In this document: positions 1 through 64,000 of the stretch, in pieces
Position numbering within the stretch: position 1 is the stretch's first letter
Layout: each line of letters opens with the position of its first letter
Source: Auanema rhodensis
Taxonomy: Eukaryota; Animalia; Nematoda
Reading direction: 5' to 3'
DNA length: 64,000 nucleotides
NCBI GenBank assembly: GCA_964057225.1
Contig: OZ059900.1
Span: 868,001-932,000 of the forward strand
Translations under genes and position numbers: made by a program
Notes under the pieces: generated by a model
The model's input: the letters and a program-made list of their open reading frames with translations, nothing else
Told to the model about the DNA's origin: nothing
The model's database searches: none

Positions 1-3000
1 CATCAATTAAACGCTAGTGATGTTTAAATACTGAATTTCGCTCAAATAGCATTACTACACTAAGTATGGTCGTTTTTATGCCTTTAACACCATATACTCA
101 CCGATTTTTGGTACAAAATCTGTAATACTCGTAAATTTTGATCATATTCGTTAAGATTTGAGAATCAAACATACAATACACGAAATAAGTTTATTTTTAC
201 GAGTTTGCACTGATATTTATTCATTTTGATCAAAAAAGGTCGAAAATAGAAAGAATTTTTGAAATTTCCGAGTTTTGAGTCTAATTTGGCTAAATCGCTC
301 ATATATATGATCAAAAGCATAGTTTTACTGTCTATGATAACAAAAGTCTTCAAATATACACTAATAATGATTTAATCACTGAATTTCACTCAAATAGCAT
401 TACTACACTAAGTATGGTCGTTTTTATGCCTTTAACACCATATACTCACCGATTTTTGGTACAAAATCTGTGATACTCGTAAATTTCGATCATATTGGGT
501 GAGATTCGAGAATCAAACACACAATACACGAAATAAGTTTATTTTTACGAGTTTGCACTGATATTTATTCATTTTGATCAAAAAAGGTCGAAAATAGAAA
601 GAATTTTTGAAATTTCCGAGTTTTGAGTCTAATTTGGCTAAATCGCTCATATATATGATCAAAAGCATAGTTTTACTGTCTATGATAACAAAAGTCTTCA
701 AATATACACTAATAATGTGTAAATCACTGAATTTCACTCAAATAGCATTACTACACTAAGTATGGTCGTTTTTATGCCTTTAACACCATATACTCACCGA
801 TTTTTGGTACAAAATCTGTGATACTCGTAAATTTCGATCATATTCGTTAAGATTCGAGAATCAAACACACAATACACGAAATGAGTTTATTTTCACGAGT
901 TTGCACTGATATTTATTCATTTTGATCAAAAAAGGTCGAAATAAGAAAGAATTTTTGAATTTTCCGAGTTTTGAGTCCAATTTGGCTAAATCGCTCATAT
1001 ATAAGATCAAAAGCATAGTTTTATTGTCTATAACAACAAAAGTCATCAATTAAACGCTAGTGATGTTTAAATACTGAATTTCGCTCAAATAGCATTACTA
1101 CACTAAGTATGGTCGTTTTTATGCCTTTAACACCATATACTCACCGATTTTTGGTACAAAATCTGTAATACTCGTAAATTTTGATCATATTCGTTAAGAT
1201 TTGAGAATCAAACATACAATACAAAAAATCAGTCTATTTTTATGAGCTTGCACTGATATATATTCATTTTGATCAAAAAAGGTCGAAAATAGAAAGAATT
1301 TTTGAAATTTCCGAGTTTTGAGTCTAATTTGGCTAATTCGCTCATATATATGATCACAAGCATAGTTTTATTGTCTATAACAACAAAAGTCATCAATTAA
1401 ACGCTAGTGATGTTTAAATACTGAATTTCGCTCAAATAGCATTACTACACTAAGTATGGTCGTTTTTATGCCTTTAACACCATATACTCACCGATTTTTG
1501 GTACAAAATCTGTAATACTCGTAAATTTTGATCATATTTGTTAAGATTTGAAAATCAAACACATAATACACGAAATAAGTCTATTTTTATGAGTTTGCAC
1601 TGATATTTATTCATTTTGATCAAAAAAGGTCGAAAATAGAAAGAATTTTTGAAATTTCCGAGTTTTGAGTCTAATTTGGCTAATTCGCTCATATATATGA
1701 TCACAAGCATAGTTTTATTGTCTATGACAACAAAAATCATCAATTAAACGCTAGTGATGTTTAAATACTGATTTTCGCTCAAATAGCATTACTACACTAA
1801 GTATGGTCGTTTTTATGCCTTTAACACCATATACTAACCGATTTTTGGTACAAAATCTGTAATACTCGTAAATTTTGATCATATTCGTTAAGATTTGAGA
1901 ATCAAACATACGATACACAAAATCAGTCTATTTTTATGAGCTTGCACTGATATATATTCATTTTGATCAAAAAAGGTCGAAAATAGAAAGAATTTTTGAA
2001 ATTTCCGAGTTTTGAGTCTAATTTGGCTAAATCGCTCATATATATGATAAAAAGCATAGTTTTACTGTCTATGATAACAAAAGTCTTCAAATATACACTA
2101 ATAATGATTAAATCACTGAATTTCAGTCAAATAGCATTACTACACTAAGTATGGTCGTTTTTATGCCTTTAACACCATATACTCACCGATTTTTGGTACA
2201 AAATCTGTAATACTTGTAAATTTTGATCATATTTGTTAAGATTCGAGAATCAAACACATAATACACGAAATAAGTCTATTTTTACAAGTTTGCACTGATA
2301 TTTATTCATTTTGATCAAAAAAGGTCGAAAATAGAAAGAATTTTTGAAATTTCCGAGTTTTGAGTCCAATTTGGCTAAATCGCTCATATATAAGATCAAA
2401 AGCATAGTTTTATTGTCTATAACAACAAAAGTCATCAATTAAACGCTAGTGATGTTTAAATACTGAATTTCGCTCAAATAGCATTACTACACTAAGTATG
2501 GTCGTTTTTATGCCTTTAACACCATATACTCACCGATTTTTGGTACAAAATCTGTAATACTTGTAAATTTTGATCATATTTGTTAAGATTCGAGAATCAA
2601 ACACATAATACACGAAATAAGTCTATTTTTACAAGTTTGCACTGATATTTATTCATTTTGATCAAAAAAGGTCGAAAATAGAAAGAATTTTTGAAATTTC
2701 CGAGTTTTGAGTCCAATTTGGCTAAATCGCTCATATATATGATCAGAAGCATAGTTTTATTGTCTATGACAACAAAAATCATCAATTAAACGCTAGTGAT
2801 GTTTAAATACTGATTTTCGCTCAAATAGCATTACTACACTAAGTATGGTCGTTTTTATGCCTTTAACACCATATACTCACCGATTTTTGGTACAAAATCT
2901 GTAATACTCGTAAATTTTGATCATATTCGTTAAGATTTGAGAATCAAACATACAATACAAAAAATCAGTCTATTTTTATGAGCTTGCACTGATATATATT

Positions 3001-6000
3001 CATTTTGATCAAAAAAGGTCGAAAATAGAAAGAATTTTTGAAATTTCCGAGTTTTGAGTCTAATTTGGCTAAATCGCTCATATATATGATCAAAAGCATA
3101 GTTTTACTGTCTATGATAACAAAAGTCTTCAAATATACACTAATAATGATTAAATCACTGAATTTCAGTCAAATAGCATTACTACACTAAGTATGGTCGT
3201 TTTTATGCCTTTAACACCATATACTCACCGATTTTTGGTACAAAATCTGTAATACTTGTAAATTTTGATCATATTTGTTAAGATTCGAGAATCAAACACA
3301 TAATACACGAAATAAGTCTATTTTTACAAGTTTGCACTGATATTTATTCATTTTGATCAAAAAAGGTCGAAAATAGAAAGAATTTTTGAAATTTCCGAGT
3401 TTTGAGTCCAATTTGGCTAAATCGCTCATATATAAGATCAAAAGCATAGTTTTATTGTCTATAACAACAAAAGTCATCAATTAAACGCTAGTGATGTTTA
3501 AATACTGAATTTCGCTCAAATAGCATTACTACACTAAGTATGGTCGTTTTTATGCCTTTAACACCATATACTCACCGATTTTTGGTACAAAATCTGTAAT
3601 ACTCGTAAATTTTGATCATATTCGTTAAGATTTGAGAATCAAACATACAATACACAAAATCAGTCTATTTTTATGAGCTTGCACTGATATATATTCATTT
3701 TGATCAAAAAAGGTCGAAAATAGAAAGAATTTTTGAAATTTCCGAGTTTTGAGTCTAATTTGGCTAAATCGCTCATATATATGATCAGAAGCATAGTTTT
3801 ATTGTCTATGACAACAAAAGTCATCAATTAAACGCTAGTGATGTTTAAATACTGATTTTCGCTCAAATAGCATTACTACACTAAGTATGGTCGTTTTTAT
3901 GCCTTTAACACCATATACTCACCGATTTTTGGTACAAAATCTGTAATACTCGTAAATTTTGATCATATTCGTTAAGATTTGAAAATCAAACACATAATAC
4001 ACGAAATAAGTCTATTTTTACAAGTTTGCACTGATATTTATTCATTTTGATCAAAAAAGGTCGAAAATAGAAAGAATTTTTGAAATTTCCGAGTTTTGAG
4101 TCCAATTTGGCTAAATCGCTCATATATAAGATCAAAAGCATAGTTTTATTGTCTATAACAACAAAAGTCATCAATTAAACGCTAGTGATGTTTAAATACT
4201 GAATTTCGCTCAAATAGCATTACTACACTAAGTATGGTCGTTTTTATGCCTTTAACACCATATACTCACCGATTTTTGGTACAAAATCTGTGATACTCGT
4301 AAATTTCGATCATATTGGGTGAGATTCGAGAATCAAACACACAATACACGAAATAAGTTTATTTTTACGAGTTTGCACTGATATTTATTCATTTTGATCG
4401 AAAAAGGTCGAAAATAGAAAGAATTTTTGAAATTTCCGAGTTTTGAGTCTAATTTGGCTAAATCGCTCATATATATGATCAAAAGCATAGTTTTACTGTC
4501 TATGATAACAAAAGTCTTCAAATATACACTAATAATGTGTAAATCACTGAATTTCACTCAAATAGCATTACTACACTAAGTATGGTCGTTTTTATGCCTT
4601 TAACACCATATACTCACCGATTTTTGGTACAAAATCTGTGATACTCGTAAATTTTGATCATATTCGGTGAGATTCGAGGATCGAACACACAATACACGAA
4701 ATAAGTTTATTTTACGAGTTTGCACTGATATTTATTCATTTTTATCAAAAAAGGTCGAAAATAGAAAGAATTTTTGAAATTTCCGAGTTTTGAGTCTAAT
4801 TTGGCTAAATCGCTCATATATATGATCAAACGCATAGTTTTACTGTCTATGATAACAAAAGTCTTCAAATATACACTAATAATGTGTAAATCACTGAATT
4901 TCACTCAAATAGCTTTACTACACTAAGTATGGTCGTTTTTATGCCTTTAACACCATATACTCACCGATTTTTGGTACAAAATCTGTAATACTCGTAAATT
5001 TTGATCATATTCGTTAAGATTTGAGAATCAAACATACAATACACAAAATCAGTCTATTTTTATAAGCTTGCACTGATATATATTCATTTTGATCAAAAAA
5101 GGTCGAAAATAGAAAGAATTTTTGAAATTTCCGAGTTTTGAGTCTAATTTGGCTAAATCGCTCATATACATGATCAGAAGCATAGTTTCATTGTCTATGA
5201 CAACAAAAGTCATCAATTAAACGCTAGTGATGTTTAAATACTGATTTTCGCTCAAATAGCATTACTACACTAAGTATGGTCGTTTTTATGCCTTTAACAC
5301 CATATACTCACCGATTTTTGGTACAAAATCTGTAATACTCGTAAATTTTGATCATATTCGTTAAGATTTGAAAATCAAACATACAATACGCAAAATCAGT
5401 CTATTTTTATGAGCTTGCACTGATATATATTCATTTTGATCAAAAAAGGTCGAAAATAGAAAGAATTTTTGAAATTTCCGAGTTTTGAGTCTAATTTGGC
5501 TAAATCGCTCATATATATGATCAAAAGCATAGTTTTATTGTCTATGACAACAAAAGTCATCAATTAAACGCTAGTGATGTTTAAATACTGAATTTCGCTC
5601 AAATAGCATTACTACACTAAGTATGGTCGTTTTTATGCCTTTAACACCATATACTCACCGATTTTTGGTACAAAATCTGTAATACTCGTAAATTTTGATC
5701 ATATTCGTTAAGATTTGAGAATCAAACATACAATACACGAAATAAGTTTATTTTTACGAGTTTGCACTGATATTTATTCATTTTGATCAAAAAAGGTCGA
5801 AAATAGAAAGAATTTTTGAAATTTCCGAGTTTTGAGTCTAATTTGGCTAAATCGCTCATATATATGATCAAAAGCATAGTTTTACTGTCTATGATAACAA
5901 AAGTCTTCAAATATACACTAATAATGATTTAATCACTGAATTTCACTCAAATAGCATTACTACACTAAGTATGGTCGTTTTTATGCCTTTAACACCATAT

Positions 6001-9000
6001 ACTCACCGATTTTTGGTACAAAATCTGTGATACTCGTAAATTTCGATCATATTGGGTGAGATTCGAGAATCAAACACACAATACACGAAATAAGTTTATT
6101 TTTACGAGTTTGCACTGATATTTATTCATTTTGATCAAAAAAGGTCGAAAATAGAAAGAATTTTTGAAATTTCCGAGTTTTGAGTCTAATTTGGCTAAAT
6201 CGCTCATATATATGATCAAAAGCATAGTTTTACTGTCTATGATAACAAAAGTCTTCAAATATACACTAATAATGTGTAAATCACTGAATTTCACTCAAAT
6301 AGCATTACTACACTAAGTATGGTCGTTTTTATGCCTTTAACACCATATACTCACCGATTTTTGGTACAAAATCTGTGATACTCGTAAATTTCGATCATAT
6401 TCGTTAAGATTCGAGAATCAAACACACAATACACGAAATGAGTTTATTTTCACGAGTTTGCACTGATATTTATTCATTTTGATCAAAAAAGGTCGAAATA
6501 AGAAAGAATTTTTGAATTTTCCGAGTTTTGAGTCCAATTTGGCTAAATCGCTCATATATAAGATCAAAAGCATAGTTTTATTGTCTATAACAACAAAAGT
6601 CATCAATTAAACGCTAGTGATGTTTAAATACTGAATTTCGCTCAAATAGCATTACTACACTAAGTATGGTCGTTTTTATGCCTTTAACACCATATACTCA
6701 CCGATTTTTGGTACAAAATCTGTAATACTCGTAAATTTTGATCATATTCGTTAAGATTTGAGAATCAAACATACAATACAAAAAATCAGTCTATTTTTAT
6801 GAGCTTGCACTGATATATATTCATTTTGATCAAAAAAGGTCGAAAATAGAAAGAATTTTTGAAATTTCCGAGTTTTGAGTCTAATTTGGCTAATTCGCTC
6901 ATATATATGATCACAAGCATAGTTTTATTGTCTATAACAACAAAAGTCATCAATTAAACGCTAGTGATGTTTAAATACTGAATTTCGCTCAAATAGCATT
7001 ACTACACTAAGTATGGTCGTTTTTATGCCTTTAACACCATATACTCACCGATTTTTGGTACAAAATCTGTAATACTCGTAAATTTTGATCATATTTGTTA
7101 AGATTTGAAAATCAAACACATAATACACGAAATAAGTCTATTTTTATGAGTTTGCACTGATATTTATTCATTTTGATCAAAAAAGGTCGAAAATAGAAAG
7201 AATTTTTGAAATTTCCGAGTTTTGAGTCTAATTTGGCTAATTCGCTCATATATATGATCACAAGCATAGTTTTATTGTCTATGACAACAAAAATCATCAA
7301 TTAAACGCTAGTGATGTTTAAATACTGATTTTCGCTCAAATAGCATTACTACACTAAGTATGGTCGTTTTTATGCCTTTAACACCATATACTAACCGATT
7401 TTTGGTACAAAATCTGTAATACTCGTAAATTTTGATCATATTCGTTAAGATTTGAGAATCAAACATACGATACACAAAATCAGTCTATTTTTATGAGCTT
7501 GCACTGATATATATTCATTTTGATCAAAAAAGGTCGAAAATAGAAAGAATTTTTGAAATTTCCGAGTTTTGAGTCTAATTTGGCTAAATCGCTCATATAT
7601 ATGATAAAAAGCATAGTTTTACTGTCTATGATAACAAAAGTCTTCAAATATACACTAATAATGATTAAATCACTGAATTTCAGTCAAATAGCATTACTAC
7701 ACTAAGTATGGTCGTTTTTATGCCTTTAACACCATATACTCACCGATTTTTGGTACAAAATCTGTAATACTTGTAAATTTTGATCATATTTGTTAAGATT
7801 CGAGAATCAAACACATAATACACGAAATAAGTCTATTTTTACAAGTTTGCACTGATATTTATTCATTTTGATCAAAAAAGGTCGAAAATAGAAAGAATTT
7901 TTGAAATTTCCGAGTTTTGAGTCCAATTTGGCTAAATCGCTCATATATAAGATCAAAAGCATAGTTTTATTGTCTATAACAACAAAAGTCATCAATTAAA
8001 CGCTAGTGATGTTTAAATACTGAATTTCGCTCAAATAGCATTACTACACTAAGTATGGTCGTTTTTATGCCTTTAACACCATATACTCACCGATTTTTGG
8101 TACAAAATCTGTAATACTTGTAAATTTTGATCATATTTGTTAAGATTCGAGAATCAAACACATAATACACGAAATAAGTCTATTTTTACAAGTTTGCACT
8201 GATATTTATTCATTTTGATCAAAAAAGGTCGAAAATAGAAAGAATTTTTGAAATTTCCGAGTTTTGAGTCCAATTTGGCTAAATCGCTTATATATATGAT
8301 CAGAAGCATAGTTTTATTGTCTATGACAACAAAAATCATCAATTAAACGCTAGTGATGTTTAAATACTGATTTTCGCTCAAATAGCATTACTACACTAAG
8401 TATGGTCGTTTTTATGCCTTTAACACCATATACTCACCGATTTTTGGTACAAAATCTGTAATACTCGTAAATTTTGATCATATTCGTTAAGATTTGAGAA
8501 TCAAACATACAATACAAAAAATCAGTCTATTTTTATGAGCTTGCACTGATATATATTCATTTTGATCAAAAAAGGTCGAAAATAGAAAGAATTTTTGAAA
8601 TTTCCGAGTTTTGAGTCTAATTTGGCTAAATCGCTCATATATATGATCAAAAGCATAGTTTTACTGTCTATGATAACAAAAGTCTTCAAATATACACTAA
8701 TAATGATTAAATCACTGAATTTCAGTCAAATAGCATTACTACACTAAGTATGGTCGTTTTTATGCCTTTAACACCATATACTCACCGATTTTTGGTACAA
8801 AATCTGTAATACTTGTAAATTTTGATCATATTTGTTAAGATTCGAGAATCAAACACATAATACACGAAATAAGTCTATTTTTACAAGTTTGCACTGATAT
8901 TTATTCATTTTGATCAAAAAAGGTCGAAAATAGAAAGAATTTTTGAAATTTCCGAGTTTTGAGTCCAATTTGGCTAAATCGCTCATATATAAGATCAAAA

Positions 9001-9848
9001 GCATAGTTTTATTGTCTATAACAACAAAAGTCATCAATTAAACGCTAGTGATGTTTAAATACTGAATTTCGCTCAAATAGCATTACTACACTAAGTATGG
9101 TCGTTTTTATGCCTTTAACACCATATACTCACCGATTTTTGGTACAAAATCTGTAATACTCGTAAATTTTGATCATATTCGTTAAGATTTGAGAATCAAA
9201 CATACAATACACAAAATCAGTCTATTTTTATGAGCTTGCACTGATATATATTCATTTTGATCAAAAAAGGTCGAAAATAGAAAGAATTTTTGAAATTTCC
9301 GAGTTTTGAGTCTAATTTGGCTAAATCGCTCATATATATGATCAGAAGCATAGTTTTATTGTCTATGACAACAAAAGTCATCAATTAAACGCTAGTGATG
9401 TTTAAATACTGATTTTCGCTCAAATAGCATTACTACACTAAGTATGGTCGTTTTTATGCCTTTAACACCATATACTCACCGATTTTTGGTACAAAATCTG
9501 TAATACTCGTAAATTTTGATCATATTCGTTAAGATTTGAAAATCAAACACATAATACACGAAATAAGTCTATTTTTACAAGTTTGCACTGATATTTATTC
9601 ATTTTGATCAAAAAAGGTCGAAAATAGAAAGAATTTTTGAAATTTCCGAGTTTTGAGTCCAATTTGGCTAAATCGCTCATATATAAGATCAAAAGCATAG
9701 TTTTATTGTCTATAACAACAAAAGTCATCAATTAAACGCTAGTGATGTTTAAATACTGAATTTCGCTCAAATAGCATTACTACACTAAGTATGGTCGTTT
9801 TTATGCCTTTAACACCATATACTCACCGATTTTTGGTACAAAATCTGT
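1..9848 (+). repeat. Higher-order repeat, 16-monomer period (5557 bp): 1-4291 repeated at 5558-9848
   Basis: Eight ORF variants pair at a constant offset of 5557 (165/5722, 513/6070, 861/6418, 1555/7112, 2250/7807, 2597/8154, 3292/8849, 3986/9543). One SNP was noticed (cgctca vs cgctta near 8289). Confidence 0.9.
42..123 (+). other. Nearly invariant ~82-bp monomer core (first instance; recurs in every full monomer)
   Basis: tcaaatagcattactacactaagtatggtcgtttttatgcctttaacaccatatactcaccgatttttggtacaaaatctgt is the same in all monomer types apart from low-frequency single changes, while the flanking segments have several multi-SNP haplotypes. Confidence 0.8.
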
Positions 9849-11280
9849 AATACTTGTAAATTTTGATCATATTTGTTAAGATTCGAGAATCAAACACATA
9901 ATACACGAAATAAGTCTATTTTTACAAGTTTGCACTGATATTTATTCATTTTGATCAAAAAAGGTCGAAAATAGAAAGAATTTTTGAAATTTCCGAGTTT
10001 TGAGTCCAATTTGGCTAAATCGCTCATATATATGATCAGAAGCATAGTTTTATTGTCTATGACAACAAAAATCATCAATTAAACGCTAGTGATGTTTAAA
10101 TACTGATTTTCGCTCAAATAGCATTACTACACTAAGTATGGTCGTTTTTATGCCTTTAACACCATATACTCACCGATTTTTGGTACAAAATCTGTAATAC
10201 TCGTAAATTTTGATCATATTCGTTAAGATTTGAGAATCAAACATACAATACAAAAAATCAGTCTATTTTTATGAGCTTGCACTGATATATATTCATTTTG
10301 ATCAAAAAAGGTCGAAAATAGAAAGAATTTTTGAAATTTCCGAGTTTTGAGTCTAATTTGGCTAAATCGCTCATATATATGATCAAAAGCATAGTTTTAC
10401 TGTCTATGATAACAAAAGTCTTCAAATATACACTAATAATGATTAAATCACTGAATTTCAGTCAAATAGCATTACTACACTAAGTATGGTCGTTTTTATG
10501 CCTTTAACACCATATACTCACCGATTTTTGGTACAAAATCTGTAATACTTGTAAATTTTGATCATATTTGTTAAGATTCGAGAATCAAACACATAATACA
10601 CGAAATAAGTCTATTTTTACAAGTTTGCACTGATATTTATTCATTTTGATCAAAAAAGGTCGAAAATAGAAAGAATTTTTGAAATTTCCGAGTTTTGAGT
10701 CCAATTTGGCTAAATCGCTCATATATAAGATCAAAAGCATAGTTTTATTGTCTATAACAACAAAAGTCATCAATTAAACGCTAGTGATGTTTAAATACTG
10801 AATTTCGCTCAAATAGCATTACTACACTAAGTATGGTCGTTTTTATGCCTTCAACACCATATACTCACCGATTTTTGGTACAAAATCTGTAATACTCGTA
10901 AATTTTGATCATATTCGTTAAGATTTGAGAATCAAACATACAATACACAAAATCAGTCTATTTTTATGAGCTTGCACTGATATATATTCATTTTGATCAA
11001 AAAAGGTCGAAAATAGAAAGAATTTTTGAAATTTCCGAGTTTTGAGTCTAATTTGGCTAAATCGCTCATATATATGATCAGAAGCATAGTTTTATTGTCT
11101 ATGACAACAAAAGTCATCAATTAAACGCTAGTGATGTTTAAATACTGATTTTCGCTCAAATAGCATTACTACACTAAGTATGGTCGTTTTTATGCCTTTA
11201 ACACCATATACTCACCGATTTTTGGTACAAAATCTGTAATACTCGTAAATTTTGATCATATTCGTTAAGATTTGAAAATC
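7807..11280 (+). repeat. 5-monomer duplication (1736 bp), overlapping a 12-monomer (4167 bp) recurrence
   Basis: Offsets 7807/9543, 8154/9890 and 8849/10585 = 1736. Offsets 7112/11279, 7807/11974 and 8154/12321 = 4167, supported by the shared ctaaccg variant. Confidence 0.8.
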
Positions 11281-13599
11281 AAACACATAATACACGAAAT
11301 AAGTCTATTTTTATAAGTTTGCACTGATATTTATTCATTTTGATCAAAAAAGGTCGAAAATAGAAAGAATTTTTGAAATTTCCGAGTTTTGAGTCTAATT
11401 TGGCTAATTCGCTCATATATATGATCACAAGCATAGTTTTATTGTCTATGACAACAAAAATCATCAATTAAACGCTAGTGATGTTTAAATACTGATTTTC
11501 GCTCAAATAGCATTACTACACTAAGTATGGTCGTTTTTATGCCTTTAACACCATATACTAACCGATTTTTGGTACAAAATCTGTAATACTCGTAAATTTT
11601 GATCATATTCGTTAAGATTTGAGAATCAAACATACGATACACAAAATCAGTCTATTTTTATGAGCTTGCACTGATATATATTCATTTTGATCAAAAAAGG
11701 TCGAAAATAGAAAGAATTTTTGAAATTTCCGAGTTTTGAGTCTAATTTGGCTAAATCGCTCATATATATGATAAAAAGCATAGTTTTACTGTCTATGATA
11801 ACAAAAGTCTTCAAATATACACTAATAATGATTAAATCACTGAATTTCAGTCAAATAGCATTACTACACTAAGTATGGTCGTTTTTATGCCTTTAACACC
11901 ATATACTCACCGATTTTTGGTACAAAATCTGTAATACTTGTAAATTTTGATCATATTTGTTAAGATTCGAGAATCAAACACATAATACACGAAATAAGTC
12001 TATTTTTACAAGTTTGCACTGATATTTATTCATTTTGATCAAAAAAGGTCGAAAATAGAAAGAATTTTTGAAATTTCCGAGTTTTGAGTCCAATTTGGCT
12101 AAATCGCTCATATATAAGATCAAAAGCATAGTTTTATTGTCTATAACAACAAAAGTCATCAATTAAACGCTAGTGATGTTTAAATACTGAATTTCGCTCA
12201 AATAGCATTACTACACTAAGGATGGTCGTTTTTATGCCTTTAACACCATATACTCACCGATTTTTGGTACAAAATCTGTAATACTTGTAAATTTCGATCA
12301 TATTTGTTAAGATTCGAGAATCAAACACATAATACACGAAATAAGTCTATTTTTACAAGTTTGCACTGATATTTATTCATTTTGATCAAAAAAGGTCGAA
12401 AATAGAAAGAATTTTTGAAATTTCCGAGTTTTGAGTCCAATTTGGCTAAATCGCTCATATATATGATCAGAAGCATAGTTTTATTGTCTATGACTACAAA
12501 AATCATCAATTAAACGCTAGTGATGTTTAAATACTGATTTTCGCTCAAATAGCATTACTACACTAAGTATGGTCGTTTTTATGCCTTTAACACCATATAC
12601 TCACCGATTTTTGGTACAAAATCTGTAATACTCGTAAATTTTGATCATATTCGTTAAGATTTGAGAATCAAACATACAATACAAAAAATCAGTCTATTTT
12701 TATGAGCTTGCACTGATATATATTCATTTTGATCAAAAAAGGTCGAAAATAGAAAGAATTTTTGAAGTTTCCGAGTTTTGAGTCCAATTTGGCTAAATCG
12801 CTCATATATAAGATCAAAAGCATAGTTTTATTGTCTATAACAACAAAAGTCATCAATTAAACGCTAGTGATGTTTAAATACTGAATTTCGCTCAAATAGC
12901 ATTACTACACTAAGTATGGTCGTTTTTATGCCTTTAACACCATATACTCACCGATTTTTGGTACAAAATCTGTAATACTCGTAAATTTTGATCATATTCG
13001 TTAAGATTTGAGAATCAAACATACAATACAAAAAATCAGTCTATTTTTATGAGCTTGCACTGATATATATTCATTTTGATCAAAAAAGGTCGAAAATAGA
13101 AAGAATTTTTGAAATTTCCGAGTTTTGAGTCTAATTTGGCTAAATCGCTCATATATATGATCAAAAGCATAGTTTTACTGTCTATGATAACAAAAGTCTT
13201 CAAATATACACTAATAATGATTAAATCACTGAATTTCAGTCAAATAGCATTACTACACTAAGTATGGTCGTTTTTATGCCTTTAACACCATATACTCACC
13301 GATTTTTGGTACAAAATCTGTAATACTTGTAAATTTTGATCATATTTGTTAAGATTCGAGAATCAAACACATAATACACGAAATAAGTCTATTTTTACAA
13401 GTTTGCACTGATATTTATTCATTTTGATCAAAAAAGGTCGAAAATAGAAAGAATTTTTGAAGTTTCCGAGTTTTGAGTCCAATTTGGCTAAATCGCTCAT
13501 ATATAAGATCAAAAGCATAGTTTTATTGTCTATAACAACAAAAGTCATCAATTAAACGCTAGTGATGTTTAAATACTGAATTTCGCTCAAATAGCATTA

Positions 13600-16500
13600 C
13601 TACACTAAGTATGGTCGTTTTTATGCCTTTAACACCATATACTCACCGATTTTTGGTACAAAATCTGTAATACTCGTAAATTTTGATCATATTCGTTAAG
13701 ATTTGAGAATCAAACATACAATACAAAAAATCAGTCTATTTTTATGAGCTTGCACTGATATATATTCATTTTGATCAAAAAAGGTCGAAAATAGAAAGAA
13801 TTTTTGAAATTTCCGAGTTTTGAGTCTAATTTGGCTAAATCGCTCATATATATGATCAAAAGCATAGTTTTACTGTCTATGATAACAAAAGTCTTCAAAT
13901 ATACACTAATAATGATTAAATCACTGAATTTCAGTCAAATAGCATTACTACACTAAGTATGGTCGTTTTTATGCCTTTAACACCATATACTCACCGATTT
14001 TTGGTACAAAATCTGTAATACTTGTAAATTTTGATCATATTTGCTAAGATTCGAGAATCAAACACATAATACACGAAATAAGTCTATTTTTACAAGTTTG
14101 CACTGATATTTATTCATTTTGATCAAAAAAGGTCGAAAATAGAAAGAATTTTTGAAATTTCCGAGTTTTGAGTCCAATTTGGCTAAATCGCTCATATATA
14201 AGATCAAAAGCATAGTTTTATTGTCTATAACAACAAAAGTCATCAATTAAACGCTAGTGATGTTTAAATACTGAATTTCGCTCAAATAGCATTACTACAC
14301 TAAGTATGGTCGTTTTTATGCCTTTAACACCATATACTCACCGATTTTTGGTACAAAATCTGTAATACTCGTAAATTTTGATCATATTCGTTAAGATTTG
14401 AGAATCAAACATACAATACAAAAAATCAGTCTATTTTTATGAGCTTGCACTGATATATATTCATTTTGATCAAAAAAGGTCGAAAATAGAAAGAATTTTT
14501 GAAATTTCCGAGTTTTGAGTCTAATTTGGCTAAATCGCTCATATATATGATCAGAAGCATAGTTTTATTGTCTATGACAACAAAAGTCATTAGTTAAACA
14601 CTAATGATGTTTAAATCACTAAATTTCGCTCAAATAGCATTACTACACTAAGTATGGTCGTTTTTATGCCTTTAACACCATATACTCACCGATTTTTGGT
14701 ACAAAATCTGTAATACTTGTAAATTTTGATCATATTCGTTAAGAGTCGAGAATCAAACACATAATACACGAAATAAGTCTATTTTTATGAGTTTGCACTG
14801 ATATTTATTCATTTTGATCAAAAAAGGTCGAAAATAGAAAGAATTTTTGAAATTTCCGAGTTTTGAGTCCAATTTGGCTAAATCGCTCATATATAAGATC
14901 AAAAGCATAGTTTTATTGTCTATAACAACAAAAGTCATCAATTAAACGCTAGTGATGTTTAAATACTGAATTTCGCTCAAATAGCATTACTACACTAAGT
15001 ATGGTCGTTTTTATGCCTTTAACACCATATACTCACCGATTTTTGGTACAAAATCTGTAATACTCGTAAATTTTGTTCATATTCGTTAAGATTTGAGAAT
15101 CAAACATACGATACACAAAATCAGTTTATTTTTACGAGTTTGCACTGATATTTATTCATTTTGATCAAAAAAGGTCGAAAATAGAAAGAATTTTTGAAAT
15201 TTCCGAGTTTTGAGTCTAATTTGGCTAAATCGCTCATATATATGATCAGAAGCATAGTTTTATTGTCTATGACAACAAAAGTCATCAATTAAACGCTAGT
15301 GATGTTTAAATACTGATTTTCGCTCAAATAGCATTACTACACTAAGTATGGTCGTTTTTATGCCTTTAACACCATATACTCACCGATTTTTGGTACAAAA
15401 TCTGTAATACTCGTAAATTTTGATCATATTCGTTAAGATTTGAAAATCAAACACATAATACACGAAATAAGTCTATTTTTATGAGTTTGCACTGATATTT
15501 GTTTATTTTGATCAAAAAAGGTCGAAAATAGAAAGAATTTTTGAAATTTCCGAGTTTTGAGTCTAATTTGGCTAATTCGCTCATATATATGATCACAAGC
15601 ATAGTTTTATTGTCTATGACAACAAAAATCATCAATTAAACGCTAGTGATGTTTAAATACTGATTTTCGCTCAAATAGCATTACTACACTAAGTATGGTC
15701 GTTTTTATGCCTTTAACACCATATACTCACCGATTTTTGGTACAAAATCTGTAATACTCGTAAATTTTGATCATATTCGTTAAGATTTGAGAATCAAACA
15801 TACGATACACGAAATAAGTTTATTTTTACGAGTTTGCACTGATATTTATTCATTTTGATCAAAAAAGGTCGAAAATAGAAAGAATTTTCGAAATTTCCGA
15901 GTTTTGAGTCTAAATTGGCTAAATCGCTCATATATATGATAAAAAGCATAGTTTTACTGTCTATGATAACAAAAGTCTTCAAATATACACTAATAATGAT
16001 TAAATCACTGAATTTCAGTCAAATAGCATTACTACACTAAGTATGGTCGTTTTTATGCCTTTAACACCATATACTCACCGATTTTTGGTACAAAATCTGT
16101 AATACTTGTAAATTTTGATCATATTTGTTAAGATTTGAGAATCAAACACATAATACACGAAATAAGTCTATTTTTACAAGTTTGCACTGATATTTATTCA
16201 TTTTGATCAAAAAAGGTCGAAAATAGAAAGAATTTTTGAAATTTCCGAGTTTTGAGTCCAATTTGGCTAAATCGCTCATATATAAGATCAAAAGCATAGT
16301 TTTATTGTCTATAACAACAAAAGTCATCAATTAAACGCTAGTGATGTTTAAATACTGAATTTCGCTCAAATAGCATTACTACACTAAGTATGGTCGTTTT
16401 TATGCCTTTAACACCATATACTCACCGATTTTTGGTACAAAATCTGTAATACTTGTAAATTTTGATCATATTTGTTAAGATTCGAGAATCAAACATACAA

Positions 16501-19500
16501 TACACAAAATCAGTCTATTTTTATAAGCTTGCACTGATATATATTCATTTTGATCAAAAAAGGTCGAAAATAGAAAGAATTTTTGAAATTTCCGAGTTTT
16601 GAGTCCAATTTGGCTAAATCGCTCATATATATGATCAAAAGCATAGTTCTATTGTCTATAACAACAAAAGTCTTCAATTAAACGCTAGTGATGTTTTAAT
16701 ACTGAATTTCGCTCAAATAGCATTACTACACTAAGTATGGTCGTTTTTATGCCTTTAACACCATATACTCACCGATTTTTGGTACAAAATCTGTAATACT
16801 CGTAAATTTTGATCATATTCGTTAAGATTTGAGAATCAAACATACAATACAAAAAATCAGTCTATTTTTATGAGCTTGCACTGATATATATTCATTTTGA
16901 TCAAAAAAGGTCGAAAATAGAAAGAATTTTTGAAATTTCCGAGTTTTGAGTCTAATTTGGCTAAATCGCTCATATATATGATCAAAAGCATAGTTTTACT
17001 GTCTATGATAACAAAAGTCTTCAAATATACACTAATAATGATTAAATCACTGAATTTCAGTCAAATAGCATTACTACACTAAGTATGGTCGTTTTTATGC
17101 CTTTAACACCATATACTCACCGATTTTTGGTACAAAATCTGTAATACTTGTAAATTTTGATCATATTTGCTAAGATTCGAGAATCAAACACATAATACAC
17201 GAAATAAGTCTATTTTTACAAGTTTGCACTGATATTTATTCATTTTGATCAAAAAAGGTCGAAAATAGAAAGAATTTTTGAAATTTCCGAGTTTTGAGTC
17301 CAATTTGGCTAAATCGCTCATATATAAGATCAAAAGCATAGTTTTATTGTCTATAACAACAAAAGTCATCAATTAAACGCTAGTGATGTTTAAATACTGA
17401 ATTTCGCTCAAATAGCATTACTACACTAAGTATGGTCGTTTTTATGCCTTTAACACCATATACTCACCGATTTTTGGTACAAAATCTGTAATACTCGTAA
17501 ATTTTGATCATATTCGTTAAGATTTGAGAATCAAACATACAATACAAAAAATCAGTCTATTTTTATGAGCTTGCACTGATATATATTCATTTTGATCAAA
17601 AAAGGTCGAAAATAGAAAGAATTTTTGAAATTTCCGAGTTTTGAGTCTAATTTGGCTAAATCGCTCATATATATGATCAGAAGCATAGTTTTATTGTCTA
17701 TGACAACAAAAGTCATCAATTAAACGCTAGTGATGTTTAAATACTGATTTTCGCTCAAATAGCATTACTACACTAAGTATGGTCGTTTTTATGCCTTTAA
17801 CACCATATACTCACCGATTTTTGGTACAAAATCTGTAATACTTGTAAATTTTGATCAAATTTGTTAAGATTCGAGAATCAAACACATAATACACGAAATA
17901 AGTCTATTTTTATGAGTTTGCACTGATATTTATTCATTTTGATCAAAAAAGGTCGAAAATAGAAAGAATTTTTGAAATTTCCGAGTTTTGAGTCCAATTT
18001 GGCTAAATCGCTCATATATAAGATCAAAAGCATAGTTTTATTGTCTATAACAACAAAAGTCATCAATTAAACGCTAGTGATGTTTAAATACTGAATTTCG
18101 CTCAAATAGCATTACTACACTAAGTATGGTCGTTTTTATGCCTTTAACACCATATACTCACCGATTTTTGGTACAAAATCTGTAATACTCGTAAATTTTG
18201 TTCATATTCGTTAAGATTTGAGAATCAAACATACGATACACAAAATCAGTTTATTTTTACGAGTTTGCACTGATATTTATTCATTTTGATCAAAAAAGGT
18301 CGAAAATAGAAAGAATTTTTGAAATTTCCGAGTTTTGAGTCTAATTTGGCTAAATCGCTCATATATATGATCAGAAGCATAGTTTTATTGTCTATGACAA
18401 CAAAAGTCATCAATTAAACGCTAGTGATGTTTAAATACTGATTTTCGCTCAAATAGCATTACTACACTAAGTATGGTCGTTTTTATGCCTTTAACACCAT
18501 ATACTCACCGATTTTTGGTACAAAATCTGTAATACTCGTAAATTTTGATCATATTCGTTAAGATTTGAAAATCAAACACATAATACACGAAATAAGTCTA
18601 TTTTTATGAGTTTGCACTGATATTTGTTTATTTTGATCAAAAAAGGTCGAAAATAGAAAGAATTTTTGAAATTTCCGAGTTTTGAGTCTAATTTGGCTAA
18701 TTCGCTCATATATATGATCACAAGCATAGTTTTATTGTCTATGACAACAAAAATCATCAATTAAACGCTAGTGATGTTTAAATACTGATTTTCGCTCAAA
18801 TAGCATTACTACACTAAGTATGGTCGTTTTTATGCCTTTAACACCATATACTCACCGATTTTTGGTACAAAATCTGTAATACTCGTAAATTTTGATCATA
18901 TTCGTTAAGATTTGAGAATCAAACATACGATACACGAAATAAGTTTATTTTTACGAGTTTGCACTGATATTTATTCATTTTGATCAAAAAAGGTCGAAAA
19001 TAGAAAGAATTTTCGAAATTTCCGAGTTTTGAGTCTAATTTGGCTAAATCGCTCATATATATGATAAAAAGCATAGTTTTACTGTCTATGATAACAAAAG
19101 TCTTCAAATATACACTAATAATGATTAAATCACTGAATTTCAGTCAAATAGCATTACTACACTAAGTATGGTCGTTTTTATGCCTTTAACACCATATACT
19201 CACCGATTTTTGGTACAAAATCTGTAATACTTGTAAATTTTGATCATATTTGTTAAGATTTGAGAATCAAACACATAATACACGAAATAAGTCTATTTTT
19301 ACAAGTTTGCACTGATATTTATTCATTTTGATCAAAAAAGGTCGAAAATAGAAAGAATTTTTGAAATTTCCGAGTTTTGAGTCCAATTTGGCTAAATCGC
19401 TCATATATAAGATCAAAAGCATAGTTTTATTGTCTATAACAACAAAAGTCATCAATTAAACGCTAGTGATGTTTAAATACTGAATTTCGCTCAAATAGCA

Positions 19501-19730
19501 TTACTACACTAAGTATGGTCGTTTTTATGCCTTTAACACCATATACTCACCGATTTTTGGTACAAAATCTGTAATACTTGTAAATTTTGATCATATTTGT
19601 TAAGATTCGAGAATCAAACATACAATACACAAAATCAGTCTATTTTTATAAGCTTGCACTGATATATATTCATTTTGATCAAAAAAGGTCGAAAATAGAA
19701 AGAATTTTTGAAATTTCCGAGTTTTGAGTC
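13600..19730 (+). repeat. 9-monomer duplication (3125 bp), approximate limits
   Basis: Offsets 14753/17878, 15447/18572, 15794/18919 and 16142/19267 = 3125, with shared rare variants ttgctaag, ttttgttcat, ttgtttattttg and ttttcgaaa. Confidence 0.85.
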
Positions 19731-19916
19731 TAATTTGGCTAAATCGCTCATATACATGATCAGAAGCATAGTTTCATTGTCTATGACAACAAAAGTCATC
19801 AATTAAACGCTAGTGATGTTTAAATACTGATTTTCGCTCAAATAGCATTACTACACTAAGTATGGTCGTTTTTATGCCTTTAACACCATATACTCACCGA
19901 TTTTTGGTACAAAATC

Positions 19917-20042
19917 TGTAATACTCGTAAATTTTGATCATTTTCGTTAAGATTTCACATTTGAAAATCAAACACACAATGAACAAAATCAGTCTATTTT
20001 TATGAGTTTGCACTGATATATATTCATTTTGATCAAAAAAGG
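19917..20042 (+). repeat. Truncated 126-bp marker monomer, copy 1 (7-bp insertion cacattt, ~228-bp deletion)
   Basis: gattt-cacattt-gaaaatc at 19951-19969, aatgaacaaaatc variant, and a jump aaaaaaggt|gtgatactcg at 20043. Confidence 0.93.
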
Positions 20043-23000
20043 TGTGATACTCGTAAATTTTGATCATATTCGGTGAGATTCGAGGATCGAACACACAATA
20101 CACGAAATAAGTTTATTTTTACGAGTTTGCACTGATATTTATTCATTTTTATCAAAAAAGGTCGAAAATAGAAAGAATTTTTGAAATTTCCGAGTTTTGA
20201 GTCTAATTTGGCTAAATCGCTCATATATATGATCAAAAGCATAGTTTTACTGTCTATGATAACAAAAGTCTTCAAATATACACTAATAATGTGTAAATCA
20301 CTGAATTTCACTCAAATAGCTTTACTACACTAAGTATGGTCGTTTTTATGCCTTCAACACCATATACTCACCGATTTTTGGTACAAAATCTGTAATACTC
20401 GTAAATTTTGATCATATTCGTTAAGATTTGAGAATCAAACATACAATACACAAAATCAGTCTATTTTTATAAGCTTGCACTGATATATATTCATTTTGAT
20501 CAAAAAAGGTCGAAAATAGAAAGAATTTTTGAAATTTCCGAGTTTTGAGTCTAATTTGGCTAAATCGCTCATATACATGATCAGAAGCATAGTTTCATTG
20601 TCTATGACAACAAAAGTCATCAATTAAACGCTAGTGATGTTTAAATACTGATTTTCGCTCAAATAGCATTACTACACTAAGTATGGTCGTTTTTATGCCT
20701 TTAACACCATATACTCACCGATTTTTGGTACAAAATCTGTAATACTCGTAAATTTTGATCATTTTCGTTAAGATTTGAGAATCAAACATACAATACACAA
20801 AATCAGTCTATTTTTATGAGCTTGCACTGATATATATTCATTTTGATCAAAAAAGGTCGAAAATAGAAAGAATTTTTGAAATTTACGAGTTTTGAGTCTA
20901 ATTTGGCTAAATCGCTCATATATATGATCAGAAGCATAGTTTTATTGTCTATGACAACAAAAGTCATTAGTTAAACACTAATGATGTTTAAATCACTAAA
21001 TTTCGCTCAAATAGCATTACTACACTAAGTATGGTCGTTTTTATGCCTTTAACACCATATACTCACCGATTTTTGGTACAAATCTGTGATACTCGTAAAT
21101 TTTGATCATATTCGGTGAGATTCGAGAATCAAACACACAATACACGAAATAAGTTTATTTTTACGAGTTTGCACTGATATTTATTCATTTTGATCAAAAA
21201 AGGTCGAAAATAGAAAGAATTTTTGAAATTTCCGAGTTTTGAGTCTAATTTGGCTAAATCGCTCATATACATGATCAGAAGCATAGTTTCATTGTCTATG
21301 ACAACAAAAGTCATCAATTAAACGCTAGTGATGTTTAAATACTGATTTTCGCTCAAATAGCATTACTACACTAAGTATGGTCGTTTTTATGCCTTTAACA
21401 CCATATACTCACCGATTTTTGGTACAAAATCTGTAATACTCGTAAATTTTGATCATTTTCGTTAAGATTTGAGAATCAAACATACAATACACAAAATCAG
21501 TCTATTTTTATGAGCTTGCACTGATATATATTCATTTTGATCAAAAAAGGTCGAAAATAGAAAGAATTTTTGAAATTTACGAGTTTTGAGTCTAATTTGG
21601 CTAAATCGCTCATATATATGATCAGAAGCATAGTTTTATTGTCTATGACAACAAAAGTCATTAGTTAAACACTAATGATGTTTAAATCACTAAATTTCGC
21701 TCAAATAGCATTACTACACTAAGTATGGTCGTTTTTATGCCTTTAACACCATATACTCACCGATTTTTGGTACAAAATCTGTAATACTCGTAAATTTTGA
21801 TCATTTTCGTTAAGATTTGAGAATCAAACATACAATACACAAAATCAGTCTATTTTTATAAGCTTGCACTGATATATATTCATTTTGATCAAAAAAGGTC
21901 GAAAATAGAAAGAATTTTTGAAATTTCCGAGTTTTGAGTCTAATTTGGCTAAATCGCTCATATACATGATCAGAAGCATAGTTTCATTGTCTATGACAAC
22001 AAAAGTCATCAATTAAACGCTAGTGATGTTTAAATACTGATTTTCGCTCAAATAGCATTACTACACTAAGTATGGTCGTTTTTATGCCTTTAACACCATA
22101 TACTCACCGATTTTTGGTACAAAATCTGTAATACTTGTAAATTTTGATCATATTTGCTAAGATTCGAGAATCAAACACATAATACACGAAATAAGTCTAT
22201 TTTTACAAGTTTGCACTGATATTTATTCATTTTGATCAAAAAAGGTCGAAAATAGAAAGAATTTTTGAAATTTCCGAGTTTTGAGTCCAATTTGGCTAAA
22301 TCGCTCATATATAAGATCAAAAGCATAGTTTTATTGTCTATAACAACAAAAGTCATCAATTAAACGCTAGTGATGTTTAAATACTGAATTTCGCTCAAAT
22401 AGCATTACTACACTAAGTATGGTCGTTTTTATGCCTTTAACACCATATACTCACCGATTTTTGGTACAAAATCTGTAATACTCGTAAATTTTGATCATAT
22501 TCGTTAAGATTTGAGAATCAAACATACAATACAAAAAATCAGTCTATTTTTATGAGCTTGCACTGATATATATTCATTTTGATCAAAAAAGGTCGAAAAT
22601 AGAAAGAATTTTTGAAATTTCCGAGTTTTGAGTCTAATTTGGCTAAATCGCTCATATATATGATCAGAAGCATAGTTTTATTGTCTATGACAACAAAAGT
22701 CATCAATTAAACGCTAGTGATGTTTAAATACTGATTTTCGCTCAAATAGCATTACTACACTAAGTATGGTCGTTTTTATGCCTTTAACACCATATACTCA
22801 CCGATTTTTGGTACAAAATCTGTAATACTTGTAAATTTTGATCAAATTTGTTAAGATTCGAGAATCAAACACATAATACACGAAATAAGTCTATTTTTAT
22901 GAGTTTGCACTGATATTTATTCATTTTGATCAAAAAAGGTCGAAAATAGAAAGAATTTTTGAAATTTCCGAGTTTTGAGTCCAATTTGGCTAAATCGCTC

Positions 23001-24903
23001 ATATATAAGATCAAAAGCATAGTTTTATTGTCTATAACAACAAAAGTCATCAATTAAACGCTAGTGATGTTTAAATACTGAATTTCGCTCAAATAGCATT
23101 ACTACACTAAGTATGGTCGTTTTTATGCCTTTAACACCATATACTCACCGATTTTTGGTACAAAATCTGTAATACTCGTAAATTTTGTTCATATTCGTTA
23201 AGATTTGAGAATCAAACATACGATACACAAAATCAGTTTATTTTTACGAGTTTGCACTGATATTTATTCATTTTGATCAAAAAAGGTCGAAAATAGAAAG
23301 AATTTTTGAAATTTCCGAGTTTTGAGTCTAATTTGGCTAAATCGCTCATATATATGATCAGAAGCATAGTTTTATTGTCTATGACAACAAAAGTCATCAA
23401 TTAAACGCTAGTGATGTTTAAATACTGATTTTCGCTCAAATAGCATTACTACACTAAGTATGGTCGTTTTTATGCCTTTAACACCATATACTCACCGATT
23501 TTTGGTACAAAATCTGTAATACTCGTAAATTTTGATCATATTCGTTAAGATTTGAAAATCAAACACATAATACACGAAATAAGTCTATTTTTATGAGTTT
23601 GCACTGATATTTGTTTATTTTGATCAAAAAAGGTCGAAAATAGAAAGAATTTTTGAAATTTCCGAGTTTTGAGTCTAATTTGGCTAATTCGCTCATATAT
23701 ATGATCACAAGCATAGTTTTATTGTCTATGACAACAAAAATCATCAATTAAACGCTAGTGATGTTTAAATACTGATTTTCGCTCAAATAGCATTACTACA
23801 CTAAGTATGGTCGTTTTTATGCCTTTAACACCATATACTCACCGATTTTTGGTACAAAATCTGTAATACTCGTAAATTTTGATCATATTCGTTAAGATTT
23901 GAGAATCAAACATACGATACACGAAATAAGTTTATTTTTACGAGTTTGCACTGATATTTATTCATTTTGATCAAAAAAGGTCGAAAATAGAAAGAATTTT
24001 CGAAATTTCCGAGTTTTGAGTCTAATTTGGCTAAATCGCTCATATATATGATAAAAAGCATAGTTTTACTGTCTATGATAACAAAAGTCTTCAAATATAC
24101 ACTAATAATGATTAAATCACTGAATTTCAGTCAAATAGCATTACTACACTAAGTATGGTCGTTTTTATGCCTTTAACACCATATACTCACCGATTTTTGG
24201 TACAAAATCTGTAATACTTGTAAATTTTGATCATATTTGTTAAGATTTGAGAATCAAACACATAATACACGAAATAAGTCTATTTTTACAAGTTTGCACT
24301 GATATTTATTCATTTTGATCAAAAAAGGTCGAAAATAGAAAGAATTTTTGAAATTTCCGAGTTTTGAGTCCAATTTGGCTAAATCGCTCATATATAAGAT
24401 CAAAAGCATAGTTTTATTGTCTATAACAACAAAAGTCATCAATTAAACGCTAGTGATGTTTAAATACTGAATTTCGCTCAAATAGCATTACTACACTAAG
24501 TATGGTCGTTTTTATGCCTTTAACACCATATACTCACCGATTTTTGGTACAAAATCTGTAATACTTGTAAATTTTGATCATATTTGTTAAGATTCGAGAA
24601 TCAAACATACAATACACAAAATCAGTCTATTTTTATAAGCTTGCACTGATATATATTCATTTTGATCAAAAAAGGTCGAAAATAGAAAGAATTTTTGAAA
24701 TTTCCGAGTTTTGAGTCTAATTTGGCTAAATCGCTCATATACATGATCAGAAGCATAGTTTCATTGTCTATGACAACAAAAGTCATCAATTAAACGCTAG
24801 TGATGTTTAAATACTGATTTTCGCTCAAATAGCATTACTACACTAAGTATGGTCGTTTTTATGCCTTTAACACCATATACTCACCGATTTTTGGTACAAA
24901 ATC

Positions 24904-25029
24904 TGTAATACTCGTAAATTTTGATCATTTTCGTTAAGATTTCACATTTGAAAATCAAACACACAATGAACAAAATCAGTCTATTTTTATGAGTTTGCAC
25001 TGATATATATTCATTTTGATCAAAAAAGG
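24904..25029 (+). repeat. Truncated 126-bp marker monomer, copy 2
   Basis: Same insertion, substitutions and deletion junction as 19917-20042, offset 4987 bp. Confidence 0.93.
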
Positions 25030-28009
25030 TGTGATACTCGTAAATTTTGATCATATTCGGTGAGATTCGAGGATCGAACACACAATACACGAAATAAGTT
25101 TATTTTTACGAGTTTGCACTGATATTTATTCATTTTTATCAAAAAAGGTCGAAAATAGAAAGAATTTTTGAAATTTCCGAGTTTTGAGTCTAATTTGGCT
25201 AAATCGCTCATATATATGATCAAAAGCATAGTTTTACTGTCTATGATAACAAAAGTCTTCAAATATACACTAATAATGTGTAAATCACTGAATTTCACTC
25301 AAATAGCTTTACTACACTAAGTATGGTCGTTTTTATGCCTTCAACACCATATACTCACCGATTTTTGGTACAAAATCTGTAATACTCGTAAATTTTGATC
25401 ATATTCGTTAAGATTTGAGAATCAAACATACAATACACAAAATCAGTCTATTTTTATAAGCTTGCACTGATATATATTCATTTTGATCAAAAAAGGTCGA
25501 AAATAGAAAGAATTTTTGAAATTTCCGAGTTTTGAGTCTAATTTGGCTAAATCGCTCATATACATGATCAGAAGCATAGTTTCATTGTCTATGACAACAA
25601 AAGTCATCAATTAAACGCTAGTGATGTTTAAATACTGATTTTCGCTCAAATAGCATTACTACACTAAGTATGGTCGTTTTTATGCCTTTAACACCATATA
25701 CTCACCGATTTTTGGTACAAAATCTGTAATACTCGTAAATTTTGATCATTTTCGTTAAGATTTGAGAATCAAACATACAATACACAAAATCAGTCTATTT
25801 TTATGAGCTTGCACTGATATATATTCATTTTGATCAAAAAAGGTCGAAAATAGAAAGAATTTTTGAAATTTACGAGTTTTGAGTCTAATTTGGCTAAATC
25901 GCTCATATATATGATCAGAAGCATAGTTTTATTGTCTATGACAACAAAAGTCATTAGTTAAACACTAATGATGTTTAAATCACTAAATTTCGCTCAAATA
26001 GCATTACTACACTAAGTATGGTCGTTTTTATGCCTTTAACACCATATACTCACCGATTTTTGGTACAAATCTGTGATACTCGTAAATTTTGATCATATTC
26101 GGTGAGATTCGAGAATCAAACACACAATACACGAAATAAGTTTATTTTTACGAGTTTGCACTGATATTTATTCATTTTGATCAAAAAAGGTCGAAAATAG
26201 AAAGAATTTTTGAAATTTCCGAGTTTTGAGTCTAATTTGGCTAAATCGCTCATATATATGATCAAAAGCATAGTTTTATTGTCTATGACAACAAAAGTCA
26301 TCAATTAAACGCTAGTGATGTTTAAATACTGAATTTCGCTCAAATAGCATTACTACACTAAGTATGGTCGTTTTTATGCCTTTAACACCATATACTCACC
26401 GATTTTTGGTACAAAATCTGTAATACTCGTAAATTTTGATCATATTCGTTAAGATTTGAGAATCAAACATACAATACACAGAATCAGTCTATTTTTATGA
26501 GCTTGCACTGATATATATTCATTTTGATCAAAAAAGGTCGAAAATAGAAAGAATTTTTGAAATTTACGAGTTTTGAGTCTAATTTGGCTAAATCGCTCAT
26601 ATATATGATCAGAAGCATAGTTTTATTGTCTATGACAACAAAAGTCATTAGTTAAACACTAATGATGTTTAAATCACTAAATTTCGCTCAAATAGCATTA
26701 CTACACTAAGTATGGTCGTTTTTATGCCTTTAACACCATATACTCACCGATTTTTGGTACAAAATCTGTAATACTTGTAAATTTTGATCATATTCGTTAA
26801 GAGTCGAGAATCAAACACATAATACACGAAATAAGTCTATTTTTATGAGTTTGCACTGATATTTATTCATTTTGATCAAAAAAGGTCGAAAATAGAAAGA
26901 ATTTTTGAATTTTCCGAGTTTTGAGTCCAATTGGGCTAAATCGCTCATATATATGATCAAAAGCATAGTTTTACTGTCTATGATAACAAAAGTCTTCAAA
27001 TATACACTAATAATGATTAAATCACTGAATTTCACTCAAATAGCATTACTACACTAAGTATGGTCGTTTTTATGCCTTTAACACCATATACTCACCGATT
27101 TTTGGTACAAAATCTGTGATACTCGTAAATTTTGATCATATTCGGTGAGATTCGAGAATCAAACACACAATACACGAAATAAGTTTATTTTTACGAGTTT
27201 GCACTGATATTTATTCATTTTGATCAAAAAAGGTCGAAAATAGAAAGAATTTTTGAAATTTCCGAGTTTTGAGTCTAATTTGGCTAAATCGCTCATATAT
27301 ATGATCAAAAGCATAGTTTTATTGTCTATGACAACAAAAGTCATCAATTAAACGCTAATGATGTTTAAATCACTAAATTTCGCTCAAATAGCATTACTAC
27401 ACTAAGTATGGTCGTTTTTATGCCTTTAACACCATATACTCACCGATTTTTGGTACAAATCTGTGATACTCGTAAATTTTGATCATATTCGGTGAGATTC
27501 GAGAATCAAACACACAATACACGAAATAAGTTTATTTTTACGAGTTTGCACTGATATTTATTCATTTTGATCAAAAAAGGTCGAAAATAGAAAGAATTTT
27601 TGAAATTTCCGAGTTTTGAGTCTAATTTGGCTAAATCGCTCATATATATGATCAAAAGCATAGTTTTATTGTCTATGACAACAAAAGTCATCAATTAAAC
27701 GCTAGTGATGTTTAAATACTGAATTTCGCTCAAATAGCATTACTACACTAAGTATGGTCGTTTTTATGCCTTTAACACCATATACTCACCGATTTTTGGT
27801 ACAAAATCTGTAATACTCGTAAATTTTGATCATATTCGTTAAGATTTGAGAATCAAACCTACAATACACAAAATCAGTCTATTTTTATGAGCTTGCACTG
27901 ATATATATTCATTTTGATCAAAAAAGGTCGAAAATAGAAAGAATTTTTGAAATTTACGAGTTTTGAGTCTAATTTGGCTAAATCGCTCATATATATGATC
28001 AGAAGCATA

Positions 28010-31000
28010 GTTTTATTGTCTATGACAACAAAAGTCATTAGTTAAACACTAATGATGTTTAAATCACTAAATTTCGCTCAAATAGCATTACTACACTAAG
28101 TATGGTCGTTTTTATGCCTTTAACACCATATACTCACCGATTTTTGGTACAAAATCTGTAATACTTGTAAATTTTGATCATATTCGTTAAGAGTCGAGAA
28201 TCAAACACATAATACACGAAATAAGTCTATTTTTATGAGTTTGCACTGATATCTATTCATTTTGATCAAAAAAGGTCGAAAATAGAAAGAATTTTTGAAA
28301 TTTCCGAGTTTTGAGTCCAATTTGGCTAAATCGCTCATATATATGATCAAAAGCATAGTTCTATTGTCTATAACAACAAAAGTCTTCAATTAAACGCTAG
28401 TGATGTTTTAATACTGAATTTCGCTCAAATAGCATTACTACACTAAGTATGGTCGTTTTTATGCCTTTAACACCATATACTCACCGATTTTTGGTACAAA
28501 ATCTGTAATACTCGTAAATTTTGATCATATTCGTTAAGATTTGAGAATCAAACATACAATACACAAAATCAGTCTATTTTTATGAGCTTGCACTGATATA
28601 TATTCATTTTGATCAAAAAAGGTCGAAAATAGAAAGAATTTTTGAAATTTACGAGTTTTGAGTCTAATTTGGCTAAATCGCTCATATATATGATCAGAAG
28701 CATAGTTTTATTGTCTATGACAACAAAAGTCATTAATTAAACACTAATAATGTTTAAATCACTAAATTTCGCTCAAATAGCATTACTACACTAAGTATGG
28801 TCGTTTTTATGCCTTTAACACCATATACTCACCGATTTTTGGTACAAAATCTGTAATACTTGTAAATTTTGATCATATTCGTTAAGATTTGAGAATCAAA
28901 CATACAATACACAAAATCAGTCTATTTTTATGAGCTTGCACTGATATATATTCATTTTGATCAAAAAAGGTCGAAAATAGAAAGAATTTTTGAAATTTCC
29001 GAGTTTTGAGTCCAATTGGGCTAAATCGCTCATATATATGATCAAAAGCATAGTTTTACTGTCTATGATAACAAAAGTCTTCAAATATACACTAATAATG
29101 ATTAAATCACTGAATTTCACTCAAATAGCATTACTACACTAAGTATGGTCGTTTTTATGCCTTTAACACCATATACTCACCGATTTTTGGTACAAAATCT
29201 GTGATACTCGTAAATTTTGATCATATTCGGTGAGATTCGAGAATCAAACACACAATACACGAAATAAGTTTATTTTTACGAGTTTGCACTGATATTTATT
29301 CATTTTGATCAAAAAAGGTCGAAAATAGAAAGAATTTTTGAAATTTCCGAGTTTTGAGTCTAATTTGGCTAAATCGCTCATATATATGATCAAAAGCATA
29401 GTTTTATTGTCTATGACAACAAAAGTCATCAATTAAACGCTAGTGATGTTTAAATACTGAATTTCGCTCAAATAGCATTACTACACTAAGTATGGTCGTT
29501 TTTATGCCTTTAACACCATATACTCACCGATTTTTGGTACAAAATCTGTAATACTCGTAAATTTTGATCATATTCGTTAAGATTTGAGAATCAAACATAC
29601 AATACACAAAATCAGTCTATTTTTATGAGCTTGCACTGATATATATTCATTTTGATCAAAAAAGGTCGAAAATAGAAAGAATTTTTGAAATTTACGAGTT
29701 TTGAGTCTAATTTGGCTAAATCGCTCATATATATGATCAGAAGCATAGTTTTATTGTCTATGACAACGAAAGTGATAAGTTAAACACTAATGATGTTTAA
29801 ATCACTAAATTTCGCTCAAATAGCATTACTACACTAAGTATGGTCGTTTTTATGCCTTTAACACCATATACTCACCGATTTTTGGTACAAAATCTGTAAT
29901 ACTTGTAAATTTTGATCAAATTCGTTAATATTCGAGAATCAAACACATAATACACGAAATAAGTCTATTTTTATGAGTTTGCACTGATATTTATTCATTT
30001 TGATCAAAAAAGGTCGAAATTAGAAAGAATTTTTGAATTTTCCGAGTTTTGAGTCCAATTGGGCTAAATCGCTCATATATATGATCAAAAGCATAGTTTT
30101 ACTGTCTATGATAACAAAAGTCTTCAAATATACACTAATAATGATTTAATCACTGAATTTCACTCAAATAGCATTACTACACTAAGTATGGTCGTTTTTA
30201 TGCCTTTAACACCATATACTCACCGATTTTTGGTACAAAATCTGTGATACTCGTAAATTTCGATCATATTGGGTGAGATTCGAGAATCAAACACACAATA
30301 CACGAAATAAGTTTATTTTTACGAGTTTGCACTGATATTTATTCATTTTGATCAAAAAAGGTCGAAAATAGAAAGAATTTTTGAAATTTCCGAGTTTTGA
30401 GTCTAATTTGGCTAAATCGCTCATATATATGATCAAAAGCATAGTTTTACTGTCTATGATAACAAAAGTCTTCAAATATACACTAATAATGTGTAAATCA
30501 CTGAATTTCACTCAAATAGCATTACTACACTAAGTATGGTCGTTTTTATGCCTTTAACACCATATACTCACCGATTTTTGGTACAAAATCTGTGATACTC
30601 GTAAATTTTGATCATATTCGGTGAGATTCGAGGATCGAACACACAATACACGAAATAAGTTTATTTTACGAGTTTGCACTGATATTTATTCATTTTTATC
30701 AAAAAAGGTCGAAAATAGAAAGAATTTTTGAAATTTCCGAGTTTTGAGTCTAATTTGGCTAAATCGCTCATATATATGATCAAACGCATAGTTTTACTGT
30801 CTATGATAACAAAAGTCTTCAAATATACACTAATAATGTGTAAATCACTGAATTTCACTCAAATAGCTTTACTACACTAAGTATGGTCGTTTTTATGCCT
30901 TTAACACCATATACTCACCGATTTTTGGTACAAAATCTGTAATACTCGTAAATTTTGATCATATTCGTTAAGATTTGAGAATCAAACATACAATACACAA

Positions 31001-34000
31001 AATCAGTCTATTTTTATAAGCTTGCACTGATATATATTCATTTTGATCAAAAAAGGTCGAAAATAGAAAGAATTTTTGAAATTTCCGAGTTTTGAGTCTA
31101 ATTTGGCTAAATCGCTCATATACATGATCAGAAGCATAGTTTCATTGTCTATGACAACAAAAGTCATCAATTAAACGCTAGTGATGTTTAAATACTGATT
31201 TTCGCTCAAATAGCATTACTACACTAAGTATGGTCGTTTTTATGCCTTTAACACCATATACTCACCGATTTTTGGTACAAAATCTGTAATACTCGTAAAT
31301 TTTGATCATATTCGTTAAGATTTGAAAATCAAACATACAATACGCAAAATCAGTCTATTTTTATGAGCTTGCACTGATATATATTCATTTTGATCAAAAA
31401 AGGTCGAAAATAGAAAGAATTTTTGAAATTTCCGAGTTTTGAGTCTAATTTGGCTAAATCGCTCATATATATGATCAAAAGCATAGTTTTATTGTCTATG
31501 ACAACAAAAGTCATCAATTAAACGCTAGTGATGTTTAAATACTGAATTTCGCTCAAATAGCATTACTACACTAAGTATGGTCGTTTTTATGCCTTTAACA
31601 CCATATACTCACCGATTTTTGGTACAAAATCTGTAATACTCGTAAATTTTGATCATATTCGTTAAGATTTGAGAATCAAACATACAATACACGAAATAAG
31701 TTTATTTTTACGAGTTTGCACTGATATTTATTCATTTTGATCAAAAAAGGTCGAAAATAGAAAGAATTTTTGAAATTTCCGAGTTTTGAGTCTAATTTGG
31801 CTAAATCGCTCATATATATGATCAAAAGCATAGTTTTACTGTCTATGATAACAAAAGTCTTCAAATATACACTAATAATGATTTAATCACTGAATTTCAC
31901 TCAAATAGCATTACTACACTAAGTATGGTCGTTTTTATGCCTTTAACACCATATACTCACCGATTTTTGGTACAAAATCTGTGATACTCGTAAATTTCGA
32001 TCATATTGGGTGAGATTCGAGAATCAAACACACAATACACGAAATAAGTTTATTTTTACGAGTTTGCACTGATATTTATTCATTTTGATCAAAAGAGGTC
32101 GAAAATAGAAAGAATTTTTGAAATTTCCGAGTTTTGAGTCTAATTTGGCTAAATCGCTCATATATATGATCAAAAGCATAGTTTTACTGTCTATGATAAC
32201 AAAAGTCTTCAAATATACACTAATAATGTGTAAATCACTGAATTTCACTCAAATAGCATTACTACACTAAGTATGGTCGTTTTTATGCCTTTAACACCAT
32301 ATACTCACCGATTTTTGGTACAAAATCTGTGATACTCGTAAATTTCGATCATATTCGTTAAGATTCGAGAATCAAACACACAATACACGAAATGAGTTTA
32401 TTTTCACGAGTTTGCACTGATATTTATTCATTTTGATCAAAAAAGGTCGAAATAAGAAAGAATTTTTGAATTTTCCGAGTTTTGAGTCCAATTTGGCTAA
32501 ATCGCTCATATATAAGATCAAAAGCATAGTTTTATTGTCTATAACAACAAAAGTCATCAATTAAACGCTAGTGATGTTTAAATACTGAATTTCGCTCAAA
32601 TAGCATTACTACACTAAGTATGGTCGTTTTTATGCCTTTAACACCATATACTCACCGATTTTTGGTACAAAATCTGTAATACTCGTAAATTTTGATCATA
32701 TTCGTTAAGATTTGAGAATCAAACATACAATACAAAAAATCAGTCTATTTTTATGAGCTTGCACTGATATATATTCATTTTGATCAAAAAAGGTCGAAAA
32801 TAGAAAGAATTTTTGAAATTTCCGAGTTTTGAGTCTAATTTGGCTAAATCGCTCATATATATGATCAAAAGCATAGTTTTACTGTCTATGATAACAAAAG
32901 TCTTCAAATATACACTAATAATGATTAAATCACTGAATTTCAGTCAAATAGCATTACTACACTAAGTATGGTCGTTTTTATGCCTTTAACACCATATACT
33001 CACCGATTTTTGGTACAAAATCTGTAATACTTGTAAATTTTGATCATATTTGTTAAGATTCGAGAATCAAACATACAATACACAAAATCAGTCTATTTTT
33101 ATAAGCTTGCACTGATATATATTCATTTTGATCAAAAAAGGTCGAAAATAGAAAGAATTTTTGAAATTTCCGAGTTTTGAGTCTAATTTGGCTAAATCGC
33201 TCATATACATGATCAGAAGCATAGTTTCATTGTCTATGACAACAAAAGTCATCAATTAAACGCTAGTGATGTTTAAATACTGATTTTCGCTCAAATAGCA
33301 TTACTACACTAAGTATGGTCGTTTTTATGCCTTTAACACCATATACTCACCGATTTTTGGTACAAAATCTGTAATACTCGTAAATTTTGATCATATTCGT
33401 TAAGATTTGAAAATCAAACATACAATACGCAAAATCAGTCTATTTTTATGAGCTTGCACTGATATATATTCATTTTGATCAAAAAAGGTCGAAAATAGAA
33501 AGAATTTTTGAAATTTCCGAGTTTTGAGTCTAATTTGGCTAAATCGCTCATATATATGATCAAAAGCATAGTTTTATTGTCTATGACAACAAAAGTCATC
33601 AATTAAACGCTAGTGATGTTTAAATACTGAATTTCGCTCAAATAGCATTACTACACTAAGTATGGTCGTTTTTATGCCTTTAACACCATATACTCACCGA
33701 TTTTTGGTACAAAATATGTAATACTCGTAAATTTTGATCATATTCGTTAAGATTTGAGAATCAAACATACAATACACAAAATCAGTCTATTTTTATGAGC
33801 TTGCACTGATATATATTCATTTTGATCAAAAAAGGTCGAAAATAGAAAGAATTTTTGAAATTTCCGAGTTTTGAGTCCAATTTGGCTAAATCGCTCATAT
33901 ATATGATCAAAAGCATAGTTTTATTGTCTATGACAACAAAAGTCATTAGTTAAACACTAATGATGTTTAAATCACTAAATTTCGCTCAAATAGCATTACT

Positions 34001-37000
34001 ACACTAAGTATGGTCGTTTTTATGCCTTTAACACCATATACTCACCGATTTTTGGTACAAAATCTGTAATACTTGTAAATTTTGATCATATTCGTTAAGA
34101 GTCGAGAATCAAACACATAATACACGAAATAAGTCTATTTTTATGAGTTTGCACTGATATCTATTCATTTTGATCAAAAAAGGTCGAAAATAGAAAGAAT
34201 TTTTGAAATTTCCGAGTTTTGAGTCCAATTTGGCTAAATCGCTCATATATATGATCAAAAGCATAGTTCTATTGTCTATAACAACAAAAGTCTTCAATTA
34301 AACGCTAGTGATGTTTTAATACTGAATTTCGCTCAAATAGCATTACTACACTAAGTATGGTCGTTTTTATGCCTTTAACACCATATACTCACCGATTTTT
34401 GGTACAAAATCTGTAATACTCGTAAATTTTGATCATATTCGTTAAGATTTGAGAATCAAACATACAATACACAAAATCAGTCTATTTTTATGAGCTTGCA
34501 CTGATATATATTCATTTTGATCAAAAAAGGTCGAAAATAGAAAGAATTTTTGAAATTTACGAGTTTTGAGTCTAATTTGGCTAAATCGCTCATATATATG
34601 ATCAGAAGCATAGTTTTATTGTCTATGACAACAAAAGTCATTAATTAAACACTAATAATGTTTAAATCACTAAATTTCGCTCAAATAGCATTACTACACT
34701 AAGTATGGTCGTTTTTATGCCTTTAACACCATATACTCACCGATTTTTGGTACAAAATCTGTAATACTTGTAAATTTTGATCATATTCGTTAAGATTTGA
34801 GAATCAAACATACAATACACAAAATCAGTCTATTTTTATGAGCTTGCACTGATATATATTCATTTTGATCAAAAAAGGTCGAAAATAGAAAGAATTTTTG
34901 AAATTTCCGAGTTTTGAGTCCAATTGGGCTAAATCGATCATATATATGATCAAAAGCATAGTTTTACTGTCTATGATAACAAAAGTCTTCAAATATACAC
35001 TAATAATGTGTAAATCACTGAATTTCACTCAAATAGCATTACTACACTAAGTATGGTCGTTTTTATGCCTTTAACACCATATACTCACCGATTTTTGGTA
35101 CAAAATCTGTGATACTCGTAAATTTCGATCATATTCGTTAAGATTCGAGAATCAAACACACAATACACGAAATGAGTTTATTTTCACGAGTTTGCACTGA
35201 TATTTATTCATTTTGATCAAAAAAGGTCGAAATAAGAAAGAATTTTTGAATTTTCCGAGTTTTGAGTCCAATTTGGCTAAATCGCTCATATATAAGATCA
35301 AAAGCATAGTTTTATTGTCTATAACAACAAAAGTCATCAATTAAACGCTAGTGATGTTTAAATACTGAATTTCGCTCAAATAGCATTACTACACTAAGTA
35401 TGGTCGTTTTTATGCCTTTAACACCATATACTCACCGATTTTTGGTACAAAATCTGTAATACTCGTAAATTTTGATCATATTCGTTAAGATTTGAGAATC
35501 AAACATACAATACAAAAAATCAGTCTATTTTTATGAGCTTGCACTGATATATATTCATTTTGATCAAAAAAGGTCGAAAATAGAAAGAATTTTTGAAATT
35601 TCCGAGTTTTGAGTCTAATTTGGCTAAATCGCTCATATATATGATCAAAAGCATAGTTTTACTGTCTATGATAACAAAAGTCTTCAAATATACACTAATA
35701 ATGATTAAATCACTGAATTTCAGTCAAATAGCATTACTACACTAAGTATGGTCGTTTTTATGCCTTTAACACCATATACTCACCGATTTTTGGTACAAAA
35801 TCTGTAATACTTGTAAATTTTGATCATATTTGTTAAGATTCGAGAATCAAACATACAATACACAAAATCAGTCTATTTTTATAAGCTTGCACTGATATAT
35901 ATTCATTTTGATCAAAAAAGGTCGAAAATAGAAAGAATTTTTGAAATTTCCGAGTTTTGAGTCTAATTTGGCTAAATCGCTCATATACATGATCAGAAGC
36001 ATAGTTTCATTGTCTATGACAACAAAAGTCATCAATTAAACGCTAGTGATGTTTAAATACTGATTTTCGCTCAAATAGCATTACTACACTAAGTATGGTC
36101 GTTTTTATGCCTTTAACACCATATACTCACCGATTTTTGGTACAAAATCTGTAATACTCGTAAATTTTGATCATATTCGTTAAGATTTGAAAATCAAACA
36201 TACAATACGCAAAATCAGTCTATTTTTATGAGCTTGCACTGATATATATTCATTTTGATCAAAAAAGGTCGAAAATAGAAAGAATTTTTGAAATTTCCGA
36301 GTTTTGAGTCTAATTTGGCTAAATCGCTCATATATATGATCAAAAGCATAGTTTTATTGTCTATGACAACAAAAGTCATCAATTAAACGCTAGTGATGTT
36401 TAAATACTGAATTTCGCTCAAATAGCATTACTACACTAAGTATGGTCGTTTTTATGCCTTTAACACCATATACTCACCGATTTTTGGTACAAAATATGTA
36501 ATACTCGTAAATTTTGATCATATTCGTTAAGATTTGAGAATCAAACATACAATACACAAAATCAGTCTATTTTTATGAGCTTGCACTGATATATATTCAT
36601 TTTGATCAAAAAAGGTCGAAAATAGAAAGAATTTTTGAAATTTCCGAGTTTTGAGTCCAATTTGGCTAAATCGCTCATATATATGATCAAAAGCATAGTT
36701 TTATTGTCTATGACAACAAAAGTCATTAGTTAAACACTAATGATGTTTAAATCACTAAATTTCGCTCAAATAGCATTACTACACTAAGTATGGTCGTTTT
36801 TATGCCTTTAACACCATATACTCACCGATTTTTGGTACAAAATCTGTAATACTTGTAAATTTTGATCATATTCGTTAAGAGTCGAGAATCAAACACATAA
36901 TACACGAAATAAGTCTATTTTTATGAGTTTGCACTGATATCTATTCATTTTGATCAAAAAAGGTCGAAAATAGAAAGAATTTTTGAAATTTCCGAGTTTT

Positions 37001-40000
37001 GAGTCCAATTTGGCTAAATCGCTCATATATATGATCAAAAGCATAGTTCTATTGTCTATAACAACAAAAGTCTTCAATTAAACGCTAGTGATGTTTTAAT
37101 ACTGAATTTCGCTCAAATAGCATTACTACACTAAGTATGGTCGTTTTTATGCCTTTAACACCATATACTCACCGATTTTTGGTACAAAATCTGTAATACT
37201 CGTAAATTTTGATCATATTCGTTAAGATTTGAGAATCAAACATACAATACACAAAATCAGTCTATTTTTATGAGCTTGCACTGATATATATTCATTTTGA
37301 TCAAAAAAGGTCGAAAATAGAAAGAATTTTTGAAATTTACGAGTTTTGAGTCTAATTTGGCTAAATCGCTCATATATATGATCAGAAGCATAGTTTTATT
37401 GTCTATGACAACAAAAGTCATTAATTAAACACTAATAATGTTTAAATCACTAAATTTCGCTCAAATAGCATTACTACACTAAGTATGGTCGTTTTTATGC
37501 CTTTAACACCATATACTCACCGATTTTTGGTACAAAATCTGTAATACTTGTAAATTTTGATCATATTCGTTAAGATTTGAGAATCAAACATACAATACAC
37601 AAAATCAGTCTATTTTTATGAGCTTGCACTGATATATATTCATTTTGATCAAAAAAGGTCGAAAATAGAAAGAATTTTTGAAATTTCCGAGTTTTGAGTC
37701 CAATTGGGCTAAATCGATCATATATATGATCAAAAGCATAGTTTTACTGTCTATGATAACAAAAGTCTTCAAATATACACTAATAATGATTAAATCACTG
37801 AATTTCACTCAAATAGCATTACTACACTAAGTATGGTCGTTTTTATGCCTTTAACACCATATACTCACCGATTTTTGGTACAAAATCTGTGATACTCGTA
37901 AATTTTGATCATATTCGGTGAGATTCGAGAATCAAACACACAATACACGAAATAAGTTTATTTTTACGAGTTTGCACTGATATTTATTCATTTTGATCAA
38001 AAAAGGTCGAAAATAGAAAGAATTTTTGAAATTTCCGAGTTTTGAGTCTAATTTGGCTAAATCGCTCATATATATGATCAAAAGCATAGTTTTATTGTCT
38101 ATGACAACAAAAGTCATCAATTAAACGCTAGTGATGTTTAAATACTGAATTTCGCTCAAATAGCATTACTACACTACGTATGGTCGTTTTTATGCCTTTA
38201 ACACCATATACTCACCGATTTTTGGTACAAAATCTGTAATACTCGTAAATTTTGATCATATTCGTTAAGATTTGAGAATCAAACATACAATACACAAAAT
38301 CAGTCTATTTTTATGAGCTTGCACTGATATATATTCATTTTGATCAAAAAAGGTCGAAAATAGAAAGAATTTTTGAAATTTACGAGTTTTGAGTCTAATT
38401 TGGCTAAATCGCTCATATATATGATCAGAAGCATAGTTTTATTGTCTATGACAACGAAAGTGATAAGTTAAACACTAATGATGTTTAAATCACTAAATTT
38501 CGCTCAAATAGCATTACTACACTAAGTATGGTCGTTTTTATGCCTTTAACACCATATACTCACCGATTTTTGGTACAAAATCTGTAATACTTGTAAATTT
38601 TGATCAAATTCGTTAATATTCGAGAATCAAACACATAATACACGAAATAAGTCTATTTTTATGAGTTTGCACTGATATTTATTCATTTTGATCAAAAAAG
38701 GTCGAAATTAGAAAGAATTTTTGAATTTTCCGAGTTTTGAGTCCAATTGGGCTAAATCGCTCATATATATGATCAAAAGCATAGTTTTACTGTCTATGAT
38801 AACAAAAGTCTTCAAATATACACTAATAATGATTTAATCACTGAATTTCACTCAAATAGCATTACTACACTAAGTATGGTCGTTTTTATGCCTTTAACAC
38901 CATATACTCACCGATTTTTGGTACAAAATCTGTGATACTCGTAAATTTCGATCATATTGGGTGAGATTCGAGAATCAAACACACAATACACGAAATAAGT
39001 TTATTTTTACGAGTTTGCACTGATATTTATTCATTTTGATCAAAAAAGGTCGAAAATAGAAAGAATTTTTGAAATTTCCGAGTTTTGAGTCTAATTTGGC
39101 TAAATCGCTCATATATATGATCAAAAGCATAGTTTTACTGTCTATGATAACAAAAGTCTTCAAATATACACTAATAATGTGTAAATCACTGAATTTCACT
39201 CAAATAGCATTACTACACTAAGTATGGTCGTTTTTATGCCTTTAACACCATATACTCACCGATTTTTGGTACAAAATCTGTGATACTCGTAAATTTTGAT
39301 CATATTCGGTGAGATTCGAGGATCGAACACACAATACACGAAATAAGTTTATTTTACGAGTTTGCACTGATATTTATTCATTTTTATCAAAAAAGGTCGA
39401 AAATAGAAAGAATTTTTGAAATTTCCGAGTTTTGAGTCTAATTTGGCTAAATCGCTCATATATATGATCAAACGCATAGTTTTACTGTCTATGATAACAA
39501 AAGTCTTCAAATATACACTAATAATGTGTAAATCACTGAATTTCACTCAAATAGCTTTACTACACTAAGTATGGTCGTTTTTATGCCTTTAACACCATAT
39601 ACTCACCGATTTTTGGTACAAAATCTGTAATACTCGTAAATTTTGATCATATTCGTTAAGATTTGAGAATCAAACATACAATACACAAAATCAGTCTATT
39701 TTTATAAGCTTGCACTGATATATATTCATTTTGATCAAAAAAGGTCGAAAATAGAAAGAATTTTTGAAATTTCCGAGTTTTGAGTCTAATTTGGCTAAAT
39801 CGCTCATATACATGATCAGAAGCATAGTTTCATTGTCTATGACAACAAAAGTCATCAATTAAACGCTAGTGATGTTTAAATACTGATTTTCGCTCAAATA
39901 GCATTACTACACTAAGTATGGTCGTTTTTATGCCTTTAACACCATATACTCACCGATTTTTGGTACAAAATCTGTAATACTCGTAAATTTTGATCATATT

Positions 40001-42402
40001 CGTTAAGATTTGAAAATCAAACATACAATACGCAAAATCAGTCTATTTTTATGAGCTTGCACTGATATATATTCATTTTGATCAAAAAAGGTCGAAAATA
40101 GAAAGAATTTTTGAAATTTCCGAGTTTTGAGTCTAATTTGGCTAAATCGCTCATATATATGATCAAAAGCATAGTTTTATTGTCTATGACAACAAAAGTC
40201 ATCAATTAAACGCTAGTGATGTTTAAATACTGAATTTCGCTCAAATAGCATTACTACACTAAGTATGGTCGTTTTTATGCCTTTAACACCATATACTCAC
40301 CGATTTTTGGTACAAAATCTGTAATACTCGTAAATTTTGATCATATTCGTTAAGATTTGAGAATCAAACATACAATACACGAAATAAGTTTATTTTTACG
40401 AGTTTGCACTGATATTTATTCATTTTGATCAAAAAAGGTCGAAAATAGAAAGAATTTTTGAAATTTCCGAGTTTTGAGTCTAATTTGGCTAAATCGCTCA
40501 TATATATGATCAAAAGCATAGTTTTACTGTCTATGATAACAAAAGTCTTCAAATATACACTAATAATGATTTAATCACTGAATTTCACTCAAATAGCATT
40601 ACTACACTAAGTATGGTCGTTTTTATGCCTTTAACACCATATACTCACCGATTTTTGGTACAAAATCTGTGATACTCGTAAATTTCGATCATATTGGGTG
40701 AGATTCGAGAATCAAACACACAATACACGAAATAAGTTTATTTTTACGAGTTTGCACTGATATTTATTCATTTTGATCAAAAAAGGTCGAAAATAGAAAG
40801 AATTTTTGAAATTTCCGAGTTTTGAGTCTAATTTGGCTAAATCGCTCATATATATGATCAAAAGCATAGTTTTACTGTCTATGATAACAAAAGTCTTCAA
40901 ATATACACTAATAATGTGTAAATCACTGAATTTCACTCAAATAGCATTACTACACTAAGTATGGTCGTTTTTATGCCTTTAACACCATATACTCACCGAT
41001 TTTTGGTACAAAATCTGTGATACTCGTAAATTTCGATCATATTCGTTAAGATTCGAGAATCAAACACACAATACACGAAATGAGTTTATTTTCACGAGTT
41101 TGCACTGATATTTATTCATTTTGATCAAAAAAGGTCGAAATAAGAAAGAATTTTTGAATTTTCCGAGTTTTGAGTCCAATTTGGCTAAATCGCTCATATA
41201 TAAGATCAAAAGCATAGTTTTATTGTCTATAACAACAAAAGTCATCAATTAAACGCTAGTGATGTTTAAATACTGAATTTCGCTCAAATAGCATTACTAC
41301 ACTAAGTATGGTCGTTTTTATGCCTTTAACACCATATACTCACCGATTTTTGGTACAAAATCTGTAATACTCGTAAATTTTGATCATATTCGTTAAGATT
41401 TGAGAATCAAACATACAATACAAAAAATCAGTCTATTTTTATGAGCTTGCACTGATATATATTCATTTTGATCAAAAAAGGTCGAAAATAGAAAGAATTT
41501 TTGAAATTTCCGAGTTTTGAGTCTAATTTGGCTAAATCGCTCATATATATGATCAAAAGCATAGTTTTACTGTCTATGATAACAAAAGTCTTCAAATATA
41601 CACTAATAATGATTAAATCACTGAATTTCAGTCAAATAGCATTACTACACTAAGTATGGTCGTTTTTATGCCTTTAACACCATATACTCACCGATTTTTG
41701 GTACAAAATCTGTAATACTTGTAAATTTTGATCATATTTGTTAAGATTCGAGAATCAAACATACAATACACAAAATCAGTCTATTTTTATAAGCTTGCAC
41801 TGATATATATTCATTTTGATCAAAAAAGGTCGAAAATAGAAAGAATTTTTGAAATTTCCGAGTTTTGAGTCTAATTTGGCTAAATCGCTCATATACATGA
41901 TCAGAAGCATAGTTTCATTGTCTATGACAACAAAAGTCATCAATTAAACGCTAGTGATGTTTAAATACTGATTTTCGCTCAAATAGCATTACTACACTAA
42001 GTATGGTCGTTTTTATGCCTTTAACACCATATACTCACCGATTTTTGGTACAAAATCTGTAATACTCGTAAATTTTGATCATATTCGTTAAGATTTGAAA
42101 ATCAAACATACAATACGCAAAATCAGTCTATTTTTATGAGCTTGCACTGATATATATTCATTTTGATCAAAAAAGGTCGAAAATAGAAAGAATTTTTGAA
42201 ATTTCCGAGTTTTGAGTCTAATTTGGCTAAATCGCTCATATATATGATCAAAAGCATAGTTTTATTGTCTATGACAACAAAAGTCATCAATTAAACGCTA
42301 GTGATGTTTAAATACTGAATTTCGCTCAAATAGCATTACTACACTAAGTATGGTCGTTTTTATGCCTTTAACACCATATACTCACCGATTTTTGGTACAA
42401 AA
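28010..42402 (+). repeat. Nested higher-order repeat: 25-monomer offset (8688 bp) = 17-mer (5908 bp) plus an internal 8-mer duplication (2780 bp)
   Basis: 8688: 28201/36889, 29244/37932, 30287/38975, 30661/39349, 31676/40364, 32372/41060. 2780: 32372/35152, 34109/36889, 34825/37605, with private SNPs at 33716/36496 and 34937/37717. 5908: 28201/34109. Confidence 0.88.
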
Positions 42403-43209
42403 TCTGTAATACTCGTAAATTTTGATCATATTTGTTAAGATTTGAGAATCAAACATACAATACACAAAATCAGTCTATTTTTATGAGCTTGCACTGATAT
42501 ATATTCATTTTGATCAAAAAAGGTCGAAAATAGAAAGAATTTTTGAAATTTACGAGTTTTGAGTCTAATTTGGCTAAATCGCTCATATATATGATCAGAA
42601 GCATAGTTTTATTGTCTATGACAACAAAAGTGATTAGTTAAACACTAATGATGTTTAAATCACTAAATTTCGCTCAAATAGCATTACTACACTAAGTATG
42701 GTCGTTTTTATGCCTTTAACACCATATACTCACCGATTTTTGGTACAAAATCTGTAATACTTGTAAATTTTGATCATATTCGTTAAGATTCGAGAATCAA
42801 ACACATAATACACGAAATAAGTCTATTTTTATGAGTTTGCACTGATATTTATTCATTTTGATCAAAAAAGGTCGAAAATAGAAAGAATTTTTGAATTTTC
42901 CGAGTTTTGAGTCCAATTGGGCTAAATCGCTCATATATATGATCAAAAGCATAGTTTTACTGTCTATGATAACAAAAGTCTTCAAATATACACTAATAAT
43001 GATTTAATCACTGAATTTCACTCAAATAGCATTACTACACTAAGTATGGTCGTTTTTATGCCTTTAACACCATATACTCACCGATTTTTGGTACAAAATC
43101 TGTGATACTCGTAAATTTCGATCATATTGGGTGAGATTCGAGAATCAAACACACAATACACGAAATAAGTTTATTTTTACGAGTTTGCACTGATATTTAT
43201 TCATTTTGA

Positions 43210-45915
43210 TCAAAAAAGGTCGAAAATAGAAAGAATTTTTGAAATTTCCGAGTTTTGAGTCTAATTTGGCTAAATCGCTCATATATATGATCAAAAGCAT
43301 AGTTTTACTGTCTATGATAACAAAAGTCTTCAAATATACACTAATAATGTGTAAATCACTGAATTTCACTCAAATAGCATTACTACACTAAGTATGGTCG
43401 TTTTTATGCCTTTAACACCATATACTCACCGATTTTTGGTACAAAATCTGTGATACTCGTAAATTTTGATCATATTCGGTGAGATTCGAGGATCGAACAC
43501 ACAATACACGAAATAAGTTTATTTTTACGAGTTTGCACTGATATTTATTCATTTTTATCAAAAAAGGTCGAAAATAGAAAGAATTTTTGAAATTTCCGAG
43601 TTTTGAGTCTAATTTGGCTAAATCGCTCATATATATGATCAAACGCATAGTTTTACTGTCTATGATAACAGAAGTCTTCAAATATACACTAATAATGTGT
43701 AAATCACTGAATTTCACTCAATTAGCATTACTACACTAAGTATGGTCGTTTTTATGCCTTTAACACCATATACTCACCGATTTGTGGTACAAAATCTGTA
43801 ATACTCGTAAATTTTGATCATATTCGTTAAGATTTGAGAATCAAACATACAATACACAAAATCAGTCTATTTTTATAAGCTTGCACTGATATATATTCAT
43901 TTTGATCAAAAAAGGTCGAAAATAGAAAGAATTTTTGAAATTTCCGAGTTTTGAGTCTAATTTGGCTAAATCGCTCATATATATGATCAAAAGCATAGTT
44001 TTACTGTCTATGATAACAAAAGTCTTCAAATATACACTAATAATGATTAAATCACTGAATTTCACTCAAATAGCATTACTACACTAAGTATGGTCGTTTT
44101 TATGCCTTTAACACCATATACTCACCGATTTTTGGTACAAAATCTGTGATACTCGTAAATTTTGATCATATTCGGTGAGATTCGAGAATCAAACACACAA
44201 TACACGAAATAAGTTTATTTTTACGAGTTTGCACTGATATTTATTCATTTTGATCAAAAAAGGTCGAAAATAGAAAGAATTTTTGAAATTTCCGAGTTTT
44301 GAGTCTAATTTGGCTAAATCGCTCATATATATGATCAAAAGCATAGTTTTATTGTCTATGACAACAAAAGTCATCAATTAAACGCTAGTGATGTTTAAAT
44401 ACTGAATTTCGCTCAAATAGCATTACTACACTAAGTATGGTCGTTTTTATGCCTTTAACACCATATACTCACCGATTTTTGGTACAAAATCTGTAATACT
44501 CGTAAATTTTGATCATATTCGTTAAGATTTGAGAATCAAACATACAATACACAAAATCAGTCTATTTTTATGAGCTTGCACTGATATATATTCATTTTGA
44601 TCAAAAAAGGTCGAAAATAGAAAGAATTTTTGAAATTTCCGAGTTTTGAGTCTAATTTGGCTAAATCGCTCATATATATGATCAAAAGCATAGTTTTACT
44701 GTCTATGATAACAAAAGTCTTCAAATATACACTAATAATGTGTAAATCACTGAATTTCACTCAAATAGCATTACTACACTAAGTATGGTCGTTTTTATGC
44801 CTTTAACACCATATACTCACCGATTTTTGGTACAAAATCTGTGATACTCGTAAATTTTGATCATATTCGGTGAGATTCGAGGATCGAACACACAATACAC
44901 GAAATAAGTTTATTTTTACGAGTTTGCACTGATATTTATTCATTTTTATCAAAAAAGGTCGAAAATAGAAAGAATTTTTGAAATTTCCGAGTTTTGAGTC
45001 TAATTTGGCTAAATCGCTCATATATATGATCAAACGCATAGTTTTACTGTCTATGATAACAGAAGTCTTCAAATATACACTAATAATGTGTAAATCACTG
45101 AATTTCACTCAATTAGCATTACTACACTAAGTATGGTCGTTTTTATGCCTTTAACACCATATACTCACCGATTTTTGGTACAAAATCTGTAATACTCGTA
45201 AATTTTGATCATATTCGTTAAGATTTGAGAATCAAACATACAATACACAAAATCAGTCTATTTTTATAAGCTTGCACTGATATATATTCATTTTGATCAA
45301 AAAAGGTCGAAAATAGAAAGAATTTTTGAAATTTCCGAGTTTTGAGTCTAATTTGGCTAAATCGCTCATATATATGATCAAAAGCATAGTTTTACTGTCT
45401 ATGATAACAAAAGTCTTCAAATATACACTAATAATGATTAAATCACTGAATTTCACTCAAATAGCATTACTACACTAAGTATGGTCGTTTTTATGCCTTT
45501 AACACCATATACTCACCGATTTTTGGTACAAAATCTGTGATACTCGTAAATTTTGATCATATTCGGTGAGATTCGAGAATCAAACACACAATACACGAAA
45601 TAAGTTTATTTTTACGAGTTTGCACTGATATTTATTCATTTTGATCAAAAAAGGTCGAAAATAGAAAGAATTTTTGAAATTTCCGAGTTTTGAGTCTAAT
45701 TTGGCTAAATCGCTCATATATATGATCAAAAGCATAGTTTTATTGTCTATGACAACAAAAGTCATCAATTAAACGCTAGTGATGTTTAAATACTGAATTT
45801 CGCTCAAATAGCATTACTACACTAAGTATGGTCGTTTTTATGCCTTTAACACCATATACTCACCGATTTTTGGTACAAAATCTGTAATACTCGTAAATTT
45901 TGATCATATTCGTTA
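43210..45915 (+). repeat. 4-monomer duplication (1391 bp), approximate limits
   Basis: Offsets 43412/44803, 43862/45253 and 44189/45580 = 1391. The private variants acagaagtc and ctcaattagc occur in both copies. Confidence 0.85.
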
Positions 45916-47887
45916 AGAGTCGAGAATCAAACACATAATACACGAAATAAGTCTATTTTTATGAGTTTGCACTGATATTTATTCATTTTGATCAAAAAAG
46001 GTCGAAAATAGAAAGAATTTTTGAATTTTCCGAGTTTTGAGTCCAATTGGGCTAAATCGCTCATATATATGATCAAAAGCATAGTTTTACTGTCTATGAT
46101 AACAAAAGTCTTCAAATATACACTAATAATGATTAAATCACTGAATTTCACTCAAATAGCATTACTACACTAAGTATGGTCGTTTTTATGCCTTTAACAC
46201 CATATACTCACCGATTTTTGGTACAAAATCTGTGATACTCGTAAATTTTGATCATATTCGGTGAGATTCGAGAATCAAACACACAATACACGAAATAAGT
46301 TTATTTTTACGAGTTTGCACTGATATTTATTCATTTTGATCAAAAAAGGTCGAAAATAGAAAGAATTTTTGAAATTTCCGAGTTTTGAGTCTAATTTGGC
46401 TAAATCGCTCATATATATGATCAAAAGCATAGTTTTATTGTCTATGACAACAAAAGTCATCAATTAAACGCTAGTGATGTTTAAATACTGAATTTCGCTC
46501 AAATAGCATTACTACACTAAGTATGGTCGTTTTTATGCCTTTAACACCATATACTCACCGATTTTTGGTACAAAATCTGTAATACTCGTAAATTTTGATC
46601 ATATTCGTTAAGATTTGAGAATCAAACATACAATACACAAAATCAGTCTATTTTTATGAGCTTGCACTGATATATATTCATTTTGATCAAAAAAGGTCGA
46701 AAATAGAAAGAATTTTTGAAATTTACGAGTTTTGAGTCTAATTTGGCTAAATCGCTCATATATATGATCAGAAGCATAGTTTTATTGTCTATGACAACAA
46801 AAGTCATTAGTTAAACACTAATGATGTTTAAATCACTAAATTTCGCTCAAATAGCATTACTACACTAAGTATGGTCGTTTTTATGCCTTTAACACCATAT
46901 ACTCACCGATTTTTGGTACAAATCTGTGATACTCGTAAATTTTGATCATATTCGGTGAGATTCGAGAATCAAACACACAATACACGAAATAAGTTTATTT
47001 TTACGAGTTTGCACTGATATTTATTCATTTTGATCAAAAAAGGTCGAAAATAGAAAGAATTTTTGAAATTTCCGAGTTTTGAGTCTAATTTGGCTAAATC
47101 GCTCATATATATGATCAAAAGCATAGTTTTATTGTCTATGACAACAAAAGTCATCAATTAAACGCTAGTGATGTTTAAATACTGAATTTCGCTCAAATAG
47201 CATTACTACACTAAGTATGGTCGTTTTTATGCCTTTAACACCATATACTCACCGATTTTTGGTACAAAATCTGTAATACTCGTAAATTTTGATCATATTC
47301 GTTAAGATTTGAGAATCAAACATACAATACACAAAATCAGTCTATTTTTATGAGCTTGCACTGATATATATTCATTTTGATCAAAAAAGGTCGAAAATAG
47401 AAAGAATTTTTGAAATTTACGAGTTTTGAGTCTAATTTGGCTAAATCGCTCATATATATGATCAGAAGCATAGTTTTATTGTCTATGACAACAAAAGTCA
47501 TTAGTTAAACACTAATGATGTTTAAATCACTAAATTTCGCTCAAATAGCATTACTACACTAAGTATGGTCGTTTTTATGCCTTTAACACCATATACTCAC
47601 CGATTTTTGGTACAAAATCTGTAATACTTGTAAATTTTGATCATATTCGTTAAGAGTCGAGAATCAAACACATAATACACGAAATAAGTCTATTTTTATG
47701 AGTTTGCACTGATATTTATTCATTTTGATCAATAAAGGTCGAAAATAGAAAGAATTTTTGAATTTTCCGAGTTTTGAGTCCAATTGGGCTAAATCGCTCA
47801 TATATATGATCAAAAGCATAGTTTTACTGTCTATGATAACAAAAGTCTTCAAATATACACTAATAATGATTAAATCACTGAATTTCA

Positions 47888-47912
47888 CTCAAATAGCATT
47901 ACTACACTTGAG
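47888..47912. other. Left inversion junction: interrupted palindrome, 15-nt spacer, 1-bp microhomology
   Basis: ctcaa(47888-47892)-atagcattactacac-ttgag(47908-47912). Forward ...actacacT joins reverse Ttgagcgaaattc sharing T47908. Confidence 0.93.
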
Positions 47913-50900
47913 CGAAATTCAGTATTTAAACATCACTAGCGTTTAATTGATGACTTTTGTTGTCATAGACAATAAAACTATGCTTTTGATCATATATATG
48001 AGCGATTTAGCCAAATTAGACTCAAAACTCGGAAATTTCAAAAATTCTTTCTATTTTCGACCTTTTTTGATCAAAATGAATAAATATCAGTGCAAACTCG
48101 TAAAAATAAACTTATTTCGTGTATTGTGTGTTTGATTCTCGAATCTCACCGAATATGATCAAAATTTACGAGTATCACAGATTTTGTACCAAAAATCGGT
48201 GAGTATATGGTGTTAAAGGCATAAAAACGACCATACTTAGTGTAGTAATGCTATTTGAGTGAAATTCAGTGATTTAATCATTATTAGTGTATATTTGAAG
48301 ACTTTTGTTATCATAGACAGTAAAACTATGCTTTTGATCATATATATGAGCGATTTAGCCCAATTGGACTCAAAACTCGGAAAATTCAAAAATTCTTTCT
48401 ATTTTCGACCTTTTTTGATCAAAATGAATAAATATCAGTGCAAACTCATAAAAATAGACTTATTTCGTGTATTATGTGTTTGATTCTCGACTCTTAACGA
48501 ATATGATCAAAATTTACAAGTATTACAGATTTTGTACCAAAAATCGGTGAGTATATGGTGTTAAAGGCATAAAAACGACCATACTTAGTGTAGTAATGCT
48601 ATTTGAGCGAAATTCAGTATTTAAACATCACTAGCGTTTAATTGATGACTTTTGTTGTCATAGACAATAAAACTATGCTTTTGATCATATATATGAGCGA
48701 TTTAGCCAAATTAGACTCAAAACTCGGAAATTTCAAAAATTCTTTCTATTTTCGACCTTTTTTGATCAAAATGAATAAATATCAGTGCAAACTCGTAAAA
48801 ATAAACTTATTTCGTGTATTGTGTGTTTGATTCTCGAATCTCACCGAATATGATCAAAATTTACGAGTATCACAGATTTGTACCAAAAATCGGTGAGTAT
48901 ATGGTGTTAAAGGCATAAAAACGACCATACTTAGTGTAGTAATGCTATTTGAGCGAAATTTAGTGATTTAAACATCATTAGTGTTTAACTAATGACTTTT
49001 GTTGTCATAGACAATAAAACTATGCTTCTGATCATATATATGAGCGATTTAGCCAAATTAGACTCAAAACTCGTAAATTTCAAAAATTCTTTCTATTTTC
49101 GACCTTTTTTGATCAAAATGAATATATATCAGTGCAAGCTCATAAAAATAGACTGATTTTGTGTATTGTATGTTTGATTCTCAAATCTTAACGAATATGA
49201 TCAAAATTTACGAGTATTACAGATTTTGTACCAAAAATCGGTGAGTATATGGTGTTAAAGGCATAAAAACGACCATACTTAGTGTAGTAATGCTATTTGA
49301 GCGAAATTCAGTATTTAAACATCACTAGCGTTTAATTGATGACTTTTGTTGTCATAGACAATAAAACTATGCTTTTGATCATATATATGAGCGATTTAGC
49401 CAAATTAGACTCAAAACTCGGAAATTTCAAAAATTCTTTCTATTTTCGACCTTTTTTGATCAAAATGAATAAATATCAGTGCAAACTCGTAAAAATAAAC
49501 TTATTTCGTGTATTGTGTGTTTGATTCTCGAATCTCACCGAATATGATCAAAATTTACGAGTATCACAGATTTTGTACCAAAAATCGGTGAGTATATGGT
49601 GTTAAAGGCATAAAAACGACCATACTTAGTGTAGTAATGCTATTTGAGTGAAATTCAGTGATTTAATCATTATTAGTGTATATTTGAAGACTTTTGTTAT
49701 CATAGACAGTAAAACTATGCTTTTGATCATATATATGAGCGATTTAGCCCAATTGGACTCAAAACTCGGAAAATTCAAAAATTCTTTCTATTTTCGACCT
49801 TTTTTGATCAAAATGAATAAATATCAGTGCAAACTCATAAAAATAGACTTATTTCGTGTATTATGTGTTTGATTCTCGACTCTTAACGAATATGATCAAA
49901 ATTTACAAGTATTACAGATTTTGTACCAAAAATCGGTGAGTATATGGTGTTAAAGGCATAAAAACGACCATACTTAGTGTAGTAATGCTATTTGAGCGAA
50001 ATTTAGTGATTTAAACATCATTAGTGTTTAACTAATGACTTTTGTTGTCATAGACAATAAAACTATGCTTCTGATCATATATATGAGCGATTTAGCCAAA
50101 TTAGACTCAAAACTCGTAAATTTCAAAAATTCTTTCTATTTTCGACCTTTTTTGATCAAAATGAATATATATCAGTGCAAGCTCATAAAAATAGACTGAT
50201 TTTGTGTATTGTATGTTTGATTCTCAAATCTTAACGAATATGATCAAAATTTACGAGTATTACAGATTTTGTACCAAAAATCGGTGAGTATATGGTGTTA
50301 AAGGCATAAAAACGACCATACTTAGTGTAGTAATGCTATTTGAGCGAAATTCAGTATTTAAACATCACTAGCGTTTAATTGATGACTTTTGTTGTCATAG
50401 ACAATAAAACTATGCTTTTGATCATATATATGAGCGATTTAGCCAAATTAGACTCAAAACTCGTAAATTTCAAAAATTCTTTCTATTTTCGACCTTTTTT
50501 GATCAAAATGAATATATATCAGTGCAAGCTCATAAAAATAGACTGATTTTGTGTATTGTATGTTTGATTCTCAAATCTTAACGAAAATGATCAAAATTTA
50601 CGAGTATTACAGATTTTGTACCAAAAATCGGTGAGTATATGGTGTTAAAGGCATAAAAACGACCATACTTAGTGTAGTAATGCTATTTGAGCGAAAATCA
50701 GTATTTAAACATCACTAGCGTTTAATTGATGACTTTTGTTGTCATAGACAATGAAACTATGCTTCTGATCATGTATATGAGCGATTTAGCCAAATTAGAC
50801 TCAAAACTCGGAAATTTCAAAAATTCTTTCTATTTTCGACCTTTTTTGATCAAAATGAATATATATCAGTGCAAGCTTATAAAAATAGACTGATTTTGTG

Positions 50901-53900
50901 TATTGTATGTTTGATTCTCAAATCTTAACGAATATGATCAAAATTTACAAGTATTACAGATTTTGTACCAAAAATCGGTGAGTATATGGTGTTAAAGGCA
51001 TAAAAACGACCATACTTAGTGTAGTAATGCTATTTGAGCGAAATTTAGTGATTTAAACATCATTAGTGTTTAACTAATGACTTTTGTTGTCATAGACAAT
51101 AAAACTATGCTTCTGATCATATATATGAGCGATTTAGCCAAATTAGACTCAAAACTCGTAAATTTCAAAAATTCTTTCTATTTTCGACCTTTTTTGATCA
51201 AAATGAATAAATATCAGTGCAAACTCGTAAAAATAAACTTATTTCGTGTATTGTGTGTTTGATTCTCGAATCTCACCGAATATGATCAAAATTTACGAGT
51301 ATCACAGATTTGTACCAAAAATCGGTGAGTATATGGTGTTAAAGGCATAAAAACGACCATACTTAGTGTAGTAATGCTATTTGAGCGAAATTTAGTGATT
51401 TAAACATCATTAGTGTTTAACTAATGACTTTTGTTGTCATAGACAATAAAACTATGCTTCTGATCATATATATGAGCGATTTAGCCAAATTAGACTCAAA
51501 ACTCGTAAATTTCAAAAATTCTTTCTATTTTCGACCTTTTTTGATCAAAATGAATATATATCAGTGCAAGCTCATAAAAATAGACTGATTTTGTGTATTG
51601 TATGTTTGATTCTCAAATCTTAACGAAAATGATCAAAATTTACGAGTATTACAGATTTTGTACCAAAAATCGGTGAGTATATGGTGTTAAAGGCATAAAA
51701 ACGACCATACTTAGTGTAGTAATGCTATTTGAGCGAAAATCAGTATTTAAACATCACTAGCGTTTAATTGATGACTTTTGTTGTCATAGACAATGAAACT
51801 ATGCTTCTGATCATGTATATGAGCGATTTAGCCAAATTAGACTCAAAACTCGGAAATTTCAAAAATTCTTTCTATTTTCGACCTTTTTTGATCAAAATGA
51901 ATATATATCAGTGCAAGCTTATAAAAATAGACTGATTTTGTGTATTGTATGTTTGATTCTCAAATCTTAACGAATATGATCAAAATTTACGAGTATTACA
52001 GATTTTGTACCAAAAATCGGTGAGTATATGGTGTTAAAGGCATAAAAACGACCATACTTAGTGTAGTAAAGCTATTTGAGTGAAATTCAGTGATTTACAC
52101 ATTATTAGTGTATATTTGAAGACTTTTGTTATCATAGACAGTAAAACTATGCTTTTGATCATATATATGAGCGATTTAGCCAAATTAGACTCAAAACTCG
52201 GAAATTTCAAAAATTCTTTCTATTTTCGACCTTTTTTGATAAAAATGAATAAATATCAGTGCAAACTCGTAAAAATAAACTTATTTCGTGTATTGTGTGT
52301 TCGATCCTCGAATCTCACCGAATATGATCAAAATTTACGAGTATCACACCTTTTTTGATCAAAATGAATATATATCAGTGCAAACTCATAAAAATAGACT
52401 GATTTTGTTCATTGTGTGTTTGATTTTCAAATGTGAAATCTTAACGAAAATGATCAAAATTTACGAGTATTACAGATTTTGTACCAAAAATCGGTGAGTA
52501 TATGGTGTTAAAGGCATAAAAACGACCATACTTAGTGTAGTAATGCTATTTGAGCGAAATTCAGTATTTAAACATCACTAGCGTTTAATTGATGACTTTT
52601 GTTGTTATAGACAATAAAACTATGCTTCTGATCATGTATATGAGCGATTTAGTCAAATTAGACTCAAAACTCGGAAATTTCAAAAATTCTTTCTATTTTC
52701 GACCTTTTTTGATCAAAATGAATATATATCAGTGCAAGCTTATAAAAATAGACTGATTTTGTGTATTGTATGTTTGATTCTCGAATCTTAACAAATATGA
52801 TCAAAATTTACAAGTATTACAGATTTTGTACCAAAAATCGGTGAGTATATGGTGTTAAAGGCATAAAAACGACCATACTTAGTGTAGTAATGCTATTTGA
52901 GCGAAATTCAGTATTTAAACATCACTAGCGTTTAATTGATGACTTTTGTTGTTATAGACAATAAAACTATGCTTTTGATCTTATATATGAGCGATTTAGC
53001 CAAATTGGACTCAAAACTCGGAAATTTCAAAAATTCTTTCTATTTTCGACCTTTTTTGATCAAAATGAATAAATATCAGTGCAAACTTGTAAAAATAGAC
53101 TTATTTTGTGTATTATGTGTTTGATTCTCAAATCTTAACAAATATGATCAAAATTTACAAGTATTACAGATTTTGTACCAAAAATCGGTGAGTATATGGT
53201 GTTAAAGGCATAAAAACGACCATACTTAGTGTAGTAATGCTATTTGACTGAAATTCAGTGATTTAATCATTATTAGTGTATATTTGAAGACTTTTGTTAT
53301 CATAGACAGTAAAACTATGCTTTTTATCATATATATGAGCGATTTAGCCAAATTAGACTCAAAACTCGGAAATTTCGAAAATTCTTTCTATTTTCGACCT
53401 TTTTTGATCAAAGTGAATAAATATCAGTGCAAACTCGTAAAAATAAACTGATTTTGTGTATCGTATGTTTGATTCTCAAATCTTAACGAATATGATCAAA
53501 ATTTACGAGTATTACAGATTTTGTACCAAAAATCGGTGAGTATATGGTGTTAAAGGCATAAAAACGACCATACTTAGTGTAGTAATGCTATTTGAGCGAA
53601 AATCAGTATTTAAACATCACTAGCGTTTAATTGATGATTTTTGTTGTCATAGACAATAAAACTATGCTTGTGATCATATATATGAGCGAATTAGCCAAAT
53701 TAGACTCAAAACTCGGAAATTTCAAAAATTCTTTCTATTTTCGACCTTTTTTGATCAAAATGAATAAATATCAGTGCAAACTCGTAAAAATAAACTTATT
53801 TCGTGTATTGTGTGTTTGATTCTCGAATCTCACCGAATATGATCAAAATTTACGAGTATCACAGATTTGTACCAAAAATCGGTGAGTATATGGTGTTAAA

Positions 53901-56580
53901 GGCATAAAAACGACCATACTTAGTGTAGTAATGCTATTTGAGCGAAATTTAGTGATTTAAACATCATTAGTGTTTAACTAATGACTTTTGTTGTCATAGA
54001 CAATAAAACTATGCTTCTGATCATATATATGAGCGATTTAGCCAAATTAGACTCAAAATCGGAAATTTCAAAAATTCTTTCTATTTTCGACCTTTTTTGA
54101 TCAAAATGAATAAATATCAGTGCAAACTCGTAAAAATAAACTGATTTTGTGTATCGTATGTTTGATTCTCAAATCTTAACGAATATGATCAAAATTTACG
54201 AGTATTACAGATTTTGTACCAAAAATCGGTGAGTATATGGTGTTAAAGGCATAAAAACGACCATACTTAGTGTAGTAATGCTATTTGAGCGAAATTCAGT
54301 ATTTAAACATCACTAGCGTTTAATTGATGACTTTTGTTGTTATAGACAATAAAACTATGCTTTTGATCTTATATATGAGCGATTTAGCCAAATTGGACTC
54401 AAAACTCGGAAATTTCAAAAATTCTTTCTATTTTCGACCTTTTTTGATCAAAATGAATAAATATCAGTGCAAACTCATAAAAATAGACTTATTTCGTGTA
54501 TTATGTGTTTGATTCTCGAATCTTAACAAATTTGATCAAAATTTACAAGTATTACAGATTTTGTACCAAAAATCGGTGAGTATATGGTGTTAAAGGCATA
54601 AAAACGACCATACTTAGTGTAGTAATGCTATTTGAGCGAAAATCAGTATTTAAACATCACTAGCGTTTAATTGATGACTTTTGTTGTCATAGACAATAAA
54701 ACTATGCTTCTGATCATATATATGAGCGATTTAGCCAAATTAGACTCAAAACTCGGAAATTTCAAAAATTCTTTCTATTTTCGACCTTTTTTGATCAAAA
54801 TGAATATATATCAGTGCAAGCTCATAAAAATAGACTGATTTTTTGTATTGTATGTTTGATTCTCAAATCTTAACGAATATGATCAAAATTTACGAGTATT
54901 ACAGATTTTGTACCAAAAATCGGTGAGTATATGGTGTTAAAGGCATAAAAACGACCATACTTAGTGTAGTAATGCTATTTGAGCGAAATTCAGTATTTAA
55001 ACATCACTAGCGTTTAATTGATGACTTTTGTTGTTATAGACAATAAAACTATGCTTTTGATCTTATATATGAGCGATTTAGCCAAATTGGACTCAAAACT
55101 CGGAAATTTCAAAAATTCTTTCTATTTTCGACCTTTTTTGATCAAAATGAATAAATATCAGTGCAAACTTGTAAAAATAGACTTATTTCGTGTATTATGT
55201 GTTTGATTCTCGAATCTTAACAAATATGATCAAAATTTACAAGTATTACAGATTTTGTACCAAAAATCGGTGAGTATATGGTGTTAAAGGCATAAAAACG
55301 ACCATACTTAGTGTAGTAATGCTATTTGACTGAAATTCAGTGATTTAATCATTATTAGTGTATATTTGAAGACTTTTGTTATCATAGACAGTAAAACTAT
55401 GCTTTTGATCATATATATGAGCGATTTAGCCAAATTAGACTCAAAACTCGGAAATTTCAAAAATTCTTTCTATTTTCGACCTTTTTTGATCAAAATGAAT
55501 ATATATCAGTGCAAGCTCATAAAAATAGACTGATTTTTTGTATTGTATGTTTGATTCTCAAATCTTAACGAATATGATCAAAATTTACGAGTATTACAGA
55601 TTTTGTACCAAAAATCGGTGAGTATATGGTGTTAAAGGCATAAAAACGACCATACTTAGTGTAGTAATGCTATTTGAGCGAAATTCAGTATTTAAACATC
55701 ACTAGCGTTTAATTGATGACTTTTGTTGTTATAGACAATAAAACTATGCTTTTGATCTTATATATGAGCGATTTAGCCAAATTGGACTCAAAACTCGGAA
55801 ATTTCAAAAATTCTTTCTATTTTCGACCTTTTTTGATCAAAATGAATAAATATCAGTGCAAACTTGTAAAAATAGACTTATTTCGTGTATTATGTGTTTG
55901 ATTCTCGAATCTTAACAAATATGATCAAAATTTACAAGTATTACAGATTTTGTACCAAAAATCGGTGAGTATATGGTGTTAAAGGCATAAAAACGACCAT
56001 ACTTAGTGTAGTAATGCTATTTGACTGAAATTCAGTGATTTAATCATTATTAGTGTATATTTGAAGACTTTTGTTATCATAGACAGTAAAACTATGCTTT
56101 TGATCATATATATGAGCGATTTAGCCCAATTGGACTCAAAACTCGGAAAATTCAAAAATTCTTTCTATTTTCGACCTTTTTTGATCAAAATGAATAAATA
56201 TCAGTGCAAACTCGTGAAAATAAACTCATTTCGTGTATTGTGTGTTTGATTCTCGAATCTTAACGAATATGATCGAAATTTACGAGTATCACAGATTTTG
56301 TATTTGTACCGATTTACTAGCGTTTAATTGATGATTTTTGTTGTCATAGACAATAAAACTATGCTTCTGATCATATATATGAGCGATTTAGCCAAATTAG
56401 ACTCAAAACTAGGAAATTTCAAAAATTCTTTCTATTTTCGACCTTTTTTGATCAAAATGAATAAATATCAGTGCAAACTCATAAAAATAGACTTATTTCG
56501 TGTATTATGTGTTTGATTCTCGAATCTTAACGAATATGATCAAAATTTACAAGTATTACAGATTTTGTACCAAAAATCGG
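47909..56580 (-). repeat. Inverted satellite block (~8.7 kb, ~25 monomers)
   Basis: Monomers read cgaccatacttagtgtagtaatgctatttgag on + (reverse complement of the core). The recurrent ORF switches to the + strand from 47947 to 56516. Confidence 0.98.
52349..52474 (-). repeat. Truncated 126-bp marker monomer, copy 3 (inverted)
   Basis: gtatcacacc at 52341-52350 and aaatgtg at 52429-52435 are reverse complements of the deletion junction and insertion of copies 1 and 2. Confidence 0.93.
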
Positions 56581-56751
56581 TACAAATACAAAATCTGTGA
56601 TACTCGTAAATTTCGATCAGATTCGAGAATCAAACACACAATACACGAAATGAGTTTATTTTCACGAGTTTGCACTGATATTTATTCATTTTGATCAAAA
56701 AAGGTCGAAAATAGAAAGAATTTTTGAATTTTCCGAGTTTTGAGTCCAATT
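56128..56751. other. Right inversion junction: compound inverted repeat (arms 56128-56315 and 56574-56751) around a 258-bp partial monomer
   Basis: 56270-56315 (tgatcgaaatttacgagtatcacagattttgtatttgtaccgattt) is the exact reverse complement of 56574-56619. The arms share the rare aaatgagtttattttcacgag variant, and the right arm lacks 10 bp (tattcgttaa) at 56619/56620. Confidence 0.92.
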
Positions 56752-59700
56752 TGGCTAAATCGCTCATATATAAGATCAAAAGCATAGTTTTATTGTCTAT
56801 AACAACAAAAGTCATCAATTAAACGCTAGTGATGTTTAAATACTGAATTTCGCTCAAATAGCATTACTACACTAAGTATGGTCGTTTTTATGCCTTTAAC
56901 ACCATATACTCACCGATTTTTGGTACAAAATCTGTAATACTCGTAAATTTTGATCATATTCGTTAAGATTTGAGAATCAAACATACAATACAAAAAATCA
57001 GTCTATTTTTATGAGCTTGCACTGATATATATTCATTTTGATCAAAAAAGGTCGAAAATAGAAAGAATTTTTGAAATTTCCGAGTTTTGAGTCTAATTTG
57101 GCTAAATCGCTCATATATATGATCAAAAGCATAGTTTTACTGTCTATGATAACAAAAGTCTTCAAATATACACTAATAATGATTAAATCACTGAATTTCA
57201 GTCAAATAGCATTACTACACTAAGTATGGTCGTTTTTATGCCTTTAACACCATATACTCACCGATTTTTGGTACAAAATCTGTAATACTTGTAAATTTTG
57301 ATCATATTTGTTAAGATTCGAGAATCAAACACATAATACACGAAATAAGTCTATTTTTACAAGTTTGCACTGATATTTATTCATTTTGATCAAAAAAGGT
57401 CGAAAATAGAAAGAATTTTTGAAATTTCCGAGTTTTGAGTCCAATTTGGCTAAATCGCTCATATATAAGATCAAAAGCATAGTTTTATTGTCTATAACAA
57501 CAAAAGTCATCAATTAAACGCTAGTGATGTTTAAATACTGAATTTCGCTCAAATAGCATTACTACACTAAGTATGGTCGTTTTTATGCCTTTAACACCAT
57601 ATACTCACCGATTTTTGGTACAAAATCTGTAATACTTGTAAATTTCGATCATATTTGTTAAGATTCGAGAATCAAACACATAATACACGAAATAAGTCTA
57701 TTTTTACAAGTTTGCACTGATATTTATTCATTTTGATCAAAAAAGGTCGAAAATAGAAAGAATTTTTGAAATTTCCGAGTTTTGAGTCCAATTTGGCTAA
57801 ATCGCTCATATATATGATCAGAAGCATAGTTTTATTGTCTATGACAACAAAAATCATCAATTAAACGCTAGTGATGTTTAAATACTGATTTTCGCTCAAA
57901 TAGCATTACTACACTAAGTATGGTCGTTTTTATGCCTTTAACACCATATACTCACCGATTTTTGGTACAAAATCTGTAATACTCGTAAATTTTGATCATA
58001 TTCGTTAAGATTTGAGAATCAAACATACAATACAAAAAATCAGTCTATTTTTATGAGCTTGCACTGATATATATTCATTTTGATCAAAAAAGGTCGAAAA
58101 TAGAAAGAATTTTTGAAATTTCCGAGTTTTGAGTCTAATTTGGCTAAATCGCTCATATATATGATCAAAAGCATAGTTTTACTGTCTATGATAACAAAAG
58201 TCTTCAAATATACACTAATAATGATTAAATCACTGAATTTCAGTCAAATAGCATTACTACACTAAGTATGGTCGTTTTTATGCCTTTAACACCATATACT
58301 CACCGATTTTTGGTACAAAATCTGTAATACTTGTAAATTTTGATCATATTTGTTAAGATTCGAGAATCAAACACATAATACACGAAATAAGTCTATTTTT
58401 ACAAGTTTGCACTGATATTTATTCATTTTGATCAAAAAAGGTCGAAAATAGAAAGAATTTTTGAAGTTTCCGAGTTTTGAGTCCAATTTGGCTAAATCGC
58501 TCATATATAAGATCAAAAGCATAGTTTTATTGTCTATAACAACAAAAGTCATCAATTAAACGCTAGTGATGTTTAAATACTGAATTTCGCTCAAATAGCA
58601 TTACTACACTAAGTATGGTCGTTTTTATGCCTTTAACACCATATACTCACCGATTTTTGGTACAAAATCTGTAATACTCGTAAATTTTGATCATATTCGT
58701 TAAGATTTGAGAATCAAACATACAATACAAAAAATCAGTCTATTTTTATGAGCTTGCACTGATATATATTCATTTTGATCAAAAAAGGTCGAAAATAGAA
58801 AGAATTTTTGAAATTTCCGAGTTTTGAGTCTAATTTGGCTAAATCGCTCATATATATGATCAAAAGCATAGTTTTACTGTCTATGATAACAAAAGTCTTC
58901 AAATATACACTAATAATGATTAAATCACTGAATTTCAGTCAAATAGCATTACTACACTAAGTATGGTCGTTTTTATGCCTTTAACACCATATACTCACCG
59001 ATTTTTGGTACAAAATCTGTAATACTTGTAAATTTTGATCATATTTGTTAAGATTCGAGAATCAAACACATAATACACGAAATAAGTCTATTTTTACAAG
59101 TTTGCACTGATATTTATTCATTTTGATCAAAAAAGGTCGAAAATAGAAAGAATTTTTGAAATTTCCGAGTTTTGAGTCCAATTTGGCTAAATCGCTCATA
59201 TATAAGATCAAAAGCATAGTTTTATTGTCTATAACAACAAAAGTCATCAATTAAACGCTAGTGATGTTTAAATACTGAATTTCGCTCAAATAGCATTACT
59301 ACACTAAGTATGGTCGTTTTTATGCCTTTAACACCATATACTCACCGATTTTTGGTACAAAATCTGTAATACTTGTAAATTTCGATCATATTTGTTAAGA
59401 TTCGAGAATCAAACACATAATACACGAAATAAGTCTATTTTTACAAGTTTGCACTGATATTTATTCATTTTGATCAAAAAAGGTCGAAAATAGAAAGAAT
59501 TTTTGAAATTTCCGAGTTTTGAGTCCAATTTGGCTAAATCGCTCATATATATGATCAGAAGCATAGTTTTATTGTCTATGACAACAAAAATCATCAATTA
59601 AACGCTAGTGATGTTTAAATACTGATTTTCGCTCAAATAGCATTACTACACTAAGTATGGTCGTTTTTATGCCTTTAACACCATATACTCACCGATTTTT

Positions 59701-62700
59701 GGTACAAAATCTGTAATACTCGTAAATTTTGATCATATTCGTTAAGATTTGAGAATCAAACATACAATACAAAAAATCAGTCTATTTTTATGAGCTTGCA
59801 CTGATATATATTCATTTTGATCAAAAAAGGTCGAAAATAGAAAGAATTTTTGAAATTTCCGAGTTTTGAGTCTAATTTGGCTAAATCGCTCATATATATG
59901 ATCAAAAGCATAGTTTTACTGTCTATGATAACAAAAGTCTTCAAATATACACTAATAATGATTAAATCACTGAATTTCAGTCAAATAGCATTACTACACT
60001 AAGTATGGTCGTTTTTATGCCTTTAACACCATATACTCACCGATTTTTGGTACAAAATCTGTAATACTTGTAAATTTTGATCATATTTGTTAAGATTCGA
60101 GAATCAAACACATAATACACGAAATAAGTCTATTTTTACAAGTTTGCACTGATATTTATTCATTTTGATCAAAAAAGGTCGAAAATAGAAAGAATTTTTG
60201 AAATTTCCGAGTTTTGAGTCCAATTTGGCTAAATCGCTCATATATAAGATCAAAAGCATAGTTTTATTGTCTATAACAACAAAAGTCATCAATTAAACGC
60301 TAGTGATGTTTAAATACTGAATTTCGCTCAAATAGCATTACTACACTAAGTATGGTCGTTTTTATGCCTTTAACACCATATACTCACCGATTTTTGGTAC
60401 AAAATCTGTAATACTTGTAAATTTCGATCATATTTGTTAAGATTCGAGAATCAAACACATAATACACAAAATAAGTCTATTTTTACAAGTTTGCACTGAT
60501 ATTTATTCATTTTGATCAAAAAAGGTCGAAAATAGAAAGAATTTTTGAAATTTCCGAGTTTTGAGTCCAATTTGGCTAAATCGCTCATATATATGATCAG
60601 AAGCATAGTTTTATTGTCTATGACAACAAAAATCATCAATTAAACGCTAGTGATGTTTAAATACTGATTTTCGCTCAAATAGCATTACTACACTAAGTAT
60701 GGTCGTTTTTATGCCTTTAACACCATATACTCACCGATTTTTGGTACAAAATCTGTAATACTCGTAAATTTTGATCATATTCGTTAAGATTTGAGAATCA
60801 AACATACAATACAAAAAATCAGTCTATTTTTATGAGCTTGCACTGATATATATTCATTTTGATCAAAAAAGGTCGAAAATAGAAAGAATTTTTGAAATTT
60901 CCGAGTTTTGAGTCTAATTTGGCTAAATCGCTCATATATATGATCAAAAGCATAGTTTTACTGTCTATGATAACAAAAGTCTTCAAATATACACTAATAA
61001 TGATTAAATCACTGAATTTCAGTCAAATAGCATTACTACACTAAGTATGGTCGTTTTTATGCCTTTAACACCATATACTCACCGATTTTTGGTACAAAAT
61101 CTGTAATACTTGTAAATTTTGATCATATTTGTTAAGATTCGAGAATCAAACACATAATACACGAAATAAGTCTATTTTTACAAGTTTGCACTGATATTTA
61201 TTCATTTTGATCAAAAAAGGTCGAAAATAGAAAGAATTTTTGAAGTTTCCGAGTTTTGAGTCCAATTTGGCTAAATCGCTCATATATAAGATCAAAAGCA
61301 TAGTTTTATTGTCTATAACAACAAAAGTCATCAATTAAACGCTAGTGATGTTTAAATACTGAATTTCGCTCAAATAGCATTACTACACTAAGTATGGTCG
61401 TTTTTATGCCTTTAACACCATATACTCACCGATTTTTGGTACAAAATCTGTAATACTCGTAAATTTTGATCATATTCGTTAAGATTTGAGAATCAAACAT
61501 ACAATACAAAAAATCAGTCTATTTTTATGAGCTTGCACTGATATATATTCATTTTGATCAAAAAAGGTCGAAAATAGAAAGAATTTTTGAAATTTCCGAG
61601 TTTTGAGTCTAATTTGGCTAAATCGCTCATATATATGATCAAAAGCATAGTTTTACTGTCTATGATAACAAAAGTCTTCAAATATACACTAATAATGATT
61701 AAATCACTGAATTTCAGTCAAATAGCATTACTACACTAAGTATGGTCGTTTTTATGCCTTTAACACCATATACTCACCGATTTTTGGTACAAAATCTGTA
61801 ATACTTGTAAATTTTGATCATATTTGTTAAGATTCGAGAATCAAACACATAATACACGAAATAAGTCTATTTTTACAAGTTTGCACTGATATTTATTCAT
61901 TTTGATCAAAAAAGGTCGAAAATAGAAAGAATTTTTGAAATTTCCGAGTTTTGAGTCCAATTTGGCTAAATCGCTCATATATAAGATCAAAAGCATAGTT
62001 TTATTGGCTATAACAACAAAAGTCATCAATTAAACGCTAGTGATGTTTAAATACTGAATTTCGCTCAAATAGCATTACTACACTAAGTATGGTCGTTTTT
62101 ATGCCTTTAACACCATATACTCACCGATTTTTGGTACAAAATCTGTAATACTTGTAAATTTCGATCATATTTGTTAAGATTCGAGAATCAAACACATAAT
62201 ACACGAAATAAGTCTATTTTTACAAGTTTGCACTGATATTTATTCATTTTGATCAAAAAAGGTCGAAAATAGAAAGAATTTTTGAAATTTCCGAGTTTTG
62301 AGTCCAATTTGGCTAAATCGCTCATATATATGATCAGAAGCATAGTTTTATTGTCTATGACAACAAAAATCATCAATTAAACGCTAGTGATGTTTAAATA
62401 CTGATTTTCGCTCAAATAGCATTACTACACTAAGTATGGTCGTTTTTATGCCTTTAACACCATATACTCACCGATTTTTGGTACAAAATCTGTAATACTC
62501 GTAAATTTTGATCATATTCGTTAAGATTTGAGAATCAAACATACAATACAAAAAATCAGTCTATTTTTATGAGCTTGCACTGATATATATTCATTTTGAT
62601 CAAAAAAGGTCGAAAATAGAAAGAATTTTTGAAATTTCCGAGTTTTGAGTCTAATTTGGCTAAATCGCTCATATATATGATCAAAAGCATAGTTTTACTG

Positions 62701-64000
62701 TCTATGATAACAAAAGTCTTCAAATATACACTAATAATGATTAAATCACTGAATTTCAGTCAAATAGCATTACTACACTAAGTATGGTCGTTTTTATGCC
62801 TTTAACACCATATACTCACCGATTTTTGGTACAAAATCTGTAATACTTGTAAATTTTGATCATATTTGTTAAGATTCGAGAATCAAACACATAATACACA
62901 AAATAAGTCTATTTTTACAAGTTTGCACTGATATTTATTCATTTTGATCAAAAAAGGTCGAAAATAGAAAGAATTTTTGAAGTTTCCGAGTTTTGAGTCC
63001 AATTTGGCTAAATCGCTCATATATAAGATCAAAAGCATAGTTTTATTGTCTATAACAACAAAAGTCATCAATTAAACGCTAGTGATGTTTAAATACTGAA
63101 TTTCGCTCAAATAGCATTACTACACTAAGTATGGTCGTTTTTATGCCTTTAACACCATATACTCACCGATTTTTGGTACAAAATCTGTAATACTCGTAAA
63201 TTTTGATCATATTCGTTAAGATTTGAGAATCAAACATACAATACAAAAAATCAGTCTATTTTTATGAGCTTGCACTGATATATATTCATTTTGATCAAAA
63301 AAGGTCGAAAATAGAAAGAATTTTTGAAATTTCCGAGTTTTGAGTCTAATTTGGCTAAATCGCTCATATATATGATCAAAAGCATAGTTTTACTGTCTAT
63401 GATAACAAAAGTCTTCAAATATACACTAATAATGATTAAATCACTGAATTTCAGTCAAATAGCATTACTACACTAAGTATGGTCGTTTTTATGCCTTTAA
63501 CACCATATACTCACCGATTTTTGGTACAAAATCTGTAATACTTGTAAATTTTGATCATATTTGTTAAGATTCGAGAATCAAACACATAATACACGAAATA
63601 AGTCTATTTTTACAAGTTTGCACTGATATTTATTCATTTTGATCAAAAAAGGTCGAAAATAGAAAGAATTTTTGAAGTTTCCGAGTTTTGAGTCCAATTT
63701 GGCTAAATCGCTCATATATAAGATCAAAAGCATAGTTTTATTGTCTATAACAACAAAAGTCATCAATTAAACGCTAGTGATGTTTAAATACTGAATTTCG
63801 CTCAAATAGCATTACTACACTAAGTATGGTCGTTTTTATGCCTTTAACACCATATACTCACCGATTTTTGGTACAAAATCTGTAATACTCGTAAATTTTG
63901 ATCATATTCGTTAAGATTTGAGAATCAAACATACAATACAAAAAATCAGTCTATTTTTATGAGCTTGCACTGATATATATTCATTTTGATCAAAAAAGGT
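56581..64000 (+). repeat. Right satellite domain, forward orientation, homogeneous, built from three monomer types (B-A and B-A-C units)
   Basis: Forward core motif resumes. ORF offsets show periods of 695, 1042 and 1737 bp (57325/59062, 57672/59409, 60104/61841, 61146/62883). Confidence 0.96.

What the first reader, a model, noticed from the sequence alone, without database searches (positions are those of the whole stretch)
47909..56580. Inverted block is a compact mirror of the left array: candidate inverted triplication (forward/inverted/forward) inside a satellite
Seen: read from its right end on the minus strand, the 8.7-kb block runs through monomer variants in roughly the order they dominate the 47-kb left domain. 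The order is the aaatgagt/ttcacgag type (as at 861 and 6418), then taagatc/cagtc types (2-19 kb), the truncated marker (20 and 25 kb), then the tttacgag/aattggg/ggtacaaatc types (26-47 kb). The right domain restarts with the aaatgagt type followed by taagatc/cagtc types, and both junctions are interrupted palindromes. Established: a central inverted copy bounded by interrupted-palindrome junctions is the product structure of ODIRA in yeast, and related fold-back structures arise in DUP-TRP/INV-DUP and breakage-fusion-bridge events. Inference: an ancestral ~9-kb segment was triplicated with the middle copy inverted, the forward copies then expanded by tandem duplication, and the inverted copy stayed near ancestral size. 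It would be a fossil of the earlier array rather than a simple in-place inversion.
Basis: partly seen in the sequence, partly recalled or inferred. Interest (0 to 1): 0.85.

Follow-up and report, generated by a model that had tools for sequence, protein, structure and literature searches.

The report
Eroded inverted triplication in worm satellite
An 8.7-kb backwards block inside a germline-only repeat array of the roundworm Auanema rhodense is a mirror-ordered copy of its neighbours, most likely the worn scar of DNA copying that folded back twice; this kind of rearrangement is well known and common in this genome.

Summary
The window is all 347/348-bp XT-1 satellite of Auanema rhodense; the published FISH probe matches 175 times. 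The inverted block (47908-56581) is real. Its monomer order follows the left array far better than shuffles (0/5000; block shuffles p 0.002-0.007 or lower). Flipping it back does not give a seamless array, and both junctions are hairpins in monomer phase.

It is not a compact mirror of all 47 kb. It tracks about 2-13, 17-27.7 and 45.8-47.3 kb, while 28-44 kb is mostly absent. The block also has internal repeats, foreign-type patches and a secondary 188-bp inverted copy of the right junction, so it is no untouched fossil.

Best reading (0.6): an eroded inverted triplication formed by two template switches. ODIRA membership is not met at the left junction (1-bp repeat). The third copy is not visible past its first part, and no contig listed spanned the right junctions. 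The scan has noted many similar fold-backs elsewhere in this genome, and (unchecked) the same nested junction about 26.6 kb downstream. Known kind, modest interest.

The parts
1..47908 (+). Left forward array of XT-1 satellite, 135 full monomers of 347/348 bp, with many young tandem duplications
17029..21240 (+). Left copy 1 of the block's 4.2-kb core, including the truncated-monomer marker at about 20027-20043
22016..26227 (+). Left copy 2 of the core; identical to copy 1 over 4209 bp (offset 4987), duplicated after the split from the block
45893..47280 (+). Left arm of the 1388-bp exact mirror tract, in register with the left junction
47888..47912 (.). Left junction L: forward strand ends at monomer phase 52, inverted strand starts at phase 36; 1-bp overlap, 5-bp arms, 15-nt loop; the arms belong to different monomer types
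47908..56581 (-). Inverted block of about 25 monomer lengths (22 full monomers plus partial ones)
48519..49906 (-). Block arm of the 1388-bp exact mirror tract; longest of 167 mirror diagonals
51151..55361 (-). Core of the block, collinear with 17.0-21.2 and 22.0-26.2 kb (28 substitutions and 3 one-base indels against copy 1); three alleles private to the block
53691..54058 (-). 368-bp patch identical to a later monomer type (20890, 25877, 46730): probable conversion tract inside the core
56128..56315 (-). J1': secondary inverted copy of 56574-56751 (right junction plus the following monomer head); in-register join at about 56127, blunt join at 56315/56316; keeps 10 bp that the right arm lacks
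56316..56573 (-). 258-bp remnant of the block's first monomer between J1' and J1; at least 5 differences from any forward monomer
56564..56597 (.). Right junction J1: fold-back at the monomer's own 3-bp inverted repeat (ACC/GGT, 7-nt loop), 8-bp stem, then a 6-bp tandem duplication
56587..64000 (+). Right forward array; starts inside the aaatgagt-type monomer (10-bp deletion at 56618/56619), then only early monomer types in two- and three-monomer repeats

Best explanation
The block is the middle, inverted copy of an old inverted triplication of a segment of a few kilobases (at most about 9 kb) of XT-1 satellite on the germline-restricted X of Auanema rhodense. Inferred mechanism: DNA synthesis folded back near the segment's end (L), copied the segment backwards, folded back again at a 3-bp hairpin near its start (J1), and resumed forwards. 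Afterwards (order partly shown) the left copy grew by tandem duplications and took in copies of flanking monomer types. The block gained smaller internal repeats and conversion patches. Both palindrome centres were eroded: the inner 610 bp at L no longer match, and a break near J1 was patched by copying 188 bp from the mirror arm (J1'). Shown: geometry, collinearity, junction sequences, and the block branching before the 4987-bp duplication. Inferred: a single event, the enzymology, and a full third copy.
For: Collinearity beyond shuffles. Each block end matches its own neighbour: 1388 bp exact on the left-junction diagonal, rank 1 of 167; on the right, about 1.2 kb (56126-54895) with one mismatch to 58142-59373. 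The flip test fails. Both junctions are near fold-backs in monomer phase, roughly 0.001-0.006 by chance under uniform phases. A run of monomer types that flanks the segment in the left array (at 4.2-6.3, 30-32 and 39-41 kb) is largely missing from the block (17-18% near-identical in those bins), as expected of sequence outside a triplicated segment. Three left-only and three block-only alleles in the core, with the left copies identical to each other. J1 and J1' both lack a 2-bp variant carried by all five left copies of that monomer type. Short microhomology or templated insertions at junctions are usual for human inverted triplications (PMC11293582), and erosion of palindromic junctions is described (PMC10766186).
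Against: The right domain shows only early types up to 64000, so the third copy is unproven. At both junctions the innermost arms are different monomer types (identical for only 5 bp at L and 8 plus 11 bp at J1), which needs later erosion or re-priming on another monomer. The left array has a recurring large-scale order of types, so order alone cannot exclude an inversion of one such unit, and one rotation of the block scores equally. No listed contig bridges J1 or J1', and no run holds all sampled words of L.
Confidence: 0.6

Rival explanations
1. In-place inversion of one unit of a pre-existing large higher-order repeat, with deletions at both breakpoints, followed by arm-to-arm conversion that made each end resemble its neighbour.
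For: The left array does cycle from late types through the aaatgagt type to early types several times. Conversion is evident (368-bp patch, J1', 1388-bp in-register tract).
Against: The breakpoints are not reciprocal (38 and 62 bp missing modulo 347), and the flipped neighbours were not found for those types in the forward arrays. It would need deletions of several monomers of the same linker at both ends. Both junctions being near hairpins in phase is unexplained.
Confidence: 0.17
2. Two separate fold-back inverted duplications (break repair or breakage-fusion-bridge-like rounds) rather than one triplication; the right domain is not a full third copy and the block is a mosaic of both neighbours.
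For: Block ends match their neighbours exactly over about 1 kb while the core is older. Other notes describe zig-zag and double fold-back cases in this genome (unchecked).
Against: The core runs continuously from early through marker to late types with no internal inversion junction. No telomere-repeat healing is present in the window.
Confidence: 0.15
3. Assembly artefact: chimeric long reads or a mis-join of similar satellite paths.
For: No independent read support was obtained. Germline repeats have only about 29-fold HiFi coverage (bioRxiv 10.64898/2026.08.27.747507).
Against: The block carries private alleles and differs from every forward copy. J1 exists twice, the two copies differing by a 10-bp deletion. 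An artefactual fold-back would give identical inner arms, and these differ within 5 bp of L. The runs laid were short contigs that drop rare joints, so their blank is weak.
Confidence: 0.08

Closest known systems
ODIRA inverted triplication (yeast SUL1; PMC10766183, PMC10766186)
   Same: Forward/inverted/forward layout; both junctions are interrupted palindromes; J1 sits on a pre-existing 3-bp inverted repeat; later erosion of the palindrome centres.
   Different: L has only a 1-bp repeat; loops of 7 and 15 nt against the typical 40-80; J1 has a 6-bp duplication; the inner arms are different monomers; a replication origin cannot be tested.
DUP-TRP/INV-DUP (human; PMC11293582)
   Same: Inverted middle copy; junctions with 1-3 bp microhomology or a short insertion; forward copies appear to extend about 1.0 and 1.4 kb beyond the inverted copy on the best-matching diagonals.
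   Different: No pair of long inverted low-copy repeats starts the event; kilobase rather than tens to hundreds of kilobases; lies in satellite DNA.
Satellite macro-dyad symmetries of Tribolium (PMC13081366)
   Same: Multi-kilobase subarrays of opposite orientation inside a satellite array.
   Different: There the inversion sites are conserved in thousands of copies; here J1 is seen twice in the window (perhaps again downstream) and L once.
XT-1 X-terminal eliminated tandem repeat of Auanema rhodense (bioRxiv 10.64898/2026.08.27.747507)
   Same: The 28-nt FISH probe matches 175 times exactly.
   Different: A search of the paper's main text for inversions found no description of orientation switches inside the arrays.

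Membership tests
XT-1 satellite of Auanema rhodense | Carries the published XT-1 probe sequence in tandem monomers | tested here: met
   175 exact matches, 0 expected by chance
XT-1 satellite of Auanema rhodense | Lies in an X-terminal block eliminated from the soma | not testable with these tools
   Taken from the family name in the paper; the window's position is not given
ODIRA inverted triplication | Central inverted copy between two direct copies of the same segment | tested here: inconclusive
   Left copy and inverted copy are collinear; the right copy shows only its first part within the window
ODIRA inverted triplication | Both junctions at pre-existing interrupted inverted repeats of 2-14 bp | tested here: not met
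   J1 uses a 3-bp repeat but carries a 6-bp duplication; L has 1 bp (criterion). L may be a secondary junction.
ODIRA inverted triplication | Arms of the repeats within about 100 bp of each other | tested here: inconclusive
   Loops of 15 and 7 nt in monomer phase, but the inner arms are different monomer types; best exact matches imply about 1.0-1.4 kb spacers or later erosion
ODIRA inverted triplication | Replication origin inside the amplified segment | not testable with these tools
   No origin map for this species is at hand
DUP-TRP/INV-DUP | Junction 1 formed within a pair of long inverted low-copy repeats | tested here: not met
   Both primary junctions have 1-3 bp overlap; no homologous inverted crossover is seen
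DUP-TRP/INV-DUP | Junction 2 with short microhomology, blunt end or templated insertion | tested here: met
   L 1 bp; J1 3 bp plus 6-bp duplication
Tribolium-type macro-dyad symmetry | Kilobase subarrays in opposite orientation | tested here: met
Tribolium-type macro-dyad symmetry | Conserved inversion sites repeated in many copies genome-wide | tested here: inconclusive
   J1 twice and L once in the window; no listed contig carries J1; a second nested junction downstream is an unchecked note

The most novel reading that the evidence does not exclude
The triplication's two junctions became part of a larger unit of about 26.6 kb that was itself duplicated (forward/inverted/forward/inverted/forward), and the palindrome arms are converted in register through hairpin pairing. 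That would show at base resolution how one fold-back event seeds repeated macro-dyads in a germline-restricted, rarely recombining X satellite.
Probability: 0.25. Interest if true: 0.5.

Novelty: new member of a known kind. Interest (0 to 1): 0.3.

Why it matters
Orientation switches in satellite arrays are usually called inversions. Here monomer variants show that the reversed block is a copy, give a partial order of events, and record how palindrome centres are worn down. The A. rhodense X recombines only in females, so this is a fair example of turnover within one chromosome. It adds a worked case, not a new mechanism, and implies no function: the DNA belongs to a repeat family eliminated from the soma.

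Tried and rejected
In-silico flip with three breakpoint choices: never seamless. Monomer tree: block monomers scatter among left and right ones (19 label changes against 18.6 shuffled), which fits copying but dates nothing because monomers are mosaics. Run search on the left junction: best holders have 6 of 8 words, which cannot tell junction words from ordinary monomer words. Considered that the whole block was copied from a template already holding J1, with its true end at 56315. Rejected as less economical: apart from the 188-bp patch, the block end aligns to the early three-monomer repeat on through the 258-bp remnant. Telomere healing: no TTAGGC in the window. No earlier notes near position 1, so nothing is known about upstream sequence. 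Polymerase-theta-type joining was considered for the short junction insertion (own knowledge; one search listed papers that I did not read), so it stays a suggestion.

Full report
Identity. The window is one AT-rich satellite of 347/348 bp from end to end. Earlier notes pointed to a roundworm with germline-only DNA. The Auanema rhodense paper (bioRxiv 10.64898/2026.08.27.747507) prints a 28-nt FISH probe for XT-1, an X-terminal eliminated repeat. That probe matches 175 times here with none expected by chance. The assembly in that paper is HiFi plus Hi-C of an inbred line, with about 29-fold coverage on repeats.

Observation. Monomers run forward over 1-47908, backward over 47908-56581 and forward again from about 56587. 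Assigning the 22 full block monomers, read on the minus strand, to left monomers in increasing order costs 48 differences. Shuffles cost 116+-15 (none of 5000 as low) and the reversed order costs 159. Shuffling in blocks of 2-6 monomers reaches the observed cost in at most 0.75% of trials, although one circular rotation ties it. The path uses 2-3 kb (equivalent types recur at 7-13 kb), then 17.4-29 kb, then 45.8-46.5 kb. It is not a miniature of the whole left domain. Only 39% of left monomers have a near-identical block partner, and 17-18% in 4-8 and 28-44 kb.

Not an in-place inversion. Flipping the block leaves 38 bp missing at one breakpoint and 62 bp at the other, modulo the monomer. The monomer ends that would become neighbours are of types not found in that context in the forward arrays. 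Instead each block end matches the array beside it. The longest exact mirror match, 1388 bp (45893-47280 with 48519-49906), lies within 1 bp of the left-junction diagonal and ranks first of 167. On the right, 56126-54895 matches 58142-59373 with one mismatch.

Junctions. L joins phase 52 forward to phase 36 backward with a 1-bp overlap: 5-bp arms and a 15-nt loop, beyond which the arms are different monomer types for about 610 bp. J1 folds back on the monomer's own ACC/GGT repeat with a 7-nt loop and an 8-bp stem, then repeats 6 bp and continues in a different monomer type. Two such near fold-backs in phase have a chance of roughly 0.001-0.006 if phases were uniform. So the junctions were probably either true local fold-backs whose inner arms were later altered, or short snap-backs that re-primed on another monomer. 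The data do not separate these. J1 is also copied, inverted, at 56128-56315 (J1'), 258 bp away. This copy is identical to the right arm except for 10 bp that only the right arm lacks. It joins in register at one end and bluntly at the other, and replaces the head of one monomer in an otherwise continuous early-type repeat. I read it as a later repair patch copied from the mirror arm (inference).

Order of events. The 4.2-kb core (51151-55361) aligns to both 17.0-21.2 and 22.0-26.2 kb, which are identical to each other over 4209 bp. Three rare alleles shared by the left copies (17170, 18201, 20355) are absent from the block, and three alleles are private to the block. Likewise J1 and J1' lack a 2-bp variant found in all five left copies of that monomer type. 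About 7 x 10^-4 changes per site per lineage would be of the order of 10^5 generations at a C. elegans-like mutation rate (rate from my own knowledge; rough). The block has itself changed: exact internal repeats of 721, 707, 544 and 530 bp and a 368-bp patch of a later type. It is thus only partly a fossil.

What could not be shown. The right domain holds only early types to 64000. Public runs gave short contigs; none of the listed pieces bridges J1 or J1', and the word search on L was ambiguous. Two unchecked notes place another, shorter inverted block with a mirror tract of about 1.38 kb and a nested junction 14-19 kb past the window's end, about 26.6 kb from this one by my arithmetic. If those are copies of L and J1, the right domain does reach the late types and the two-junction unit was duplicated. 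I could not read that DNA.

Comparison. It works like an inverted triplication with eroded palindromic junctions (PMC10766186). It does not meet the ODIRA junction rule of 2-14 bp pre-existing repeats at L (PMC10766183). It lacks the long inverted repeats that start human DUP-TRP/INV-DUP, though its short-homology junctions resemble their second junctions (PMC11293582). Opposed satellite subarrays are described as macro-dyads in Tribolium (PMC13081366). The scan lists many fold-back and triplication-like switches in other arrays of this genome.

Verdict. A real, well-resolved instance of a known kind of rearrangement. Triplication 0.6, inversion with conversion 0.17, separate fold-backs 0.15, artefact 0.08. 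Interest 0.3.

Noticed in passing
window 4401-6893, 30355-32094, 39043-41535: A run of several monomers is identical over 2493 bp at a distance of 34.6 kb and over 1740 bp at 26.0 kb: long-range copying or a 26-35 kb super-period in the left array.
   Followed up: partly
window 1-2731/5558-8288, 32158-35008/34938-37788, 29490-32094/38178-40782: Young exact duplications at offsets of 5557, 2780 and 8688 bp (16, 8 and 25 monomers).
   Followed up: no
window 56822-64000: The right domain is built from only three or four monomer types in two- and three-monomer repeats; one rare allele is shared with 12513 and 13207 but not with the block.
   Followed up: partly
window 56262-56660: Runs X2 and X5 hold contigs with many other joints and loose ends of this monomer, which suggests numerous further rearrangement junctions in the family. 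Runs labelled as two other organisms also hold some words of the repeat.
   Followed up: no
about 14-19 kb beyond the window's end: Unchecked notes report a second, shorter inverted block with a nested junction 10 bp longer than this one (634 against 624 letters), which would fit a copy without the 10-bp deletion.
   Followed up: no
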